64,000 bases of DNA, taken from contig CAWEUJ010000004.1 in the NCBI GenBank assembly GCA_963812205.1, forward strand, positions 1,257,315 through 1,321,314, written 5' to 3'. Of the stretch, positions 1 to 64,000 are shown piece by piece (position 1 is the stretch's first letter; each line of letters starts with the position of its first letter). Both the position numbers and the translations under genes were made by a program. The stretch comes from an uncultured Actinomycetes bacterium (GTDB taxonomy: Bacteria; Actinomycetota; Acidimicrobiia; IMCC26256; PALSA-610). The notes under the pieces are model-generated. The model saw nothing but the letters and a program-made list of their open reading frames with translations. It made no database searches and was not told the origin of the DNA.

Positions 1-110
1 ACTCCCCGGAATCTCTCAGGCACCCGAACCGTCGGAGCGAGGCAACTCTGGAGTTCCGCGACAGAGGGGGAGTCGGGCCGTGCGCGGCTCGCACCCACGA
101 CGCGGAACGA
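1..110 (+). promoter_or_regulatory. Glycine riboswitch-like leader (gcvT motif), truncated by the window start
   Basis: The leader directly 5' of gcvP contains CTCAGGCA, CGGAGCGAGGCAAC and CTCTGGAG...ACAGAGGGGGAG. These resemble conserved glycine-aptamer core segments. A glycine-cleavage gene is the canonical context. No covariance model was run. Confidence 0.5.
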
Positions 111-123
111 GAGGTTTCCCGCC

Positions 124-2986
124 ATGCCCGACCAGCTGGCCAATGCAGATTCCGGTTTGGAGGCATTCGTCGACCGCCACATCGGTCCGCGACCGGTCGA
201 CCAGGCCACGATGCTCGCGACGTTGAACTTCGGCTCGCTGGCCGAACTCGTGGATGCCGCGGTCCCGTCGGTGATCCGCGAGCCCGTTGCGCTTTCACTG
301 GTCGAGCCGATGTCGGAGACCGAGGCGCTCGCCCGGTTACGGGAGCTCGCCGGGCGCAACGAGCTGTTCACCTCGCTGATCGGGCTCGGCTACCACGACA
401 CGATCACGCCCGGTGTCATCGTGCGCAACGTGCTGGAGAACCCGGCCTGGTACACCGCGTACACGCCGTACCAGCCCGAGATCAGCCAGGGCCGGCTCGA
501 GGCGTTGCTGAACTTTCAGACCATGGTGAGCGACCTCACCGGCATGGACCTCGCGAACGCGTCGCTTCTCGACGAGGGCACGGCCGCGGCCGAGGCCATG
601 GCGATGTTGCACCGCATCAATGCGAAGCAGGGCGTGGTCTTCCTGGTCGATGCCGACGCCCATCCCCAGACCGTCGACGTGGTCCGCACGCGCGCCGTTC
701 CCCTCGGGATCGAAGTGGTGGTGGGCGATCCGCATTCCGGCGATCGAATCGACGGGTGCTTCGGTGTCTTGGTGCAGTATCCCGGGAGCAGTGGTCGCCT
801 GCCCGACCTCGCGCCCACGATCGAGCGCGCGCACGCCAACGGCGCGCTTGTCTGCGTCGCCGCCGACCTGCTCGCGCTCACGTTGGTCACGCCACCCGGT
901 GAGATGGGCGCCGACGCAGTGTTGGGCACGACGCAACGTTTCGGGGTGCCGCTCGGTTTCGGCGGCCCGCATGCCGCGTATCTCGCGGTGCGCGACGAGC
1001 ATCGGCGCACCCTGGCCGGTCGGCTCGTCGGCGTCTCGATCGACGCGCAGGGTCGTACCGCGTTCCGCCTCGCGCTGCAGACGCGCGAGCAGCACATCCG
1101 GCGGGAGAAGGCGACGAGCAACATCTGCACCGCGCAGGTCCTGCTCGCCGTCATCGCCGGTCTCTACGCCGCGTATCACGGAGCGGACGGGCTACGCGCG
1201 ATCGCCCGGCGCGTCCACGGATTGACCGCCGGCCTGGCGAGGTCGCTGCGCGCAGGCGGCGTCGAGGTCGTGCACAGCCACTTCTTCGACACGCTGACGG
1301 TCCGCGTACCGGGCCGTGCCGCCGAAGTGTTGGCGGCCGCCGCGGCGCGCCGGATCAACCTGCGCCTGGTCGACGCCGACACGCTCGGAATCGCGCTCGA
1401 CGAGACGACGACGCCCGCGGTCGTCGCGGGGGTGCTGGCCGCGTTCGGTATCGATGGCTCGGCCGACGCGCCGGCAGGCGAGGGCGCGATCCCGGCGGCG
1501 CTCGTGCGCACCTCCGAGTTCCTCACGCATCCCGCGTTCAATGTGCACCGTTCCGAACATCAGATGCTGCGCTACCTGCGTCGGCTCGCGGATCGCGACC
1601 TGGCGCTCGACCGCACGATGATCCCGCTCGGATCGTGCACGATGAAGCTGAACGCGACCGCGGAGATGGAACCCATCACATGGCCGGAGTTCGCGCGTAT
1701 TCATCCGTACGCGCCGATAGGCCAGGCGCGCGGATACCTCGAGCTCTTCGACGACCTCGAGCGTTGGTTGGCCGAGATCACCGGTTACGACGCGGTCTCG
1801 CTGCAACCGAACGCCGGTTCGCAGGGTGAGTACGCGGGCCTGCTCGCGATCCGCAAGTACCACGCGTCGCGCAATGAGGCACACCGGCAGGTGTGCCTCA
1901 TCCCCGCGTCGGCGCACGGCACCAACGCGGCGTCGGCCGCGATGGCGGGTATGCGCGTGGTCGTGGTCACGTGCGATGACCAGGGCAACGTCGATCTCGA
2001 CGATCTCGAGGCGAAGGCCGTCGAGCACGCCGACAACCTTGCCGCGCTCATGGTCACCTACCCGTCGACGCACGGTGTGTACGAAGAGGCGATCCGACAG
2101 ATCTGCGCCATCGTGCACGAGCAGGGCGGTCAGGTGTATCTCGATGGCGCGAACCTCAACGCGCTGGTGGGCGTCGCGCGTGCCCGGCAAGTTCGGTGCC
2201 GACGTGTCGCACCTGAACCTGCACAAGACGTTCTGCATCCCGCACGGCGGTGGCGGTCCCGGGGTGGGGCCGATCGGCGTGCGTGCGCACCTCGCGCCGT
2301 TCCTGCCCAACAACCCGTTGCGGCCCGAGGCCGGGCCGGCGACCGGCGTCGGCGCGATCAGTGCCGCGCCGTGGGGATCGGCGGGGATCCTGCCGATCCC
2401 GTGGATGTACGTGCAGATGATGGGGGGCGCCGGGCTCACGCAGGCGACGCATGTCGCGATCCTCAACGCGAACTACCTCGCGCGTCGGCTCGCTCCGTAC
2501 TACCCGGTGCTCTACACGGGTTCGAACGGGCTCGTCGCGCACGAGTGCATCATCGACATCCGACCGATCACGCACGACACGGGCGTCACGGTCGACGACA
2601 TCGCCAAGCGCCTGATCGACTATGGCTTCCACGCGCCGACGATGTCGTTTCCGGTCGCGGGCACGCTGATGATCGAGCCGACCGAGTCGGAAGACCTCGG
2701 TGAGCTCGACCGGTTCGTCGACGCGATGATCGCGATCCGGTCCGAGATCACCAGGGTGGGGGCCGGAGAATGGCCGGCGGACGACAACCCGCTCGTGCAC
2801 GCGCCCCACACCGCCGAGGACGTGGCCGCCGACGATTGGTCGCGCTCGTATCCGCGTGAGCTCGCCGCCTTCCCGGTCGCCACGCTGCGGCACGCGAAGT
2901 ACTGGCCGCCGGTCGGTCGCATCGACGGCGTCTACGGCGACCGCAACGTGTTCTGCAGCTGTCCGCCCATCGAGGCGTACGCGTAG
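124..2986 (+). pseudogene. gcvP: Glycine dehydrogenase (decarboxylating) GcvP, interrupted by a +1 frameshift near 2180
   Basis: ORF 124..2703 reads as GcvP up to ...[17 protein letters not shown] and then becomes Arg/Pro-rich nonsense. ORF 1826..2986 in the next frame continues [32 protein letters not shown]... to the C-terminal CPPIEAYA. One extra G after CGT at about 2182 explains the shift. Confidence 0.8.
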
Positions 2987-3007
2987 CTCCCGGGCGTACG
3001 CAGGTGT

Positions 3008-3448
3008 TCAGCGGGTTTCGGCCCAGCCGCCCGGCGTGTGCCCGTCGGTGCGGACGAGCCGGTGCGCGAACACCCAACGGTCACCTTCGGGAACGAATCG
3101 GTCCTTGTAACGCCCCCAGTGGTCGACGCCGGCACCCGTCATCACCGTGAAATAGCTGGTCGCCGTCGCGTCGGCCGGCGAGACGATGTCGACGCGCACG
3201 CTCGAGACGTGGTGTTGCATCCGTCCCGGTGGCGCGGTCGTGACGACGTCGCTGCCGACCCCCCGAAAGAAGCCGAGGATCGCGTCGCGTCCGTGCGCGA
3301 CGGCACCGCCTGTGCCTTGGACCTCGAGCATCCCGTCGACGGCGAACAGCGCGGCGACGTCCTCGAACCGCCCGTTGTCGGCGGCATACGTGTACGACGC
3401 GATCGTGTGCCGCACCGCTTCTCGCGCGCTCAACTCCCACGGTTCCAC
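3008..3448 (-). CDS. SnoaL-like / NTF2-fold protein
   Basis: 146 aa. The AREAVRHTIASYTYAADNGRFEDVAALFAVDG...RYKDRFVPEGDRWVFAHR pattern is typical of SnoaL_4/NTF2-like proteins. Confidence 0.65.
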   Translation of the reverse strand: MEPWELSAREAVRHTIASYTYAADNGRFEDVAALFAVDGMLEVQGTGGAVAHGRDAILGFFRGVGSDVVTTAPPGRMQHHVSSVRVDIVSPADATATSYFTVMTGAGVDHWGRYKDRFVPEGDRWVFAHRLVRTDGHTPGGWAETR

Positions 3449-3605
3449 GGCCGTGGACGCTACTCATCGCGGCCACGCTCACGAAGACGGCTCCCGCGAA
3501 AACGAGGTGCAAGCACGCGCGCTAGCACGGGTGCTAGCGCGGGTGCGAGCACTCCGAATTCGGGGCACGCTGCGTTTTGGGCCGTGACGCGATCAGTCCA
3601 GGCGG

Positions 3606-3635
3606 CGATCAGCCGAGGCGCGATCAGCCGAGGCG
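3606..3635. repeat. 15-bp tandem duplication (CGATCAGCCGAGGCG x2) spanning the stop codon of the J-domain gene
   Basis: Read directly. The copies lie at 3606-3620 and 3621-3635. The second copy holds the TGA (3624-3626, minus strand). A partial third copy (GCGATCAG) lies at about 3588. Confidence 0.8.
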
Positions 3636-3950
3636 CGCGGTCGCGGCTTGCAGCAGGTCGGCGAAGGCGCGCTTCGGCGCGGGGCGTCGAGGTGAGTCGT
3701 AGGCGTCGAACCGGGGGCGGATCGCCGCCGGTGGCAGGGGAACGCGAACGGTCGAGCGGGCTTCGAGGGTCTCGACGACCGGGTCGAGGGCGACGAGCGC
3801 GTCGGTCAGCTCGGCGAAGGCGGCGCGGTCGCCGCCGTGGTCGGGGTGGGTGACGAGCGCCCGGGCCCGAAAGGCGCGACGAATCTCGGTGGGTCCGGCG
3901 TCGTCGCCGACGCCGAGCACAATGCGTGCGCGACGGCCGTCCATGGCCAC
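3624..3950 (-). CDS. J-domain (DnaJ N-terminal domain) protein without Zn-finger or C-terminal domains
   Basis: 108 aa. It has GVGDDAGPTEIRRAFRARALVTHPDHGGD with the diagnostic HPD tripeptide. Confidence 0.7.
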   Translation of the reverse strand: MAMDGRRARIVLGVGDDAGPTEIRRAFRARALVTHPDHGGDRAAFAELTDALVALDPVVETLEARSTVRVPLPPAAIRPRFDAYDSPRRPAPKRAFADLLQAATARLG

Positions 3951-4028
3951 CTCGTCCTTGAGTCCTGCTCCCGTCCTGGGAGCGCTTGCACCGCGGATCC
4001 TTCCGCAGCTCTGTCTGATCGGCGCCCG

Positions 4029-4424
4029 CTAGGCGGGGCTGAACCAAAGGAGCCCGACGGTGTCGGAAGCGTGCTCGATCTCGACGACGACGGGGAGATC
4101 GAGCACCAATTCGGACGGTTCGAGACCGCGCAGGTTGCCCACCAGCCGCGGGCCCTCTTCCAGCTCGACGACCAGGATCGCGTACGGCGGGGTGAACGCG
4201 GGATCGACGGCCCGGTGGGTGACGGTCCACGAGTAGACGTGGCCGCGCCCCGTTGCGGGTTCCCACGTCACGTCGTGCGAGCCGCAATGGGCGCAACGAA
4301 GGCGCGGCGGGTGGCGCCAGGTGTTGCACGCGGAACACCGCTGCAGCCGCAACTCGCCCCGGGCCAAGAACGCGTAGAACTCCCCGTTGAGCCCGAACGC
4401 GGCCGGCAACAAGCGATCGCTCAT
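4029..4424 (-). CDS. DUF35 OB-fold / Zn-ribbon protein (thiolase partner)
   Basis: The internal start [10 protein letters not shown]... sits 4 nt into the thiolase stop (ATGA overlap). It has the CxxC...CxxC ribbon ([20 protein letters not shown]) followed by an OB-fold-like segment. Confidence 0.8.
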
Positions 4425-5620
4425 CGGTCGTGCGCCAACACGACGATGCTGCCGTCGCCGAAGTCTCCCCAACCCGTGACGCAACCGATCTCCGCATTCG
4501 CGACCTGCGCCGCGCCCGCCTCGCCGCGGAGTTGGCGCACGGCCTCGACCACGTGGTTCATGCCCCACATGTGTCCCTGCGACAACAACCCGCCGTGGGT
4601 GTTCGTCGGGAGTGCGCCACCGTCGAGCCGGAGCACACCGTCGCGCACGAACGCGCCCGCTTCACCGCGATCGCACAACCCGAGTGCCTCGAGCTGCAGC
4701 AACACCACGTAGGTAAAGCAGTCGTAGATCTCCATGAAGTCGAGCTCGGCGGCGCGCACGCCCGCCGCGCCGAGCGCCCGCGGCGCCGCGTCGGTGAGAC
4801 CGATGCAGAACATGTCGGGCCGGTTGGCGATGTCGTCGGCCGGGTAGGGGTGGCCCTCCGCTCCGGCGAGGATCACCACGGGTTCGTGCGGCATGTCGCG
4901 TGCCGTTTCGACGGCGCTGACCACCACCGCGGCCGCGCAGTCGGTTTCGAGACAGCAGTCGTAGAGCCGGAACGGCTCCGACACCCAACGGGCACCGAGG
5001 TACTCCTCCATGGTCAACGGTGTCCCCCGCATGAGGGCTCGCTCGTTGAGCTGGGCGTGAGCTCGGAACGTCACCGCGATCTCACCGGTGTCGGTGTCGA
5101 GCGTTCCATAGAGCTGCTTGTGCCGCATCGCGATCCACGAATAGAACTGCGCGGCAGACCGGGCGCCGTACGGCAGGTAGTAGTCGAGGACGACGTCGCC
5201 CACTGCGCTGCCGTCCATACCGCGGCGCGGTTGCGGCACACCTTCTCGCGGGCGGAACGCCGAGTAGCCGTTCCAACCGACGACGACGAGCACATGGCGC
5301 GCAACGCCTGCCGCCACCGCCATCGCCGCGTGTTGGAGCGACGCGGTCGGGCTCGCGCCACCCATGTGCACTGTGGTCGCCAGGCGCAGCGTGTCGATCC
5401 CGAGGTTGGCCGCGAGCTCCTCGCTCGTGGTGTAGCCCGGCGGAGGAATGATCCCGTCGATGTCGGTGGCGCGCAGACCGGCGTCGGCGATGGCGGCGTC
5501 GGCCGCCTGGAGGATCAGCTCGACGGGCAGGAACGGCGCGCCCCGCATGTAGTCGGTCTCGCCGATGCCGACGATCGCTGCCCGCCCCCCGAATCCCGAT
5601 CCCAACCCAGTGTCGCCCAC
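4421..5620 (-). CDS. Thiolase-like protein (SCP-x / lipid-transfer type acetyl-CoA acetyltransferase family)
   Basis: 399 aa. [11 protein letters not shown]..., the thiolase fold pattern and the C-terminal [11 protein letters not shown] are typical of non-condensing thiolase-like proteins paired with DUF35. Confidence 0.85.
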
Positions 5621-5729
5621 GGCGGTGGAACCTAGTTGGCGCCGCCGGGCGGCCTTTGGGTGAATCGCTCCCTTTCGGAGCCGATCCTCCGGTCGCTACC
5701 CTTTCAGGAGTGGTGGGGGCTCTGGGGGA

Positions 5730-8270
5730 TTGATGACGTTGTCTGAGCGCTGGCGGCGTACCCGCGGGTATCGACGCGGCCGCGCGGCTGGTCTGGTCGC
5801 GGGCGTTCTCGTCGCGGGTGTGATCACGGTCGCCGGCGCGGAGCCGGCGTGGGCATTGCCGCCGGATGCTCCGGCGCAGCCGTCGGTGGTGGCGGGTGAT
5901 GCGAGTGTGGTGGTGACGTTCGTGGCGCCGGCGGATGGTGGTTCGGCGATCACGGGGTATACGGCGGCGTGTTCGTCGTCGGATGGTGGTGCGGCGGGTT
6001 CGGTGGGTGGGGTGTCGTCGCCGATCACGGTGACGGGTTTGACGAACGGCAAGACGTATACGTGCACGGTGTTCGCGACGAATGCTGATGGTGACGGTCC
6101 GGTGTCGCCGGCGTCGGTGGCGGTGGTGCCGAGCACGGTTCCGGATGCTCCGGCGCAGCCGTCGGTGGTGGCGGGTGATGCGAGTGTGGTGGTGACGTTC
6201 GTGGCGCCGGCGGATGGTGGTTCGGCGATCACGGGGTATACGGCGGCGTGTTCGTCGTCGGATGGTGGTGCGGCGGGTTCGGTGGGTGGGGTGTCGTCGC
6301 CGATCACGGTGACGGGTTTGACGAACGGCAAGACGTATACGTGCACGGTGTTCGCGACGAATGCTGATGGTGACGGTCCGGTGTCGCCGGCGTCGGTGGC
6401 GGTGGTGCCGAGCACGGTTCCGGATGCTCCGGCGCAGCCGTCGGTGGTGGCGGGTGATGCGAGTGTGGTGGTGACGTTCGTGGCGCCGGCGGATGGTGGT
6501 TCGGCGATCACGGGGTATACGGCGGCGTGTTCGTCGTCGGATGGTGGTGCGGCGGGTTCGGTGGGTGGGGTGTCGTCGCCGATCACGGTGACGGGTTTGA
6601 CGAACGGCAAGACGTATACGTGCACGGTGTTCGCGACGAATGCTGATGGTGACGGTCCGGTGTCGCCGGCGTCGGTGGCGGTGGTGCCGAGCACGGTTCC
6701 GGATGCTCCGGCGCAGCCGTCGGTGGTGGCGGGTGATGCGAGTGTGGTGGTGACGTTCGTGGCGCCGGCGGATGGTGGTTCGGCGATCACGGGGTATACG
6801 GCGGCGTGTTCGTCGTCGGATGGTGGTGCGGCGGGTTCGGTGGGTGGGGTGTCGTCGCCGATCACGGTGACGGGTTTGACGAACGGCAAGACGTATACGT
6901 GCACGGTGTTCGCGACGAATGCTGATGGTGACGGTCCGGTGTCGCCGGCGTCGGTGGCGGTGGTGCCGAGTGCCCGGCCGGACGCGCCCGCACCGCCGGC
7001 GGTGGTCGGCGGGAACGGTCGGATCACGGTCACGTTCGTGGCGCCGGCCGATGGTGGCTCGGCCATCACGGGATTCACCGCCTCCTGCACGTCGTCCAAT
7101 GGCGGCGCGGCGCGCTCTCTCGCCGGCCTGGCGTCGCCGATCACGGTGACGGGTTTGACGAACGGCAAGACGTATACGTGCACGGTGTTCGCGACGAACG
7201 CGAACGGCCCGGGCGCGAGCTCCGCTGCATCCGCGGCGGTGATCCCGAAAACCGTTCCGAGCCGGCCGATGGCACCCGCCGTCTCCGTCGGGAACGGTCG
7301 GATCGTCGTGTGGTTCCAAGCTCCTGGAACCGGCGGTTCGCCGATCACTTCGTATCGAGCGCACTGCGGAGCGACCAACGGCGGCTCGAGTAACACGACG
7401 ACCGGCCGGCAATCGCCGATCACCGTGACCGGGCTCACGAACGGTTCGACCTACGTTTGCGCAATCGTCGCGATCAACGCCGTCGGCGCCAGCGCGAGTT
7501 CGCCGGGTTCACGCGCGGTCGTTCCGTTCGGCAGTGGCTTTCGGATGTTCTCCGGCGACGGAGGTGTCTTCGCGTTCGGCGACTCGGGGTTCTACGGCGC
7601 GGCCACCGGTGCGACGCAGTCGCTCGTCGTCGGCATGGCGACGACACGAGATGGCCGCGGCTATTGGCTCGTCGCGCAGGATGGCAGCGTGTTCCACTTC
7701 GGTGACGCGGGAGCCTTCGGTTCGATGTCCGGCGTGCACCTCAACCGTCCGATGGTCGGCATCGCGGCGACACCCTCGGGACGCGGATATTGGCTCGTTG
7801 CCTCGGACGGCGGGATCTTCGCGTTCGGCGACGCTCGGTTCTACGGATCGACCGGCAACATCCGTCTGAACCAGCCCATCGTCGGCATGACGTCGACGGC
7901 ATCGGGACGCGGATACTGGTTCGTCGCGGCCGACGGTGGGGTGTTCGCGTACGGCGACGCGCGCTTCTTCGGATCGGCGGCCGGTCGGAGCACGTCCGTC
8001 GTCGGGATGGCGACGACCGGCACGGGACACGGATACTGGATCGCGTCCGCGGACGGTCAGGTGTTCGGGTTCGGCGACGCCAGGGTTTCGCGATCCGGTC
8101 CCATTCTCGGTCTCCGGCTGCCGATCATGGGCATCGAGGCCACTCCCGATGGCGGGGGCTACTGGATGGCCGGCGCCGACGGCGGGCTCTTCGTCTCGGG
8201 TGACGCGCCCTACATCCACTGGCCCGGACCTCTGCTGCTGCGCAGGATCATCCGGGGCATCAGTCGCTGA
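5730..8270 (+). CDS. Secreted protein: signal peptide, six fibronectin type III domains, and a C-terminal six-fold ~40-aa repeat module
   Basis: 846 aa. The N-terminus is RR-containing and hydrophobic, ending AEPAWA. There are six 93-aa units of the form PDAPAQPSVVAGDASVVVTFVAPADGGSAITGYTAAC...TVTGLTNGKTYTCTVFATNADG (FN3 signature). These are followed by repeats of GYWLVAxDGGVFAFGDAxFYGS. Confidence 0.85.
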   Translation: MMTLSERWRRTRGYRRGRAAGLVAGVLVAGVITVAGAEPAWALPPDAPAQPSVVAGDASVVVTFVAPADGGSAITGYTAACSSSDGGAAGSVGGVSSPITVTGLTNGKTYTCTVFATNADGDGPVSPASVAVVPSTVPDAPAQPSVVAGDASVVVTFVAPADGGSAITGYTAACSSSDGGAAGSVGGVSSPITVTGLTNGKTYTCTVFATNADGDGPVSPASVAVVPSTVPDAPAQPSVVAGDASVVVTFVAPADGGSAITGYTAACSSSDGGAAGSVGGVSSPITVTGLTNGKTYTCTVFATNADGDGPVSPASVAVVPSTVPDAPAQPSVVAGDASVVVTFVAPADGGSAITGYTAACSSSDGGAAGSVGGVSSPITVTGLTNGKTYTCTVFATNADGDGPVSPASVAVVPSARPDAPAPPAVVGGNGRITVTFVAPADGGSAITGFTASCTSSNGGAARSLAGLASPITVTGLTNGKTYTCTVFATNANGPGASSAASAAVIPKTVPSRPMAPAVSVGNGRIVVWFQAPGTGGSPITSYRAHCGATNGGSSNTTTGRQSPITVTGLTNGSTYVCAIVAINAVGASASSPGSRAVVPFGSGFRMFSGDGGVFAFGDSGFYGAATGATQSLVVGMATTRDGRGYWLVAQDGSVFHFGDAGAFGSMSGVHLNRPMVGIAATPSGRGYWLVASDGGIFAFGDARFYGSTGNIRLNQPIVGMTSTASGRGYWFVAADGGVFAYGDARFFGSAAGRSTSVVGMATTGTGHGYWIASADGQVFGFGDARVSRSGPILGLRLPIMGIEATPDGGGYWMAGADGGLFVSGDAPYIHWPGPLLLRRIIRGISR
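5862..6977 (+). repeat. Four tandem copies of a 279-bp unit, nucleotide-identical from 5862 to about 6970 (one FN3 domain per unit)
   Basis: Unit starts are at 5862, 6141, 6420 and 6699. I compared copies 1 and 2 base by base and found no differences. Copies 3 and 4 give identical translation and look identical on inspection, but I did not compare them base by base. Two diverged copies follow (6978-7535) and retain an identical 62-nt core at about 7137-7198. Confidence 0.9.
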
Positions 8271-8478
8271 CGACGACGCGACGCCGGCGCGTACGACGGC
8301 AACGGCCCCCGCGACATTGCGGAGACCGTTCCCGTCATAGCACGTCTGAAGTTCGCTGAGGGGCGAACCGTTCACAGCATCGGTCGGTCGACCCCGCCGA
8401 CGTGAGGTTCCGTGACGATTGTCACATGCGTAGCGCGCGGGGGAGCTGGGAGCCTCGCGCCGGCCGTCCGCGCGCCGC

Positions 8479-9840
8479 TCAGTGCGCGGCGGCGAGCGCG
8501 ACCGCGGTGGTGTGCGTCGTCGCGGGTTCGCCCCACGCCGTCGCGTTACCGAACGCGACGACCTGGCCGTCGGACAACAGCATCCAGTAGCCGCCGCCGG
8601 CCGGCGTCTGCGCGAATGCCAGCGCGGTCGGCCCGGGACACCAGCCCGCGCCGGGGATGGAGCCGGCGAACGGCGCGTGACCGAAGCTGAAAAGGCCGCC
8701 GTCGCTCGCGAGCAACATGTAGCCGTTCCCGTCCGGGGTCGCGATCATCGACGTCACGGGCGCGGCGAGCTTCATGGCGCCTGTCGATCCGCGGAAGCGC
8801 GCGTCGCCGAAGCTGAACACGCCACCGTCGGCGCCGAGTAGCCAGTAGCCACGGCCACGGGGCGTCGCGGCCATCGAGACGATGGGCGAGTTCAACGTCA
8901 TCGAGCCGGTCGAGCCGTAGAAGTGCGCGTCGCCGTAGCTGAAGATGCCGCCGTCGCGCGCGAGCAGCCAGTAGCCGTTACCGGTGGCGGTCGGCGCGAT
9001 CCCGAGGACGGGTTGGTTCAGCCCGATCGTGTCGGCGCCGCCATAGTCGTGTGCGGTGCCGAACGCGTGCACTGTTCCGTGCGCGGTGACCGTCCAGTAA
9101 CCATGGCCGTCCGGTGTCGAAGCGAGCGCGACGTAGGGGTCGCCGGGTGCCGCCGCGGGCGCGTTGGCGAACTTCGGAACACTCCCGAACGCGAGCACCG
9201 TGCCTTGCGCGCTCAAGGTCCAGAATCCCTGCCCGGCCGCCGCGCTCGGATGCGCGGTGGGGTTGGTCGGGTATGCACACAGGCCGTTCGCACCGGCTCC
9301 CTGGGCGAGCCGCAACGACGTGTAGGGGTCGATGAACGTGTCATCCGGTCGGTGCAGTTCGAAGTGCAGGTGCGGGTCGGTCGTCTCGGCCTCCCCGCTG
9401 TCGCCCATGTACGCGATGAACTGGCCGCGCTTCACGTGCACGCCTTCGGCGATACCCGGGGCGAAGCGCCACCGTGGCGGGTTCGCACCGTCGTCGGTGC
9501 CGGGCGTGTCGTTGTTGATGTGGATGTACCAGTACTTCCACCCGTCGGTACCGGTGAGGATGAGCATGTTCCCCGAGTGACCACTCGAGTCGCCGCGCAC
9601 GAACGTGATCGTCCCGTCGTTCGCGGCGAGCTCGTGATCGAGCTTGGCGCCCATGAGGTCGTTGCCGGGGTGCTGGCGGACACCACCGAAGTCGTCGTAG
9701 TAGTGCACGGGCTCGCGGACCGGGAACGTCAACGGGTGGTACTCGGTGTGGTTCGGCGTGAACGCGGCCTGCGCGTTCGGCGCGCCCGCGACGAAGAGTG
9801 CGACGGCCGCGACCGCGACAACGAGCACTCGATCCTTCAA
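8479..9840 (-). CDS. Secreted M23 family metallopeptidase fused to the same ~40-aa repeat module
   Basis: M23 motifs HPGNDL and DPHLHFELH are present. The C-terminal 249 aa consist of GYWLLARDGGIFSYGDAHFYGS-type repeats. The likely start is TTG at 9840 (LKDRVLVVAVAAVALFVAGAPNAQA signal peptide, AGGGGGA 4 nt upstream). The ORF track extends to 9975. Confidence 0.8.
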   Translation of the reverse strand: MKDRVLVVAVAAVALFVAGAPNAQAAFTPNHTEYHPLTFPVREPVHYYDDFGGVRQHPGNDLMGAKLDHELAANDGTITFVRGDSSGHSGNMLILTGTDGWKYWYIHINNDTPGTDDGANPPRWRFAPGIAEGVHVKRGQFIAYMGDSGEAETTDPHLHFELHRPDDTFIDPYTSLRLAQGAGANGLCAYPTNPTAHPSAAAGQGFWTLSAQGTVLAFGSVPKFANAPAAAPGDPYVALASTPDGHGYWTVTAHGTVHAFGTAHDYGGADTIGLNQPVLGIAPTATGNGYWLLARDGGIFSYGDAHFYGSTGSMTLNSPIVSMAATPRGRGYWLLGADGGVFSFGDARFRGSTGAMKLAAPVTSMIATPDGNGYMLLASDGGLFSFGHAPFAGSIPGAGWCPGPTALAFAQTPAGGGYWMLLSDGQVVAFGNATAWGEPATTHTTAVALAAAH

Positions 9841-9993
9841 CGGGTCCCCCTGCACCGTGCCGCTCGCCACATCGAGGCGAGTCGACGAGTCGGCTTCCCT
9901 CTTCAATTTCGGACGGGCGAGACCGACGCTTGATGAGCTCCGGGTGCCTCGAACGGGTGATATTTGCCCTCGCACGCGGCTGGTATGGTGGTA

Positions 9994-10007
9994 TTACCGA
10001 CCGGTAA
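9994..10007. promoter_or_regulatory. Perfect inverted repeat TTACCG-AC-CGGTAA upstream of the acyl-CoA dehydrogenase gene (candidate operator)
   Basis: Read directly in a locally AT-richer stretch 27-40 nt upstream of the ACAD start. No cognate regulator is adjacent. Confidence 0.35.
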
Positions 10008-10033
10008 CATGAATCTAGAGCCTTCTCGTAAGG

Positions 10034-11263
10034 GTGGTCATGACCGACTTCACGCTCGATCTCAACGAGGATCAGCAGCAGATCCAGAAATGGGTCCACG
10101 ACTTCGCCGCCGACGTCATTCGACCCGCCGGGCCCGAATGGGACGAGCGCGAAGAGACGCCGTGGCCGATCATCGAAGAGGCCGCTCGCATCGGCCTTTA
10201 CTCGTGGGAGTTCCTCGCCAACGCGTTCAGTGACAAGACGGGGCTGACGCTCGCGCTCGTGTCGGAGGAGCTCGCCTGGGGCGACGCGGGCATCACGCTC
10301 GCGCTCCTCGGTACCAGCCTGGGTGTGTCGGGGATCGTCGGCAGCGGTACGCCCGAGCAGGTCGCGGAGTGGGTGCCGCAATGCTTCGGCACCGCCGACG
10401 ATCTGCGCATGGCCGCGTTCGCGGTGAGCGAACCCGACGCCGGCTCAGACGTGTCGGGACTGCGCACGCGCGCCGTCTACGACGAAGCCAAAGACGAGTG
10501 GGTCATCAACGGCGCGAAGACGTGGATCACCAACGGCGGCATCACCAAGGTGCCGACGATCCACGTGGTGGTCGCGTCGGTCGATCCCGAGTTGAAGAGT
10601 CGCGGTCACGCGTCGTTCGTCGTGCCCGCCGGCACGCCCGGCGTGAGCATGGGCCAGAAGTTCAAGAAGATGGGCATCCGAGCGTCACACACGGCTGAAG
10701 TCGTGTTCGACGACGTGCGCATCCCCGGCGCGTGCCTCCTCGGCGGCAAGGAGAAGCTCGACTCCCGCCTCGCGCGTGCCCGCGAGGGCAAGAGCTCGCG
10801 CGTGCAGGCCGCGATGAGCACGTTCGAAGCGTCGCGTCCGATGGTGGGCGCGCAGGCGCTCGGCATCGCCCGCGCCGCGTACGAGTACTCGCTCGACTAC
10901 GCCAAGGAACGCCAGGCCTTCGGGCGGCCGATCATCATGAACCAGGCGATCGCGTTCAAGCTCGCCGACATGAAGATGCACATCGACGCGGCCCGACTCC
11001 TCGTCTGGCGCGCGTGCTGGATGGCCGCGAACGGCAAGCAGTTCCACGCCGGCGAGGGCTCGATGTCGAAGCTGTACGCGGGCGAGACCGCAGTCAAGGT
11101 GACCGAGGACGCGATCCAGATCCTCGGCGGCGCCGGCTACGTGCGCGAGCACCCGGTCGAGCAGTGGCACCGCGACTCGAAGATCTACACGATCTTCGAG
11201 GGGACCTCGGAGATCCAGCGACTCGTCGTCGCCCGGAGCATCAGCGGCCTGCACATTCCGTAG
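10034..11263 (+). CDS. Acyl-CoA dehydrogenase family protein
   Basis: 409 aa with typical ACAD N-, middle- and C-domain pattern (...AFAVSEPDAGSDVSGL...WITNGG...YTIFEGTSEIQRLVVAR). The start is GTG 10034 or ATG 10040. Confidence 0.9.
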   Translation: MVMTDFTLDLNEDQQQIQKWVHDFAADVIRPAGPEWDEREETPWPIIEEAARIGLYSWEFLANAFSDKTGLTLALVSEELAWGDAGITLALLGTSLGVSGIVGSGTPEQVAEWVPQCFGTADDLRMAAFAVSEPDAGSDVSGLRTRAVYDEAKDEWVINGAKTWITNGGITKVPTIHVVVASVDPELKSRGHASFVVPAGTPGVSMGQKFKKMGIRASHTAEVVFDDVRIPGACLLGGKEKLDSRLARAREGKSSRVQAAMSTFEASRPMVGAQALGIARAAYEYSLDYAKERQAFGRPIIMNQAIAFKLADMKMHIDAARLLVWRACWMAANGKQFHAGEGSMSKLYAGETAVKVTEDAIQILGGAGYVREHPVEQWHRDSKIYTIFEGTSEIQRLVVARSISGLHIP

Positions 11264-11359
11264 CGACGAGCGGCCTTCAGGACCGACGAGGTACGCGCCG
11301 CCACACCGCCGTCGTTGTTCGTTCCGCTCGGCGAGTGCCGATCGACCTCGCGCTCGATG

Positions 11360-11698
11360 TCAGTCTGTGTGAGGCAACTCGGCCGCGGGACCAATCGCCG
11401 CAGGCGCGACCGACACGGGCGGTGCCGTGCTCGGAACCGTTGCGACGGGGTGCACGGAAACCTGAAGGCGAGTCGTGTGTGATGCGCGCGTGGTTGCGAC
11501 GCGTTCCGGTCGCGGCGCCACGGCAGGAGTGTCGGTCGGTGCCGGGGTGTCCGTCGTGACCGCGGGCGCTCGCACCGCAATCGTGTGTCCGTGGGTAGGA
11601 CGGTCGACCACGACCAACGCCATGACGATGCATGCCGCAATGACGGATACGAGCCACCAAGGAAATCGCTGTCGCCGGTGTTGGCGTGAGGTCGCCAT
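11360..11698 (-). CDS. Hypothetical single-pass membrane protein with a Pro/Thr/Ala-rich tail
   Basis: The internal start gives MATSRQHRRQRFPWWLVSVIAACIVMALVVV (TM helix) followed by a low-complexity PT-rich region. It is co-directional with and downstream of the cupredoxin gene. No recognisable domain. Confidence 0.35.
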   Translation of the reverse strand: MATSRQHRRQRFPWWLVSVIAACIVMALVVVDRPTHGHTIAVRAPAVTTDTPAPTDTPAVAPRPERVATTRASHTTRLQVSVHPVATVPSTAPPVSVAPAAIGPAAELPHTD

Positions 11699-11794
11699 AG
11701 CCGCACCATCCTGCACGATCCCGACCTGACGGGCAACTGTCACGGGACCGGGCAAGAACTCCCGAGGGCTGCGAGGGAGTCTGAAGGGGCGTCG

Positions 11795-12382
11795 CTACTG
11801 GACTGTGAGTTGCGCATACATCCCGGCCGCATAGTGACCGGGGAGATTGCAGATCAGTTCGTAACGACCGGGTGCGAGCGAAACGGTCAGCCAACTGGAG
11901 TCGCCGGGAGCAATCCCGTCACCGGCTCCCGGGCCGCAGCTGTTGGACGCCTCGCCGAGGCTCCCCCGCTCGTCGACGCTACCGTCGCCCAGCAGCGACC
12001 GGGTGCCGACGATCTGCTTGTCGGGCAGTGGGAGCACCAGCAGTTCGTGGTTGATCGAGCCGGCGTTGGTCGCGACGAACGAGATCGATCCGTGCGGAAC
12101 CGTCGCCGTGTCCACGCTGAGTCGCATCATTCCTCCGCGCGCGTTGCCGCCTCCCATCATCGGCCCACCGAACATCGGCCCACCGGCGTTCGTGAGCGTG
12201 ACGTGTACGACGGTTCCCGACAGGTTCGGCACCGTGCACCCTGTCGAGGGTGAAGCACCCGCGCCGAAGAAGTCGCGGTGGCGGTCGAACCCGCCCCGGG
12301 CGCCCGCGATGGCGATCGTGCTGATCGCCGCGAGCAACACCACGATGCCGGCACCGACCGCGATCACCAGAGGGCGGCGCAC
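11795..12382 (-). CDS. Membrane-anchored cupredoxin (type-1 copper site) protein
   Basis: It has the C-terminal ligand set H...CNLPGHYAAGM (Cys, His, Met) plus an upstream INHELLVLP His. There is an N-terminal TM segment (VRRPLVIAVGAGIVVLLAAISTIAIAG). The start is taken as the in-frame GTG at 12382, just after the SHOCT stop. The ORF track runs to 12571. Confidence 0.7.
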   Translation of the reverse strand: MRRPLVIAVGAGIVVLLAAISTIAIAGARGGFDRHRDFFGAGASPSTGCTVPNLSGTVVHVTLTNAGGPMFGGPMMGGGNARGGMMRLSVDTATVPHGSISFVATNAGSINHELLVLPLPDKQIVGTRSLLGDGSVDERGSLGEASNSCGPGAGDGIAPGDSSWLTVSLAPGRYELICNLPGHYAAGMYAQLTVQ

Positions 12383-12386
12383 GATG

Positions 12387-12629
12387 TCAACGCCCCCGGA
12401 GCAGGTCGCGTCGGCGGGTGTACTCGTCGGCGTCGATCTCGCCACGCGCGAAGCGCTCGTCGAGAATCCGTGTCGCGTCGTCGTGCGGTCGCGCGCTCGG
12501 GCCGGCCCCGTGTCCGTGGTCGGTGCGCACCAGGGCAATGATCGCCGCGACGACGATCGCCCAGAAGACAACCATCACGAACGCCATCGCCACCCATGCG
12601 CCTGCACCCCAACTGTCATGCCACCTCAT
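12387..12629 (-). CDS. SHOCT-domain small membrane protein
   Basis: 80 aa. It has an N-terminal TM helix and a C-terminal ILDERFARGEIDADEYTRRRDLL, which is the SHOCT motif. Confidence 0.7.
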   Translation of the reverse strand: MRWHDSWGAGAWVAMAFVMVVFWAIVVAAIIALVRTDHGHGAGPSARPHDDATRILDERFARGEIDADEYTRRRDLLRGR

Positions 12630-12728
12630 ACGTCACGCCACCTCCGGTTACCAGCGTGCATCGGCTCGTGCATCGGGGGACAGGGGCCAAGGTCCCTTGC
12701 ATCGATGCGTTTCGACACGGTGGCCGCC

Positions 12729-14135
12729 TCAGCCGCGGGCGCAGGACGCGCCGAGAGTGCGATCGTCGTTGGTCCACCCGGGCGACTGGGTATCGGGCCA
12801 GTAGTCGCCGGTGTGCTCGTCTTGTCGGTAGCCGACCGGTGCGGGCGAACCGCCGGCGAGTTCGGTGATGGCCTCGATGAGGCGGTCGATGTCGGCGGGA
12901 GAAGTCGAGATGCCCGCGCTGGCTCGTACGGCGCCGGGCATCTCACGCCGGTCGTGGCGCAGGACCGCTTGGCGATACGCGTTCACTTCGTCGGCGGGGA
13001 GGTCGAGCAGGCGGAGCAGGTAGGGGTGCGCGCAGAAGCAGCCGTGCCGGACCCCGATGCCGTACTCCGCGCTGAGTCGAGCCGCGACGAGCGCGTGATG
13101 CATGCCATCGATGATGAACGTCGCGAGCGGCAACGTCTCCGTTTCGAGACCGGGCCCGAGCAGGCGGACGCCGGGTATCGCGCTGAGTCCGGAGCGGAGT
13201 TGCGCCGACAGTCCGCGGTCGTGTTGCTCGATCCAGGCCCACCCGATGCGTTCGATCTCGTCGATCGCCGCGTGCAGCGCGACCGCACCGACGACGTTCG
13301 GTGAGCCGGCCTCTTCGCGTTCGGGTGGGTCGGTCCAGACGACCTCTTCGAGGTCGACCAGATCGACTGCGCCGCCGCCGGCCAAGAATGGGTCTCCGTC
13401 GGCGAAGGCGCGACGCGGGCCGACGAGCGCGCCCGCGCCGAACGGTGCGTACATCTTGTGGCCGCTCCACGCGACGAAGTCGACCGAGGCCGGCAGGGCC
13501 CGATGGGGTGCGACTTGCGCGGCGTCGAGGAACACCGGAATGCCGCGTTCGTGCGCGGCGGTGACGATGTCGTCGATCGGCGGGAGCCAGCCCGTGACGT
13601 TCGACGCGCCGGTGATGGCCAAGAGCTTGGGTCGCGGTGTGACATCGAGCGCGGCGACGACCGCGTCGGTCCCGAAGGTTCCCTCGGGTGCACACTCGAC
13701 GAACCGCGGGCGGCTCGCGCGCGCCCACGGCAGGAGGTTTGCGTGGTGCTCGACCACGGTCGTGACCACGACGTCGTCCGGGCCGAGCCGGAGTCGGTAC
13801 GCGAGGTGATTGATCGCCTCGGTCGTGTTCCGGCAGATGATCGCGATGTCGTCGCCGTCTGCGGGCCGCCCCGCGAATCGGAGCATGGCCGATCGCGCTT
13901 GTTCGTACGCGTTCGTCGCGGTTCGCGACTTGTAGCCGGCGCCGCGGTGCACGCTCGAGTACCACGGCATGAAATCGTTCACCCGGGCGGCAACGGCCGG
14001 GAGCGCGCTCGTGGATGCCGCCGCGTCGAGATTGAGGTAGCGGCGCGCGACACCGTCGACGCACGGGACCTCCACGTCGTCACCCATGAGCTCGATCGGG
14101 AGTGTCGACTCGCCGCTGTCGGCGGGACCTGACAT
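12729..14135 (-). CDS. Aminotransferase class V (cysteine desulfurase-like, PLP-dependent)
   Basis: The internal start MSGPADSG shares its A with the stop of the upstream methyltransferase gene (TGATG). It has the fold-type I pattern and SGHKMYAPFGAGAL (PLP lysine). Confidence 0.8.
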   Translation of the reverse strand: MSGPADSGESTLPIELMGDDVEVPCVDGVARRYLNLDAAASTSALPAVAARVNDFMPWYSSVHRGAGYKSRTATNAYEQARSAMLRFAGRPADGDDIAIICRNTTEAINHLAYRLRLGPDDVVVTTVVEHHANLLPWARASRPRFVECAPEGTFGTDAVVAALDVTPRPKLLAITGASNVTGWLPPIDDIVTAAHERGIPVFLDAAQVAPHRALPASVDFVAWSGHKMYAPFGAGALVGPRRAFADGDPFLAGGGAVDLVDLEEVVWTDPPEREEAGSPNVVGAVALHAAIDEIERIGWAWIEQHDRGLSAQLRSGLSAIPGVRLLGPGLETETLPLATFIIDGMHHALVAARLSAEYGIGVRHGCFCAHPYLLRLLDLPADEVNAYRQAVLRHDRREMPGAVRASAGISTSPADIDRLIEAITELAGGSPAPVGYRQDEHTGDYWPDTQSPGWTNDDRTLGASCARG

Positions 14136-14743
14136 CACCGCGCTCCGGTCGGTCGAGTTGCTCGTACGAGTACGTCGATCGCCGTCTTCTCGCCGTCGTC
14201 GGTCTGCACGGGACGCGCGACGCGCGCCGCCTTCACGACCTCGAGCCCTTCGATCGCGGCGGTGACGTCGTCGGGTCCGTACAGCACCGCCGAGTCTTGG
14301 GGGCCTCCCCAACCCTCGGTCGGGTTCGTGATGTCGTGGCCGACCACGAGCAGCGTTCCGCCCGGTGCGACCGCGTCGGCGGCATGCCGCAACGCTCGCG
14401 AGATCGCCGTTCCCGGAAGATGCAGGTACATGACGATCACCAGGTCGAAGCCGGCCGCGGTCGGCGCGTACTCGGTGACGTCGGCGGTTTCCCATCGCAC
14501 CGATACGCCTCGCGCCTCGGCAAGGCGGTGCGCCTTGCCGAGACCGACGGCGGAGAAGTCGACACCGGTCACATTCCAGCCGCGTTCGGCGAGCCAGACC
14601 GCGTTGCGCCCTTCGCCGCACGCGAGATCGAGCGCGCGGCCGGGCGCGAGCCCTTCGACCTCGGCAACGAGGAACCGGTTCGGCTCAGCCGTCCACACCA
14701 GCTCGTCACCGGCGTAGCGCTCGTCCCATGCGTTGTGATCCAT
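14135..14743 (-). CDS. Class I SAM-dependent methyltransferase (TehB/TPMT-like)
   Basis: The start MDHNAWDERY overlaps the upstream stop (TGATG). It has the SAM motif I LDLACGEGRNAVWLAERGWNVTGVDFS and resembles the tellurite/thiopurine methyltransferase type. Confidence 0.75.
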   Translation of the reverse strand: MDHNAWDERYAGDELVWTAEPNRFLVAEVEGLAPGRALDLACGEGRNAVWLAERGWNVTGVDFSAVGLGKAHRLAEARGVSVRWETADVTEYAPTAAGFDLVIVMYLHLPGTAISRALRHAADAVAPGGTLLVVGHDITNPTEGWGGPQDSAVLYGPDDVTAAIEGLEVVKAARVARPVQTDDGEKTAIDVLVRATRPTGAR

Positions 14744-15093
14744 CACGACACCACGGGCGGAACGAACTCGTCGAATGCGGCCAACGCCCGCGGCCCGTAC
14801 ACGCTCGCCGGTCCGCCGCCCATGAGCAGGCTGACGGCCAGCACCTCGACCACTTCCTCGCGGCTCGCGCCCTTCTTCGCCGCACCTCGGGCGTGGTACG
14901 CGATGCACCCGTCGCACTGCTGGGAGACCGCGATCGCGAGTGCGACGAGCTCTTTGACGTGCGCGGGAAGTCGGCCGGGCGCGAGTGCCTTCTCGTGCAG
15001 CGCGCTGAAGTCGGCCCAGGCTTCGGGGATTGCATGTCGCAGCTCGCGCGTGGGTTCTCGGAGCTCGGATATGACGTCGTGGAAATGGGCCAT
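14743..15093 (-). CDS. Carboxymuconolactone decarboxylase family (AhpD-like) protein with a CxxC motif
   Basis: 116 aa. It has KELVALAIAVSQQCDGCIAYHARGA, the AhpD-like CxxC signature. Confidence 0.8.
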   Translation of the reverse strand: MAHFHDVISELREPTRELRHAIPEAWADFSALHEKALAPGRLPAHVKELVALAIAVSQQCDGCIAYHARGAAKKGASREEVVEVLAVSLLMGGGPASVYGPRALAAFDEFVPPVVS

Positions 15094-15129
15094 GGTGACG
15101 GACTCCTCTGCTTCAGCGACGCGTACTCG

Positions 15130-15399
15130 TCACGAGCTGCATCGTGGTGTGATCCCGAATCGCCGTGCAATCAGCGACGCCGGGCAGTTGCCGACCGCGA
15201 CGAAGATCCACTGGTTGATCCCCACGAAGGTAGTGAGCAGCAAGAACCAGGGGCTGACGGTCGCGGCGAGCAGAACGCTGAGCAATGTCATCGTTCCCGC
15301 CAGCGCGAAGAGGACTCGTTCGAGGGGCCACCTCGGAGCAACCGGCGAGTTGGGCCGGTGCGCGTCGGTGGCGGTGTCGAGTTCGGACAGGTGAGCCAT
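15130..15399 (-). CDS. DUF2892 (YgaP C-terminal-like) small membrane protein
   Basis: The internal start is MAHLSELD. It has two hydrophobic helices and the conserved ...GINQWIFVAVGNCPASLI pattern. Confidence 0.65.
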   Translation of the reverse strand: MAHLSELDTATDAHRPNSPVAPRWPLERVLFALAGTMTLLSVLLAATVSPWFLLLTTFVGINQWIFVAVGNCPASLIARRFGITPRCSS

Positions 15400-15421
15400 C
15401 GTGGATCCCTCCGTGGGTCGG

Positions 15422-17590
15422 TCAGTGACTGAAGTGGATATTGGGGAGGATGCGCTCGAGCCAGCGCGGGAGATACCAGTTGCGATCCCCGATGAGCGCC
15501 ATCGTCGCGGGGACGAGGAGTACCCGGACCACGGTTGCATCGAGGAGGACCGCCATCGCCAGGGTGAGGCCGAGCTCGGTCGGCGGTATGGGTCCGGTGA
15601 TGCCGAACGCGATGAACACGATGATCATGATCAACGCCGCGTTGGTGATGGGTCGACCGGTGCGGGCGATCCCTTCGCCGATGGCCCGGCGGGTGTCGCC
15701 GGTGGCTTCGTACCGTTCGCGGATCGCGGCGAGCAAGAAGAGCTGGTAGTCCATCGACAGGCCGAACAACAGAGCGAAGAAGAACAGTGGTGCCCAAGCG
15801 TCGACGAACGGTTGGTGCTGTATGCCGAGCAGCCCGGTACCGAAGCCGTGTTGGAAGACGAGGGTCGCGAACCCGAAGGCGGCGCCGACGGTCAGCAGGT
15901 TCATCAGGATCGAGGTGACCGCGATGACGAGGCTGCGGAAGACGATGAGCAGGAGAAGGAACGCGACGATCAGGATGATGCCGATCGCGTATGGAGCACG
16001 TCCGGTGAGCACCGCCGTGAGATCGCGGTTCTGCGCGGCCGGACCACCCACCTGCGCGCTGGGAACGGCCGTGGCGAGGCGGGCGCGCAACGTGTTGACG
16101 AGCGTTGCCGTGTGGGAGTCGTCGACCGGGGTCGAGCCGGTGACGCGTACGACGACGCGGCCCGTCGCTGCGGGCGCGGTGACGACGCGCGCATCGACCA
16201 CGCCCGCTACTGCGGCGGAGGTCCGGATGACGCCAGCCGCGTCGCCCGCCGGCGTGGTGACGAACGCCGGCGCTGCGGCACCGGGACCGAACGCGCCGAC
16301 CAGCATGTCGTAGCCGTCGCGGCTCGTGTTGCCCTTGTCGACCACGTGCGCGCCGGGCATGCCGAGATGCATACCGAGCGCGGGGGCGATGAGCGCGCCG
16401 AGCATGACGAGGCCGATGGCCAGCACCATCGCCGGTCGGCGCAGTGCAACGCCGGTCCACCGTTGCCAGCGGCTCTCGGCGGTGATGTCGGGATCCTCTG
16501 TGTTCTTGCGGACGAGCACGCGGTCGCCGAGACCGACGAGGAGCGCGGGCAACAGTGTGAGCGATGCCAGTGCGACGGCGACGACCGACAGGATCATCCC
16601 GAGCGCCATGGACCGGAAGACCATGACCGGGACGATGAATACCGCGGCGAGGGCCATGACGACGGTCAGCGCGGAGAGGAACACGGCCTTACCGGCCGTC
16701 GACATGGTGTTCTCGATCGCGGTGATCGCGTCCTTGCCTTCGGCGCGTTCCTCGCGGTAGCGACTGACGATGAACAAGCTGTAGTCGATGCCGACCGCCA
16801 GGCCGATCATCATCGAGAAGTTCATCGACCACACCGACAGCGGTGTGAACCATCCGAGGATGTGCAACAGCGCGAACCCGACGGCGATGCCGGCCAGCGC
16901 GAGCACCAACGGGAGGCCCGCCGCGATCAGCATGCCGAAGGCGACGAAGAGCAAGATCATCGTGGGTAGGCCGCTCACGAGCTCTGCCTTGTGCAGCGCC
17001 TCGGCGTTGATCTTGTTGAAGTCGCTCCAGACCGGCCATTCGCCGGTCACCTCTGCACGCGCGCCCGGAACCAGCGTCAGCTTGTGTACGTACGACCCGA
17101 GCTCACCTGCGGCGGCGGGTCGGTCTGCGTCTTTGTGCACGACCTGCGCGACCGGGATGAGCGCGGTGTGCCCGTCGGGTGATATCAGGCCGGCCGACGC
17201 CGGCAATGTGAGTGGGTTGGCGACGCCATTCGCGCGCGGCGCGTGCGCCAGCTGCGCCACGAGCTGCTGGAGCGGTGCCGGGTTCGTCGCGATCGGAGCC
17301 GCCTGGTGGTAGACGACGACCGGGTCTTCCGCTCCGAGTTGGGGGAAGTCACGGCGGATCTCGTCGCGCACCCGTTGCGCGGTCGAGCCCTGGGCCTCCC
17401 ACCCGGCACCGGAAAGCGCGCCGGTGAGCGTCAGCGCGAGGGGTGCGGCGGCGAACGCGAGGAGCAGCCAGACCGTGATGACGCTGCGCCGGCGGCGTGC
17501 CGAGAATGCCGCGAGGCGCGAGAACAGCGCCTTCGGGTCGGGCGGTCCCGACGGTTCGTGTCCGGTGACGATGTCGTGTGTGACGGTCAT
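15422..17590 (-). CDS. MMPL family (RND superfamily) transporter
   Basis: 722 aa from MTVTHDIV. It has 12-TM MMPL architecture with duplicated ...GIDYSLFIVSRYREE / GLSMDYQLFLLAAIRE motifs. Confidence 0.85.
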   Translation of the reverse strand: MTVTHDIVTGHEPSGPPDPKALFSRLAAFSARRRRSVITVWLLLAFAAAPLALTLTGALSGAGWEAQGSTAQRVRDEIRRDFPQLGAEDPVVVYHQAAPIATNPAPLQQLVAQLAHAPRANGVANPLTLPASAGLISPDGHTALIPVAQVVHKDADRPAAAGELGSYVHKLTLVPGARAEVTGEWPVWSDFNKINAEALHKAELVSGLPTMILLFVAFGMLIAAGLPLVLALAGIAVGFALLHILGWFTPLSVWSMNFSMMIGLAVGIDYSLFIVSRYREERAEGKDAITAIENTMSTAGKAVFLSALTVVMALAAVFIVPVMVFRSMALGMILSVVAVALASLTLLPALLVGLGDRVLVRKNTEDPDITAESRWQRWTGVALRRPAMVLAIGLVMLGALIAPALGMHLGMPGAHVVDKGNTSRDGYDMLVGAFGPGAAAPAFVTTPAGDAAGVIRTSAAVAGVVDARVVTAPAATGRVVVRVTGSTPVDDSHTATLVNTLRARLATAVPSAQVGGPAAQNRDLTAVLTGRAPYAIGIILIVAFLLLLIVFRSLVIAVTSILMNLLTVGAAFGFATLVFQHGFGTGLLGIQHQPFVDAWAPLFFFALLFGLSMDYQLFLLAAIRERYEATGDTRRAIGEGIARTGRPITNAALIMIIVFIAFGITGPIPPTELGLTLAMAVLLDATVVRVLLVPATMALIGDRNWYLPRWLERILPNIHFSH

Positions 17591-17607
17591 GGCGGTTGCT
17601 CCTGGAA

Positions 17608-18360
17608 CTAGAAGACGAGGCGGTAAGCGACGAACCAAAGCGAGAATGCGACGAGCAGCACGCCGAAGGCGCGTTGGAGGTGTTCGGTACGAATGTGTTG
17701 AGCCCGGTGACTCATCGCCCACGACGCGGGAACCGAGCCCAGGGCGAACACGAGCGCGGCCGCCCAGTCGATGTGGCCGAGAGCCCAATGCGTGATGAGC
17801 GTCGGGACCGTCAGTGCGGCGATGACGACGAGGCTCGTTCCCGACGCTTGGCGCATCGACAGGCCGAGGACGAGCAGGTACGCCGGGACGAGCAGGAAGC
17901 CGCCCCCGTTCGCGAGCAACCCGGTGAACAACCCGACCGCCGCCGCGATCGCGGTGATCAGCACCGGCCGGTCACGGCGAGCGGAGCCGGCCGCGAGGCT
18001 CGCGGCCGAGATCGGGCGCAGGACGCGCACACCGACGACGCCGAGCACGACGCCCGACGCGACGAGCAGGGCAGGACCACCGACCACTCGTGACAGGAGA
18101 GCCCCGACGATCGTCGCGGGGATGCCGCCGATGAGCGACCACCGGGCCACGTCGGCGTCGACCTCGCCGCGGCGTGCGTACTGTCGCGCACCTGCGAGCG
18201 CGGCCGGAATCGTCGCCGGCAGAGGCGACGCGATCGCGGCGAAGCCCGACAGCCCCAACAGCGACATGATCGGGGTCGCGAAGGAGGAGCCGCCGACGCC
18301 GAACAGACCGAAGAGCGCGCCGACCACCAGTCCTGCGACTCCGACTCCCGCCAGTTGCAC
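17608..18360 (-). CDS. TauE/SafE (DUF81) sulfite-exporter family membrane protein
   Basis: It shows a Gly-rich multi-TM pattern (GLFGVGGSSFATPIM...GLLANGGGFLLVPAYL). The start is taken as the in-frame GTG at 18360, after the DUF302 stop at 18371. Confidence 0.8.
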   Translation of the reverse strand: MQLAGVGVAGLVVGALFGLFGVGGSSFATPIMSLLGLSGFAAIASPLPATIPAALAGARQYARRGEVDADVARWSLIGGIPATIVGALLSRVVGGPALLVASGVVLGVVGVRVLRPISAASLAAGSARRDRPVLITAIAAAVGLFTGLLANGGGFLLVPAYLLVLGLSMRQASGTSLVVIAALTVPTLITHWALGHIDWAAALVFALGSVPASWAMSHRAQHIRTEHLQRAFGVLLVAFSLWFVAYRLVF

Positions 18361-18370
18361 GAAGTGCCCT

Positions 18371-18766
18371 TCAGCCGGCGGCGCGAACGCCGAGGACGTC
18401 GACGGCCGCTTGCAGCTTGCCGGCGGCCTCGTCGGCGAGGTCGCGAAAGCGCGGATCGTCCATGAGTTCGAGCGGGTCGACGATCCGCACGCGCGTTCCG
18501 CCCTCGGTCGACTCGAGCACGACGTTGCACGGCAGGAGGAGCGCGACCGACGGGTCGATCTCGAGCGCACGGTGCGCGAGGGTGGGATTGCACGCGCCGA
18601 GGATCTTCAGCGGCGGGCGATCGACGCCCAGCTTCGCTTTCAACGTCGCGGCGACGTCGATCTCGGTGAGTACGCCGAAGCCCTGCGCACCGAGCGACTC
18701 GCGGATCGCGTGCTCGGCATCGGCGAGGGTCATCGCCACGGTGGTCTCGAAGGAGCGCATCATCAT
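18371..18766 (-). CDS. DUF302 domain protein
   Basis: The start MMMRSFETTV overlaps the CsoR-like stop (ATGA). GFGVLTEIDV...KILGACNP...LPCNVVL is the DUF302 signature. Confidence 0.8.
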   Translation of the reverse strand: MMMRSFETTVAMTLADAEHAIRESLGAQGFGVLTEIDVAATLKAKLGVDRPPLKILGACNPTLAHRALEIDPSVALLLPCNVVLESTEGGTRVRIVDPLELMDDPRFRDLADEAAGKLQAAVDVLGVRAAG

Positions 18767-19032
18767 GCCAACTTCAAGAACATGCGCTCGACGTCGTCGA
18801 GCGCGTAACCGTCTGCTTCGGCTTCTTCGGGTCGCTCGACGCAAAACGCGAGCCCGGCCGCGACCAACTTGAAGCCGGCCTGTTCGAGCGCTTTCGTCGC
18901 AGCCGAGATCTGGACCACGACCTCGCGACATTCACGCCCTTCCGACAGCATGCGCTCGACTGCTTGCACCTGGCCCGCGGCGCGCCGTAGTCGCTTGCGG
19001 ACGTCGTCGACGACGTTCTCGGGAATCTCCAT
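18763..19032 (-). CDS. CsoR/RcnR (DUF156) family repressor, CstR-like (two Cys, no His ligand)
   Basis: 89 aa from MEIPENVVDDVRKRLRRAAGQVQAVERML, with AAGGAGGA RBS upstream. Cys35 and Cys64 are present, but the position four residues before Cys64 is Gly rather than the Cu(I)-ligand His of CsoR. Confidence 0.8.
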   Translation of the reverse strand: MEIPENVVDDVRKRLRRAAGQVQAVERMLSEGRECREVVVQISAATKALEQAGFKLVAAGLAFCVERPEEAEADGYALDDVERMFLKLA

Positions 19033-19049
19033 CGGGTCCTCCTTGCCGC

Positions 19050-20141
19050 TCAGGCAGAGCAGCGGTTGGGACCGACCTCGAGTCGCTGGAGTTCCACCAG
19101 CGACAGCGGGGAGCGGCCCATGTTCGCGTTGATGATCTCGGCGTAGTTCGGTGGCCTCGGGGTAGTGCGTGCGACCGCCCATTCGACGAACCGGGCTTCG
19201 TCGAGCGCGAGGGACGGCAATGCGGCCCGCAACCGGCCGAGGCTGGTACCGACCGGCTCGGCCGGGGTGACGCGAACCCCGTCGCCGTAGTGGCCGGGAA
19301 GGACGAGCGTGTCGTCGGCCAGCGTGAGCACGCGTTCGTGCAGCGACCGATACAGGTTGTGCGCGAACTCCTCGGCGCGCTCGGCCAGATCGGGGCGGCC
19401 GACGCCGTCGACGAACAACGTATCGCCCGTCAACACGACGCGATCGCCCACGAAGTAGATCGTCGAGCCCTGGGTGTGGCCGGGCGTACGCAACGCGGCG
19501 ACCGACAGCTCGATGTCGGCGCCGAGAGGGAAACGATCCCCATCGTGGAGGGCTTCGTACGCGAAGTCGAACGTGTCGGCCGGGTTGAGGTGCAGCGACG
19601 CGTCCGAGCGCTCAGCGAGCGCGCGGGCCCCGGAGAGGTGATCGGCATGCAAGTGCGTGTCGAACACATGGCTGATTCGCCAGCCGTGCTCGGTCGCGAT
19701 CTCCGTGTAGACGTCGATATCGATCGACGGATCGATCACGAAGGCTTCGTCGCCGCCGACGGCACCGATGACGTACGAAAGACACCCTTTGCCGCGGCGC
19801 CGTGCCTGCACGATCCGAATGTCATCCAGTTCGACGACCACCCAGTCGTAGGTCGCGCCCCAGGCCACCATTCCGCCCCGGAGATTGGCGACCCGCCGGC
19901 CCTGAGCGGCGACGAAGTCGGCCGCCTGCGACGAACGGCTCCCCGAGGCGCACACCACGACGATCTCGCGGTCGCGTGGGAGCTCGTCGATGCGACCCGG
20001 GAGCAGGCCGATCGGGATGTTCTTCGAGCCGGGAATCGCCCATTCGGCGGCCTCGCTCGGTTCGCGCACGTCGAGTACGAGCGGTTCGTCGTCCGTCCCC
20101 AACCGCGCCGCCAGCTCGGCCGCGTCTATGTCTCGGTACAT
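19050..20141 (-). CDS. Rhodanese-MBL fold fusion (persulfide dioxygenase-sulfurtransferase, CstB/ETHE1-like)
   Basis: 363 aa from MYRDIDAAEL, with GGGGAG RBS. It has the rhodanese active-site loop CASGSRS and the MBL motif THLHADHLSG. Confidence 0.85.
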   Translation of the reverse strand: MYRDIDAAELAARLGTDDEPLVLDVREPSEAAEWAIPGSKNIPIGLLPGRIDELPRDREIVVVCASGSRSSQAADFVAAQGRRVANLRGGMVAWGATYDWVVVELDDIRIVQARRRGKGCLSYVIGAVGGDEAFVIDPSIDIDVYTEIATEHGWRISHVFDTHLHADHLSGARALAERSDASLHLNPADTFDFAYEALHDGDRFPLGADIELSVAALRTPGHTQGSTIYFVGDRVVLTGDTLFVDGVGRPDLAERAEEFAHNLYRSLHERVLTLADDTLVLPGHYGDGVRVTPAEPVGTSLGRLRAALPSLALDEARFVEWAVARTTPRPPNYAEIINANMGRSPLSLVELQRLEVGPNRCSA

Positions 20142-20198
20142 CTGAGTACTCCCCGATCGAGGTGACCGCGACGGCTTCTGTGGGGTGTTCCGAGCGGA

Positions 20199-20234
20199 TA
20201 CACCGCCGTGTAACCAGTATACCCCGGGGGGTAT
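20199..20234. promoter_or_regulatory. CsoR/CstR-type operator: ATACCCC-GG-GGGGTAT (20219-20234) plus degenerate TACACCGCCGTGTA (20199-20212)
   Basis: A G/C-tract flanked by an ATAC/GTAT inverted repeat is the described architecture of CsoR-family operators. It lies 58-93 nt upstream of the rhodanese-MBL start, in the divergent intergenic region. Confidence 0.6.
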
Positions 20235-20518
20235 TCCGGAGGGCTCTCGAATCTCACGGCTTCGCGCCCACGGGTCGCGTCGCGGGCAAGGGCGCGGCAG
20301 GAGCCGCGCCGAGGGACGGGGTCGATCTCGCCGGGAGTCACTGATGAGGCCATCGAGTCGATCTTCCCCGGACCCGGCCGCTCCGAACACCCGCGAAGGT
20401 CGTACGTGTGCGGCCGAAGGTCCCGCGTGCCTCGGGCGGCAGCGGCAGGGCCGAACGTCCGCTGCGGCGGAGGCGCACGTCCCTAGGCGGCCCTGGGCCG
20501 GTCGGCCACGCTGAGGTC

Positions 20519-21652
20519 GTGACGTTCGTCGGTCTCGTCCTGCACAACGTGCTCCGCCGCCGCATGCGCGCGGTCGTGACCGCGATCGCCGTTGCGATCG
20601 GTGTGACCGCGGTCCTCACCCTCGGGGTCCTGACCACGTCGCTGCGCCAGACGGCCGTCGCCATCCTCCGGACCGGGAACGCCGACTTCAGCGTGTCGCA
20701 GAAGGGCGCGTCGGACATCCTCTACAGCGCGCTCTCGCAGGGCGACATCGACACCCTGCGTGCCACCCCCGGCGTGGAGGCCGCGACGGGGGTGTTCGTC
20801 GCGACCGGGAAGATCAACGCCAAGCACCCGTTCTTCATCGAGATCGGGATCCGCACGGCCGACCAACCCGAGTTCGGCGTGACGGTGCTGACCGGCCGTT
20901 CGTACCGCGAGACGGCGTCGAGCGCGCAGGGTACCGGTGAGATGATGCTCGGGTATCGCGCCGCGAAGGACTTCGGTGTCCGCGTCGGCGACACGTTCGC
21001 GGTCGAAGAGCGCAAGTTCCGCGTCGTCGGCCTCTTCTCGACCGGAAACGTCTTCGGTGACGCGGCCGGAATGTTCCCGCTCACCGACCTGCAGGGGTGG
21101 CATCGTCAGCCGGGCGTGTACACGCTCGCGTTCGTCCGGGCCCGGCCGAACGTCTCCATTCCCGATCTCCGCCGTCGCATCGAGAACGCCAGCCCGCGGC
21201 TCGCGACCGCACGCAGTGAGAGTGACTACGGGCGCGTCGACCGGAACCTCGTCCTGATCACCGCCGCGAACGTGGGAGGGTCGATCCTCGCGCTCTTCAT
21301 CGGCGCGACGGGTGTGATGAACACGTCGCTGCTGTCGTTCTACGAGCGCCTGCGGGAGTTCGGTCTGCTCCGCGCCGTCGGGTGGAACCGGCGGCGAGTC
21401 TTCCGCCTGGTGCTGGGTGAGGCGCTGATCGTCAGTCTCGTCGGAGCCGGCGCGGGCATCGGTATCGGCTTGGGCGCGATCCAGGTGCTCACGCACGTGG
21501 ACGCGCTGGTGGGCGTGTTCCAGCCCGTGTACGAGGCGTGGCTCTTCGGCCGCGCGCTCCTGTTCGCGTTCGCGATGGCGATTCTCGGCGCCCTGTACCC
21601 GGCCGTGCGCGCCGCCATGCTCACACCTCTGTCGGCGCTCCAGCATGAGTGA
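20519..21652 (+). CDS. ABC transporter permease, FtsX/MacB-like
   Basis: It has an N-terminal TM, a large periplasmic domain and a C-terminal FtsX 3-TM module (LREFGLLRAVGW). The start is taken as the GTG at 20519, 2 nt after GAGG. The ORF track starts at 20408. Confidence 0.75.
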   Translation: MTFVGLVLHNVLRRRMRAVVTAIAVAIGVTAVLTLGVLTTSLRQTAVAILRTGNADFSVSQKGASDILYSALSQGDIDTLRATPGVEAATGVFVATGKINAKHPFFIEIGIRTADQPEFGVTVLTGRSYRETASSAQGTGEMMLGYRAAKDFGVRVGDTFAVEERKFRVVGLFSTGNVFGDAAGMFPLTDLQGWHRQPGVYTLAFVRARPNVSIPDLRRRIENASPRLATARSESDYGRVDRNLVLITAANVGGSILALFIGATGVMNTSLLSFYERLREFGLLRAVGWNRRRVFRLVLGEALIVSLVGAGAGIGIGLGAIQVLTHVDALVGVFQPVYEAWLFGRALLFAFAMAILGALYPAVRAAMLTPLSALQHE

Positions 21653-22346
21653 TCGTCCCGTTCCCGCGCTCGAGTTGATCGACGTCGTGAAGTCGTACGG
21701 CGGCGGTCGCGGGGTCGTGCTCGATGGCGTCTCGCTCACTGTCGGCCCGGGCGAGTTCGTGGTGATGGTCGGCCCGTCGGGGGGTGGGAAGTCGACCGCG
21801 CTGCACCTGATCGCGGCGCTCGACCGCCCGAACTCGGGAACCATCCGCGTCCACGGTCGCGACCTCGCCCACGGCCGCCACTTGGACCGCTACCGCCGCC
21901 AGGAGATCGGGCTCGTCTTCCAACTCCACAACCTTCTCCCGCACCTCGATGCGCGCCAGAACGTCGAGATCGTCATGCTCGGGACGAGGACACACCGGGG
22001 TGCTCGCCGCGCGCGTGCAGTCGCGCTGCTCGACCGGGTGGGCCTCGGGCGCCAGGCCCGCGTGCGCCCACCCGAGCTGTCCGGCGGTGAACGTCAGCGC
22101 ATCGCAGTGGCACGCGCCTTCGCCAATCAGCCCAGGCTCGTCCTGGCGGACGAACCGACCGGCAGCCTCGACGAGGAGAGCGGCACCGCGGTGATCGCGA
22201 TGCTGAGGTCGTGTTGCGACGAGGGCGGCGCGGTACTGGCGGTGAGTCACGATCCCCGGCTCACCGCCGCGGCCGACCGCGTCGTGCGGCTCGCGGACGG
22301 CCGCATTCACCCGGTCGGGGGCGCGCAGGCTCCGATCGCGCGCTGA
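21645..22346 (+). CDS. ABC transporter ATP-binding protein (MacB/LolD type)
   Basis: It has Walker A GPSGGGKST, signature LSGGERQR and Walker B LVLADEPT. It overlaps the permease stop by 8 nt. Confidence 0.9.
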   Translation: MSDRPVPALELIDVVKSYGGGRGVVLDGVSLTVGPGEFVVMVGPSGGGKSTALHLIAALDRPNSGTIRVHGRDLAHGRHLDRYRRQEIGLVFQLHNLLPHLDARQNVEIVMLGTRTHRGARRARAVALLDRVGLGRQARVRPPELSGGERQRIAVARAFANQPRLVLADEPTGSLDEESGTAVIAMLRSCCDEGGAVLAVSHDPRLTAAADRVVRLADGRIHPVGGAQAPIAR

Positions 22347-22379
22347 ACCGGCGCACGAATCCGGCACCGGTAGCTCCGG

Positions 22380-23684
22380 TCAGCTTCCGTCTTCGAGGTT
22401 CAGCATGGTGGCGTAGGGGACGAGCAACGGGACGAGCTCGAACGCCGGGTCGAGTTGCGCGGCGACACCCTCGCACATCGTCACCGTCTTGAGGAGCAGC
22501 GCGAGATCACTGGGCAGCCGCAGGTGGTGTGCACGCACGACGCCCATGAGATCGGTGAGGAGCGGACCGATGTGGAGCTGCTCCAGGGGAGTGCCGGCGT
22601 ATTGGTCGAGGAACCGGAACAGGTCTCGCTCGAGCGACGGGCGGTCGACGTCTTCGCACGCGATTCCGAGGCGCAACAAGCCGTCGGCCATACGCTCGGC
22701 ATCGGTCGTGACGAGCGCGACGACGATCGTCCCGAGTCCACGGGTTGCCTGCCGTGGGACCGATCCCACCATCCCGAAGTCGACGAAGCCGATGCGGTCC
22801 GCCGATTCGACGAAGACGTTGCCCGGATGCGGGTCGGCGTGGAAGAACCCGCGGGCGAAGACCATCGAGAAGTACGCCTCGGCGAACGTCCGCGCGACGA
22901 TCCCCCGATCGATTCCGCTTGCGTCGAGCGCGTGCAGGTCGTCGATCTTGACGCCCCGGACGCGTTCCTCGGTGATCACGTCGGCGCGCGTGTAGTCCCA
23001 GAAGATCTTCGGTATGTGCACGCGCTCGTCGCCGGCGAAACCGGCCGCGACCAACTCCGCGTTGTGACCTTCTCGCATGTAGTCGAGCTCGCCGAGCAGC
23101 GTCCGTCCGAACTCGTGCGCGAGCCCGACGGGGTCGTAGCGGGCGGCGACCGCCGAGCGTCGCGCGGCAAGGCCTGCGAGCCGGTCGATCAGCCCGAGAT
23201 CGATGTTCACCTGGTCGATCACTCCGGGCCGGCGCACCTTCACGATCACGTCCGAGCCGTCCGGCAACGTCGCGGCGTGGACCTGGCCGATCGAGGCGGC
23301 CGCGATCGGCACGGGGTCGAACCAGGCGAACGCCTCTCGCAGCGGGCGGCCGAGCGCCGTCTCGACGGCCGTGACGATCTGCTCCGCCGGCACGGTGGGT
23401 GCGGCGTCTTGGAGGCGCGCCAGCTCGACTTCGTATTCGGGTGAGACGAGATCCGGGCGCGTGGAGAGCACTTGCCCCAACTTCATGAACGTCGGCCCGA
23501 GCTCTTCCAGCGCGCGGCGAAGATGCACCGGACCGGGTTCGGAGGTGCGCGGCGATGCGTGACGCGTGCCGTGGACGAGTCCGCGCAGGTCCAAGACGTC
23601 GAGCAGTGAGCCCAATCCGTGTCGCAGGAGGACGAACGCGACCTCGCGGGCCCGGTGTGTGCTCGACTGTTCGTTCGCGCTCAT
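22380..23684 (-). CDS. ABC1/UbiB-family atypical kinase
   Basis: 434 aa. LGPTFMKLGQVLSTRPDLVSPEY...ASIGQVH...HADPHPGNVF are UbiB/ADCK hallmarks. Confidence 0.85.
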   Translation of the reverse strand: MSANEQSSTHRAREVAFVLLRHGLGSLLDVLDLRGLVHGTRHASPRTSEPGPVHLRRALEELGPTFMKLGQVLSTRPDLVSPEYEVELARLQDAAPTVPAEQIVTAVETALGRPLREAFAWFDPVPIAAASIGQVHAATLPDGSDVIVKVRRPGVIDQVNIDLGLIDRLAGLAARRSAVAARYDPVGLAHEFGRTLLGELDYMREGHNAELVAAGFAGDERVHIPKIFWDYTRADVITEERVRGVKIDDLHALDASGIDRGIVARTFAEAYFSMVFARGFFHADPHPGNVFVESADRIGFVDFGMVGSVPRQATRGLGTIVVALVTTDAERMADGLLRLGIACEDVDRPSLERDLFRFLDQYAGTPLEQLHIGPLLTDLMGVVRAHHLRLPSDLALLLKTVTMCEGVAAQLDPAFELVPLLVPYATMLNLEDGS

Positions 23685-23744
23685 CGATCTCGGTTCGGAA
23701 CGGTCATCGGCGAACGGTCGAGGTGCAGTACCCGGTGCACGTCA

Positions 23745-24350
23745 TCACGCCGTCTTGACGACGGCGTACCAGATCCGTTCGGCCACGCGGACGAGGCTCT
23801 CGCCGAGGCGCGCGTACCGACGGTACAGCTCCCGACGGCCGGTCACCTCGCCGACGTCGCTCACGGCCTGCAGATCCGACATCGCCTTGCGGTAGAGGCG
23901 CTCGAGGGCTCGCTCGCAGCGGATCGCGGCATCGGCCTCTTCGGTGGCGCGGTCCTTGTCGCCGGGCAGTGCCGCGAACGCGGTCGAGAGGTGGCGGACG
24001 CCGTCGGCGAGCGTCACGCTCATGCTCGCCAGCGCGGTGTCGGGCGCCATGTTCATCAGGTCGGCTTCGCGCACGGCATTCTTGGCGCCGTTGAGGATCG
24101 CGTCGAGCCGCTCGGACAGCTCGTAGATGTCCTCCGGGTCGAGCGGGGTGCTGAACGCGGCGCGGAGTTGGCCGAGGAGCTCGCGACGAGCCGCGTCGGC
24201 TTCATGTTCGGTGTCTCGCACCGTGCGCGCGGCGGACGCGTTCCCGGCCGACCACTGCGCGAACGCGTCGAGGCCGGCGACGGTGATCTCGGCCTGCGAT
24301 CGGAGCAGCGCGATCAGATCGGGTGTATGGGGCAGGAACCACCGCTTCAT
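23745..24350 (-). CDS. DUF47 (PhoU-like, Pit accessory) protein
   Basis: 201 aa from MKRWFLPHTPD. The helical DUF47 pattern is present. The start overlaps the pitA stop (ATGA). Confidence 0.8.
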   Translation of the reverse strand: MKRWFLPHTPDLIALLRSQAEITVAGLDAFAQWSAGNASAARTVRDTEHEADAARRELLGQLRAAFSTPLDPEDIYELSERLDAILNGAKNAVREADLMNMAPDTALASMSVTLADGVRHLSTAFAALPGDKDRATEEADAAIRCERALERLYRKAMSDLQAVSDVGEVTGRRELYRRYARLGESLVRVAERIWYAVVKTA

Positions 24351-25350
24351 GTGAACGCCCTCCAGAGGGGCAAGAGCACGCCCGCGAGCATCGCGCAGGC
24401 CGGGAGCGTCACGACCCAGGCCAATCCCATCTCGCGCACTACTGCCCACCGTACGTGTCGCCAGCGTTGCTGGGCGCCGACACCCACGATCGAAGAGGCC
24501 ACCACGTGAGTCGTGCTCACCGGTGCGCCGAGCGCGGCGGCAGCGAAGATCACGCTTGCCGAGCTGGCCTGGCTCGTCAGGCCGTCGAGGGGCCGTAAGC
24601 GCACGATTCTCATGCCGAGCGTGCGAACGATGCGCCAGCCTCCGAGGCTCGTGCCCAACGTGAGCGACGCCGCGGAGAGCAGCTTCACCCACAGCGGCAC
24701 CGCGAAGTGCGCGAGGTTTCCGTGCGCCACGAGGAGCAACGTGATCACGCCCATCGTCTTTTGCGCATCGTTCGTGCCGTGACTGAACGCGAGCGCGGCC
24801 GAGGTCCCCCATTCGGCGCGCCGGATCGGCTTCTCGATCTCACGGCGCGCGCGCCGCAGCGCGGTGACCGCGAAACGATGAGCACCGAACCCGACCGCGA
24901 AGCCGAGCAGGGGTGAGATCGCGAGTGCACTCAGCACGCCCGCGACGCCGACCGGGCGCACACCGTCGAAGCCGCCCCAGCGCACCGCGTGTGTCCCGCG
25001 CCGGCGACGGCCGCGCCGACGAGGCCCCCGACGAGCGCGTGGCTCGAGCTCGACGGCAGGCCCTTCCACCACGTGAGCACGTTCCACAGCAGCGCGGCGC
25101 TGAGGGCCGCGCCGACGGTGGCCGTCGTCGCGCTCGAGCGGACGTCCACGACCCCCGCAACGGTGCTCGCCACCGCCGTTCCCGCGATCAGCGGTCCGAG
25201 GACGTGAAACGCAGAGACCCAGGCGAGCGCGGGGCCCGGACGAGCGGCCCGGGTCGCGACGAGCGCGGCGATTGCATTCGATGAGTCGTGGAATCCGTTC
25301 GTGAAGTCGAATGCCACCGCGACCAGCACGGCGACGAGCAGGCCCAGCAC
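24347..25350 (-). pseudogene. pitA: PiT-family inorganic phosphate transporter, frameshifted near 24987
   Basis: The N-terminal part (ORF 24931..25350) reads MLGLLVAVLVAVAFDFTNGFHDSSNAIAALV...SSSHALVGGLVGAAVAGAGHT. The continuation AVRWGGFDGV...FSHGTNDAQKTMG... lies in another frame (the 3' part of ORF 24347..25528). One base appears to be missing in ACG(G)CGGTG. Confidence 0.8.
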
Positions 25351-25536
25351 TCACATCACCGTCGGGCCCGGTCAGACATGTCGACCCCTCGCTGTGGTCC
25401 CCGTCCATCGTCGCCGGGGCCCGCCCGGCCAACGAGGGCCGAAGGACCCGACGACCCGGCCCGCTCGTCCCTGTCCGGCGACGCGTTCCTCCGTCATTGT
25501 GGGGAGCAGATCCGCAACAAGGAGTCACTCAGCGTG

Positions 25537-26350
25537 ATGGCCCGCATGATCATCGTCCCGCTCGACGGCTCGGAGTTCGCCGCGCGCGGTTCCCGTTGCT
25601 CGCGCCGTCGCTTGCCGGGTCGGCGCCCGGATGATCGTCATGTCGACCCGGTGGGAACAGAATCCGGAGGAGACTGGGAAGTACCTCGAACGCGTCGCGC
25701 AGGAACAACACGACGTCGAGACCGAGGTGATGCTGGTCGACCAGCATCCGGCGTGGCGCGCGATCGCCAGCGTCTCCAGCGCGCACCCCGACTCCGTCGT
25801 CTGTATGACGTCGCACGGCCGGGGCGCGTTGCGCTGGGCGATGCTCGGCAGTGTTGCCGAGGATGTCGTGCGACATGCCCGAAAGCCGCTGCTGCTCGTC
25901 GGCCGTCATTGCGCGGTCGACTGGTCGCTGCGTACCGGGCGTCTCCTCGTCTGCGTCGACGCGTTCAGTGATCCCGAGGCGGTGGTGCCGGTCGCGTCGG
26001 AATGGGCCAAGGCCTTCGGTCTCGATGTCCAGGTCGCGATGGTCTCGCATCTGCTCGACGCCGAGTCCGAGACCTATGCGAACACCACCGTCCACGCGAT
26101 CGCCGACCGCTTCGTGGACGAGGGTGTGGCCGCCGAAGCGATCATGTTGCGCGGCTCTTCGCACATCGCGGCGACGCTCGCCGACTTCGCAGGGGATCTG
26201 CCGGCCGACCTGGTCGTGATCAACGCGAGCGGGCGCGACGGCGTGTCGCGTGTCGTGCTCGGGAGTGTCGCGATGGGCGTGGTGGGCCTCGCGCCCTGCC
26301 CGGTGCTCGTCATACCCGCTCCCGCGCACAAGGCGCCGAAGGAATCCTGA
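25537..26350 (+). pseudogene. Tandem universal stress protein, frameshifted near 25585
   Basis: MARMIIVPLDGSEFAA (frame 1, AAGGAG RBS upstream) matches the N-terminus of the paralogue at 53614. The expected continuation RAVPVARAVACRVGARMIVMSTRWEQ...TSHGRGALRWAMLGSVAEDVVRHA is in frame 2 (ORF 25631..26350). The shift falls in GCCGCGCGCGGTT. Confidence 0.7.
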
Positions 26351-26351
26351 C

Positions 26352-27488
26352 ATGCACGGCATCAAGGGCTTCCGCATCGGTTCGATTGCGGGGCTCGATA
26401 TCAAGCTCGACTGGAGCATTCTCATCATCTTCTGGTTGTTGACGTGGAGCTTGGCCGCGTCCGGGCTCCCCGCGTTCACCGCCGGATACGGGACCGCGCA
26501 GTACTGGGTCGCGGCTGTCGCGACGACTGTCGCCTTCTTCGTTTCGCTCCTGGCCCATGAGTTGAGTCACTGCGTCGTGGCCCGCCGGCACGGCATCCAC
26601 GTGCGCGACGTCACGCTCTGGCTGCTCGGGGGAGTGTCGCGGTTGGAGCAGGAGCCGCCGACTCCCTCGGCCGACCTTCGCATCGCGCTCGCGGGCCCGG
26701 CGATGAGCTTCGCGCTGGGCGCCGGCGCGTTCGGTGTGGCCGTGCTCCTGGTCGCGCTGGGCGCACCCGACCTCGTCACGTCGTGCGCGGTCTGGCTCGC
26801 ATCCGTCAACATCATCTTGGCCGTATTCAACCTGGTGCCGGCCGCGCCGCTCGACGGCGGTCGGGTCCTGCGCTCGATCCGTTGGCGGCAGACGGGCGAT
26901 CGCGCTCGGGCCACGATCGACGCTGCGCGCGCGGGCCGCGTCTTCGCGTTCGTTCTGGTCGGGTTGGGATTCTTCGAGTTCCTCGTGGGTGTCGACGTGT
27001 CGGGCCTGTGGTTCGTGCTCCTCGGCTGGTTCCTGCTCTCGGCCTCGCGCGTCGAGGAGATGCAGGCGCGGATGACGCGCAGTCTGGGAACGACCCGTGT
27101 TCGCGATCTCATGACCCCGGACCCGATCTCCGTGCCCGGCACGATCAGCGTCCACGACGCGCTGCACGACTACGTGCTCGCGCGGCACTGTTCGTCGTTC
27201 CCGGTGCTTGCGGCCGACGGCGGGTGCACCGGACTCGTCACGCTCGGTCGCATGCGGTCGGTCAGACCCGAGCTGCGCACGACGACGCCCGTCTCGGCGA
27301 TCTCCTGGACGCTCGTCGATCTCACGACCGCCGCTCCCGACGAGCTGTTGCTCGACGTGTTGCGCCGGAGCAAACCCGGTGGAGACGGTCGGATCCTCGT
27401 GTGTGAGGGGGCGGCGGTCGTCGGCATCATCTCGCCGACCGATATCACCCGCGCGCTCCAGGCGATCGACGCCGAGACCGTCTCGTGA
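26352..27488 (+). CDS. Site-2 protease (M50) with a C-terminal CBS pair
   Basis: 378 aa from [10 protein letters not shown]. It has the HELSH zinc motif, [12 protein letters not shown], and then two CBS-like segments ([13 protein letters not shown]... / ...[10 protein letters not shown]). Confidence 0.85.
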
Positions 27489-27522
27489 TCGCGGTGGTCG
27501 ACTCTGTCGTGGGAGGTACCCG

Positions 27523-29274
27523 GTGGTGCAGGAAGAACGCATACACAAGGCGCGAGTCGCAGCCGTGGCGCCCAACCTCGACGACTACGACGCCGCGCGT
27601 CGGTCTTTCGGATGGGACACGGCGCGCGGCCGCCTCGACGGGCTGCCGGCCGGAGGCCTGAACATCGCGCACGAGGCCGTGGTCCGCCACGCGCGCGGAC
27701 CGCGGGCGGGTCACGTCGCCATCCGGTGGCGCGGCAAGGACGGAGCCAGGCGTGATCTCACGTACCGCGATCTCGACGCCCTCACGAATCGCTTCGCCAA
27801 CACGCTGCGCTCGCTCGGGGTGCAGCTCGGTGACCGGGTTTACACGTTGCTGGGACGCGTCCCGGAATTGCACGTGGCGGTGCTCGGCGCGCTCAAGGCG
27901 GGCGCGGTGGTTTCGCCGCTCTTCTCCGCGTTCGGCCCCGAACCGATCCGCCAGCGGCTCCTCCTCGGCGACGCCCGGGTGCTCGTGACGACCGCCGCGT
28001 TGTATCGGCGCAAGGTCGAGTCGATCCGCGCCGACGTGCCCGGTCTCGCGCACGTGCTGTTGGTCGGGACCGACGAGTTCGACGAGCAGCAACGGCGCGC
28101 GTCCGACGAGTTCACGATCGCGCCGACCGACCCGGCGCAACTCGCGCTGCTGCACTTCACGAGCGGCACAACCGGGACGCCGAAGGGTGCGATGCACGTG
28201 CACGAAGCCGTCGTCGCGCACGAAGCCACGGCACGGTTCGCGCTCGACCTGCATCCCGACGACGTCTTCTGGTGCACCGCCGATCCTGGCTGGGTGACCG
28301 GGACGTCGTACGGCATCATCGCGCCATTGACGATCGGCGCGACCCTCGTTCTCGACGAAGGCGAGTTCGACGCGCAGCGGTGGTACGAGACGCTCGAGCG
28401 TGAGCGCGTCACCGTCTGGTACACCGCACCCACCGCGATTCGCATGATGATGCGGGCGGCGGGGGTCGACGCCCGCACACGCGACCTGTCCGCGCTTCGC
28501 CTCGTCGCGAGTGTGGGCGAGCCGCTGAACCCGGAAGCCGTGCGCTGGGGTGTCGACGCGCTCGGTCTCGCGATCCACGACAACTGGTGGCAGACGGAGA
28601 CCGGCGGGATCATGATCGCCAACTACCTGTCCGCCGACATCAAGCCGGGTTCGATGGGCCGGCCGCTCCCCGGCATCGACGCCGCGATCCTCCGGCGCGA
28701 CGAACACGGCGAGGTCGTGGTCCGCGACGGAGTCGTCGAGAGGTGCGAGACCGGTGAGGAGGGGGAGCTCGCGCTGCGCGTGGGCTGGCCTTCGATGTTC
28801 CGCGGGTATCTCGGCGAGGACGAGCGTTACCGGAAATGCTTCCGCGACGGCTGGTACCTGAGCGGGGATCTGGCGCGCTGCGACGACGACGGCTACTACT
28901 GGTTCGTCGGCCGCGGGGACGACGTCATCAAGTCGGCCGGTCATCTCATCGGCCCCTTCGAGGTCGAGAGCGCGCTGATGGAGCACCCCGCGGTCGCCGA
29001 GGCCGGGGTGATCGGCAAGCCCGACCCGATCGTCGGTGCGGTGGTGAAGGCGTTCGTGGTGTTGCGCGCCGGCTACGAAGCGAGCGACTCGTTGCGCCTC
29101 GAGCTCGTCGGCTTCGCCCGCAAGCGGTTGGGAGCCGCAGTGGCCCCCAAGGAGATCGACTTTCGCGCGGACCTCCCGAAGACGCGTAGTGGAAAGATCA
29201 TGCGGCGGCTGTTGCGGGCGCGTGAGCTCGGATTGCCCGAAGGAGACCTTTCGATGCTGGAGACGCAGTCATGA
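27523..29274 (+). CDS. acsA: Acetyl-CoA synthetase, AcsA (short Bacillus-type AMP-forming acetate-CoA ligase)
   Basis: It is collinear with B. subtilis AcsA as I recall it ([63 protein letters not shown]). The start is GTG 27523/27526, after GGGAGG. Confidence 0.8.
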
Positions 29275-30239
29275 CCGAGCTCCTCGACTCCGCGGACGCC
29301 CTTGCACTGCTGCGCGAGATGTTGCGCGTCCGGCGGTTCGAGGAGCGCTGCGTCGAGCTCTACAGCGCGGGACGGATCCGCGGTTTCGTGCACCTCTACA
29401 TCGGCGAGGAAGCCGTGGCGGTGGGCGTACTCGACGCGCTGTCTCCCGACGACGACGTCGTCGCGACCTACCGCGACCACGGTCACGCCCTGGTCCGGGG
29501 CGTGGCCGCGCCGGCGATCATGGCGGAGATGTACGGCCGCCAGGAAGGATGCAGCCGCGGCCGCGGCGGCTCGATGCACCTCTTCGACGTCGCTCATCGC
29601 TTCTACGGCGGCAACGCGATCGTGGCCGGCGGCCTGCCCGTGGCAGTCGGTCTCGCGTTGGCGCGGAAGATGCAGGGCCGCGGCGGTGTCGTTGCGTGCT
29701 TCTTCGGCGAGGGCGCGGTCGCGGAGGGCGAGTTCCACGAGTGCATGAACCTTGCCGCGCTCTGGGAGCTCCCGGTGCTCTTCTGCTGCGAGAACAACCT
29801 GTACGCGATGGGTACGGCACTCGGTCGATCGGAGTCGGAGACCGATCTCGTCCTGAAGGCTTCGAGCTACGAGATGCCGGCGTGGCCGGTGGACGGGATG
29901 GACGTCGTCGCGGTGCGCGGCGCCACCCGGCGCGCGGTCGAGTCGATCCGGGCCGGGGGCGGTCCGCATTTCCTCGAGCTGCGCACGTACCGGTTCCGCG
30001 CCCATTCGATGTACGACCCGGAGCGCTATCGCGACAAGGTCGAGGTCGAGGAGTGGAAGTTGCGCGATCCGATCACGGCGCTGGTCGAGCGCTCCTCGAT
30101 CGGCCCGGACGACGTCGCCGCGCTCGAAGGGGAGATCGCGCAAGAGGTCGACGCCGCGGTCGCGTTCGCGGAGGCCGGAACGCCCGAACCCGTCGAGGAC
30201 CTGACCCGATTCGTGACGAGTGAAGCGGGCCGGACATGA
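29271..30239 (+). CDS. 2-oxoacid (pyruvate/acetoin) dehydrogenase E1 alpha subunit, TPP-dependent
   Basis: 322 aa. It has [32 protein letters not shown] and the GDGA-like TPP motif [14 protein letters not shown]. The start overlaps the acsA stop (ATGA). Confidence 0.9.
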
Positions 30240-31229
30240 CCGGGGAAACGATCGAGCTCACCTACCGCGAGGCGATGCGCGAAGCGATGCGCGAGGCGAT
30301 GCGCGCCGACCCCCGCGTGTTCCTCATGGGAGAGGACGTCGGCCGCTACGGCGGTTGCTTCGCGGTGAGCCTCGGACTGCTGGAGGAGTTCGGACCCGAC
30401 CGGGTGCGCGATACGCCGCTGTCGGAGTCGGCGTTCGTCGGCGCGGGCATCGGCGCCGCGCTCGGCGGCATGCGCCCGATCGTCGAGATCATGACCGTGA
30501 ACTTCAGCCTGCTCGCGCTCGATCAGATCATGAACAACGCGGCGACGCTGCTGCACATGTCGGGGGGCCAGTGCAACGTGCCGGTCGTCATACGCATGAC
30601 CACGGGCGCCGGCCGCCAGGTCGCGGCGCAGCACTCGCACAGTCTCGAGGGGTGGTACGCGCACATCCCCGGGCTGCGCATCCTTGTGCCCGCGACGGTC
30701 GAGGATGCGCGCGACGATGTTGCGGCCCGCGCTGGAGGACCCGGATCCGGTGCTCATCTTCGAGCACGCGGGCCTCTACAACACCTCCGCCGAGGTCGCG
30801 ACCGATCTCGGAGCCATCGACATCGAGCGAGCGGCCGTGCGCCGGCGCGGCGCCGACGTCACGCTGATCACCTACGGCGGAACCCTGCCGATGACCCTCG
30901 ACGCGGCCGAACGGCTCGCGACCGCCGGGACGGAGGCCGAAGTCGTCGATCTGCGAACGCTTCGCCCGCTCGACGACGAGACGATCATCGATTCCGTGCG
31001 GCGGACACATCGGGCGGTGATCGTCGACGAGGGCTGGCGGAGCGGCTCGATCTCGGCCGAGATCAGCGCCCGGATCATGGAGCAGGCGTTCTACGATCTC
31101 GACGCCCCGGTCGAACGGGTGTGTGGGGCCGAGGTCCCGATGCCGTACGCCAAGCACCTCGAGGAGGCGGCACTCCCCGGCGTGGACGCGATCGTTGCCG
31201 CCGCGACCCGGATGGCGCCGCGTGCCTGA
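30236..31229 (+). pseudogene. 2-oxoacid dehydrogenase E1 beta subunit, frameshifted near 30714
   Basis: ORF 30236.. reads correctly to ...[14 protein letters not shown] and then turns to nonsense. ORF 30684..31229 continues [21 protein letters not shown]... to the end. The junction GCGCGC-GACG-ATG has one base too many or two too few. Confidence 0.8.
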
Positions 31230-32463
31230 GCCGAGCGGGATCTTTCGCATGCCGTCACTGGGCGCCGACATGGATTCGGGCACGGTCCTCGAATGGCTCG
31301 TGCACCCGGGCGACGTGGTGCACCGGGGCGACCTGGTCGCGGTGGTGAAGACCGACAAGGCCGACATCGACGTCGAGATCTTCGAAGACGGCGTGATCGG
31401 CGAGTTGCTCGTCGCGGAGGGAACCGAGGTCGCCGTCGGGACACCGCTCGCGACGCTCGTCGGCTCGGCGCCGGTCGCGCCGCCGGTCGCGCCGCCGGTC
31501 GAGACGCCGGCCGCGCCGCCGCGCCCGGTCGTGGCTCCGGTCGAGACGCCGGTCGAGGCGCCGGAGCCCGTTGCGCCCCGGCCGGCCCCTCGCGTCGTCG
31601 CGCCGCCCCCGCCCGGCCCCGGTGGGCGCGTCATTGCGTCACCGTACGCACGCCGGCGCGCCGCGGAGCTCGGCGTCGACATCGAGGCACTGACGCCGGA
31701 GCGCGCCGGTCATCCGATCTCGGCGGCCGACGTGGAGCGCGTCGCGGCGGCGACGACGACGACAGGGGAGCGAGCGGCCGGCACCGAGCCCGTCGATCAG
31801 GCCGCCGCGATGCGTCGTGCGATCGGCAATCTCATGGCTCGCTCCAAGCGCGAGATCCCGCACTACTACCTCGAACACGACATCGCGTTGACGCACACCC
31901 TCGCGTGGCTCGCATCGCACAATGCCGGGGTCCCGGTGGAGCAGCGGGTGTTGCCGGCGGCGCTGTTCTGCAAGGCGGTGGCCCTCGCGGCCCGTGAGAG
32001 CCCGGCGCTCAACGGCTTCTGGCACAACGACGGGTTCACACCCGGTGCCGGTGTGCACCTCGGAGTCGCCATCGCGCTGCGCGGCGGCGGCCTGGTGGCG
32101 CCCGCGATCCGCGACGCCGACGGGCTCGAGTTGGCAGAGATGATGGCGCGATTGCGCGACCTCACGGCGCGTGCCCGAAGCGGCCGGCTCCGCGGCTCGG
32201 AGATGACCGACGCGACGATCACCGTCACGAACCTCGGCGACCAGGGCGTGCGCGCGGTGTTCGGTGTCATCTATCCCCCGCAGGTCGCGCTCGTCGGCTT
32301 CGGGAAGGTCTCCGAACGTGTGTGGGCCGATGACGGTTCGATGGCGGTGCGCCCGGTCGTGTCGGCCACCCTCTCGGCCGATCACCGCGCCACCGACGGC
32401 CACCTCGGCGCACGGTTCCTGGCCCGTATCGAAAAGCTCCTGCACCGACCGGAGGAATTGTGA
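31222..32463 (+). CDS. Dihydrolipoamide acyltransferase E2 (lipoyl domain, PSBD, catalytic domain)
   Basis: It has the lipoyl motif [12 protein letters not shown], a Pro/Ala linker, the [20 protein letters not shown], and the catalytic DHRATDG. The start is GTG 31222 (overlapping the E1-beta stop) or ATG 31249. Confidence 0.85.
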
Positions 32464-32714
32464 GCACAGACGTTTCTGCGGCGATTCGGCGCGCGATCGC
32501 CGGAATCGCCCCCGAAGCCGATCTCGACGCGTTGGCGCCCGATGCCGATCTCCAAGAGGAGCTCGACCTCGACTCGATGGACTTCCTCAACTTCCTCATC
32601 GCGCTCGGGGAGTCCACGGGCGTGCACGTACCGGAGTCGGACTACGCGCAGGTCCGGACCTTCGGCGGTTGCAGCGCCTACGTGAGTGCCCGCCTCGAGG
32701 CCACACAGGGGTGA
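32460..32714 (+). CDS. Acyl carrier protein-like (phosphopantetheine attachment site)
   Basis: 84 aa and acidic. LDLDSMDFLNFLIAL contains the DSx Ser attachment motif at the start of helix 2. The GTG start overlaps the E2 stop (GTGA). Confidence 0.7.
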   Translation: MSTDVSAAIRRAIAGIAPEADLDALAPDADLQEELDLDSMDFLNFLIALGESTGVHVPESDYAQVRTFGGCSAYVSARLEATQG

Positions 32715-33550
32715 GCACCGATCTGCCGGCTCGGCGGCCGCCGCGGTCGCGGCGCCGGATCGTCGTTGCCGTCGTGGTCGTCGTGGCGTTCGTCGCGATC
32801 GTGGTCGTCGTGATCCTTTGGAACCGAAGCGGTGCGCACCAGGCGTCGACGAGCGACGCGCAGCGCCGCTTCGAGCAGAGCTCCGCGACCCAACCGCCGA
32901 ACACGAGCGTGCTCCGACCTGCGGCCGGCGTGTACTCGTATCGCGGTTCCGGAACGGAGCACCTCTCGCTCCCGCCCAAGACGCAGAACCAGGGTCCGCT
33001 GATGCCCGCGACGGTGACGCACCGCACCGACGGCTGTTGGACGTTCCGGATCGACTACAACACCGCGCACTGGCAGACCTGGATCTACTGCCCGCGCAAC
33101 GGCGGCCTGGTCGAGCTCGGCGGTCAGACCTTCGAGCGATGGGACTTCGTGTTCACGAAGTACGACAGCACGTCCACCTTCACGTGTGATCCGCCTTCGG
33201 TCGCGATCCGGGCCACGATGCGTGCCGGCGATCAGTGGCGCCAGACGTGTAGCGGGAAGAGCTCCGGCACGACGGGAACGGCGACGACGTCGGGGCCGTA
33301 CACGTTCGTCGGCCCGGAGAACGTCGTCGTGGGCGGCACGGCGGTTCCCGCCTATCACTTCCGCCAGGTACGTACGCTGAGCGGGAATCAGACCGGGACG
33401 CAGAGCGCCGATCTGTGGTTTGCGGTGAACGACGGCCTTCCATTGCGGAACGAGCGTCAGGTCACCGTGCACACCGACACGGTGATCGGATCGTCGACCT
33501 ACACCGAGAGCGGCAGCTTCGAGCTCACGTCCCTGGTGCCCCAGCACTGA
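32711..33550 (+). CDS. Hypothetical N-terminally membrane-anchored protein
   Basis: 279 aa. The GTG start overlaps the ACP stop (GTGA). It has an Arg-rich N-terminus, a TM helix (IVVAVVVVVAFVAIVVVVILW) and then a Cys-containing extracytoplasmic domain with no motif I recognise. Confidence 0.55.
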   Translation: MSTDLPARRPPRSRRRIVVAVVVVVAFVAIVVVVILWNRSGAHQASTSDAQRRFEQSSATQPPNTSVLRPAAGVYSYRGSGTEHLSLPPKTQNQGPLMPATVTHRTDGCWTFRIDYNTAHWQTWIYCPRNGGLVELGGQTFERWDFVFTKYDSTSTFTCDPPSVAIRATMRAGDQWRQTCSGKSSGTTGTATTSGPYTFVGPENVVVGGTAVPAYHFRQVRTLSGNQTGTQSADLWFAVNDGLPLRNERQVTVHTDTVIGSSTYTESGSFELTSLVPQH

Positions 33551-33566
33551 TCGAGCCGCCGGCCGT

Positions 33567-35999
33567 TCATTCCACGAAGCGCAGCGTGCTCGGCAGGTTC
33601 ATCGCGCGCAGGCGGCGAACGTTCAGCAAAGGGGCGAGCGCAGCGGCGGCGAGTCCGATCGCGATGGTCAGCAGGTACGACGCCGGCGTCACCGCCTGCA
33701 GGACGGCAAGGTCGGGCACGGCGGAGGGGAACACCGTGTCGAGGATCCAGCGCAGGAGCGCGGCGCCGAAGCCGAGGCCCAGCGCGACCCCGACCAGGCC
33801 GAGCAGCATGCTCTCCGTCACCGACATGAGCGCGACGACGCGGACGCGCACACCGAATGCGAACATCGTTGCGTGCTCGCGCGCACGTTCCTCGGCACCG
33901 ATGTGGCTGGCGTTGAACGCGACGAGGAATGCGAGCGACGCGATCACGATCTGCAGGATGACGAAGAAGTTTCCGACGACCGAGAGCAGGTTGCGCATCG
34001 TCTTCGACAGTGAGCCGGCCGAGAGCGCCGACGCGACTCCGGGCATCGCGGCGATCGATTGTTGCAGACGCGACATCGAGACATTCGCTCGTGGTTGGAC
34101 CTTGACGGTGTTGACGATGCCGTCGAGTCCCATGATCTTCTCGACGCCGAGATTCATGAAGGCGACGAATCGGTACGGACTCGTATGCACGCCCGCGACG
34201 GTGATGGTGCTGTCGGCGAAGCGGAAACCGGTACCGACCCGCAGCGGATGGCGCAACGTGATCCGGTCGCCGACGCGAACATGGAGATCGGATGCTGCCT
34301 TCTTGGAGACGACGATGCCATCGCCCTTCACGTGGAGCGCGACGATTGCCGCGGGCGCGGAGAGGCGGCTGTCGAGGTCGACGAGACTGAGCGAGACACC
34401 GAGCGTCGTCCTGCCGTGCACGAGATATCCGCCGGTGTTGAGGCCCGGCTCCGCCTTGCCGACGAGCGCGGAATGTTCGATGCGCTGCACGAGCGGCGAC
34501 GAGACACTCTGGTAGCCGGCGAGATCGACGAGCAACCGATCGCCGGTGGAGCCGGTCAGGATGCGCTCGCCGTTCGAGATCGTCGCCGACGCCGAATCGG
34601 TCGCCCCGAGCGCGGCCAGCAGCGGCGCCATGATGAACGAGATTGCGAGGATCGTGAGCACCGATCGCGCCGGTGCGCGCACGATCCGGCGGACCGGGGC
34701 CTGCAGGGTGATGCTGCCGGGAAGACGCACGCGTCGCAGGAGCCGGGTCAGACGGTGGCCGCCGGTCCGGAGGTGGGGCGGGAGGAGCGCGTCGACGGGC
34801 CGCACCCGCACCGCGCGCCAGACCGGGAACGCGCTCGCGACCAGGGGGACCAGCAGGCCGAGGAGCGCGGCGCGCGCGAAGAGCCCGGCCTGGAACGGAG
34901 TCCGCCACACCGGGAGCGGAGCGCTGTCGCGGATGACGGAGACGATCCAGGTGGCGATCAGCCAACCGGCGCCGACGCCGAGCGACACACCCAAGATCGT
35001 GATCTCGGCCGCGACGAGCATTGTGCGGGCCGCGATCTTGGTGCGCGGTACTCCGAGTGACATCGCGATGCCGATGTCGCGCCGCTGGGCCTCCACGACG
35101 CGCTTCGTCAGGTTGAACGCGGCGAAGCCCGCGCCGGCCAGGATCATCAGCGCGAAGACGTCGAAGAGATGCCGCTCGCTGTCGACCTCGCCGTAGAGCG
35201 CGCGCACCGACGGTTCGTCGCGTCGCGCCGTGACCGTGAGCGCGAGGCCGGGAAGGTCCGTGGCGAGCGATCGCCCGAGCCCGGCGGTCGCGCGCTCGAT
35301 GTCGGTGCCGGGTTCGGCGCGCACGACGATGTCGTCGACTTGACCGGAAACGCCGGCGAGCCGCTCGGCCAACCCGATCGGCGCGAACAGGACGGCACGG
35401 GTCGCCTGTCCCTGGATCGCCTCGCCCGAGGTCGTGTTCAGGTCGAGGTACTCGGGTGACAGCGCGAGGCCGACGTAGTGCACGTCGGTCTCGCCCACGC
35501 GAAGCGTTCCCGCGGCGGGGAGATGGTGCTGGCGCGCGAAGTGCAGGTCGAGGAGCGCGACCGGAGCGCCGGCATCGGCGATCGTGAGGTCGCGGCCCGC
35601 CGTGACCTTCCACTGGTCGATGCGCCGCCCGTGCGCGAGGTCGACGCCGAGCACCTCGCCGGCCGCGGGCACGAGCGACGTCCCGCTCGTCGCGGTGACC
35701 GGCACGTGGACCAACAGGCGCGCTTCGAGGCCCGCGATCCAGGCGCCGCCCGCGGCCGCGACCGCGGCGACGGCGCGATCGCGACCGATCGTCTGTCCGC
35801 CCAGCACCGAAATCCGTACGTCGTGGGCGTTCAGCCGGGCGGCGCTCGCGTCGAGCGAGCTGCGCCGCCATACCGACGTGGACCCGAGGCCCGCATAGAT
35901 ACCGGACCCGAGCGCGATGATCGCGGCGATCGCGATCACCTGGGGCGCGCGCTTGCGCAGGTCGCGACCGGACCACCTCAGCCAGAACCGCAGGCCCAC
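33567..35999 (-). CDS. ABC transporter permease with duplicated FtsX modules (MacB-like, about 10 TM)
   Basis: About 810 aa with two FtsX-type 4-TM blocks and large loops. The start is taken as GTG 35999, 4 nt after the corrected ATPase stop (36004). The ORF track extends to 36074. Confidence 0.8.
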   Translation of the reverse strand: MGLRFWLRWSGRDLRKRAPQVIAIAAIIALGSGIYAGLGSTSVWRRSSLDASAARLNAHDVRISVLGGQTIGRDRAVAAVAAAGGAWIAGLEARLLVHVPVTATSGTSLVPAAGEVLGVDLAHGRRIDQWKVTAGRDLTIADAGAPVALLDLHFARQHHLPAAGTLRVGETDVHYVGLALSPEYLDLNTTSGEAIQGQATRAVLFAPIGLAERLAGVSGQVDDIVVRAEPGTDIERATAGLGRSLATDLPGLALTVTARRDEPSVRALYGEVDSERHLFDVFALMILAGAGFAAFNLTKRVVEAQRRDIGIAMSLGVPRTKIAARTMLVAAEITILGVSLGVGAGWLIATWIVSVIRDSAPLPVWRTPFQAGLFARAALLGLLVPLVASAFPVWRAVRVRPVDALLPPHLRTGGHRLTRLLRRVRLPGSITLQAPVRRIVRAPARSVLTILAISFIMAPLLAALGATDSASATISNGERILTGSTGDRLLVDLAGYQSVSSPLVQRIEHSALVGKAEPGLNTGGYLVHGRTTLGVSLSLVDLDSRLSAPAAIVALHVKGDGIVVSKKAASDLHVRVGDRITLRHPLRVGTGFRFADSTITVAGVHTSPYRFVAFMNLGVEKIMGLDGIVNTVKVQPRANVSMSRLQQSIAAMPGVASALSAGSLSKTMRNLLSVVGNFFVILQIVIASLAFLVAFNASHIGAEERAREHATMFAFGVRVRVVALMSVTESMLLGLVGVALGLGFGAALLRWILDTVFPSAVPDLAVLQAVTPASYLLTIAIGLAAAALAPLLNVRRLRAMNLPSTLRFVE

Positions 36000-36003
36000 G
36001 GCC

Positions 36004-36715
36004 CTACCAGCGCAGTTCCGCGACCGGCACACGGCCGCCGGCCGGCGGACCGTCGGAGACGATCCGACCGCCACTCAACTCGACGACGCGATCGGCCACC
36101 CGCGCGATCTCGCGATTGTGGGTGACGACGAGCACCGTCCGACCGGCCTGCGACTGTTGCTGCAGCAGGCTCAGGATTTGCACGCCGGTGTGGAAGTCGA
36201 GCTCGCCTGTCGGTTCGTCGGCGAGGAGAACCGGGTTGCCGGTCGCCAGCGCTGCGCGCGATCGCGACGCGCTGCTGCTCACCGCCCGAGAGCTCGTGCG
36301 GGTAGTGCTGCACCCGCGCCGCCAGCCCGACGTCCTCGAGTACCTGCAGCGCGCGCTCGGCCGCTCCGCGCCGACCCGAGATCTCGGCGCCGAAGCGGAC
36401 GTTCTCCAGCGCGGTCAGCTCGGGGAAGAGGTTGAACGCCTGGAACACGAAGCTGACGGTCTTTCGGCGGTACTCGAATTGCTCGGCCGTCGACGCGCCG
36501 GTCAGCCGCCGACCCGCGACCTCGATCACACCGGCGCTGGGGGTGTCGAGCGCCCCGATCAGGTTGAGCAGCGTCGTCTTGCCGCTGCCGGACGGTCCGA
36601 GTACCACGAGCAGCTCGCCCACTCCGACCGACAACGTCGCGCCGTCGAGCGCGACGACGACTCCGGCGACCGTGTCGAATCGTTTCGACACGTCCCGTAG
36701 CTCAATGAGCGACAT
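36004..36715 (-). pseudogene. ABC transporter ATP-binding protein, frameshifted near 36253
   Basis: ORF 35978..36715 is correct through Walker A GPSGSGKTT and LSGGEQQRVAIAR, then turns to nonsense. ORF 36004..36282 continues ALATGNPVLLADEPTGELDFHTG...VVTHN. An extra A sits in GCGCGC-A-GCGCTG (T at 36253 on the plus strand). Confidence 0.8.
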
Positions 36716-36781
36716 GGCGTCGGAGTCGATCCGGCGAGACGTAGAGGCCGGGTGCCGATGTGCGGGTACTCGCCATACCGC

Positions 36782-37816
36782 TCAGTAGCGGACGATCAAG
36801 ACGATGCCGCCGTGGTCGAAGAGCGTGCCGTCCGGGACGGTCGTCACCTGTCCGCCGTGCTCGAGGACGGCTTCGATGACCTGGTCGACCGCGTCGTGGT
36901 GCGACTCGGTATCTGCAGCCGCGACACGGAAATTCTCTTCGAGGATCAACTCGTGTCCCCGTCCTTCGAGCGCAGCGGTCAATACCGGGGCGAAGCGCGT
37001 GGCCGCACCGCTTCCGACGGCTTCCTGCGCGCGGCGCACGGCCTCGTCGGACCGGCGTGCGAGCTCCGCCTTCAGCGCCGGTTGCACGACGGCCTCGATG
37101 CTCGCGACGCTGTCCTCGACGTGATTGCCGTGGACTCGCCCGACGACGTCAGCTGCGAACTTCGTCACCTCGTCGAAGTACGCGAGCTCCCGAACCGGCG
37201 CGACGACGACGAGCGGCCGGTGGTCGCGCGCCTGCAGCTCGGCCAGCGCGGTGTCGACCTCTCGTAACACGAATCGATGCGCCTCGGCCTCCTCGTGCTC
37301 GCCGATGGGAAGATCTCGATGGGGCGTGTCCTCTTGCACCGGTGGCGAGAGGTGCAGTGGAAAGCCGTGACCGTGGACCTCACGCAGGCTCGCGCCGATT
37401 GCCTCGAAGCAGCGGGCCCGTTCGGCGGCGAGGACGAGCACCCGCGCGTGCAGCGTCTGGCGGATCGCGTTGACAAGATCGCGGGTCGCGAACGCCTCAC
37501 CGACGACGACGCGGCTGAACACCGGGAACGGCAGGGGCGCGACGTGGGCTTCGTCGGCCGTCACCAGAACGGCAACGGCTTCCGACGGGTGGGCGAGGTC
37601 GACGCCCACGATCGCGGCCTCGATGCGACCGAGCAGCGGCGCGACGAGCCGCTCGTCGTACGTGTTCAACACGGCGTCGATCGCCTCCTTGCGGAGTGCT
37701 TCGAGGCGGCGCGGATCCTCCAGGTTGCCCGGACGGCGCCGGTCCAGCCGGCACAGGATCGACACGGCGGGGTTCCCGCGAACCTCCGCGAGCTTCTCGA
37801 TGTCGGTCATGTCCAT
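36782..37816 (-). CDS. eRF1-like (bacterial archaeo-eukaryotic release factor, baeRF) family protein, Rv2629-like
   Basis: 344 aa. The pattern AVSILCRLDRRRPGN..., ARVLVLAAERARCFEA..., ELILEENF..., GGIVLIVRY resembles the eRF1/Pelota-like actinobacterial proteins. This assignment is from memory of the family, not from a search. Confidence 0.5.
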   Translation of the reverse strand: MDMTDIEKLAEVRGNPAVSILCRLDRRRPGNLEDPRRLEALRKEAIDAVLNTYDERLVAPLLGRIEAAIVGVDLAHPSEAVAVLVTADEAHVAPLPFPVFSRVVVGEAFATRDLVNAIRQTLHARVLVLAAERARCFEAIGASLREVHGHGFPLHLSPPVQEDTPHRDLPIGEHEEAEAHRFVLREVDTALAELQARDHRPLVVVAPVRELAYFDEVTKFAADVVGRVHGNHVEDSVASIEAVVQPALKAELARRSDEAVRRAQEAVGSGAATRFAPVLTAALEGRGHELILEENFRVAAADTESHHDAVDQVIEAVLEHGGQVTTVPDGTLFDHGGIVLIVRY

Positions 37817-37925
37817 CGAACGCCTCCTCGTTGTGGCCGGGTCCAGCGTGGGCTGTTCCGGCCCCCGAAGCCAGAGCCGAGGGCCTCGGTCGGCGCGGAC
37901 GTTCGGCCCTACTCGCGGTGCACCC

Positions 37926-38438
37926 TCAAAGGACGCGTTGCATCAAGACCAGCTCGAGCCAACGGTCGAACTTGCGGCCTACCTCCGGCATTCGTGCCAC
38001 GGTCGCAAATCCGAGCCGTTCATGGAAAGCGATCGAATCGGTGTTGGCGCCGTCCACGGCTGCGACCATGACGTGGACGGCGTTGGCGCGGGCCCGTTCG
38101 ATCAATGCTTCGAGCAACGATCGGCCGAGGCCTCGACCCCAATAGTGCTCGTGGACGTGGACGGTGTGCTCGACGGTGTGGCGATAGCCGGGCCACTTGC
38201 CCGAGCCTCGAAAGCTTCCGTAAGCCGTGAAACCGACCACCTTTCCGGCGACCTCCGCGACGAGGACCGGGTACCCGCAGCGCTGCTGACGGCGAAACCA
38301 CGCCTGGCGCTCCCGAAGCGTCTGCAACGAGTCGGTCCACGCCACAGTCGTCGTCGGGATCAAGGCGTTGTAGAGGTCCCGCAACGCCGGCATGTCGCCG
38401 TCAATCGCGTCGCGAAGGTTCGAATACCTCGATTCCAA
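37926..38438 (-). CDS. GNAT N-acetyltransferase (phosphinothricin acetyltransferase-like)
   Basis: 170 aa. It has the acetyl-CoA binding motif HVHEHYWGRGLGRSLLEALIERA and a PAT-like N-terminus. Confidence 0.85.
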   Translation of the reverse strand: MESRYSNLRDAIDGDMPALRDLYNALIPTTTVAWTDSLQTLRERQAWFRRQQRCGYPVLVAEVAGKVVGFTAYGSFRGSGKWPGYRHTVEHTVHVHEHYWGRGLGRSLLEALIERARANAVHVMVAAVDGANTDSIAFHERLGFATVARMPEVGRKFDRWLELVLMQRVL

Positions 38439-38565
38439 GATGTACAGACTGCCCGATCGCGCGCTGTCCCGGCGAACGCATGACCGTGGTGGCGCGTGGG
38501 TGTGAGCTGTGGACGGCCGCTCATAACTTGCCCATCAATGGGAATTTCTTTGATGCTCGTCGGTG

Positions 38566-39984
38566 TCAGCCGTGGTACTCCGTCGCGGGGTCGATGGTGA
38601 TTGTCATTGCCGGTTTGGGAACGCCGGCGTTGCCCTTGTCGCAATCGAAGGTTCCGGGCTGGATCGGATCGACGCGGACAAACTTGTCGTTTTGAACCTG
38701 CATGGCGACCAGGCAGGTGCTCCCGATGCGACGCCCGACGTCGATGGGCGGGACCATGCCGCCGCCGTCGAAGCTATGCATGTTTCGCAGCGCAGTCAGG
38801 AGATTGGGACGGGTGATCGCGTTCGGGTTGTTGCCGTTCGCCTTCATCGCGTCGTTCACGGCCTGGGTAAAGATCTCACCGGCGATGAACGCCTGGGCGC
38901 CGAAGGCATCAGGCGTCTTGTCGTACTCGAGGAAGTTGTCGAGGGAGGCATTCGAGCCTTTGTCCTCGAAGGGCAGGAAGTTCAGCCATACGTACTGACC
39001 TTCGACCGCGCTGCCACCTTCGGAGATCAACCGGGCGTCGTAGCACTGTAGGGAGCAGTCCCAGGCCTTGACGGTGGAGACGCCCTGTACCTGTGCCTCC
39101 TTGCGCATGAGCACGGTGCTCTTGTAGTCGGACTCGCTGCGCGCGTACGTGGACGTGTGTTCCTTGATCGCTTGCACGACCTGCGTGTAGTCGGTCTGAA
39201 GCGCGGTGCCGCTCTCGCCGAACTCCGCATCGCTGGTGATGCCCATCTTGTTTTCGGCGCGGATGAGCGGCATCGAGGCCGCGATGGTGGACGGCAGGTC
39301 CTTCGGGATCACGAACACGCCGTGCAACGCGCTCGCGCCGAACTTGTTCAGGTAGTAGTCGTATTCGGTGCGGGCGACGTGCTCCGTGCGCGGGCCCTGG
39401 CCGCTGTACGGGCACGAGTAGCCAATCGGCAAAGCGACGAACGAGACGGGCGAGCACTGCTGCGCCGCCTCGGTCTGCAACTCGGCGATGTCGGGCAGCC
39501 CGATCGACTGACCCGCCTTGTCCTTGCAGCCGTTCATCACGCTCACGTCCTGTAAGAACAGCGCGGACGTACCGACAGTCGCGATCGAATCGCTACACGC
39601 GGTCGCGACCGCGTTCGCCGCGTCGGTCGGGCTCAGCTTCGCGTCGCCCTCCTTCACCACGACCTTGCGACACGCCAGGCCGCCCTGGGAGTTGATGTAG
39701 TCGCCCCAAGCCTTCATGCCGTCCCACGAACCCTTGAACAGCCCCGGCCGGATGGAGTTGTTCACGTCCGCGATGACCGTCACCGTGATCGTCGATGCCG
39801 TCACGCCCGTTTCGGTGCTCTGCAACGTCGCCGTCTTGCATACGTTGTTGGTTGTCGTCGGTGGCATCGTGGTGGCGCCCCCGAGGCCGCCGCCGTCATT
39901 GTTGCTGTTGGCGCTCTTGCCACCGCCACACGCGCTGACAACCAGTACCAAAGCCGTCGCGAAAACGTAGCAACGCAGCCGCAT
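38566..39984 (-). CDS. ABC-type solute-binding lipoprotein (LivJ/Peripla_BP_6-like)
   Basis: The start is MRLRCYVFATALVLVVSACGGG (lipobox VSAC). It has a Gly/Asn/Thr-rich linker and a type I periplasmic binding fold pattern. No permease or ATPase is adjacent. Confidence 0.75.
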   Translation of the reverse strand: MRLRCYVFATALVLVVSACGGGKSANSNNDGGGLGGATTMPPTTTNNVCKTATLQSTETGVTASTITVTVIADVNNSIRPGLFKGSWDGMKAWGDYINSQGGLACRKVVVKEGDAKLSPTDAANAVATACSDSIATVGTSALFLQDVSVMNGCKDKAGQSIGLPDIAELQTEAAQQCSPVSFVALPIGYSCPYSGQGPRTEHVARTEYDYYLNKFGASALHGVFVIPKDLPSTIAASMPLIRAENKMGITSDAEFGESGTALQTDYTQVVQAIKEHTSTYARSESDYKSTVLMRKEAQVQGVSTVKAWDCSLQCYDARLISEGGSAVEGQYVWLNFLPFEDKGSNASLDNFLEYDKTPDAFGAQAFIAGEIFTQAVNDAMKANGNNPNAITRPNLLTALRNMHSFDGGGMVPPIDVGRRIGSTCLVAMQVQNDKFVRVDPIQPGTFDCDKGNAGVPKPAMTITIDPATEYHG

Positions 39985-40125
39985 TCTGTCTCCCCCGGGG
40001 TTGTTTGACGGCCGAAGCGTACGGGTCGCCAAACCGGAAGATATGTGATGCTCCGCATCGGAAGACGCGCGAGAGACCCCGCGCGCTGCGGAGCGCGTTC
40101 CCGTTCGACGCGGCAGCCGGCCTGC

Positions 40126-41527
40126 CTATGGTTCGACGATGAACGTCGTCACCATGCCGAACATGCCGTTCGGTCCTTCGGCGTGCGTGAGGATGTGGCA
40201 GTGGAACGCCCAGATGCCGGGCGTGTTGTTCGGGCCGAGGAAGTCCGACGTCACGTGCACGAGTGTCGTAAAGCGTTGCCCCGGGGCGATCGACAGTGTG
40301 TCGACGGTGTACGGGGAGGCGAGGGGATAGCCGTCCTCGCCGATCACGAGTTGCGGCAGCCCGTGCAGGTGCATCGGGTGGATCTGTAGACCTTCGTTGA
40401 AGTAGTTGATCTCCACCCACTCGCCGACGTGTGCGATGACCGGTGCCGTTGCGGGGAACGACTTCCCGTTGAGCGACAGTCCGATCACGCCGGCGTCGTT
40501 GAGCACCATCGGTACGGTCTGGGTGACAGGCCCCGTGTTCGGCGGCAGCGCGGGGTCCCCGACTTGGAAGATCCCCAGCATTCCGTTCGGGACCTGCACC
40601 TGCGCGTCGTGGTGTGAGTGATACATGCCGAGCTCGGGCTTGTTGATCGTGAACGTCGTACGTGAAGCTCTTGCCCGGCTTGATCGGGGCTTGTGTGATG
40701 TCGGGGACGCCGTCCATGTTGAACGGCACCTCGAGCCCGTGGAAGTGCACTCCCGTCGACATCGGCAGCTTGTTGTCGACGACGATGCGCACGGGGTCAC
40801 CGACGTTGACCTTGATCGAAGGGCCCGGGACGGTGCCGTTGAACGTCCACGCGCGGACGGTCTTGCCCGGAGAAACCTCCCAGTTGGCGAGCTCGGCCGT
40901 GAGGTGGAACACCTTCGTCCCGTCGGGCAGAACCTGTGGGACGAGGGGCGTGTTGCCGACGCCCTTGGTGTTCGCGCCGTTCTTCAGTTGTTCGGTGTAG
41001 ACGTTCACGGCCTTCGCCATCGTGGCGTCCATCTGGTCGTTCATGGCCGAGAGCTGTTGGGGCGTCATGCTGTTGAAATCCATGTTCGCCATTCCCGACG
41101 CGCTCGACGCGGCGGCGCCGGAACCGCCGACGACGAGTGATGCCTGCATGCCCAGCTGTTGATGACCGGAGATCGCGCAGAACGCCGTGTAGCTGCCGGC
41201 CTCGAGTCCCTTGAGGTCGACGGTGGCCGACTCTCCCGGCTGCAGGTCCTTCGTGCGGATGTTCGTGCCCTGCACGTTGAAATTGTGCACGGCCGAGCCC
41301 GCATTCGTTACGACGAGTTTGCCGTTGAGCGGCGCGGAGATCGTCGCCGGGGTGATGGAGAACTCCGCCAACGTCACCTGCACCGCGCCCGCGGGCGATC
41401 CGATCTTCCGGCTGTCGGCGTGCGCCGCGACGACGAACGCGAGGAAGCCGAACATGAGCGCGACCAGCGCCAACGCGACACCGGCGGTTCCAACTGCTTC
41501 GCGATCGCGACGCGTGAACAAGGGCAC
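40126..41527 (-). pseudogene. Multicopper oxidase with N-terminal TM anchor and fused cupredoxin domain, frameshifted near 40657
   Basis: The upstream frame gives the TM, the type-1 site AFCAISGHQQLGM, GVHFHGLEV and ...IKPGKSFTY. The downstream frame (ORF 40126..40800) continues FTINKPELGMYHSHHDAQ, HPMHLHG and HCHILTHAEGPNGM. The junction TAC-GACG-TTC has one base too many. The start is GTG 41527, after GAGGAG. Confidence 0.8.
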
Positions 41528-41576
41528 GACTGATCTCCTCGAGGTAAACGGTGAAGGTGGACAGACGCAGGGCGCG

Positions 41577-42179
41577 TCAGCCGACGCTGACCGGAGTGCC
41601 CGGGCTCGCGGCGCCGACGACTGCGGTGAGCTCGAGGTGCTTGACCTGTCGTTCGTGGGCGAAGAACCCGAGAGCGAGCGCGAGCAGTACTGCAATCGCA
41701 CCGATGAGCGCGCCGAGCCCGACCCAGTACGCGATCTCGCCGACGACCGACCAACCCCACGCGTACAGCAACAGGCCGCGCAAGGTCTCACCGCGGAACA
41801 GTGTTTGGGTCTGGCCCGCGAGCTTCGCGTCGTTCGGGTTGGCTTGCGCGGCTGCGCTCACCTGCGAGTAGGTCTGGCCGTTCGCGATGCCCTTGAGGTG
41901 GACCTTGATGAACTGGTCCGCATAGGCCTTCGCCTTCGGACCGTTGTCGACCGCCTGGCCGGCATAGCGCTGCAGCCCCGGGAACTCGTTCGGAGCAAGT
42001 GCGGGCGTCCCCTTCGCGGGGAACCGGATCTGCTGTTCGGCGAGCTGGTTGTGCACCATGCGGTGCGCGAAGCCCGAACCCCACAGCAAGAGCCCGCTCC
42101 CGATGGAGAGGACGAGGAACAACACCGAACCGATGATTACCAAGGTCGGTACGGTCTTCAGCCATTTCGTGATTCGCAT
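41577..42179 (-). CDS. Hypothetical two-TM membrane protein
   Basis: The start MRITKWLKTVPTLVIIG has GAGGGGAG 5 nt upstream. There is a second TM near the C-terminus. No motif recognised. It lies 49 nt upstream of the multicopper oxidase gene. Confidence 0.5.
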   Translation of the reverse strand: MRITKWLKTVPTLVIIGSVLFLVLSIGSGLLLWGSGFAHRMVHNQLAEQQIRFPAKGTPALAPNEFPGLQRYAGQAVDNGPKAKAYADQFIKVHLKGIANGQTYSQVSAAAQANPNDAKLAGQTQTLFRGETLRGLLLYAWGWSVVGEIAYWVGLGALIGAIAVLLALALGFFAHERQVKHLELTAVVGAASPGTPVSVG

Positions 42180-42383
42180 TCCGGCTCCCCTCGCCAGAGT
42201 GACGCGCTCGATCAGCGCGTTCATGGGTTCATCGTGGTGGAGCTACGTGTTGGCGGGCAGGGGCGATGCGCCGGGATGAGCAGGGCCTTTCGACCCGCGG
42301 CGACGGGGCGTCGGCCTCTCGTGAGCTCGGGGGTGGCTCCGTAGCGTCGGTGCGAGCACCGCCACGAGCGGCGTATCCGATCC

Positions 42384-43652
42384 GTGTCCGAGGGAAGCCC
42401 GATGGCCAGCGAATACGGAGTGCATTCCGAGGTCGGCCGGCTCCGCCGTGCGATCGTGCATCGCCCGGGCCTGGAGTTGCATCGACTGACCCCGAGCAAC
42501 TGTGAGGCGCTGTTGTTCGACGACGTGCCCTGGGCCGCGAAAGCGCGTGAGGAGCACGACGCGTTCGCGCAGGTGCTCCGCGACCGCGACGTCGTGGTCG
42601 ACCACTTCGACGCGCTGTTCGCGCAGACACTCGAGATCCCGGAGGCGCGGGCCTTCGTGCTGGATCGCACGTGCAGCGCCGAACAGGTCGGGCCAATGCT
42701 GGCCGGACCGTTGCGCGAGCTGACCGACGGCGTCGAAGCCGCGACGTTGGCCGAGCTGCTCATCGGCGGGGTGACGCGCTCCGACCTGTCACCCCTGCAC
42801 GTGCGCAGTCTGCGCTGGCAGACCCTCGGCCTCGACGACTTCGTCCTCGCCCCGCTACCGAACACGTTGTTCCAGCGCGACAACTCCGCGTGGGTGTACG
42901 GCGGCGTCACGATCAACCCGATGGCCAAGGCCGCCCGGCAGCGCGAATCCCTGCACAGCCGGGCCGTCTACCGGTTCCACCCGATGTTCGCCGCCGCCAC
43001 ATTCCCCGTGTACTACGGCGACGACGACGTCGACCACCGACCGGCAACGCTCGAGGGCGGTGACATCCATGTCCTGGGGCGTGGAGTCGTGCTCATCGGG
43101 ATGGGCGAGCGCACGACCCCGATGGGCGTGGAGATCCTCAGCCGTGAGCTGTTTCGCACGCGTCAGGCCGAGACGGTCATCGCGGTGCAGCTCCCGAAGT
43201 CGCACGCGCTGATGCACCTCGACACCTTGTTGACCATGATCGACCTCGACACGTTCGTCCGCTACCCCTACCTCGACCCCGCCACGATGCGGGCCTTCGT
43301 GGTCACGCCCGCCGACATCGAAGAGGTCGTCGAACACGACACCGGTGGGCTGCACGTCGAGCCTCGCGACGACCTGTTCGGTGCCATCGCCGAAGCACTC
43401 GGTGTCGACAAGGTGCGCGTCCTGTCCGCCGACGAGGACGCGCGTGCCGCCGAGCGGGAGCAGTGGGACGACGCGATCAACTTCCTCGCCGTCGCCCCGG
43501 GCGTCGTCGTCGGCTACGAGCGCAACACCGTCACCAACGCGATGCTGCGTGATCACGGCATCGAAGTCGTCAGCATCCCGGGCAGCGAGCTCGGCCGCGG
43601 GCGAGGCGGGGCTCGCTGCATGACCTGCCCGATCGAACGCGACGGGATCTGA
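42384..43652 (+). CDS. arcA: Arginine deiminase
   Basis: 422 aa. It has [18 protein letters not shown]...FDDVPW...EGGD...[10 protein letters not shown] (catalytic Cys motif). An alternative start is at 42402. Confidence 0.9.
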
Positions 43653-43653
43653 G

Positions 43654-44559
43654 ATGCTGATCGTCGCGGCCCTCGGTGGCAACGCCTTGCTCCGGCGCAA
43701 CGAATCCCTCGACTCCGAGGTGACGCAGCGCAACGTGAAGGTCGCCGCTGCGGCGCTCTCGGACATCGCTCGCGAGCATCAACTCGTCATCACGCACGGG
43801 AACGGGCCGCAGATCGGATTGCTCGCGTTACAGAGCGAGGCGTTCCGCGACGTGCGCACCTACCCGCTCGACGTGCTCGGCGCGGAGAGCGAAGGCATGA
43901 TCGGCTACCTGCTCGAACGCGAGCTCGGGAACGCGCTCGGCGAACGCCCGGTCGCTTCACTCATCACGCAGACGGTGGTCGACGCGCTCGACCCGGCCTT
44001 CCGGCGGCCGACCAAGCCAATCGGTCCTGTCTACGACGCAGCCCGGGCGAAGTCGTTGGCGCGAGAGCGCGGCTGGACGGTCGCGGCCGACGGCAAGGGC
44101 TGGCGGCGCGTGGTCGCGTCGCCGACCCCGCGCTCGATCGTCGAGCTGCCCACCATCCGCTTGCTGCTCGACCACGGAGTACTCGTCATCTGCGCCGGCG
44201 GCGGAGGGGTACCGGTGGTGGTCGACTCGGCCGGCGTCCGCCACGGCGTCGAGGCGGTCGTCGACAAGGACCTGGCCAGCGCGTTGCTCGCACGGCAGCT
44301 CTCGGCGGATCTCTTGCTGTTGTTGACCGACGTGCCCGCGGTCGAGGTCGAGTGGGGGACGCCGGCCGCCCGGCCTCTGGGAACGGTCACGCCCGCCGAG
44401 TTGCAGCGATACCGGTTCGCGGCGGGTTCCATGGCGCCCAAGATCGAGGCCGCGTCGGCGTTCGTCCGGTCGACGCGCTGCCGGGCCACGATCGGGGCGC
44501 TCGGCGACGCCTACGCACTCGTTCAGGGAACGGCGGGAACCTCGGTGGTGAGCGGCTAA
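43654..44559 (+). CDS. arcC: Carbamate kinase
   Basis: 301 aa. It has MLIVAALGGNALL...ITHGNGPQIG...GGGGVPVV...AVVDKDLAS. Confidence 0.9.
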   Translation: MLIVAALGGNALLRRNESLDSEVTQRNVKVAAAALSDIAREHQLVITHGNGPQIGLLALQSEAFRDVRTYPLDVLGAESEGMIGYLLERELGNALGERPVASLITQTVVDALDPAFRRPTKPIGPVYDAARAKSLARERGWTVAADGKGWRRVVASPTPRSIVELPTIRLLLDHGVLVICAGGGGVPVVVDSAGVRHGVEAVVDKDLASALLARQLSADLLLLLTDVPAVEVEWGTPAARPLGTVTPAELQRYRFAAGSMAPKIEAASAFVRSTRCRATIGALGDAYALVQGTAGTSVVSG

Positions 44560-44573
44560 GAGGCCTGACGGAC

Positions 44574-44587
44574 GGGCAAGGCGGCCC
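44574..44587. promoter_or_regulatory. Weak DosR-box-like element GGGCA-AGGC-GGCCC upstream of the DevR-like gene
   Basis: It has the architecture GGGnn-N4-GnCCC, about 55 nt upstream of the ATG at 44639. It is degenerate relative to the M. tuberculosis consensus GGGAC-N4-GTCCC. Confidence 0.2.
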
Positions 44588-44638
44588 CCTCCGGCTGCCG
44601 GGCGCTACTGTCGGGCGGCCGGCGACCGGGGAAATTCG

Positions 44639-45298
44639 ATGGGTATTCGCGTATTCTTGTTGGACGACCACGAGATCGTTCGGCGCGGCGTTCGTGAGCT
44701 GCTCGAAGCGGACGACGAGATCGAGGTGGTCGGCGAGGCGAGTACGGCCGAGGAGGGCGTGGCCCGGATCCCGGCGACCAAGCCCGACGTGGCGATCATC
44801 GACATGCGGCTGCCCGACGGCAATGGCGTCGAGGTCTGCCGGGAGGTGCGCTCGCTCGACGGCTCGATCCAGTGCCTGATCCTCACGTCGTTCTCCGACG
44901 ACGAAGCGCTGTTCGACTCGATCATGGCCGGCGCGGCCGGCTATCTGCTCAAACAGATCAAAGGGACCGATCTCGTCGACGCCGTCCGGAGAGTCGCGGG
45001 CGGCCAGTCGTTGCTCGACCCGAGTGTGACGGCCCGCGTGCTCGAGCGCCTGCGCACCGGTCCCGAGGAAGACCCGCGACTCGCGCGGCTCACCGACCAG
45101 GAACGCAAGATCCTCGATCTCATCGCCGAAGGCCTCACGAATCGCCAAATCGGTGAGCGCCTGTTCCTCGCCGAGAAGACGGTGAAGAACTACGTGTCGA
45201 ATCTGCTCTCGAAGCTCGGCATGGAACGCCGCACGGAGGCGGCCGTTTTCGCGGCCAAGTTGTCGGCCCAGCGAAGGCCCGAGGCCCCTCCCGAATAG
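44639..45298 (+). CDS. devR: NarL/LuxR-family response regulator, DevR/DosR orthologue
   Basis: 219 aa, collinear with M. tuberculosis DevR as I recall it (VFLLDDHEIVRRG, PDVAIIDMRLPDGNG, LTDQERKILDLIAEGLTNRQIGERLFLAEKTVKNYVSNLLSKLGMERRTEAAVFAA). Confidence 0.85.
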   Translation: MGIRVFLLDDHEIVRRGVRELLEADDEIEVVGEASTAEEGVARIPATKPDVAIIDMRLPDGNGVEVCREVRSLDGSIQCLILTSFSDDEALFDSIMAGAAGYLLKQIKGTDLVDAVRRVAGGQSLLDPSVTARVLERLRTGPEEDPRLARLTDQERKILDLIAEGLTNRQIGERLFLAEKTVKNYVSNLLSKLGMERRTEAAVFAAKLSAQRRPEAPPE

Positions 45299-45347
45299 GT
45301 GACCATCGGCCCTGGTCCCCGCGCGCGCCCCGGTGGATCATCCGTAA

Positions 45348-45800
45348 ATGAGCACGAAGATCGACCGTAGAACCGGTCTCGAAGAGCTCGATCGGGACGA
45401 ATGTCTCCGGTTGGCCGCTTCGGCGCCGCTCGGTCGCCTCGCCGTCGTCGTCGCCGGGCGACCGCTCGTGTTTCCGGTGAACTTCGCGTTCGACGGAGAC
45501 GCGATCGTGTTGCGCACCGACGCGGGCACCAAGCTCCACGGCGCGCGCAACGGCCCGGTCGCCTTCGAGTGCGACGGTATCGACGGCTTGTTCCACACGG
45601 GCTGGAGTGTCCTCGTCCTCGCCGTCGCCGAAGAAGTCCGCGATCCCGTCGAGATCGCCCGGCTCGAGCAGCTGCCGCTCGGTCCGTGGTGCCCCGGTCC
45701 GCATTCGACCTGGTTGCGGCTCCGGAGCCAATCGGTCACCGGGCGTCGCATCCCGCCCCACGGTCGCACCATTACGGAGGAGGAGTTGCCATGTCGTTGA
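45348..45800 (+). CDS. Pyridoxamine 5'-phosphate oxidase-like (PPOX/Pyridox_ox_2, probably F420/FMN-binding) protein, paralogue 1
   Basis: 150 aa. It has ELDRDECLRLAASAPLGRLAVVVAGRPLVFPVNFAFDGDAIVLRT...GWSVLVLAVA. Three further genes in the window share this pattern. Confidence 0.8.
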   Translation: MSTKIDRRTGLEELDRDECLRLAASAPLGRLAVVVAGRPLVFPVNFAFDGDAIVLRTDAGTKLHGARNGPVAFECDGIDGLFHTGWSVLVLAVAEEVRDPVEIARLEQLPLGPWCPGPHSTWLRLRSQSVTGRRIPPHGRTITEEELPCR

Positions 45801-46432
45801 ACATCATGGTCCTGGAGAGTGACCGGGGCGCCGCCGACAAGGCCGTCCAGGATCTGACCGATGCCGGCCATGTCGTGCTCAGATGCCACGAGCCCGATGC
45901 GCCCGCATTTCCGTGCCGTGGGCTCGAGGATCAGTCGGCATGCCCGCTGCGCTCACATGCCATCGACGTGGCGCTGACAGTGCGGTCGCGGCCGCGTGCG
46001 CAACCGGCGCCGCACGAGGACGGCGTGCGCTGTGCGCTCATGCATCGCGTCCCGCTCGTCGTCGCCGGCCCCGCGGTACTCGATCCGTACGACGAGTACG
46101 AGATGCGCGTGCTGGATCGCGGCGACGACGTCGTCGGCGCGATCGAAGAGGTCGCGGCGAGCGAGCTGCCGCGTCACACCCGTATCGCGACCGAGGCGCT
46201 GGCCGCGTCGCGAACCCCGAACGCGGCGCTGGCCGGCGCCCGGGCCTCGGTGACACGCCGGCGGGGCAGTCTCCTCGCATCGGTCAGCGGTCTCGACAGC
46301 CTCACGCCCCACCAACGCGATGCGGCGATCGTGCGGATGCTGGCGAAGCTACGGGAGTACGACTCGTCGGCGCGAGGCATCGACGTCATTCACGAGGGCT
46401 CCGGGGCGAGTGGGACGCGCCACTCGATCTGA
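45791..46432 (+). CDS. Hypothetical protein (receiver-like N-terminal beta-alpha pattern, no recognisable motif)
   Basis: 213 aa from MSLNIMVLESDRGAADKAVQDLTDAGHVVLRCH, with GGAGGAGG RBS. It overlaps the PPOX stop by 10 nt and the convergent kinase 3' end by 43 nt. Confidence 0.5.
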   Translation: MSLNIMVLESDRGAADKAVQDLTDAGHVVLRCHEPDAPAFPCRGLEDQSACPLRSHAIDVALTVRSRPRAQPAPHEDGVRCALMHRVPLVVAGPAVLDPYDEYEMRVLDRGDDVVGAIEEVAASELPRHTRIATEALAASRTPNAALAGARASVTRRRGSLLASVSGLDSLTPHQRDAAIVRMLAKLREYDSSARGIDVIHEGSGASGTRHSI

Positions 46433-47418
46433 GTCCCGCCCGCGCTCGACAACCGGCTGACCTCGCACGCTCCGCCGAACGTGATGGCGCGCTCGGCCAT
46501 GTTCTGCAAGCCGCTTCCTACGTCGTGACCGTCGATCCCGACCCCGTTGTCGGACACCACCAAGACGAGTTGGCGCGGGCCGGCCGCGAGTTCGACGCTG
46601 ACCTTCGACGCGTGCGCGTGCCGGGTCACGTTGCTGAGCGCCTCGCGCAATGTCGCGAGGACGTGTTCTCGGATCGCGTTCGTCGTGACCGTGTCGACGG
46701 GACCGTCGAACGAAACCGACGGCTCGAAGCCCAATGCGCGGCCGGCTTCGCGAGCGACGTCGAGGACGTCGTCGCGCAGGCTCTGCGCAAGGGGCCGTCG
46801 CGTGTGCAACGCGAAGATCGACGACCGTATCTCGCGGATCGTCGTGTCGATCTCGTCGATCGCGAGCTGCACGCGCTCGAGGGCCGGGTCGTTCGGCCGG
46901 CTGAGCGCGGCTTGCAAGGAGAGCCCGACCGCGAAGAGCCGTTGGATCACCGTGTCGTGGAGATCGCGGGCGATGCGTTCCCGGTCGTCGACCAGTGCAA
47001 GCTCCTCGTGCGCGCGTCGGAGCTCCTCGTCGGCCGCCCGCCGTTCCGCGACGTCGCGGATCATCACCACGACGAGGAGCCCGTTCTCGGTGCGCAGCGG
47101 GCTCAAGCTGATCTCGACGGGGAACTCGGTACCCGAGTGGCGGCGCCCGTGCAGATCGAGCCCGGTTCCCATCGATCGGGTGCGGGGATGCGCGGCGTAT
47201 TCCGCTCGCCGGCCGGCGTGCGGGGCGCGCACGGCCTCGGGCAGCAGGACGTCTACCGACTCACCGACGAGGTCTGCGAGCGCATACTCGAAGAGTCGCT
47301 CGACCATCGGGTTGGCGAAGAGGATCGTTCCCTTCTCGTCCACCACGAGGATGCCGTCGGGAGCCGCATTGAGAGTCTGGCGGAGCACATCGTCCGAGAG
47401 CGGTGATTCCGATGACAT
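46390..47418 (-). CDS. Soluble PAS-HisKA_3-HATPase sensor histidine kinase
   Basis: 342 aa from MSSESPLSDD, with GAGGAA RBS. It has a PAS domain (APDGILVVDEKGTILFANPMVERLF), the H-box DRERIARDLHDTVIQRLF, and an ATPase domain (VSDNGVGI...GSGLQNM). No TM or GAF domains. Confidence 0.85.
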   Translation of the reverse strand: MSSESPLSDDVLRQTLNAAPDGILVVDEKGTILFANPMVERLFEYALADLVGESVDVLLPEAVRAPHAGRRAEYAAHPRTRSMGTGLDLHGRRHSGTEFPVEISLSPLRTENGLLVVVMIRDVAERRAADEELRRAHEELALVDDRERIARDLHDTVIQRLFAVGLSLQAALSRPNDPALERVQLAIDEIDTTIREIRSSIFALHTRRPLAQSLRDDVLDVAREAGRALGFEPSVSFDGPVDTVTTNAIREHVLATLREALSNVTRHAHASKVSVELAAGPRQLVLVVSDNGVGIDGHDVGSGLQNMAERAITFGGACEVSRLSSAGGTQIEWRVPLAPEPS

Positions 47419-47464
47419 CGTTCCTCGGGCCTTTGTCACTGCACGTTGGTAACGCGAGGATCTT

Positions 47465-47481
47465 GGTCCAGAATTTGGACC
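47465..47481. promoter_or_regulatory. Perfect palindrome GGTCCA-GAATT-TGGACC in the divergent kinase/PPOX intergenic region
   Basis: Read directly. It is a 17-bp site with 6-bp perfect arms, in the most AT-rich patch of the intergenic region. It lies 47 nt from the kinase start and 60 nt from the PPOX start. Confidence 0.4.
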
Positions 47482-47540
47482 CGGGTTGATTGGCCTTTCG
47501 GCCCTGCCCGGTGGCGGGGTCACCGTCGAGACTAGACACG

Positions 47541-47984
47541 ATGACGGACGCGAGCATCTTGTCCAATCCCGGTGATGGATTCGTCCCGTTGACGGACGCG
47601 GAATGCCGGGCCCTGCTCGGGACACGGACCTTCGGTCGCATCGGGATGACGAGCGGCGGCCTGCCCGTGATCCTCCCGGTCCGCTACATCTACGCCGACG
47701 ACACGATCACGTTCCGCACCGGCAACGATGTGAAGCTGCGGGCCGCGGGGAACGGTGACGTGCTCGCGTTCGAGGTCGACGCGTACGACGCCGGGGCCGA
47801 CGACGGTTGGACGGTGCTCGTTCTGGGCCGAGCGACTGTGCTCACGACCGAGCACGAGCACGACGGGCTTCCGACGCTCGATCCGCCCTCCACCGGCAGA
47901 CCTCGCAGCCATTACGTGCGGCTGAATTGCGAACTCCTCAGTGGCCGGCGTCTCACGCCGCCGATCGCCACCCGGAGGGCCTGA
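47541..47984 (+). CDS. PPOX-like protein, paralogue 2
   Basis: It has LTDAECRALLGTRTFGRIGMTSGGLPVILPVRYIYADDTITFRT...GWTVLVLGRA. Confidence 0.8.
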   Translation: MTDASILSNPGDGFVPLTDAECRALLGTRTFGRIGMTSGGLPVILPVRYIYADDTITFRTGNDVKLRAAGNGDVLAFEVDAYDAGADDGWTVLVLGRATVLTTEHEHDGLPTLDPPSTGRPRSHYVRLNCELLSGRRLTPPIATRRA

Positions 47985-48077
47985 GGTGAACGACGGCAAC
48001 GAGCCGGTGTGTGGCCCCCGAGCAACCGCGCGCGTCGTACCCCCGAGCGGCAAGCGAAGCTGAGCGAGCCGCCGGGC

Positions 48078-49607
48078 ATGAGTGCTGCCCAGGTCGCCGA
48101 GCAGCGGACGCGCTTCGGCGAATGGCTGCAGCGCCGGGCGCCGCAGACGCCGATCGTGGTGGTCGAGACGCACGTATCGATCGTGGCGTTGGGTGACGAT
48201 CGCGTGTGGAAGCTCAAGAAGGCGGTGCGGTTTCCGTTCATCGACCTCTCGACTCCCGAGCTGCGCCGAGCGAACGCCGAACGAGAAGTCAGTGTGAACC
48301 GGCGGTTCGCACCGGACGTGTACCTCGGCGTGGTCCCGCTGGAAGATCGCGGGGGAGAGGTGGTCGACACCGTCGTCGAGATGCGCCGGATGCCCGACGA
48401 GCGTCGCCTCGCGTCGTTGGCCCGCACGGCGGACCCGACCGCGTGTGTCGACGCGATCGCACAGGAGCTCGCGCGCATGCACCGCGCGGCGCCGACGAGC
48501 CCGGAGATCGACCGAGCCGGGATGCCGGCGACCCTGCTGCGCTTGTGGTCGAGCACCGTCGACGAGCTGAACCTGTCTGCGGGATCGGTCCTGGACGCTG
48601 ACCTTCTCGGTCGTGTCGATCGCCTCGGCCGGGAGTATCTGGCTGGTCGCACTCCGCTCTTGGAAGCGCGCGTGGCCGGCGGTCGGATCCGAGACGGGCA
48701 CGGCGACCTGCTCGCCGACGACGTGTTCTGTCTCGACGACGGCCCGCGACTCCTCGACTGCCTCGAGTTCGACGACGCCCTCCGATTCGGCGACGTCGTC
48801 GCCGACGTGGCGTTCCTGGCGATGGACCTCGAGCGGCTGGGGCGCGGCGACCTCGCGCGCCGCCTGCTCGACCGGTACCGATCGGCGAGCGGCGACAGCT
48901 GGCCCCCCTCGCTCGCCGACTATTACGTCGCCTACCGCGCCCTCATTCGCTCGAAGGTGGCGTGTCTGCGGGTCGACGCCGATCCGGTCGCCGCCGCGTC
49001 GGCCCGGCGGTTGCTGGCGCTCGCCGCCGACCACCTCACGCGCGGACGCGTCCGCCTCGTGCTGGTCGGCGGCGCGCCGGCGACGGGCAAGACGACACTG
49101 AGCCGCGAGCTGGAACGCAGTACCGGATGGCGGGCCCTGCACTCGGACGAGATCCGCAAACACCTCGCGGGGCTGCAGCCGACGACATCGGCCGCGAGCG
49201 TGCTCGATCACGGTTTGTACGCGCCGCAATGGAACGCACGCACGTACGACGCACTCCTCGAATCGGCGCGGGGCCTGCTCGCTTCGGGAGAGAGCGTGAT
49301 CCTCGACGCGTCGTGGAGCGACCGGGATCGTCGCGCCGACGCGCAGCGCGTCGCGGAGACGACGTCGAGCGAGCTCGTCTCCTTCTGCCTGAGTGCCCCG
49401 CCCGAGGTGGCCGAGGCGCGCGTGGCCGAGCGGGCGACCGCCCGCGTCGAGGGCTCGGCCGCCGACGCGTCGGACGCGACGGCCGCGGTCAGCGCCGCGG
49501 TCCGAGCCCGGTTCGACCCGTGGCCGTCGGCGTTCGTTCTCGACGCCACCCGCGCTCCGGCCGTCCTCGCGTCCGAAGCGATCGAACGCCTCGACGAGGT
49601 GACGTGA
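48078..49607 (+). CDS. Bifunctional APH-like phosphotransferase / P-loop (AAA_33) kinase, Rv2004c-like
   Basis: It has an APH catalytic-loop-like segment DGHGDLLADDVFCLDDG and the C-terminal Walker A GGAPATGKTT. This architecture matches the DosR-regulon protein Rv2004c (from memory). Confidence 0.7.
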   Translation: MSAAQVAEQRTRFGEWLQRRAPQTPIVVVETHVSIVALGDDRVWKLKKAVRFPFIDLSTPELRRANAEREVSVNRRFAPDVYLGVVPLEDRGGEVVDTVVEMRRMPDERRLASLARTADPTACVDAIAQELARMHRAAPTSPEIDRAGMPATLLRLWSSTVDELNLSAGSVLDADLLGRVDRLGREYLAGRTPLLEARVAGGRIRDGHGDLLADDVFCLDDGPRLLDCLEFDDALRFGDVVADVAFLAMDLERLGRGDLARRLLDRYRSASGDSWPPSLADYYVAYRALIRSKVACLRVDADPVAAASARRLLALAADHLTRGRVRLVLVGGAPATGKTTLSRELERSTGWRALHSDEIRKHLAGLQPTTSAASVLDHGLYAPQWNARTYDALLESARGLLASGESVILDASWSDRDRRADAQRVAETTSSELVSFCLSAPPEVAEARVAERATARVEGSAADASDATAAVSAAVRARFDPWPSAFVLDATRAPAVLASEAIERLDEVT

Positions 49608-49610
49608 TCG

Positions 49611-50009
49611 TCACGCGTTCGGGTGGAGCCGGCGCCCTTCGATCTTCTCGATGGTGACGTGCACGAGATCGTGCCGCTCGCTTGCGGGCCAGAACTCCTC
49701 GAGCCGGGCCGAAGCCTCGGTGAGTGCCGGTGTCGCGACGCGCGCCTCGTGCGCGTGCCCGACCACGAGCACGCTCCAGCCGCCGTCGCGGTCGTCGACC
49801 TCGAAGGCCACGCGGGTGTCGAGCGCCGCCGCCATCAACTTCGTGCCCGGGTCGGTCCGGAACACGACCTCGTCCTTGGCGACCGCGTAGTAGACGGGCA
49901 GGATGACCGGCTCGTCGGCGATCTTCGTCCCGATCCGCCCGAACGAGTTGGCCCGGAGCAATTCCATGCACTCGTCAGGCCCGATCCGGTCGAGTCCTCG
50001 GCTGGTCAT
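49611..50009 (-). CDS. PPOX-like protein, paralogue 3
   Basis: It has IGPDECMELLRANSFGRIGTKIADEPVILPVYYAVAKDEVVFRT...GWSVLVVGHA. Confidence 0.8.
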   Translation of the reverse strand: MTSRGLDRIGPDECMELLRANSFGRIGTKIADEPVILPVYYAVAKDEVVFRTDPGTKLMAAALDTRVAFEVDDRDGGWSVLVVGHAHEARVATPALTEASARLEEFWPASERHDLVHVTIEKIEGRRLHPNA

Positions 50010-50027
50010 GGCGCCTCCTTCGTGTCG

Positions 50028-50042
50028 GTGGCAGCGTGCCAC
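50028..50042. promoter_or_regulatory. Perfect palindrome GTGGCA-GCG-TGCCAC just upstream of PPOX paralogue 3
   Basis: Read directly, 19-33 nt upstream of the start at 50009. It could be an operator or a 5'-UTR hairpin. Confidence 0.25.
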
Positions 50043-50157
50043 ATCCAGAACCCTGCCTGCTCTGGTCCCCGCCAAATAGAGGCGACCGGCCCTGGTTCTC
50101 GTGCCGCTCGCGATTGACGATCGAAGCGCAACGATGCTCCGACGAGAGGAGACGGGG

Positions 50158-51201
50158 ATGAAGGCACTCGTGTATCACGGCCCGGGCCGCAAAGCGTGGG
50201 AGGAAGTGCCGAAGCCGGCACTCGTCGCCGACACCGATGCGATCGTACGTGTCGACGCGGTAACGATCTGCGGTACCGACCTCCACATCCTGAAGGGGGA
50301 TGTGCCCGAGGTCGTCGACGGTCGGGTGCTCGGCCACGAAGCGGTCGGTACCGTCGAAGAGGTGGGCGCGGGTGTGAAGAACGTCAAGCCCGGCGACCGG
50401 GTGCTGGTGTCGTGCATCACGTCGTGCGGCGCGTGCCGGTTCTGCCGTGAAGGTCACTATGGCTTGTGCATCGGTGGTGGCGGCTGGATCCTCGGTCATC
50501 TGATCGACGGCACGCAGGCCGAGTACGTGCGCGTGCCCTTCGCCGACACGTCGACGTATCCCGTACCGAACGGGGTCTCCGACGAGGACACGCTGATGGT
50601 CGCCGACATCTTGCCCACCGGCTACGAGGTCGGCGTTCTGAACGGCCATGTCTCTCCCGGCGACGTCGTCGCGGTCGTCGGCGCGGGACCGATCGGGCTC
50701 GCGGCGATCACCGGGGCGCGGCTGTACAGCCCGGGCCACATCGTCGCGATCGATCTGGCGCCGTCACGGCTCGAGGCCGCGAAGCAGTTCGGGGCCGACG
50801 TCGTGGTCGACCCGGCCCACGAGGACCCGCTCACGGTCGTGCGGAGCCTGACGAACGGCCTCGGCGCCGACGTCGCCATCGAGGCGGTCGGTACTCCGGC
50901 CACGTTCGAGCTGACCGTCTCACTGGCCCGCTCCGGAGGTCACATCGCGAACATCGGTGTGCACGGCGAGCCGGCGACGCTGCATCTCGAGGAGCTGTGG
51001 ATCAAGGACGTGACGATCACGACCGGCCTCGTCGACACGTCGTCCACGCCGACGTTCCTGAAGCTGCTCGCGGGACGTCAGGTCGACGCCGGTCGATTCG
51101 TCACGCATCACTTCGCACTCGACGAGTTCGAAAAGGCCTACGACGTCTTCGCCCGCGCGGGCGAGACCGGCGCGTTGAAGGTCGTGTTGCAGCGGCATTG
51201 A
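50158..51201 (+). CDS. Zinc-dependent alcohol dehydrogenase (MDR family)
   Basis: It has MKALVYHGPG...ICGTDLHILKG...GHEAVGTVEEVG, a structural-Zn Cys cluster CGACRFC, and the Rossmann GAGPIGL. GAGGAG RBS upstream. Confidence 0.9.
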   Translation: MKALVYHGPGRKAWEEVPKPALVADTDAIVRVDAVTICGTDLHILKGDVPEVVDGRVLGHEAVGTVEEVGAGVKNVKPGDRVLVSCITSCGACRFCREGHYGLCIGGGGWILGHLIDGTQAEYVRVPFADTSTYPVPNGVSDEDTLMVADILPTGYEVGVLNGHVSPGDVVAVVGAGPIGLAAITGARLYSPGHIVAIDLAPSRLEAAKQFGADVVVDPAHEDPLTVVRSLTNGLGADVAIEAVGTPATFELTVSLARSGGHIANIGVHGEPATLHLEELWIKDVTITTGLVDTSSTPTFLKLLAGRQVDAGRFVTHHFALDEFEKAYDVFARAGETGALKVVLQRH

Positions 51202-51232
51202 CCCGAGTCCGGGGCGGGCGCGGCCCTGATGT

Positions 51233-51787
51233 TCACTCGGCGCGGTGCAGGGTGTTGTGATCGGTGTGGGGAAACGGCTCGTCGAACTCCGTCATGTCGA
51301 GCATCGTGATCTCGTGGTACGTCCAGGTGCCGTCGTCGTTGATCGTGATCGTCACCGCGTAGCTCGAGGTCGACGCGTTCGCAGCCAAGTACTTGTTCTG
51401 GCCAATGGTGTAGTTGGGATCGTCGGCCGCCGCTTCGAGGGAGAAGGTCGTAGCGTCGTGCGGGACCGTTCCGCCCGCGAGCACCGTGATGCCACGCGGT
51501 ACGACGAAGCCGCGGAGGGTCTCACCTGTCGCGCCGTCCCAGAGCCAGTATCCGACCTCGGTGTGAAACGGGTTCTCCTCGTCACCGCGCCACATCGCGG
51601 TCTTGTAGTCGAGGCCGTAGAGCGATTGGCGCCCGTTTTGCACCGGACCGAACGGTTTGAAGCTCAACTTCTCGCGATACGGCGTCGCGAGCACCGCGTG
51701 CTGCGTGTGCGAGTAGGCGGTGTCGAGACCGCCCTCGCCGTACCAGTCGCCGGCCAGCGGCGCGAGCGGCCCCCAATGGTCGGCCAT
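51233..51787 (-). CDS. Heme-binding beta-barrel (nitrobindin/THAP4-like, DUF1794) protein
   Basis: 184 aa from MADHWGPLAPLAGDWYGEGG. The pattern ...YREKLSFKPFGPV...LYGLDYKT...FHTEVGYWLWD resembles the nitrobindin fold family. Confidence 0.6.
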   Translation of the reverse strand: MADHWGPLAPLAGDWYGEGGLDTAYSHTQHAVLATPYREKLSFKPFGPVQNGRQSLYGLDYKTAMWRGDEENPFHTEVGYWLWDGATGETLRGFVVPRGITVLAGGTVPHDATTFSLEAAADDPNYTIGQNKYLAANASTSSYAVTITINDDGTWTYHEITMLDMTEFDEPFPHTDHNTLHRAE

Positions 51788-51819
51788 GTCGATGCTCCGT
51801 TCGGTCGTTCGCCGAGCGA

Positions 51820-52257
51820 TCAGGGAATGATCAGCAACGGGCGGTTCAGGTGATGCGACAGGTGGTGGCTCGTGCTCCCGAGGATCAACTCGGCGAAGCC
51901 GCCGCGGCCCCGGCGGCCGGTGACCACGAGATCGGCGTCTTCCTTCTCGGAGAGCGCGATGATCGCCGGTGCCGGCGAACCGTCGATCACCACTGCCCGA
52001 AACGGAACATCCGCTCGCTCGAGGGGAGCGCACCATTCGTGCAGGATCTTCTCGCGTAGCTCCGCCCGATCCGCGTCCGACGGCGCCGGCAGCGGTGCCG
52101 GAATCGGGGCGAAGCCGAAGCCCCCGTCGGCGTATATCGGCATCTCGAGCGCGTATACGGCGATGATCTCCGCGTCGAGCGCCTTCGCGTGCGCGGCACA
52201 CCATTCGAGCGCTCGAGTCGCCGGCGCCGATCCGTCTACTCCCACGATGATTTTCAT
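51820..52257 (-). CDS. Universal stress protein (single Usp domain)
   Basis: 145 aa. It has MKIIVGVDGS...DLVVTGRRGRGGFAELILGSTSHHLSHH (ATP-binding G-2x-G-9x-G(S/T) motif). Confidence 0.85.
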   Translation of the reverse strand: MKIIVGVDGSAPATRALEWCAAHAKALDAEIIAVYALEMPIYADGGFGFAPIPAPLPAPSDADRAELREKILHEWCAPLERADVPFRAVVIDGSPAPAIIALSEKEDADLVVTGRRGRGGFAELILGSTSHHLSHHLNRPLLIIP

Positions 52258-52292
52258 ACCCTGATCTTGTCGCGTCGGCGAGCCCGTCGTGA

Positions 52293-52306
52293 GGGGCGAA
52301 AGACCC
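52293..52306. promoter_or_regulatory. DosR-box-like inverted repeat GGGGC-GAAA-GACCC upstream of the USP/nitrobindin operon
   Basis: It lies 36-49 nt upstream of the USP start at 52257. It has the same half-site spacing as the M. tuberculosis DosR consensus GGGAC-N4-GTCCC, and the arms are mutually complementary at 4 of 5 positions. Confidence 0.35.
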
Positions 52307-52360
52307 TGAGCGGCGGGGCTCCGGCCCCTGACGGCCGAAGCCCCCGGGAACGAGGGGGCG

Positions 52361-52384
52361 AGCTACAGGTAGAGCTACAGGTAG
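52361..52384. repeat. 12-bp tandem duplication (AGCTACAGGTAG x2) spanning the stop codon of PPOX paralogue 4
   Basis: Read directly. The second copy contains the TAG stop (52375-52377, minus strand). Confidence 0.8.
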
Positions 52385-52815
52385 TCGCCGGCACGGAAGT
52401 GCCAGAGCGGCTCCGCGCCGTGGAGCTCGCGCCCGCTGATCGCCCACGGGTCGACGAGCAGCCAGGCGTCCCTGCCCGCGAGCCACGGCTCCGAGTCGTA
52501 CTGCTCCCGAAACGCATCGGAGTTGGGCGTGGCATGCAACAGATCGCCGCGGACGAGGACCGACCAGCCCTCGTGATGCCCGGGATCGATGCTGTCGACC
52601 TCGAAGGCCACGCTGGTGGGTGCTTGCTCGACGAGGTTGCCGGGCCGTGTCCGCAGCGCGATCAGGGTCCCAGACGGAGCATCGACGACGCGGTAGTTCA
52701 CGGGCAGGATGACCGGGCCCTCTTCGGCAATGAACGCGATGCGACCGATGCTCTCTCTCCGCAAACGCTGCAGGCATTCTTCGTCCGAGAGTGTTTCGAG
52801 CTCGCCGTCAGTCAT
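52375..52815 (-). CDS. PPOX-like protein, paralogue 4
   Basis: It has LSDEECLQRLRRESIGRIAFIAEEGPVILPVNYRVV...GWSVLVRGDL. The start overlaps the tandem-USP stop by 8 nt. Confidence 0.8.
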   Translation of the reverse strand: MTDGELETLSDEECLQRLRRESIGRIAFIAEEGPVILPVNYRVVDAPSGTLIALRTRPGNLVEQAPTSVAFEVDSIDPGHHEGWSVLVRGDLLHATPNSDAFREQYDSEPWLAGRDAWLLVDPWAISGRELHGAEPLWHFRAGDYL

Positions 52816-53614
52816 GGCCGGTCGCCTCGGTCATGTGATGGGTCACGAGTAACGGGCACGGCGCGAGATGCAAGACGCCCATCGTCACGCTGCCGAGCGC
52901 CACCCGCGCCAGGCCGTGCCGGGCTCGGCAGTTGATCGCCACGATCGCCGCCGGGAGCTCCTCGGCGTAGTCGGCGAGCGCACCGGGCACGTAGCTACTG
53001 CGCAGCAGCGCCGACCGCACGTGATCCGAGCCCCCGAACGGAGCGGTCACGAGGCCGAGGAGCTCGTCGGGATGCTCCGAGTTCTCCACGTCGAGCGGAT
53101 GCGTCACGACGGCGACGTCGACGTCCAGACCCAGCAGGGCTGACCATTCACCGGCCGCGGCGGCGAGCTCTTCGGACCCTTCGAGACCGTCGGAGCACGC
53201 CAGGAGGTGTGAGGAACGCGTCAGGAAGTCGGCCCGGCAATGCTGCCCGACGAGGAGTATCGGTCGTCCGGCGTGCCGTATCACCTCCTCGGCCACGCTG
53301 CCGAGTGCCGCCCAGCGCAGTCGACCGCGGCCGTGCGTGGTCATGCAGATGACGCGATCGTCGTCGCCCTCGACCACCTCGACGAGTGCCGCTACCGGGT
53401 ACGTGGTCTTCGTGCCCACGATCTCGACCGGAACCCGCGCAGTGCGCGCCGCGCATTCTTCGAGGTACTCGGTCGGCTCGAGGGGTCCGTAGTGTTGCGC
53501 CGAGACCAGCAACAGACCGCCGCCGACCCGTTCCGCCAGCGTCTGCGCCACCGGCAAGGCGCGCTCGGCGAACTCGGATCCGTCGAGCGGGACGACGAAC
53601 GTCTTGGGTGCCAT
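52808..53614 (-). CDS. Tandem universal stress protein (two Usp domains)
   Basis: 268 aa. It has MAPKTFVVPLDGSEFAERALPVA...TTHGRGRLRWAALGSVAEEVIRHA plus a second Usp half. Confidence 0.85.
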   Translation of the reverse strand: MAPKTFVVPLDGSEFAERALPVAQTLAERVGGGLLLVSAQHYGPLEPTEYLEECAARTARVPVEIVGTKTTYPVAALVEVVEGDDDRVICMTTHGRGRLRWAALGSVAEEVIRHAGRPILLVGQHCRADFLTRSSHLLACSDGLEGSEELAAAAGEWSALLGLDVDVAVVTHPLDVENSEHPDELLGLVTAPFGGSDHVRSALLRSSYVPGALADYAEELPAAIVAINCRARHGLARVALGSVTMGVLHLAPCPLLVTHHMTEATGHD

Positions 53615-53620
53615 GTCGAT

Positions 53621-53664
53621 CCTCTCGGTGACGCGGCCTCTCGGTGGCGCGCGGCCTCTCGGTG
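53621..53664. repeat. Three direct copies of CCTCTCGGTG(A/G)CGCG in the leader of the tandem USP gene (minus-strand sense CACCGAGAGG)
   Basis: The copies are at 53621-30, 53637-46 and 53655-64 (spacing 16 and 18 nt). The copy nearest the ATG supplies the GAGAGG Shine-Dalgarno. Confidence 0.7.
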
Positions 53665-53713
53665 GCGCGCGGCCTGTGGCTTCGACGCTAGGCGCGATGC
53701 CGGCACGGGTTCA

Positions 53714-53749
53714 GGGGATCACGCCCCCGCCTGACGGGACGAAGGGCCC
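53714..53749. promoter_or_regulatory. Two adjacent DosR-box-like elements: GGGGA-TCAC-GCCCC (53714-27) and GGGAC-GAAG-GGCCC (53736-49)
   Basis: They lie in the divergent region between the tandem USP (start 53614) and the 746-aa unknown (start 53774). They have the architecture GGGnn-N4-GnCCC. Confidence 0.3.
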
Positions 53750-53773
53750 GAGGGTCGCCGGCGATCCGATTGA

Positions 53774-56014
53774 ATGCCCGGCGTGAGCGATGGCGACGCA
53801 CGCGGATACAGCCTCGGCGCGGGCCCGCTGCAGGTTCGTCTGACGGCCGGCGGCGTGTTACGTGTTGGATGGGACGAGCCCGACTGGCTCGGGCCCGCAA
53901 CGCTGCGAGTGCCGGGACCCCCCACGATGCCCGCGGTCTCGGGCTCCGACGCGTGGCTCACCGTGGAGTCCGGCGGTATCCGCAGTGAGGTGCGCGCCCT
54001 CTCCGGAGAACCGGTCGTCGTCGTCCGCCTCGAGGCGCTCGTCGCGCGCTCGGGCGCGGGCTCCGGGAACTTCGCGGAACCCGCGATCGCGTGGCACTTC
54101 GCGCCCGCCGAGCGCGCCGAGCGCGGCGCCCCGGAAGGGATGCGCGCGTTCGGTCACCAGTACACGGAGTTCGCGTTGGCGGTGTTCAGCGACGCCGCGT
54201 TGTCGCGTTGGCGACTCTTGCCGTTCCGACCGGCCGTGGTGATGCCGCTCGGGGTGGTCGCGCCCGACGGCCGGACGATGTTGCTCGCGCCGCTCACCGC
54301 GTTCCACGAGCAGGTGATCGCGGTGCCCGCCGGCCGGGAGCAATCCGGGGCCGGTCTGCGCGCGGGCTGGCACGGCGACATCGACGACGTGGAAGCAGGA
54401 TTCGCGACCGAGCTCGCGATCATCGCCGGCGATGGAGTGCGCGACTGCTTCGCGCGCTGGGCTCGCTTGCTCCGGGAGGCATCCGGCGTGGCCGCACCGT
54501 CGCGAGACGCCGATGTGCTCGGGACCCGGCTCTCCTACTGGACCGACAACGGCAGCGCGTACTGGTATCGCACCGAGCCGGGACTCGACACCGCGTCGAC
54601 GATCGTCGCGGCGGTCGATGATCTCGAGGCGCGCGGTGCGCCGGTCGGTGCGGTCCAGCTCGACTCGTGGTGGTACCCGCACGAAGTGTTGCGCCCGTTC
54701 GACACGGACGAGTGGGTTGTCCCGCCGACCGGCATGGTTCGCTGGGAACCCCGGGCCGACGTGCTGCCCGACGGCATTGCCGCGTTGCGCGAACGGCTCG
54801 GGCGACGTCCGCTCGTCGCGCACTGCCGGCATCTCTGCGCGCAGTCTGCGTACGCCGGCGACATGGCGATGTGGACCGACGGCGACCGCGCGCATCCGCA
54901 GGACGCCGAGTTGTACGAGCGTCTTCTCGACCAGGCGGTCGCGTGGGGCGTCGAAGTGTTCGAGCACGACTGGCTCATCGAGTGCTTTCTCGGCGTGCGC
55001 GGCCTGCGCGCGCCCGGCCGGGCCGCGGCCTGGCAGGAGGGCATCGACGCCGCGCTCGAAGCGCGCGATCTCCACGCGCAGTGGTGCATGGCATCGCCCG
55101 CCGACTTCGCGCAGACCAGCCGGCTGCGAAACGTCACCTCGATCCGCACGAGCGGCGACCACGGCTACATGGTCGGCCCCGAGGTGTTGTGGGCCTGGTT
55201 CCTGCACACCAACGTGATGGCGCGCGCGCTCGGCCAGTGGCCCTACAAGGACGTGTTCCACTCCGCCCGCACCTCCGAGACGCGCGAGGTCGAGGCGTTG
55301 CTCGCGGCGCTTTCGGCGGGTCCGGTCGGCATCGGTGACCGGATCGGCGCCGCCGACGTCGACCTGATCCGGCGGACATGCCGCGCCGACGGCGTGCTCG
55401 TACGCCCCGACGTGCCGATCGCCGCGATCGATCGCGCCGCTTTCACCGCTCCCGTATGGTCGGGCGAACTGATCGTCGCGAGTACGCACTCGCAGCACTC
55501 CGCCGGGCGGTGGGCGTACGTCACAACGTGCAACGTGGGATCCGACGAATCTCGATCGGCGCGGGTGTCCCTTGCCGACCTCGGTGAGGACCGTCCGGAG
55601 ACGCAGGAGGTCGCGGTCTACGACTGGCGGAGCGGCCGGGTCGAGGTGATCCCCGGCGACGGCGGATTCGAGGTCACGCTCGCGCGGGCCGAATGGGACT
55701 ACCGGGTGGTCGCGCCCGTGCTCGCGAACGGCATTGCGGTGCTCGGTGACCCGACGCTCTATGCCTGCGCAGGCGACACGCGCGTGGCCCGCGTCACCGA
55801 TGAGCGCGACCGGGTGGTCGTCACGTTGTTGGGCGCGGGCGAGCGCGTGCACGTGCGCGGTTGGGCGCGCCGGCCGGTCGCGGCACGAGCCTGGTCGCCG
55901 GCTGCCGGCGGTGCCGAGGTCGAGGTGACCAACGCCGCCGATACCGGCGAGTGGGACGTCGAGGTCTCCGTCCCCGGAGCCGGCTGGGCGAAGCTGTACG
56001 TCCGGTTGGCCTGA
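53774..56014 (+). CDS. Large conserved hypothetical protein (possible TIM-barrel glycoside-hydrolase-like core)
   Basis: 746-aa ORF with normal amino-acid composition for this genome. The segments VQLDSWWYPHE and VEVFEHDWL resemble beta-strand-end acidic motifs of (beta/alpha)8 glycosidases, but I cannot assign a family. Confidence 0.5.
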   Translation: MPGVSDGDARGYSLGAGPLQVRLTAGGVLRVGWDEPDWLGPATLRVPGPPTMPAVSGSDAWLTVESGGIRSEVRALSGEPVVVVRLEALVARSGAGSGNFAEPAIAWHFAPAERAERGAPEGMRAFGHQYTEFALAVFSDAALSRWRLLPFRPAVVMPLGVVAPDGRTMLLAPLTAFHEQVIAVPAGREQSGAGLRAGWHGDIDDVEAGFATELAIIAGDGVRDCFARWARLLREASGVAAPSRDADVLGTRLSYWTDNGSAYWYRTEPGLDTASTIVAAVDDLEARGAPVGAVQLDSWWYPHEVLRPFDTDEWVVPPTGMVRWEPRADVLPDGIAALRERLGRRPLVAHCRHLCAQSAYAGDMAMWTDGDRAHPQDAELYERLLDQAVAWGVEVFEHDWLIECFLGVRGLRAPGRAAAWQEGIDAALEARDLHAQWCMASPADFAQTSRLRNVTSIRTSGDHGYMVGPEVLWAWFLHTNVMARALGQWPYKDVFHSARTSETREVEALLAALSAGPVGIGDRIGAADVDLIRRTCRADGVLVRPDVPIAAIDRAAFTAPVWSGELIVASTHSQHSAGRWAYVTTCNVGSDESRSARVSLADLGEDRPETQEVAVYDWRSGRVEVIPGDGGFEVTLARAEWDYRVVAPVLANGIAVLGDPTLYACAGDTRVARVTDERDRVVVTLLGAGERVHVRGWARRPVAARAWSPAAGGAEVEVTNAADTGEWDVEVSVPGAGWAKLYVRLA

Positions 56015-56155
56015 TCGCGCCCTCGGGTGCCCGGCGGCTCGCGGTGACGGGCCGTGCTCGCCGTGACGGACCGTGTTCGCCGTGATCAACGTCCCGGGCG
56101 CGGCGAAACTCGCGTGCCGGGATCGGATTCCCAGGCCGGTGGCGAGCGCGACACA

Positions 56156-56701
56156 ATGGTCGCGATGCTCGAAGTCGTGTTGGTGGAACCGCAGATCGCG
56201 ACGAATACCGGCAACATCGTCCGGCTGTGCGCGAACGTCGGCGCGCGGCTGCACCTGGTACGACCGCTCGGATTCTCGCTCGACGACGCGGCGCTGCGCC
56301 GCGGTGGGCTCGATTATCACGAGCTCACCGACACACAGGTCTGGGATACGTGGGCCGAGTGCCGCGCCGCGCTCGGGGGAGAACGCCGCTGGTTCGCGAC
56401 CACGACCCGCGTTCCCCATCGCCGCTACGACGACATCGCGTTCCGGCCCGGCGACGTGGTGGTGTTCGGCTGCGAGGCGAACGGTCTCGGTGATGTACTT
56501 CTCGGCGAGTTTGCGGACGATCACCGCCTGCACATCCCGATGCGGCCGTCGAACCGCAGCCTCAATCTCGCGAACGCAGTAAGCGTCGTCGCGTACGAGG
56601 CGTGGCGCCAACACGACTTCGTCGACGCCGCGACCGGAACGTTCGAAGAATCGCTGCGCCCGGCCCGTCGAGTAGGGCTGCAGGTGGTCGGTCCGGAATG
56701 A
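56156..56701 (+). CDS. trmL: tRNA (cytidine/uridine-2'-O)-methyltransferase TrmL (SpoU/TrmH family)
   Basis: VLVEPQIATNTGNIVRLCANVGARLHLVRPLGF...SLNLANAVSVVAYEAWRQ are the typical TrmL motifs. The start is MVAMLEV at 56156. Confidence 0.8.
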   Translation: MVAMLEVVLVEPQIATNTGNIVRLCANVGARLHLVRPLGFSLDDAALRRGGLDYHELTDTQVWDTWAECRAALGGERRWFATTTRVPHRRYDDIAFRPGDVVVFGCEANGLGDVLLGEFADDHRLHIPMRPSNRSLNLANAVSVVAYEAWRQHDFVDAATGTFEESLRPARRVGLQVVGPE

Positions 56702-56729
56702 CCCGGCGCCCCTTACGGTTTCCCGCGCC

Positions 56730-57080
56730 ATGAACCCGGGCCACACCGTCACCATCACACCCGCCGACCTCCACGTCGTCGTCGAGGTCGACGGCCACCG
56801 GATCGCCGAGACCGAGCATCCGGTATTGCTCGAAGAGACGGGAATGCCCACCCGGTACTACCTGCGGCGCGAGGACGTCCGCATGGATCTGCTGCGGCCG
56901 ACGAGCTTCAGCACGGAGTGCCCGTTCAAGGGCCAAGCCTCGTACTGGACGCTCCAGCTCGGCGACGCGGTGCACGACGGCATCGTTTGGAGCTACGAGA
57001 ACCCCGTCGCCGGCGCCGAAGGCATCGCGGGGCTGCTGTGCTTCTACAACGACCGCGTCGACCTCACCGTCGGCGACTGA
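56730..57080 (+). CDS. DUF427 domain protein
   Basis: 116 aa. It has PTRYYLRREDV...TECPFKGQASYWTL...AWSYENP-like motifs. Confidence 0.8.
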   Translation: MNPGHTVTITPADLHVVVEVDGHRIAETEHPVLLEETGMPTRYYLRREDVRMDLLRPTSFSTECPFKGQASYWTLQLGDAVHDGIVWSYENPVAGAEGIAGLLCFYNDRVDLTVGD

Positions 57081-57083
57081 ACG

Positions 57084-58115
57084 TCAGCGCGAGACGGATT
57101 CGGCCGGCGTGATGAACCGGCCGTCGGGGTCGCGTGCGAAACGCCCGGCGTCGCGCGGGTGCACCGGATCGTCGCTGGGCCACGGCCAACCGCCGAACTG
57201 CGTCGCGCGGTAGTCGGCGAAGGCCTGCTCGATGCCGGCCTGGTCGTTCATCACGAAGGGCCCGTACTGCGCGACGGGCTCACCGATCGGCCGACCTTGC
57301 AGGACGAGGGCTTCGGCGCCGTCGGGCCCGGCGGTGACGGTGACGTCGTTCTCGACGCGCAGGCGGGCGCCCGTCGAAGCTTCGAGCTCGTGCTCGCCCA
57401 CGTGCGCGCCGCCTTCGAAGACGTACAACACGCGTACGGTGTCCGGGCCCGCGGCGGGGGGAAGAGTCCACTGCGCGCCGGGCGCCATCTCGACGAGCCA
57501 GATCGCGAGATCGGATTCGGGCCGGGACGCCCATGAATCCGGCGGGGGCGGTGGCGGTCGGAGCCCGGCGAGCACGCCCGCGACCACTGTGACGTTCGTC
57601 GTCCGCCCGGCCGGGTCGGCGACGACGTGACGAGGAAGGTCCTCGTCCCACAACATCGTGAAGTACGCGTCGACCATCTTGTCGTGGGCCGGGAGGTTCA
57701 ACCAGATCTGGAACAGCTCCACCGGATTCGGCGCGTCGCGCTCGAGCAGGGGGAACATCTCGCAGTGCACGATTCCCTTGCCGGCTGTGAGCCATTGCAC
57801 GTCGCCCCGGCCGAAGCGCGCGGTCGCGCCGAGCGAGTCGGAATGGTCGATGAAGCCGCGCCGTACGAGCGTGACGGTCTCGAAGCCCCGGTGGGGATGT
57901 TGCGGGAAGCCGGCGACGGCCGTCCCGTGGTACATGCGCCAACCGTCGATGCCGGCGAAGTCGTTGCCGATGTCGCGGCCGGCGAGTGATGCGTCCGGGC
58001 CGAGGCGGTCGTTGCCGGCGGGGTAGTTGTCGACGTGATGTACGCAGAACAGGAACGGGTCGATGGTCGCCCACTGGAACCCGAGCGGCGCGATTTCGAT
58101 GACCGGATCGTCCAT
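57084..58115 (-). CDS. Pirin family (bicupin) protein
   Basis: 343 aa from MDDPVIEI, with GGAGG RBS. It has the metal site FPQHPHRGFETVTLV and a second cupin half. Confidence 0.85.
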   Translation of the reverse strand: MDDPVIEIAPLGFQWATIDPFLFCVHHVDNYPAGNDRLGPDASLAGRDIGNDFAGIDGWRMYHGTAVAGFPQHPHRGFETVTLVRRGFIDHSDSLGATARFGRGDVQWLTAGKGIVHCEMFPLLERDAPNPVELFQIWLNLPAHDKMVDAYFTMLWDEDLPRHVVADPAGRTTNVTVVAGVLAGLRPPPPPPDSWASRPESDLAIWLVEMAPGAQWTLPPAAGPDTVRVLYVFEGGAHVGEHELEASTGARLRVENDVTVTAGPDGAEALVLQGRPIGEPVAQYGPFVMNDQAGIEQAFADYRATQFGGWPWPSDDPVHPRDAGRFARDPDGRFITPAESVSR

Positions 58116-58159
58116 CCTCCAAGGATACGGACTCTGCCGCCGCGCCGGATTCCCCGGAG

Positions 58160-58369
58160 TCAGTCGAGCTCCGGCAGGTTGATGGGTTCGGGCCGGGGAT
58201 GGCAGGCGCCGCATGCGAGGGCGTCGTCGACGACGATCGCTCGGACCGGGCTCGAGTGTTCGAGGAGCTCGAGGATGAACGGCCGCGTCTGCACATGGTC
58301 CTCGCAAACGGCGCGTCCGCAGAATCGGCACACGCCGACTGCGGTTCGCTTGCAGTGCCAACAGTCCAT
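58160..58369 (-). CDS. DUF2180-like small Cys-rich (zinc-ribbon) protein
   Basis: 69 aa. MDCWHCKRTAVGVCRFCGRAVCEDH plus a C-terminal CGAC give eight Cys/His ligand candidates. Confidence 0.55.
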   Translation of the reverse strand: MDCWHCKRTAVGVCRFCGRAVCEDHVQTRPFILELLEHSSPVRAIVVDDALACGACHPRPEPINLPELD

Positions 58370-58419
58370 CGTGGGTTCCTCGGAAAAGTGGGGTGAGACC
58401 TCGACGTGGTCCGGCGACG

Positions 58420-59238
58420 TTATGCGCGCTCGAACACCGTTGGCGCCGACGACGCGCGCTGCGGGTGGGCGAGGGCGTCGGCGACGAGCTCCTCGAATGC
58501 GGGTCGCTCGAGCCGGAAGACCCGGGCGGGTGTGGCGGCGCGAACCGTCGCCGTGCGGGGCTCGTCGGTCAACAACGCGATCTCGCCGAAGTGATCGCCG
58601 GGCCCGAGGGTCCCGACGGGTTTCGCGTCGCGGGCGACATCGAAGCGCCCCGATCCGATGACGTAGAACGCGTCGCCGGGTTCGCCTTGGCGTATGAGGG
58701 TTTCGCCGGGCGCGACCCGTTGCCAGGTTCCCCGCGAACGCAGCGCGCCGAGCTGGGGGAGCGTCAGGTGCGCGAACGCGGGCAGGGCCTGCAGCGCACC
58801 GAGCTCGTGGACCGTCGGCGCCAAGGTGGGTACCGCGATGCGATCCGCGAGCAGCCGGTCGAAGGTTCCCTTGTCGATGGCGAACAACTCGGCGCGCGTG
58901 AGTGCCCGCACGCCGGCATTGCGCGGCGCTCCGGTCGCGACACCGAGCTCACCGAACGCGTCGCCGGGACCGAGCCTCGCGATCGATCGTTCGCCCGCCC
59001 GGTCGGCAAGGTGCTCGACGACCTCGAGTATTCCGCTGCGGACGACGTACATCGCGTCGGCGCGATCGCCCTGGCTCACCACCGTGGTCTGCTCGGAGAC
59101 GGGAACCAGGCGGACCCGTCCCGCGAGGTCGCTCAGCACGTCGGCCGGAAGATCGTCGAACAACGGCGACTCGTCGAGCAGGTGGGCCGCCTCCGTGCGC
59201 CAGCCGCGCTGAGAGCGGAACCGGATCCGCTTCAACAT
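58420..59238 (-). CDS. Protein with two cyclic-nucleotide-binding domains
   Basis: 272 aa from MLKRIRF. There are two CAP-type cNMP modules, with GDAFGELGV...RNAGVRA and GDHFGEIALL...RTATVRA phosphate-binding cassettes. The start overlaps the upstream M50-like stop by 7 nt. Confidence 0.8.
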   Translation of the reverse strand: MLKRIRFRSQRGWRTEAAHLLDESPLFDDLPADVLSDLAGRVRLVPVSEQTTVVSQGDRADAMYVVRSGILEVVEHLADRAGERSIARLGPGDAFGELGVATGAPRNAGVRALTRAELFAIDKGTFDRLLADRIAVPTLAPTVHELGALQALPAFAHLTLPQLGALRSRGTWQRVAPGETLIRQGEPGDAFYVIGSGRFDVARDAKPVGTLGPGDHFGEIALLTDEPRTATVRAATPARVFRLERPAFEELVADALAHPQRASSAPTVFERA

Positions 59239-60503
59239 TCGCGCGCGGAGCGCGCTCGGGCGAGCAGGAGGGAGACGATGCCCCCGATCAGCGGGCCGGC
59301 GATGAACGTGACGAGAACGACCAGGAGGACGATCCCGGCGACGCCCTCGTGCGACATGCGGTCGAGGATCGGTCCGAAGGTGTCGCGCCACAACAGACCT
59401 GACCATGCGAGCGCGATCACGGTGAACACCGCCCCGAGCGTGCCGTAGAACGTGATGCCGATCTCGGCCACGGTCAGCCGCTCGCGGCGGCGGAGCTTGT
59501 GCCAGAGGTCGTGTCGGAGGAACGCGACCGAACGCGGTCGGAGATCGGGAACGCGTAACGCGTCCGAGAGGGCCCAGTAGCAGTCGAGCTCGAGAAACGG
59601 CACGAGATTGAGGATCAGCACGAAGTAGTTGAGGATCACGAACGTGTAGAGCACCGGCGCCAGCGCGATGTGAGGCCGTGCCCACAGCGCGATCGCGGCG
59701 ACTCCCGTCACCACGGCTTCGAAGAACGGTCCGGCCAGCGATTGCGTGATCCGCTTGCGCCGATCGAGCATCAAGACGTCGGAGCTGTCCACGTAGAACG
59801 ACGGATTTCCGAAGGCGATCCGAAAGCCGGAGCTCCGGACCCGCCGACCGTGATGGATCAGATAGGCGGCGTGTCCGAGCTCGTGCACGAAGACGAGTAG
59901 GAGATTCAGCGCGAGGAGAACCGCGAACACACTTCCGGACGAGTTGGAGCTCAACGCGTGCGTGTGCCCGCGCACCGACACGAAGGCGGCAACTCCTGCG
60001 ATCGCAATCGCCAGACCGGCGACGGTCGCAACGCGCGTGAACGCGTACCGCAGCCCGCGCGCGTGTAACCAGCGGGTGAACGCCTCGGCGCCGCGCCACT
60101 CGACGCTCGGGTCCCTGGCGAAGGTGATGAGCCGGGTCCGCAGGCGGTGGGGTGCGGTCGCGCGCCGAAGCGCCTCCTCGACGTCGACGTAGCGATCGGT
60201 GAGGAAGCCGCCCGAGTGGAGCAGCCGTACGAGCTCGACGACGGGCGCGACGTCGAGTCCACCCGTGCTCTGCAGACGGCTCACGCAGATCTCGCCGACG
60301 GTGCGCGTGCCGTCCATCAGTGGGAGCAGCGCGGCTTCGTCCGGCTCCAGCCGGAAGTACGTCAGGTCGCGCCGGTTCGCGACCATCACGTAGTCGCGAC
60401 CACCGCGCGCGTCGAACGCGGCGACCTCGACCCATTCCCCGACCCGGGGCCGGGAGCGCGCGTCGTCGACGCGCTCGCCGACGACCTCCCAGAGGTTCAA
60501 CAT
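59232..60503 (-). CDS. M50-like integral membrane zinc metalloprotease with a cytoplasmic N-terminal domain
   Basis: 423 aa. It has the HELGH zinc motif within a TM helix, later NLVPFLELDCYW (the NxxPxxxLDG-like second motif) and multiple TM helices. Confidence 0.7.
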   Translation of the reverse strand: MLNLWEVVGERVDDARSRPRVGEWVEVAAFDARGGRDYVMVANRRDLTYFRLEPDEAALLPLMDGTRTVGEICVSRLQSTGGLDVAPVVELVRLLHSGGFLTDRYVDVEEALRRATAPHRLRTRLITFARDPSVEWRGAEAFTRWLHARGLRYAFTRVATVAGLAIAIAGVAAFVSVRGHTHALSSNSSGSVFAVLLALNLLLVFVHELGHAAYLIHHGRRVRSSGFRIAFGNPSFYVDSSDVLMLDRRKRITQSLAGPFFEAVVTGVAAIALWARPHIALAPVLYTFVILNYFVLILNLVPFLELDCYWALSDALRVPDLRPRSVAFLRHDLWHKLRRRERLTVAEIGITFYGTLGAVFTVIALAWSGLLWRDTFGPILDRMSHEGVAGIVLLVVLVTFIAGPLIGGIVSLLLARARSAREC

Positions 60504-60538
60504 CGCGTCAGCGGTGGCCGAGCGGCGTTGCGGGCGTG

Positions 60539-60712
60539 CTAGTCGTCGATCTTGTTGACGTGCGCCTCGTGCGTCTTGATCTCCTTGCCGTGCCTTTCGA
60601 GCGCGACCGTGAGCCCGTCGCCGATGACGTGCTTGTCGGTGATCGCACCGCGCTCACCCTTGAAGTCGCCCTCGGTGATGATCACTTTGTCGCCAACTTT
60701 GAAGTGGGTCAT
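60539..60712 (-). CDS. Small KOW/SH3-like beta-barrel protein
   Basis: 57 aa from MTHFKVGDKVIITEGDFKGERGAITDKH (KOW-like G-D-K-V...G-x-x-G pattern). It is Lys-rich and visibly less GC-rich than its neighbours. It lies 35 nt upstream of the M50-like gene. Confidence 0.45.
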   Translation of the reverse strand: MTHFKVGDKVIITEGDFKGERGAITDKHVIGDGLTVALERHGKEIKTHEAHVNKIDD

Positions 60713-60794
60713 GCCTGATCCTCGCACGGGTACGGTTCGTCCTCAACGATGGTCGGCCGGCCGTTCGCCCGCCGCGCGGCGAGCCGGACGTGGA

Positions 60795-62987
60795 TCACGC
60801 TGCCGACTCGCCGGTCGCCGGTGCAGATTCGGCGGCGGCCTCGTCGGGTGTGATCGACGGACCCTCGACGTCGAGGTGGGGGAGGATGCGATCGAGCCAA
60901 CGGGGCAGCCACCAGTTGGCGTCGCCGAGGAGCTCCATCGTCGACGGGACGATCACCATCCGGATGAGTGTGGCGTCGATGAAGATCGCGCTCGCGAACC
61001 CGATCCCGAACAGCTTGATGATGATGTTGTCGCCGAGGACGAACGACAAGAAGAGCGTGCACATGATCGCGGCGGCCGCGGTGATCACGCGCGCGGTCGC
61101 CGACAGGCCGTCGGCGACCGCCCCGTTGTTGTCGCCCGTGCGGAGGTATTCCTCGCGGATGCGTGACAGCAGGAACACCTCGTAGTCCATGGACAGGCCG
61201 AAGAGGATGGCGAACATCATGATCGGGAGGAACGCCTGGATCGGCCCCTCCTTGCCGACGCCGACGAGCTGTTTGCCCCAGCCGTACTGGAAGATCATCA
61301 CCACGACGCCGTACGCCGCGCCGATCGACAGCAGGTTCATGATCGCGGCCTTGAGCGGCACGAGGATCGATCGGAACACCGTCATGAGCAACAAGAAGCT
61401 GAGGAGGATGACGACGGCGATGAACAGTAGGAGCCGTTGTCCGAGCAAGGTCGCGAAGTCGTCGGTCAGGGCGTTGAACCCTCCGACGTAGACCTTCTCT
61501 CCGGTACCGGCCGTCGCCTGCGGTATGACGTCGTGGCGGAGATGGTGCAAGAGGGTGCTCGTGGCACTGTCCTGCGGCGAGGTGGTCGGGTAGAGGCGAA
61601 TCACCGCGGTCGTCCCGGTGGGGTTCGTGACGGCCGGCGACACGGATGCGACGCCGGCCGTCGTGGCGATCGTGGTGCGCAGCCGGGTCAGGTCCGCAGT
61701 GTGGTCCCGACCGGCGGGCATCTCGATCGCGAGGAGGAACTGTCCGTTGAACCCGGGACCGAATCCCTTCGCGAGGAGGTCGTACGCCTGGCGCGACTGC
61801 GTGCCGGCGGGATCGTTGCCGGCGTCGACGAACCCGAGCCGCAGCGAGAGCACCGGCGCCGCCAGTGCGAGCACGATGCCGAGGCCGGCGATCGTCAACA
61901 ACCACGGCCGGCGTTGCACGAACCGGCTCCAGCGGTGCCAGATCGTCTCGCGCGTACCGCCGCCGTCGTTGTGCACCCACGGCAGGCGGAGCTTGTCGAT
62001 GTTGGTGCCCACGAAGCCGAGGACCGCGGGGAGCAGCGTGACCGCGGCGGCGACGGTGAGGGCGACGACCGCGGCGGCGCCGATGCCGAGCCCGCTGATG
62101 AACGACAGGCCAATGGCCAACATCCCCAGCAACGCGATGATCACCGTGAGACCCGCGAACAGCACCGCGCGTCCCGACGTGTCGACGGCGGTGATCACCG
62201 CCTGTTCGGGGTCGAGGCCCACGTGGAGCCCCTGGCGGTAACGGGTGACGACGAACAGCGCGTAGTCGATGCCGACGCCGATGCCGATCATTGTCGCCAG
62301 CGTGGTCGCGAAGCTCTGCAGCGGATAGAGGTGCGTCAACAGTCCGATGATCGGAAGGCCCACCGCGATGCCCGCGAGCGCCACGATGATCGGCAGCGCC
62401 ATGGCGAGGACCGATCCGAACGCGATGAGCAGGATGAGGATGGCCGCGAGGATGCCGATGCCTTCGCTCGACGGGGGTGCCTGGCGCTCCGACTGCTGGA
62501 TGAGCTGACCACCGAGGCGCACCTCGAGTCGCGCAGTCGTGTGGCGATCGGCGAGCGCGAGCATCATTTTGCCGACCGAATTGGGAACGTCCTGCGACTT
62601 GGTGTCGAGTTGCGCGTTGGTGAGGGCCACGGTCCCCGATGCCGAGATGCTTCCCGGCGTGGTGAAGGGGTCGCCGACGCCGGCGACGTGTTGCACGCGG
62701 GCGAGCGCGGCGAAGAACGCCCTCGCCTGCTGTTGCACCACCGGGTCGTGCATCGACGGGGTGCCCTTCATCACGACCTGTACCCCGTCGCCCGATTCCG
62801 CTTTGAAGTTCGCGGCGAGCAGGTCGGAGGCGCGGGTCGATTCGGTGTTGGGCGCGCTGAAGTTGGTCGTGAAGTTCGTCCCCGCCGCGGCGGAGGCCAT
62901 GTTGACGCCGACGAGCGCCGCGAGCCACAGCAACACGACAAGGCGACGCCGGCGGTAACAGAAGCGGGCGAGGGCGCGCAGCGACAT
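60795..62987 (-). CDS. MMPL family (RND superfamily) transporter, second copy
   Basis: 730 aa from MSLRALARFCYRRRRLVVLLWLAAL. It has GIDYALFVVTRYRQ and GLSMDYEVFLLSRIREE motifs. Confidence 0.85.
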   Translation of the reverse strand: MSLRALARFCYRRRRLVVLLWLAALVGVNMASAAAGTNFTTNFSAPNTESTRASDLLAANFKAESGDGVQVVMKGTPSMHDPVVQQQARAFFAALARVQHVAGVGDPFTTPGSISASGTVALTNAQLDTKSQDVPNSVGKMMLALADRHTTARLEVRLGGQLIQQSERQAPPSSEGIGILAAILILLIAFGSVLAMALPIIVALAGIAVGLPIIGLLTHLYPLQSFATTLATMIGIGVGIDYALFVVTRYRQGLHVGLDPEQAVITAVDTSGRAVLFAGLTVIIALLGMLAIGLSFISGLGIGAAAVVALTVAAAVTLLPAVLGFVGTNIDKLRLPWVHNDGGGTRETIWHRWSRFVQRRPWLLTIAGLGIVLALAAPVLSLRLGFVDAGNDPAGTQSRQAYDLLAKGFGPGFNGQFLLAIEMPAGRDHTADLTRLRTTIATTAGVASVSPAVTNPTGTTAVIRLYPTTSPQDSATSTLLHHLRHDVIPQATAGTGEKVYVGGFNALTDDFATLLGQRLLLFIAVVILLSFLLLMTVFRSILVPLKAAIMNLLSIGAAYGVVVMIFQYGWGKQLVGVGKEGPIQAFLPIMMFAILFGLSMDYEVFLLSRIREEYLRTGDNNGAVADGLSATARVITAAAAIMCTLFLSFVLGDNIIIKLFGIGFASAIFIDATLIRMVIVPSTMELLGDANWWLPRWLDRILPHLDVEGPSITPDEAAAESAPATGESAA

Positions 62988-63038
62988 GGGGGGAGGCCTC
63001 CGGGAACACCGTGTGAAGGGGGCGCGCGGCCCCGCACA

Positions 63039-63059
63039 ATAGTAAGGAGACCTGACTAT
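63039..63059. promoter_or_regulatory. 21-bp near-perfect palindrome ATAGTAAGG-AGA-CCTGACTAT between the MMPL and MarR genes (candidate MarR operator)
   Basis: Read directly. 8 of 9 arm positions are complementary. It ends 2 nt before the MarR ORF start and lies 52 nt upstream of the MMPL start. Confidence 0.45.
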
Positions 63060-63060
63060 A

Positions 63061-63624
63061 GTGGGTCGTGTGACCGCCTCCCGAACTGCCGCGTCGCGTT
63101 CCTCGTCGTCGGCCGGCCCGCCGCCGGAGGACGTGCCCGCGGACGTGCCCGGGGACGAGCTCGTGGTCCTCGTTCTCCGTACCGCCAAGGCGATCGTCGA
63201 CGGGCTGCGGGCCGCGCGCCCCGCCGGCTCGTCGTCGCCGATGACGGTCGTGCACGGCCTGGCGGCCCGGTACCTGCGCGGTCGTGACGACGTCACCACG
63301 GTCGACCTGGCCCGTCACCTGGGGATCACCAAGCAGTCCGCGTCCGAAGTCGTATCCCTGTTGGAGCGGACCGGAACCGTGCGGCGCGCGCCGCACCCGA
63401 GCGATGGCCGCGCCCGCGTCATCTTGCTGACCGAGGAAGGGAACGCTCGGCTCGAGCTCGGACGCGAGCGTTGGAACCGAATCGAAGACGGGTGGGCGGA
63501 GCTCGTGGGTCGCGACAAGCTCGACGTCATGCGCGACGTGCTCGAAGAGATTCTCGCGGCCGACATCGCGGCGCGCGACGAAACGCGGGTGGTCGATCAG
63601 AACGCGACCTGCTCGGCTTCGTAG
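63061..63624 (+). CDS. MarR family transcriptional regulator
   Basis: It has a winged-helix segment VTTVDLARHLGITKQSASEVVSLLERTGTVRRAPHPSDGRARVILLTEEG. The Ser/Pro-rich N-terminal extension suggests the true start may be later. Confidence 0.8.
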   Translation: MGRVTASRTAASRSSSSAGPPPEDVPADVPGDELVVLVLRTAKAIVDGLRAARPAGSSSPMTVVHGLAARYLRGRDDVTTVDLARHLGITKQSASEVVSLLERTGTVRRAPHPSDGRARVILLTEEGNARLELGRERWNRIEDGWAELVGRDKLDVMRDVLEEILAADIAARDETRVVDQNATCSAS

Positions 63625-63751
63625 CTCGTGCAGTCGACAGGTTGCGGCAAGGCCGCACGCGCCGGCACTGCCGACGCCGGGCGCGCTGCACGATGGCCTA
63701 GCGTTTGGCGCGTCCGAACGATATTCGCGGGTGCGACGGGAACGAGACATC

Positions 63752-64000
63752 GTGGGCACGACGGCGCGCGTCCTTTTGGCAACGCTGACGACTGCCGTTG
63801 CCGCGGTCGCAGTGGATCCGACGCCCGCGGCCGCAGACGCAAGCAGTTGCCTGGCCGGCACGCCGACCTCGGCCGCCGGCTACCAGGCGGTTGCCGACGG
63901 CCGGAACGCGAGCTTCGGCGTCGGTGACATCACATCCTCGGTCGGGCTGCCCGACGGCCGGCGCTTCTTCGCGCTGGGCGATACCGCGTACTACAACGTC
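63752..64000 (+). CDS. Secreted protein, 5' fragment (runs off the window end)
   Basis: This is my own translation: (V)GTTARVLLATLTTAVAAVAVDPTPAAADASSCLAGTPTSAAGYQAVADGRNASFGVGDITSSVGLPDGRRFFALGDTAYYNV. It has a signal peptide and a mature domain. The start is GTG 63752 or the in-frame GTG 63731. It is absent from the ORF track because no stop is reached. Confidence 0.45.
   Translation, partial: MGTTARVLLATLTTAVAAVAVDPTPAAADASSCLAGTPTSAAGYQAVADGRNASFGVGDITSSVGLPDGRRFFALGDTAYYNV

Follow-up and report, generated by a model that had tools for sequence, protein, structure and literature searches.

A widespread five-gene cassette joins pyruvate dehydrogenase-like E1 and E2 genes and an AcsA-type ligase gene to a dedicated acyl carrier protein

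Genes at the locus

The analyzed window, a stretch of 64,000 nucleotides from the genome assembly of an uncultured Actinomycetes bacterium, contains a run of six closely packed genes on the plus strand. These open reading frames (ORFs) and the five stop/start overlaps between them had been predicted from the sequence and are all present as described, with the junctions from acs/E1alpha to ACP/unknown reading, in order, ATGA, ATGA, GTGCCTGA, GTGA and GTGA; contrary to this reading, E1beta is not a single unbroken ORF, as an extra base is present near position 30714.

27523..29274, plus strand: acs, AcsA-type ligase (AMP-forming) that activates acetate; cassette gene 1
29271..30239, plus strand: E1alpha, ThDP-binding subunit, PDH type by sequence; cassette gene 2
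30236..31229, plus strand: E1beta, two ORF pieces broken by a single-base insertion
31222..32463, plus strand: E2 dihydrolipoyl acyltransferase with lipoyl, peripheral-subunit-binding and catalytic domains
32460..32714, plus strand: dedicated acyl carrier protein (ACP), GTGA-coupled to E2; final gene of the conserved cassette
32711..33550, plus strand: 279-amino-acid membrane-anchored protein of unknown function; outside the conserved cassette

The reading frame of E1beta shifts near positions 30713-30715, so that the frame of 30236 encodes the N-terminal part and that of 30684 the C-terminal part; a DNA alignment with a relative (locus L091) places an extra C in the window (GCGCGCGA[C]GATG versus GCGCGCGA-GATG). 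PitA (24347-25528, minus strand) and an ABC ATPase gene (35978-36715, minus strand) are likewise frameshifted. One could take the one-base insertion in E1beta, together with the disruption of two genes nearby, as the mark of a decaying pseudogene cluster in this particular genome, a reading that we regard as quite improbable. The remaining cassette ORFs are whole and have a high GC3, E1beta is unbroken in the close, short-read relative L091, and long-read MAG contigs of other relatives (L004, L029, L090) show the same scattered single frameshifts and fragmented genes. Three breaks in ~12 kb are consistent with consensus indel error, and the shared frameshifting of PitA and the ABC ATPase gene makes this explanation the likelier one. 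Hence, the E1beta frameshift is most likely an error of assembly or sequencing.

Protein families were assigned with Pfam and NCBIfam profiles at their curated cut-offs. The acs product, whose GTG start codon is preceded by GGGAGG at a distance of 7 nt, consists of the AMP-binding and AMP-binding_C domains (Pfam), scores 878 bits against the acetate--CoA ligase model PRK04319 (NCBIfam; cut-off 729), and contains the WWQTETGG motif and a further motif; its best match in the PDB is a 572-amino-acid acetyl-CoA synthetase (accession code 9g79), which aligns over the full length with 547 bits. E1alpha matches E1_dh (Pfam; 258 bits) and TIGR03182 (NCBIfam; 432 bits, cut-off 394), and every relative retains its ThDP motif G(E/D)G...ENN, the variable position being D in 43 cases and E in 27. 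Deletion of one base in silico restores a normal E1beta of 330 amino acids, which carries the Transket_pyr and Transketolase_C domains (Pfam) and reaches 410 bits against PRK09212 (cut-off 321). By these scores, the E1 component is of the PDH type and not of the acetoin type.

E2 contains the Pfam domains Biotin_lipoyl (66.5 bits), E3_binding (26.6 bits) and 2-oxoacid_dh (195 bits), with the lipoyl lysine in TDKA and the catalytic motif DHRATDG; the lipoyl lysine, the peripheral-subunit-binding motif and DHRxxDG are all retained among relatives, and a short C-terminus, LLQEPExL, is conserved across the E2 family. The solved structures nearest to this protein are those of mammalian PDH E2p. It reaches no NCBIfam E2 cut-off, the top score being that for TIGR01349 (216 bits, cut-off 445). 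The acetoin-type E2 model PRK14875 aligns to the lipoyl part only (61.5 bits, cut-off 307), and E1alpha meets the PDH model and no acetoin model; the acetoin label attached earlier to this operon is therefore unsupported. The earlier remark that an E3 is lacking is correct in cis, as no E3 gene was found in the operon, its flanks, or the related loci inspected. Judged by their motifs, the cassette enzymes look catalytically intact.

The ACP, whose GTG start follows GGAGG at 4 nt, matches PP-binding (Pfam) with 31.5 bits (cut-off 20.8) and meets no curated NCBIfam family cut-off. It has 2117 homologues in the protein collection and is recognizable by the signature IAPEAD...LDLDSMDFLNF...PExDY. 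Its Ser39 (in LDLDSMDF), the predicted site of phosphopantetheine attachment, is invariant in all 80 of the best ACP-seeded loci, as are D36, D38 and P18. From its sequence, this protein is a genuine carrier protein.

Spread, boundaries and genomic setting of the cassette

Two scans were carried out, one seeded with the ACP over genomes and the other seeded with E2, independently of the ACP, over metagenomes. This ACP type is present in at least 563 species genomes, and the E2-seeded search recovered at least 592 metagenome loci. Gene order and strand are shared by 78 of the 80 best ACP-seeded genome loci; among the E2-seeded loci, E1beta lies upstream of E2 in 58 of 59, E1alpha in 44 of 44, and acs in 30 of 30 with room for it. 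Thus, acs-E1alpha-E1beta-E2-ACP is a self-contained cassette, present in one copy at the locus and found in hundreds of species from about a dozen phyla, which include Actinomycetota, Chloroflexota, Myxococcota, Planctomycetota, Acidobacteriota, Nitrospirota, Methylomirabilota, Verrucomicrobiota and Pseudomonadota; a cultured carrier is Hydrogenophaga aromaticivorans D2P1. We found no account of this unit in the literature.

The E2 stop codon and the ACP start codon overlap in 61 of the 80 best ACP-seeded loci (distance -4 in 55 and -1 in 6), and the ACP directly follows E2 in 72 of 74 loci found through E2 alone. Since the ACP-seeded and the independent E2-seeded scans recover one and the same five-gene unit, the linkage goes beyond chance, and the ACP is functionally tied to E2. 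A carrier protein devoid of the conserved serine, or absent from orthologous operons, would have spoken against the proposed E2/ACP system; the opposite was found on both counts, and the genome and metagenome scans bear out that the E2-ACP neighborhood is conserved. In one locus (L012), acs directly adjoins the ACP gene. The end of this acs corresponds to an E2 tail (...PWTPAPK), so that L012 is a deletion derivative and provides weak evidence for a pairing of acs with the ACP.

No sixth gene is conserved; the commonest neighbor is present in 15 of 116 loci. The 279-amino-acid protein, which belongs to no Pfam or NCBIfam family, is missing from all of the 80 best ACP-seeded genome loci, is not conserved 3' of the ACP gene at metagenome loci, and does not follow the ACP in L090-L092, the loci most closely related to this cassette. 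It adjoins the ACP only in the nearest relatives, and such pairs share short contigs. Every taxon-named member among its 159 homologues derives from Acidimicrobiia, and homologues with 49-71% identity reside in unrelated contexts (L001, L003, L088, L089). This protein is a lineage-specific add-on unrelated to the cassette. Its AlphaFold2 model (pLDDT 92) has a transmembrane helix (residues 13-39) and, C-terminal to it, an all-beta domain; the best fold match, a weak one, is to the lipoprotein YmcC (2in5; TM 0.33-0.45), and four cysteines are invariant among the homologues of the protein. The model suggests that the domain is probably extracytoplasmic, a location in which a cytoplasmic ACP would be unable to feed it; hence, the view that an acyl-ACP supplies this membrane-anchored protein had to be abandoned.

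The surroundings of the cassette include the following genes:

25631-26350, plus strand: tandem universal stress protein (USP; Pfam Usp, 92 bits)
~26352-27488, plus strand: M50 protease with CBS domain (Pfam Peptidase_M50 and CBS)
36782..37816, minus strand: baeRF family 3 protein (PF18845, 87.8 bits)

The USP/M50 protease pair ends 34 nt upstream of acs, and the USP shares 59% identity with its counterpart beside the L091 cassette. The baeRF3 family directly adjoins the ACP in L005-L007 and L090, with the window protein being 38% identical to that of L005. Overall, the flanking families comprise USP, Hsp20, baeRF3, PEP-synthase-like (PpsA-like) proteins, Zn-ADH, P-type ATPase and PRTase/erythromycin-esterase-like proteins; PEP-synthase/PPDK-like enzymes are frequent neighbors in Acidimicrobiia. 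FNR-like boxes occur upstream of acs at 0.24 per kb, compared with a background of 0.03 per kb, but in only four loci, and some Proteobacteria have them at this position; a DosR-type box is not enriched within the window. NRPS, PKS and PPTase genes were found at none of the ~150 related loci, which, together with the stress-type flanks, leaves the natural-product context of the original prediction without footing. The flanking gene families and the FNR-type boxes of some Proteobacteria suggest that the cassette serves to handle pyruvate and acetate when oxygen is low or another stress arrests growth, and not to make natural products.

Possible functions of the dedicated carrier protein

By analogy to QncN/L/M and SclQ1-4, we tentatively suggest (probability of about 0.45) that the PDH-like E1/E2 acetylates its dedicated ACP in primary or stress metabolism. 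Through translational coupling, the five cassette genes would be expressed in roughly equal amounts. The E1 component would decarboxylate pyruvate and reductively acetylate the lipoyl arm of E2; its NCBIfam equivalog scores argue for an acetyl unit derived from pyruvate rather than a glycolyl unit derived from a ketose. The acyltransferase domain of E2 would then load the acetyl group onto holo-ACP, at its phosphopantetheine thiol, in place of CoA or alongside it, while the AcsA-type ligase could tie the acetyl-thioester pool to free acetate via ATP/AMP+PPi in either direction. An E3 encoded elsewhere in the genome would dock on the retained E2 binding domain and re-oxidize the lipoyl arm, and the PPTase for the ACP, none being present in cis at related loci, would likewise be encoded elsewhere. 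It should be noted that the catalytic domain of E2 resembles that of ordinary CoA-using E2p enzymes, with mammalian PDH E2 as best matches, which speaks against an acetylation of the ACP. CoA reaches canonical E2 cores from the interior of the assembly, a demanding path for a 9-kDa protein. No conserved neighboring gene accounts for the fate of acetyl-ACP.

Among the alternatives, the one that survives best, although we consider it unlikely, is that of an ordinary acetyl-CoA-forming PDH and acetyl-CoA synthetase with the ACP as an accessory, serving either as octanoyl donor for the lipoylation of E2 or as a structural or regulatory subunit. LipB-type lipoylation naturally draws on octanoyl-ACP, and acyl-ACP is a structural/regulatory subunit of some mitochondrial complexes. 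The sequences of E1, E2 and Acs are canonical, the E3/E1-binding domain is retained in E2, and the full-length similarity of acs to 9g79 indicates that such a system would be workable without the ACP. Conversely, no LipA, LipB, LipM or fatty-acid-synthesis genes are conserved nearby, and the one-to-one translational coupling with E2 fits a substrate or subunit role. Furthermore, the recognition helix LDLDSMDFLNF is unlike that of the housekeeping AcpP and all curated ACP cut-offs are missed, so that charging by type II fatty acid synthesis is doubtful.

Next in order, and rather unlikely, stands a closed, CoA-independent route in which E2 and the AcsA-type ligase share the ACP as acyl carrier. 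Pyruvate would be converted to acetyl-lipoyl-E2 and on to acetyl-S-ACP, and the ligase, running in reverse, would yield ATP (acetyl-S-ACP + AMP + PPi -> acetate + ATP + holo-ACP). Were it true, the cell would gain ATP under oxygen limitation and leave its CoA pool untouched. Such a route would fit the joint inheritance, in different phyla, of all five genes as a unit that stands on its own and is coupled at every junction, the lack of a conserved acetyl-ACP consumer nearby, the pyruvate- and AMP-handling PEP-synthase/PPDK-like enzymes that often adjoin in Acidimicrobiia, and the suitability of an acetate-forming fermentation for a low-oxygen island. However, the ligase is a full-length close relative of the acetyl-CoA synthetase 9g79 and exceeds the acetate--CoA ligase equivalog cut-off, its sequence bears no sign that CoA has been exchanged for the ACP, the sole acs-ACP adjacency is the derivative locus L012, and a source of PPi is not evident.

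Highly improbable, finally, and largely refuted by the neighborhood data, is the original proposal of a natural-product extender or starter unit (glycolyl- or acyl-ACP) used by the membrane-anchored protein: although the E1alpha-like, E1beta-like, lipoyl-acyltransferase and ACP genes match the SclQ2/SclQ3/SclQ4/SclQ1 architecture, and the ACP-unknown GTGA overlap of the window has its counterpart in the adjacency seen in nearest relatives, the presumed client is unconserved, resides in unrelated contexts and is predicted to lie outside the membrane, biosynthetic NRPS, PKS and PPTase partners are absent, and E1alpha scores above the PDH E1alpha equivalog cut-off.

Comparison with known systems

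With the canonical heterotetrameric E1alpha2beta2 PDH of mitochondria, alphaproteobacteria and Bacillus, the cassette shares E1alpha and E1beta at equivalog level and an E2 with lipoyl, binding and catalytic (DHRxxDG) regions whose nearest structures are mammalian E2p. It differs in the absence of E3 from the operon and its flanks, in an E2 that stays well below every curated E2 cut-off and ends in the LLQEPExL tail, and in the translational coupling of the ACP to E2 and of acs to E1alpha. The AcoABC(L) systems resemble it in their heterodimeric ThDP E1 and lipoyl-bearing E2, and in some bacteria both are linked in the genome to genes of acetate or acetoin metabolism; in contrast to these systems, the cassette has neither AcoL nor AcoX, its similarity to PRK14875 is confined to the lipoyl part, and its E1alpha meets the PDH model.

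The DosR regulon of mycobacteria and the lxa locus of Burkholderia cenocepacia are hypoxia/dormancy islands, and they have in common with the cassette flanks the USP, Hsp20, PRTase/erythromycin-esterase-like, P-type cation ATPase, Zn-ADH and PEP-synthase-like families. No DosR-type box is enriched in the window, and the report on the lxa locus does not mention a PDH-ACP unit (PMC3721108). As the flanks differ from locus to locus, the cassette is a module in its own right, with a tendency to insert into islands of the hypoxia/dormancy type.

The closest described precedent that we found is the E1/E2-to-ACP route of QncN/QncL/QncM (quinocarcin) and SclQ1-4 (scleric acid), in which the acyl group of the lipoyl arm is passed to a small, free-standing ACP (PMC6335953). 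The likening of the operon to quinocarcin-type systems is thus sustained with respect to the tie between ACP and E2 and to this route as nearest precedent, but not with respect to the natural-product context, the glycolyl unit, or the membrane protein as client. The resemblance is one of composition, as a ThDP E1-like protein, a Pyr/transketolase-C protein, a lipoyl-plus-acyltransferase protein and an ACP are co-encoded in each case. While QncN/L/M and SclQ1-4 are part of NRPS-type clusters with a PPTase, form glycolyl units from ketose phosphates and have no acetate ligase, the cassette possesses a PDH-scoring E1 and an AcsA-type ligase that always comes first, is flanked by stress-type genes, and is found in many phyla.

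Gene content of the locus and its distribution

All six open reading frames that the original prediction had placed at 27523-33550 are present on the + strand, and so are their junctions ATGA, ATGA, GTGCCTGA, GTGA and GTGA. The window, part of a 1.58-Mb contig, has a GC content of 69%, and the genes are as follows.

Genes of the cassette locus (window positions; bit scores with the cut-off of each model)
27523-29274, +, acs: AcsA-type acetate--CoA ligase (PRK04319, 878 bits; cut-off 729)
29271-30239, +, E1alpha: PDH type (TIGR03182, 432.4 bits; cut-off 393.85)
30236-31229, +, E1beta, repaired (PRK09212, 410.1 bits; cut-off 321)
31222-32463, +, E2: lipoyl, peripheral-subunit-binding and catalytic domains
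32460-32714, +, ACP, 84 aa: PP-binding domain (PF00550, 31.5 bits; curated cut-off 20.8)
32711-33550, +, 279-aa protein: no family matched in profile searches

What the original prediction missed is a break in E1beta: the gene is split across two frames near 30713-30715, where alignment with the intact gene (331 aa) of a close relative, locus L091, reveals a single extra C. The two genes share 83% DNA identity, and L091 reads GCGCGCGA-GATG at the site of the break. Frameshifts also interrupt a PitA-type phosphate transporter gene (24347-25528, -) and an ABC ATPase gene (35978-36715, -), located no more than 6 kb away on either side, and the presence of three frameshifts within about 12 kb suggests long-read consensus indels in the window contig. 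Since neighboring genes are frameshifted, scattered breaks likewise occur in other long-read MAG contigs of relatives, and the gene of L091 is intact, we read the break in E1beta as a consensus error; that the split gene reflects a real frameshift in a decayed operon, and hence a pseudogene, is a minority possibility. A promoter and terminator scan of 25300-34000 returned nothing above chance.

Two other regions of the window stand out by their composition. A large secreted protein (5730-8270, +) contains four or more perfect copies of an Ig/FN3-like tandem repeat about 88 aa long and, after them, repeats that follow the pattern GRGYWLVA.DGG.F.FGDA; these repeats account for the strong skew in GC/AT between 6 and 8 kb. 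Between 38000 and 42000, the GC content falls from about 0.69 to 0.64-0.65; this stretch, which encodes a periplasmic binding protein (38566-40032, -), may be acquired DNA.

A scan seeded with the ACP (alignment A1, one genome per species) recovered this type of carrier protein from at least 563 genomes. The carriers belong to the Acidimicrobiia, other Actinomycetota, Chloroflexota, Myxococcota, Planctomycetota (including Kuenenia), Acidobacteriota, Nitrospirota (many of them Nitrospira), Methylomirabilota, Verrucomicrobiota, Binatia, Dormibacterota, and Alpha-, Beta- and Gammaproteobacteria, and include at least one cultured bacterium, Hydrogenophaga aromaticivorans D2P1. NCBI lists the proteins from Hydrogenophaga under general names ('acyl carrier protein', 'dihydrolipoamide acetyltransferase family protein'). 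In the best 80 loci from these genomes, analyzed by tblastn, acs, E1alpha, E1beta, E2 and ACP occur in a common order and on the same strand wherever there is room, with the exception of loci L012 and L072. Across phyla, identities range from 67 to 80% for E1beta, from 57 to 75% for acs, from 39 to 63% for E2 and from 44 to 68% for the ACP.

Of the two exceptions, L072 proved not to be a true member: the ACP found there has 41% identity and adjoins a ketoacyl synthase. In L012 (8187-10216), the ACP comes immediately after acs and precedes a PEP-synthase-like gene; E1alpha and E1beta are absent, as is almost the whole of E2. Because the L012 acs ends in an E2-type tail (...LEEPWTPAPK, similar to ...PEELWTPAPQ of some Acidimicrobiales E2s), this locus is a deletion derivative in which the end of acs was fused to that of E2, and thus weak evidence for a partnership between acs and ACP.

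A second scan, seeded with E2 alone (alignment A3; signature peptides FxMPxLGADM and [KN]REIPHYY), yielded at least 592 metagenome loci. An ACP HMM match lies directly 3' of E2 in 72 of the 74 loci with enough downstream DNA, and upstream of E2 we found E1beta (58/59), E1alpha (44/44) and acs (30/30). Hence, under both seedings, the ACP follows E2 in orthologous operons, the neighborhood conservation that the original prediction had wanted checked. That prediction had also made its case depend on a conserved serine in the ACP: Ser39, which is part of a D-S-x motif (LDLDSMDF) at the start of helix II, is invariant in 22/22 and in 80/80 sequences. The invariant serine, together with the presence of the ACP in orthologous operons, leaves the pairing of E2 and ACP unrefuted. 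Of 80 loci, 55 show a 4-base overlap between the stop of E2 and the start of the ACP and a further 6 show an overlap of 1 base, and in the window a GGAGG box is positioned 4 nt ahead of the GTG start of the ACP gene.

An E3 gene had been noted as missing, and this is borne out beyond the window: a class-I disulfide-reductase motif was detected in the flanks of only one of 84 loci, at a distance of 7 kb, and E3 is not among the called genes of five relatives (L005-L007, L090, L091). There is no PPTase motif in the flanks of the 84 loci, and neither NRPS, PKS nor PPTase genes flank the cassette in about 150 loci or occur elsewhere in the window, which makes the natural-product model of the original prediction a very improbable rival.

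Properties of the encoded enzymes and of the carrier protein

E1alpha and the repaired E1beta both pass curated PDH models of the alpha2beta2 type, and the ThDP motif G(D/E)G...ENN of E1alpha is kept (GDG in 43 loci, GEG in 27). E2 possesses a lipoyl domain (Biotin_lipoyl, 66.5 bits) whose K46 is invariant in alignment A3, the lysine of TDKA/THKG/TEKG being kept in relatives; a peripheral-subunit (E1/E3) binding domain (E3_binding, 26.6 bits versus a cut-off of 23.7) with the conserved motif SPxARRLAxELGVDL..V.GTGP.G.ITR.DV; and a catalytic domain (2-oxoacid_dh, 195 bits) with DHR..DG in 80/80 C-termini. The closest solved E2 structures are those of the mammalian PDH E2p. E2 is assigned to no curated PDH, OGDH or BCKDH E2 equivalog, the best match being TIGR01349 with 215.6 bits versus a cut-off of 445. 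Since E2 scores far under all curated E2 cut-offs and the E1 subunits score above theirs, E2 and the ACP are, as judged from their sequences, the components that distinguish the cassette from a standard PDH. The label 'acetoin dehydrogenase' is not appropriate, as the AcoC-type E2 model PRK14875 matches residues 9-177 (the lipoyl part) only, with 61.5 bits versus a cut-off of 307.

Members of the E2 family share a short conserved C-terminal tail, LLQEPExL (32440-32463 in the window; loci L004-L087), and solved E2p chains extend 2-5 residues beyond it in the alignment. The C-terminal residues of E2 proteins form inter-trimer contacts, and the cassette E2 may have a different oligomeric state. 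In a subgroup of Acidimicrobiales E2s, the short tail is replaced by a longer end, ...LWTPAPQ, which gives a 22-nt overlap with the start of the ACP.

The ligase aligns over residues 17-580 of its 583 residues with 9g79, a solved 572-aa acetyl-CoA synthetase (547 bits), and retains WWQTETGG and a further 11-residue motif. Both E2 and the ligase hence look like CoA-using enzymes.

The ACP falls under the cut-off of every NCBIfam ACP subfamily (best: PRK08172, 39.5 bits versus 76), and a tblastn search of a plasmid collection gave no match to it. Its loading with 4'-phosphopantetheine would need a PPTase encoded elsewhere in the genome. The idea that Cys71 of the ACP pairs with the phosphopantetheine thiol to re-oxidize lipoamide was dropped; this cysteine is present in 47/80 loci and is a leucine in Hydrogenophaga. 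Near the cassette in three Burkholderiales loci (L024, L044, L048), a - strand gene located downstream of the ACP at a distance of about 1.5-4 kb encodes a protein of about 970 aa in which an N-terminal carrier domain is fused to an AMP-binding domain.

The 279-aa protein and the genomic setting

The original prediction saw in the 279-aa protein a possible client of the ACP, a role that is contradicted by a genomic context not conserved beyond the nearest relatives and by the predicted location of its domain outside the cell. There are 159 homologues, and all those with a taxon name are from Acidimicrobiia. Only in the nearest relatives, from about 73% identity upward, do they occur on the same short contigs as the cassette ACP; they are found in unrelated places at 71% (L088), 59% (L089), 57% (L001) and 49% (L003) identity; in the closest relatives of the cassette as judged by the ACP (L090-L092), other genes follow the ACP. 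No sixth gene is conserved across the loci, the commonest neighbor within 3 kb downstream being a PRTase (15/116 loci), and in the window an ABC transporter pair is likewise located between the ACP and the gene for a protein of baeRF family 3. We treat the 279-aa protein as a lineage-specific insertion.

In its AF2 model (pLDDT 92), an arginine-rich N-terminus precedes a membrane helix (residues 13-39) and an all-beta domain; the protein contains four invariant cysteines. The positive-inside rule and the conserved cysteines together suggest that the modeled domain faces outward, beyond the reach of a cytoplasmic ACP. A fold search gave weak matches only, the best being the lipoprotein YmcC (TM 0.33-0.45). 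In one Acidimicrobiia genome (L001, 7684-10837), the homologue and the terminal part of a gene for a GH38 alpha-mannosidase overlap, which hints at a role related to the cell envelope or to glycans rather than to acyl metabolism.

Recurrent neighbors of the cassette comprise universal stress proteins, Hsp20, PRTase/dienelactone-hydrolase or erythromycin-esterase-like proteins, PEP-synthase/PPDK-like enzymes, Zn-ADH, SDR, P-type ATPases, Band7/NfeD, GroEL, PRPP synthetase and baeRF family 3. In the window, acs is preceded, at a distance of 34 nt, by genes for a tandem USP and an M50-CBS protease. A gene for the release-factor-like baeRF family 3 is present at 36782-37816 (-) and recurs beside the cassette in other Acidimicrobiia (L005, 8382-9461; L090, 9317-9778). 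Neighbors of this kind are characteristic of regulons for hypoxia and dormancy, for instance those of DosR in mycobacteria and lxa in Burkholderia. The report on the Burkholderia lxa locus (PMC3721108) is not a description of the cassette, as it mentions neither PDH nor ACP.

Four loci, each of them proteobacterial, have FNR/CRP-type boxes (TTGAT-N4-ATCAA, at most one mismatch) in the 350 bp that precede acs, at about eight times the background density; these palindromes (L047, L056, L067 and L074) lie 100-180 bp upstream of acs, and that of L067 is perfect. The DosR palindrome GGGAC-N4-GTCCC (at most one mismatch) is not enriched in the window (7 matches versus 6.7 expected), and none of the matches is upstream of acs. 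On the basis of the neighbor families and of the boxes in four loci, a low-oxygen or stress setting of the cassette is a reasoned inference.

Proposed reaction, alternatives and relation to known systems

The most economical reading that makes use of the conserved and coupled ACP is a transfer of acetyl groups from E1/E2 to this carrier. Pyruvate would be decarboxylated by the PDH-type E1, the lipoyl arm of E2 would be acetylated as a result, and the acyltransferase domain of E2 would hand the acetyl group to the holo-ACP, while the ligase would join the acetyl-thioester pool to free acetate; E3 and PPTase would be supplied in trans. A less probable rival is a conventional PDH that forms acetyl-CoA, with the ACP in an accessory role, either as a lipoylation donor or as a regulatory subunit. 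The sequences are compatible with this rival and with the next one as well as with the main model, both E2 and the ligase resembling CoA-using enzymes. Improbable, too, is a closed, CoA-free route with 'two swinging arms', in which the acetyl group would pass from lipoyl-E2 to the phosphopantetheine arm of the ACP and on to a ligase working in reverse (acetyl-S-ACP + AMP + PPi -> acetate + ATP), the whole serving as a portable ATP module under oxygen limitation.

Pyruvate dehydrogenase, one of the enzyme complexes that have been studied most, is generally assumed to use CoA as its acyl acceptor. In the cassette, a PDH-type E1/E2 is tied to its own carrier protein and to an acetate ligase in hundreds of species from about 12 phyla, including environmentally important nitrite oxidizers, anammox bacteria and bacteria of the methane cycle. 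If the ACP is the acceptor, the formation of acetyl-ACP by a lipoyl enzyme would be common in bacterial stress or low-oxygen metabolism and not confined to a few antibiotic pathways, and annotations as 'pyruvate dehydrogenase' would mis-state the flow of carbon. Should the improbable CoA-free route be true, numerous aerobes and autotrophs, among them Nitrospira, Hydrogenophaga, Acidimicrobiia and Methylomirabilota, would have a source of substrate-level ATP under oxygen limitation.

No description of the acs-E1-E2-ACP unit was found in open-access papers and preprints. The cassette differs from the operon of a complete PDH complex in that no E3 gene accompanies those for E1 and E2. The proposed transfer of acetyl groups to the ACP follows the only described precedent that we found, the glycolicacyl-ACP systems QncN/L/M of quinocarcin and SclQ1-4 of scleric acid biosynthesis (PMC6335953). 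As in the cassette, a ThDP E1-like protein, a Pyr/TK_C protein, a lipoyl-acyltransferase and an ACP are encoded together in these systems (Table 1 in PMC6335953); however, the latter are part of an NRPS/PKS cluster with a PPTase, whereas the cassette is without such genes in about 150 loci and in the window. In the cassette, the transfer from E1/E2 to an ACP would operate in primary or stress metabolism, together with a fixed acetate ligase and across a very wide range of bacteria.

What the first reader, a model, noticed from the sequence alone, without database searches (positions are those of the whole stretch)
44639..53614. DevR/DosR-centred dormancy island with four PPOX paralogues and an uncoupled PAS kinase
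Within 9 kb lie: a close DevR orthologue; a soluble PAS-HisKA_3 kinase that is not co-transcribed with it (opposite strand, two genes away) and has no GAF domains, unlike DevS/DosT; four paralogous PPOX-like (F420/FMN split-barrel) proteins; two USP genes; an Rv2004c-like kinase; a Zn-ADH; and a nitrobindin-like heme barrel. Together with arcAC, the frameshifted USP at 25.5 kb and the eRF1-like gene, this mirrors the mycobacterial DosR regulon gene classes. The sensor architecture and the PPOX expansion differ from it. A shared GGGGACCAG(A/G)GC 12-mer (minus-strand sense) also occurs near 45312-45326 and 50060-50075.
Basis: partly seen in the sequence, partly recalled or inferred. Interest (0 to 1): 0.6.

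Follow-up and report, generated by a model that had tools for sequence, protein, structure and literature searches.

The report
DevR stress regulon with PAS-type sensor
This stretch of an uncultured, probably Acidimicrobiia, actinobacterium carries a relative of the tuberculosis DevR/DosR "dormancy" switch with its docking sites in front of stress genes. Its sensor kinase has a FixL/FG214-like (probably haem-binding) PAS domain where mycobacteria have haem-GAF domains, a layout that turns out to be common in this bacterial class.

Summary
All the named genes are present: a DevR orthologue, a soluble PAS-HisKA_3 kinase, four Pyridox_ox_2 (PPOX) genes, two USP genes, a Zn-ADH, a THAP4/nitrobindin-like barrel and an AAA_33 kinase. 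The 12-mer is real, at 45309-45320 and 50059-50070.

1. DosR/OsdR-type boxes (GGGNC-NWWN-GNCCC) lie in the promoter gaps. Some are conserved in sequence and position in related genomes. Genome-wide, such boxes also precede nrdZ-, hrp1- and ctpF-like genes.
2. The kinase is not really "uncoupled". In 18 of 82 DevR-bearing genomes of the same class, a PAS-type kinase lies within 5 kb of devR, usually on the opposite strand. In another 41 genomes a kinase matching only the transmitter does; the two checked carry a single GAF domain.
3. The PAS domain best matches the experimentally haem-binding FG214 (PDB 10JX) and FixL. The proximal histidine is invariant, but the FixL distal arginines are absent.
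4. The four PPOX genes are old paralogues, not local duplications.

An unannotated protein with four invariant cysteines and a receiver-like fold belongs to the conserved devR core.

This is a new variant of a known system. This scan found the same kind of island before on other Acidimicrobiia-like DNA. No expression or biochemical data could be obtained.

The parts
42283..42296 (.). DevR/OsdR-type box GGGCC-TTTC-GACCC, between a divergent membrane-protein gene and arcA
   Evidence: Exact match to GGGNCNWWNGNCCC in an intergenic gap.
42384..44559 (+). arcA (arginine deiminase) and arcC-like amino-acid kinase, directly upstream of devR on the same strand
   Evidence: Pfam ADI E=1e-114 and AA_kinase E=9e-24. 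The gap to devR is 79 nt.
44639..45298 (+). DevR/DosR orthologue (REC + LuxR/GerE HTH)
   Evidence: Pfam. PDB 3C3W DevR at E=1e-77, 57% identity, with the recognition-helix segment AEKTVKNYVS identical.
45299..45312 (.).
   Evidence: The equivalent exact boxes, CCAGGGACCATCGGCCC and CCAGGGACCATGGTCCC, sit at the same position in relatives L003 and L094.
45348..45800 (+). PPOX1 (Pyridox_ox_2 split-barrel flavoprotein-like)
   Evidence: Pfam E=4e-24. Orthologues at 79% (L003) and 69% (L094) identity next to devR. Nearest PDB entry is 6ECI, an FMN-binding PNPOx-related protein.
45791..46432 (+). 213-aa protein with four invariant cysteines: receiver-like N-terminal fold plus an alpha/beta C-terminal domain. 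It overlaps the PPOX1 stop by 10 nt and the kinase 3' end by 43 nt.
   Evidence: No Pfam or NCBIfam hit. 627 representative homologues. C32, C42, C51 and C81 are invariant. AF2 pLDDT 93.5. Receiver domains are the main fold matches, weakly (TM about 0.55-0.6 of the target). Often close to devR in the class.
46390..47418 (-). Soluble PAS-HisKA_3-HATPase_c sensor kinase (342 aa), convergent with the devR unit
   Evidence: Pfam. The ATP-binding domain best matches DevS/DosT (3ZXO, 3ZXQ). The PAS domain best matches FG214 (10JX) and FixL. H67 is invariant in 105/105 sequences.
47491..47504 (.). DevR-type box with one mismatch (TGGCC-TTTC-GGCCC), between the kinase and PPOX2
   Evidence: Its reverse complement, GCAGGGCCGAAAGGCCA, lies about 50 nt upstream of the kinase start in L003, L093 and L094, identical in L003 and one or two bases different in the others; each copy has one mismatch to the pattern.
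47538..47984 (+). PPOX2
   Evidence: Pfam E=2e-19. Forms its own clade with L094 and L093 orthologues, support 100/98.
48078..49607 (+). About 509-aa protein: unassigned N-terminal domain plus AAA_33 P-loop kinase domain ('Rv2004c-like' by architecture only). The ORF is open from 48009.
   Evidence: Pfam AAA_33 E=6e-24. The N-terminus has no family. Homologues are about 505 aa and labelled APH-family/predicted kinase; the database gene call is 509 aa.
49611..50012 (-). PPOX3
   Evidence: Pfam E=6e-22. Clade with L003, L093 and L094 orthologues, support 96/96.
50059..50070 (-). Second copy of the 12-mer GGGGACCAGAGC, in the PPOX3/ADH divergent gap. It contains one GGGAC half-site only.
   Evidence: No box with one mismatch or fewer is found here.
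50158..51201 (+). Zn-dependent alcohol dehydrogenase
   Evidence: Pfam ADH_N + ADH_zinc_N.
51233..52257 (-). USP (51820-52257) followed by a THAP4/nitrobindin-like haem barrel (51233-51799); a likely operon
   Evidence: Pfam Usp E=1e-29 and THAP4_heme-bd E=2e-21. The gap between them is 20 nt.
52293..52306 (.). DevR-type box GGGGC-GAAA-GACCC, 36-49 nt upstream of the USP start
52375..53614 (-). Tandem USP (52808-53614) overlapping PPOX4 (52375-52815) by 8 nt; a likely operon
   Evidence: Pfam. PPOX4 forms a clade with the L093 orthologue, support 99/98.
53736..53749 (.). DevR-type box GGGAC-GAAG-GGCCC, between the tandem USP and the 746-aa gene. A weaker box-like dyad lies at 53714-53727.
   Evidence: The weaker dyad has two mismatches (sequence read).
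53774..56014 (+). 746-aa protein of unknown function, divergent from the USP operon and sharing the box-bearing gap
   Evidence: Only a weak Raffinose_syn match. No NCBIfam hit.
25436..26350 (+). Outlying regulon member: box GGGCC-GAAG-GACCC (25436-25449) upstream of a tandem USP whose N-terminus is in another frame
36782..37909 (-). Outlying candidate member: baeRF_family3 (eRF1-like) gene with a one-mismatch box at 37896-37909
   Evidence: Pfam E=2e-24. Box.

Best explanation
This is the core of a DevR/DosR (OsdR)-type two-component stress regulon in an uncultured actinobacterium, inferred to be Acidimicrobiia.

The proposed mechanism has three steps.
1. A small cytoplasmic kinase senses O2, NO, CO or redox state through a FixL/FG214-like PAS domain. 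That domain probably holds haem b on the invariant His67.
2. The kinase autophosphorylates its HisKA_3 histidine and passes the phosphate to Asp55 of DevR.
3. DevR~P binds GGGNC-N4-GNCCC dyads. These lie upstream of arcA-arcC(-devR), PPOX1 and the 4-Cys protein, the kinase and PPOX2 with the AAA_33 kinase, USP and nitrobindin, and tandem USP and PPOX4. Further targets lie elsewhere in the genome. The kinase gene itself carries a box, which would form a positive feedback loop.

What is shown here: the domain architectures, homology to DevR and to the DevS/DosT transmitter, the boxes with their promoter-gap positions and their conservation, and the conserved kinase-devR linkage.

What is inferred: haem binding, the nature of the signal, phosphotransfer, DNA binding and induction.

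The four PPOX-like proteins are separate, anciently diverged regulon members of unknown substrate.
For: DevR:
- 57% identical to M. tuberculosis DevR, with an identical recognition-helix segment and the acceptor Asp aligned. This is like OsdR, which is 61% identical and binds DevR sites (PMC5069765).

Boxes:
- GGGNC-[GCT]WW[GCA]-GNCCC occurs 32 times in 4.1 Mb. 21 copies lie outside called genes, against about 25% uncalled DNA, and 5 lie in this window.
- In 41000-56500, 5 of 7 sites with one mismatch or fewer fall in the roughly 6% intergenic DNA.
- The kinase-upstream and devR|PPOX1 boxes recur at the same positions in L003, L093 and L094.
- The boxes match the Streptomyces consensus AGGGCCGATCGGCCCT.
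- Genome-wide targets include a class II RNR, CBS-pair proteins, a P-type ATPase and tandem USPs. From my own knowledge, these classes are in the M. tuberculosis DosR regulon.

Kinase:
- The ATP-binding domain's best solved matches are DevS and DosT.
- It is the only complete DevS-like kinase in the assembly; the one other hit, on contig C5, is a truncated copy without an ATPase domain.
- It is also the only one in three single-contig relatives: G390, G091 and G302.
- 18 of 82 DevR-bearing genomes of the class have a PAS-type kinase within 5 kb of devR.

PAS domain:
- Best matches are FG214 (10JX, experimentally haem b with proximal H156), then FixL and DosP.
- H67 aligns with the proximal His and is invariant in 105/105 sequences. 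M83 aligns with FG214 M172.
Against: - There is no expression, binding or cofactor data.
- The FixL distal residues R220 and R206 and the FG214 distal His175 are not conserved; the query has L87, E73 and G86 there. The ligand chemistry cannot be read from FixL, and haem binding is not proven.
- No box with one mismatch or fewer lies directly upstream of devR. Autoregulation would have to act through the arcA box or the kinase box.
- The loose dyad alone is not over-represented in the window. The case rests on where the sites lie and on their conservation.
- My position-weight matrix was built from the same sites it scored.
- The assembly is 87% complete, so a GAF-type kinase on missing DNA cannot be excluded.
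Confidence: 0.65

Rival explanations
1. The PAS kinase is not DevR's cognate sensor. It would signal to another NarL-type regulator, or have no partner, while DevR is phosphorylated by an unassembled GAF-type kinase or by acetyl phosphate.
For: The kinase and devR are on opposite strands and two genes apart. The genome has other NarL-type regulators, including a 42%-identical paralogue. The assembly is 87% complete. In the same class, 41 genomes have a kinase matching only the transmitter next to devR; the two checked carry a single GAF domain.
Against: The PAS-type kinase lies within 5 kb of devR in 18 genomes of the class, 11 of them with gaps of 12-190 nt. No second DevS-like transmitter is found in three single-contig relatives. 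The transmitter is closest to DevS/DosT. A conserved DevR-type box sits upstream of the kinase gene.
Confidence: 0.12
2. The PAS domain binds no haem. It would sense another ligand (a flavin, a metabolite, or protein-protein contacts), so the input is not O2, NO or CO.
For: FixL R220 and R206 and the FG214 distal His are not conserved. NCBIfam FixL and DosP models score far below their cut-offs: 65 against 850 bits, and 40 against 857 bits. PAS domains are very versatile.
Against: The six best-scoring solved PAS matches are FG214 and FixL chains, shown or named as haem-binding, followed by EcDOS/DosP. The His at the proximal position is invariant in 105/105 family members, together with R71, Y74, R81, M83 and G84.
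Confidence: 0.25
3. The cluster is a generic stress-gene neighbourhood. The dyads are chance GC-rich palindromes, or sites of a different regulator, and not a DevR regulon.
For: The loose pattern with one mismatch is not enriched over shuffles in the whole window: 17 found against 23 expected. No sigma-70-like promoters or terminators help to define operons.
Against: The sites are concentrated in promoter gaps. They are conserved in sequence and position across genomes whose kinases are only 53-67% identical. The match to experimentally validated OsdR and DevR sites is close, and the DevR recognition helix is identical.
Confidence: 0.08

Closest known systems
Mycobacterium tuberculosis DevR (DosR) with DevS (DosS)/DosT and the DosR dormancy regulon
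   Same: The regulator is 57% identical with an identical recognition-helix segment. The kinase has a HisKA_3/HATPase transmitter closest to DevS/DosT. The operator has the same GGGNC-N4-GNCCC dyad type. The target classes match: USPs, CBS-pair protein, class II RNR, P-type ATPase, eRF1-like protein and an Rv2004c-type kinase architecture.
   Different: The sensor is a single PAS domain (342 aa in total) where DevS/DosT have tandem GAF domains with haem in GAF-A. The kinase is convergent with devR and not co-transcribed with it. There are four PPOX-like genes, arcAC and a 4-Cys receiver-like protein in the core. No Acg-type nitroreductase or hspX was found within the finding's 9 kb.
Streptomyces coelicolor OsdR/OsdK and the SCO0167-SCO0219 region (PMC5069765)
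   Same: This is a DevR orthologue outside mycobacteria. Its palindromic consensus is AGGGCCGATCGGCCCT. The regulon is clustered around the regulator and includes USPs, Zn-dehydrogenases and a PPOX gene (SCO0214).
   Different: OsdK is a DevS/DosT-like kinase, 41-42% identical to them, and is encoded in the osdR-osdK operon. Here the kinase is PAS-type and on the opposite strand.
FixL (Bradyrhizobium/Sinorhizobium) and FG214 (Fimbriimonas ginsengisoli, PDB 10JX) haem-PAS sensors
   Same: The PAS domain aligns without gaps to both. The proximal His is conserved (FixL H200, FG214 H156), and so is the Met equivalent to FG214 M172.
   Different: The FixL distal arginines and the FG214 distal His are absent. 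The output is a HisKA_3 transmitter feeding a NarL/DevR-type regulator. FixL uses a HisKA transmitter feeding FixJ, and FG214 carries a fused HTH.
Mycobacterium avium DosRS regulon (PMC11876180)
   Same: A PPOX-family gene (MAV_4110) lies next to dosR (MAV_4109), carries a DosR motif and is induced under low oxygen. Several USPs are also members.
   Different: M. avium has one PPOX gene and a dosT-like GAF-type sensor. Its regulon is rich in nitroreductases.

Membership tests
DevR/DosR/OsdR response regulators | REC + LuxR/GerE HTH architecture with full-length similarity to DevR | tested here: met
   Pfam. PDB 3C3W at E=1e-77, residues 3-215 aligned, 57% identity.
DevR/DosR/OsdR response regulators | Conserved DNA-recognition helix and phospho-acceptor Asp | tested here: met
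   AEKTVKNYVS is identical to DevR. The DNA-binding domain matches at 46/65 positions. D55 aligns with the DevR acceptor Asp in VAVLDVRLPDGNG.
DevR/DosR/OsdR response regulators | DosR-type palindromic boxes upstream of regulon genes | tested here: met
   Boxes lie in the promoter gaps and are conserved in relatives. They match the OsdR consensus. Binding itself was not tested.
DevR/DosR/OsdR response regulators | Induction of the regulon by hypoxia, NO or CO | not testable with these tools
DevS/DosT sensor kinases | HisKA_3 + HATPase_c transmitter homologous to DevS/DosT | tested here: met
   Pfam. The best solved matches for the ATP-binding domain are DevS 3ZXO, 8SBM and DosT 3ZXQ, at E about 1e-15.
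DevS/DosT sensor kinases | Tandem GAF domains with haem in GAF-A | tested here: not met
   There is no GAF domain; a single PAS domain is present. The three GAF loci I inspected in the assembly (four proteins) look like GAF-ANTAR proteins by eye and lack a kinase domain.
DevS/DosT sensor kinases | Encoded in one operon with devR | tested here: not met
   The kinase is convergent and two genes away. It is nevertheless a conserved neighbour of devR across the class.
FixL-type haem-PAS sensors | PAS fold with proximal His on the F-alpha helix | tested here: met
   H67 aligns with the single His of FixL ...PDRSRHDSY... and with FG214 H156. It is invariant in 105/105 sequences.
FixL-type haem-PAS sensors | Distal-pocket Arg (FixL R220) and R206 that couple O2 binding to signalling | tested here: not met
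   The aligned residues are L87 and E73. The residue numbering comes from my own knowledge of BjFixL.
FixL-type haem-PAS sensors | Haem b actually bound | not testable with these tools
   This needs spectroscopy of the purified protein.
Pyridox_ox_2 (PNPOx-like split barrel) | Pfam PF12900 above the gathering score | tested here: met
   All four proteins score 64-86 bits against a cut-off of 27.
F420-dependent PPOX-class enzymes | Match to an NCBIfam F420 PPOX model above its cut-off | tested here: not met
   Only PPOX3 gives 20.9 bits to TIGR03618, whose cut-off is 79. An fbiC/cofH-like gene exists in the genome, so F420 is not excluded.
Rv2004c-type proteins | Sequence similarity to M. tuberculosis Rv2004c | not testable with these tools
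Only the architecture is consistent: about 505 aa, with an unassigned N-terminal domain plus AAA_33.

The most novel reading that the evidence does not exclude
In Acidimicrobiia the DevR switch would be fed by a minimal soluble haem-PAS kinase that has replaced the haem-GAF module on the same DevS-type transmitter. The two sensor types alternate between families of one class. A conserved 4-Cys pseudo-receiver encoded in the devR operon, whose gene overlaps the kinase gene tail to tail, would act as a second, metal- or Fe-S-based redox input. It would dock on the kinase or on DevR to give a dual-input dormancy switch.
Probability: 0.15. Interest if true: 0.7.

Novelty: new variant of a known kind. 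Interest (0 to 1): 0.45.

Why it matters
DevR/DosR is the best-studied bacterial dormancy switch, and its haem-GAF sensors are drug and mechanism targets. This class offers a natural domain swap. Homologous DevS-type transmitters, 45-49% identical, next to near-identical DevR regulators carry either a single GAF domain or a FixL/FG214-like PAS domain.

That gives a clean system for asking how two unrelated haem folds drive the same HisKA_3 transmitter. It could also show what signal a widespread, mostly uncultured group of soil and water actinobacteria uses to enter a low-oxygen survival state.

The work also defines a compact predicted regulon: USPs, four PPOX-like proteins, arcAC, class II RNR, CBS proteins and a P-type ATPase. 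It flags an unannotated 4-Cys protein family with 627 representative clusters that is genomically tied to devR. I found no paper describing DosR in Acidimicrobiia or a PAS-type DevS in the library searched.

Tried and rejected
- The sigma-70 promoter and terminator scan was uninformative: 0 promoters, and 2 terminators against 5 expected.
- NCBIfam gave no equivalog above its cut-off for any island protein apart from the generic PAS box.
- Rv2004c homology could not be tested. There was no Pfam hit for the N-terminal domain, no useful PDB hit and no paper with domain details.
- I tested whether the 12-mer is an independent shared motif and rejected the idea. The 45309 copy overlaps the edge of the devR|PPOX1 box (…CCAGGGCCGATGGTCAC on the minus strand). 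The 50059 copy has only one GGGAC half-site and no box with one mismatch or fewer. What the shared GGGGACCAG does, if anything, remains unexplained.
- I tested 'local PPOX duplication' and rejected it using the tree.
- I looked for a GAF-type DevS in the assembly. GAF_2 matches 12 places; the three loci I inspected (four proteins) look like GAF-ANTAR proteins by eye, and the rest were not checked one by one. The stronger evidence is that no second DevS-like transmitter is found in the assembly. A truncated PAS-HisKA_3 paralogue without an ATPase domain also turned up on contig C5.
- The HisKA_3 Pfam search of the genome found only 2 places. It is probably insensitive for so short a model, so I did not use it as a count of kinases.

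Full report
**Gene content**

The window is uniformly about 69% G+C. I therefore picked genes by codon-position G+C and confirmed them with Pfam.
- a REC + GerE regulator (44639-45298, +);
- four Pyridox_ox_2 proteins (45348-45800 +, 47538-47984 +, 49611-50012 -, 52375-52815 -);
- an unannotated 213-aa ORF (45791-46432, +);
- a PAS-HisKA_3-HATPase_c kinase (46390-47418, -);
- a protein of about 509 aa with a C-terminal AAA_33 domain (48078-49607, +);
- a Zn-ADH (50158-51201, +);
- a THAP4/nitrobindin-type barrel (51233-51799, -);
- a single USP (51820-52257, -) and a tandem USP (52808-53614, -).

arcA and a carbamate-type kinase lie directly upstream of the regulator on the same strand. The 12-mer GGGGACCAGRGC is exact at 45309-45320 and 50059-50070 on the minus strand. 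The expected count is 0.02, and these are the only two copies in the 4.1-Mb assembly.

**The regulator**

It matches M. tuberculosis DevR (PDB 3C3W) at E=1e-77 over residues 3-215. Identity is 57% overall and 46/65 in the DNA-binding domain. The segment AEKTVKNYVS, which includes the DNA-contacting helix, is identical, and the acceptor Asp is aligned. This is the same degree of relatedness as S. coelicolor OsdR, which is 61% identical and was shown to bind M. tuberculosis DevR sites (PMC5069765).

**Operator sites**

The Streptomyces consensus is AGGGCCGATCGGCCCT. In this genome the pattern GGGNC-[GCT]WW[GCA]-GNCCC occurs 32 times. 21 copies lie outside my crude gene calls, which leave about 25% of the DNA uncalled, and five of those lie in this 64-kb window.

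In 41000-56500, seven sites match GGGNCNWWNGNCCC with at most one mismatch. Five of them fall in the roughly 6% of that stretch that is intergenic:
- 42283, between a membrane-protein gene and arcA;
- 45299, between devR and PPOX1;
- 47491, between the kinase and PPOX2;
- 52293, upstream of the USP;
- 53736, between the tandem USP and the 746-aa gene.

Further sites lie at 25436 (before another tandem USP), at 12683 (before a SHOCT protein) and at 37896 (one mismatch, before a baeRF_family3 eRF1-like gene). Two more lie before a MacB/FtsX permease.

Conservation gives independent support. In L003, L093 and L094 the kinases are only 53-67% identical to the window's. Yet the kinase-upstream element GCAGGGCCGAAAGGCCA recurs in all three about 50 nt before the kinase start, identical in L003 and one or two bases different in the others, and each copy has one mismatch to the pattern. 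The devR|PPOX1 element recurs in L003 and L094 as a perfect box about 36-40 nt before the PPOX start.

Genome-wide, the best non-coding boxes precede a class II ribonucleotide reductase, three CBS-pair proteins, a P-type ATPase with a C-terminal extension, and tandem USPs. From my own knowledge, these are the nrdZ, hrp1, ctpF and USP classes of the M. tuberculosis DosR regulon.

Two caveats apply. The loose dyad alone is not enriched over shuffles in the window. My weight matrix was also built from the sites it scores. The argument therefore rests on position and conservation.

**The 12-mer**

On the minus strand the 45309 copy reads GGGGA-CCAGGGC…. Its 3' part is the left edge of the devR|PPOX1 box (CCAGGGCCGATGGTCAC). 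The 50059 copy has only one GGGAC half-site and no acceptable second half. It is therefore not a separate motif, although the shared GGGGACCAG remains unexplained.

**The kinase**

Its ATP-binding domain's best solved relatives are the DevS and DosT ATP-binding domains (3ZXO, 8SBM, 3ZXQ; E about 1e-15). Its PAS domain's best solved relatives are 10JX, then FixL, then E. coli DosP.

10JX is FG214 of Fimbriimonas ginsengisoli. That protein was shown experimentally to bind haem b, with proximal H156, distal H175 and a nearby M172 (bioRxiv 10.64898/2026.03.15.711900). In the ungapped alignments:
- query H67 falls on FG214 H156 and on the single His of the FixL F-helix;
- M83 falls on FG214 M172;
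- the FG214 distal His position is G86;
- FixL R220 and R206, by my numbering, are L87 and E73.

Across 105 family members, H67, R71 and R81 are invariant, and Y74, M83, G84, G86 and L87 are conserved in 104 of 105. Haem binding through His67 is thus a well-founded inference. The distal chemistry, and therefore the ligand, cannot be read from FixL.

**Is the kinase DevR's partner?**

The family is large. The search returned 6,632 matches at E <= 1e-10, and all 120 listed hits are 59-96% identical. Full-length ones share the same roughly 342-aa PAS architecture, and many carry the automatic label 'DevS'.

In a phylum-wide sample of 401 genomes, nearly all full-length matches lie in the window's own class. 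Elsewhere the best match in each genome covers only the transmitter, in ORFs of about 540-780 aa, the length expected of classical GAF kinases; two full-length matches outside the class (G024, G387) are weaker hits.

In a class sample of 151 genomes, 82 have a DevR orthologue. I cross-tabulated coordinates:
- 18 have a PAS-type kinase within 5 kb of devR: 10 convergent, 4 divergent, 4 co-directional. In 11 of these the gap is only 12-190 nt.
- 41 have a kinase matching only the transmitter: 34 divergent, 7 co-directional.
- 23 have none within 5 kb on the same contig.

I fetched six of the loci, five transmitter-only and one PAS-type. By Pfam, two transmitter-only kinases are single-GAF-HisKA_3-HATPase proteins of 361-378 aa, and one PAS-type kinase was confirmed.

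The assembly (87% complete) has only one other DevS-like hit, a truncated PAS-HisKA_3 copy on contig C5 that lacks an ATPase domain. The three GAF loci I inspected (four proteins) look like GAF-ANTAR proteins by eye and have no kinase domain. Three single-contig relatives (G390, G091, G302) each have exactly one DevS-like transmitter, and it is the PAS-type kinase next to devR.

The kinase is therefore a conserved neighbour of devR. The opposite-strand layout is the norm in this class and is not a sign of uncoupling. The class is inferred to be Acidimicrobiia for two reasons. Named homologues carry that label, and the class contains a large family of 1.1-Mb genomes.

**The PPOX genes**

The four are 35-40% identical to each other. 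Each has a much closer orthologue in other genomes:
- PPOX1: 79% and 69% identity, next to devR;
- PPOX2: 62%, next to the kinase;
- PPOX3: 66%, 59% and 52%;
- PPOX4: 65%.

In a maximum-likelihood tree, each window paralogue sits in its own clade with those orthologues. Support values are 86/90 for PPOX1, 100/98 for PPOX2, 96/96 for PPOX3 and 99/98 for PPOX4. They are old paralogues kept together in the regulon, not local duplications.

PPOX genes are already known members of the OsdR regulon (SCO0214). In M. avium, MAV_4110 lies next to dosR. The cofactor is open. None of the four reaches an F420-PPOX NCBIfam cut-off. The nearest solved structure is annotated as FMN-binding. An fbiC/cofH-like gene exists in the genome but is read in two frames.

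**The 213-aa ORF**

It has no family assignment but 627 representative homologues. C32, C42, C51 and C81 are invariant. A confident AF2 model (pLDDT 93.5) has an N-terminal half that resembles receiver domains only weakly (Foldseek E about 1e-3; TM about 0.55-0.6 of the target). There is no Asp at the acceptor position, as read from the sequence against the predicted strands.

In the class sample it occurs in 24 genomes. Twelve copies in other genomes, plus the window's own, lie within about 11 kb of devR on the same contig; five of these lie 94-1,040 nt downstream of devR on the same strand. The 43-nt tail-to-tail overlap with the kinase gene recurs in L094. It belongs to the conserved core, and its role is unknown. 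A metal or Fe-S redox module that talks to the kinase or to DevR is a speculation.

**Verdict**

The finding is real and the reading is mostly right. It is a new variant of a known system. The DevR regulon and operator are classical. The PAS (probably haem) sensor on a DevS-type transmitter is not described in the literature I could search.

Earlier follow-ups of this scan reached the same reading on other Acidimicrobiia-like DNA. One of those notes gave me the FG214 lead, which I then checked in the paper.

Nothing here was tested at the level of expression, cofactor or binding.

Noticed in passing
window 45791-46432: An unannotated 213-aa protein family with four invariant cysteines (C32, C42, C51, C81). 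It has a confident AF2 model whose N-terminal half is weakly receiver-like but lacks an acceptor Asp. It has 627 representative clusters and is often close to devR, sometimes directly downstream of it. A separate first-reader note (e1-3225249) covers it.
   Followed up: partly
G000:C4:1103207-1117920 (about 140-154 kb upstream of the window): A second cluster of DevR-type boxes, with paralogues of both USPs, a CBS-pair protein and a class II ribonucleotide reductase. It is probably another part of the same regulon.
   Followed up: partly
G000:C5:88519-89085 (locus L002): A paralogue of the PAS-HisKA_3 kinase, 47% identical over residues 16-206. It ends right after the HisKA_3 domain with no ATPase domain. 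It is either truncated, a pseudogene, or a kinase-less phosphotransfer module.
   Followed up: no
This pattern suggests indel errors in a long-read assembly and not true pseudogenes.
   Followed up: no
window 20411-20461: Two one-mismatch DevR-type dyads 37 nt apart lie just upstream of the likely start (about 20520) of a MacB/FtsX-type permease gene.
   Followed up: partly
class sample: Within one class, devR-adjacent kinases carry either a PAS domain or a single GAF domain on 45-49% identical transmitters. The two types are interspersed among families, even within the window's own family. This implies repeated sensor-module replacement.
   Followed up: partly
window 53774-56014: A 746-aa protein of unknown function, with only a weak GH36/raffinose-synthase-like stretch. 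It shares the box-bearing gap with the tandem USP operon. The box centre is only 31 nt from its annotated start, so the box more likely serves the USP side, or the true start lies further downstream.
   Followed up: no
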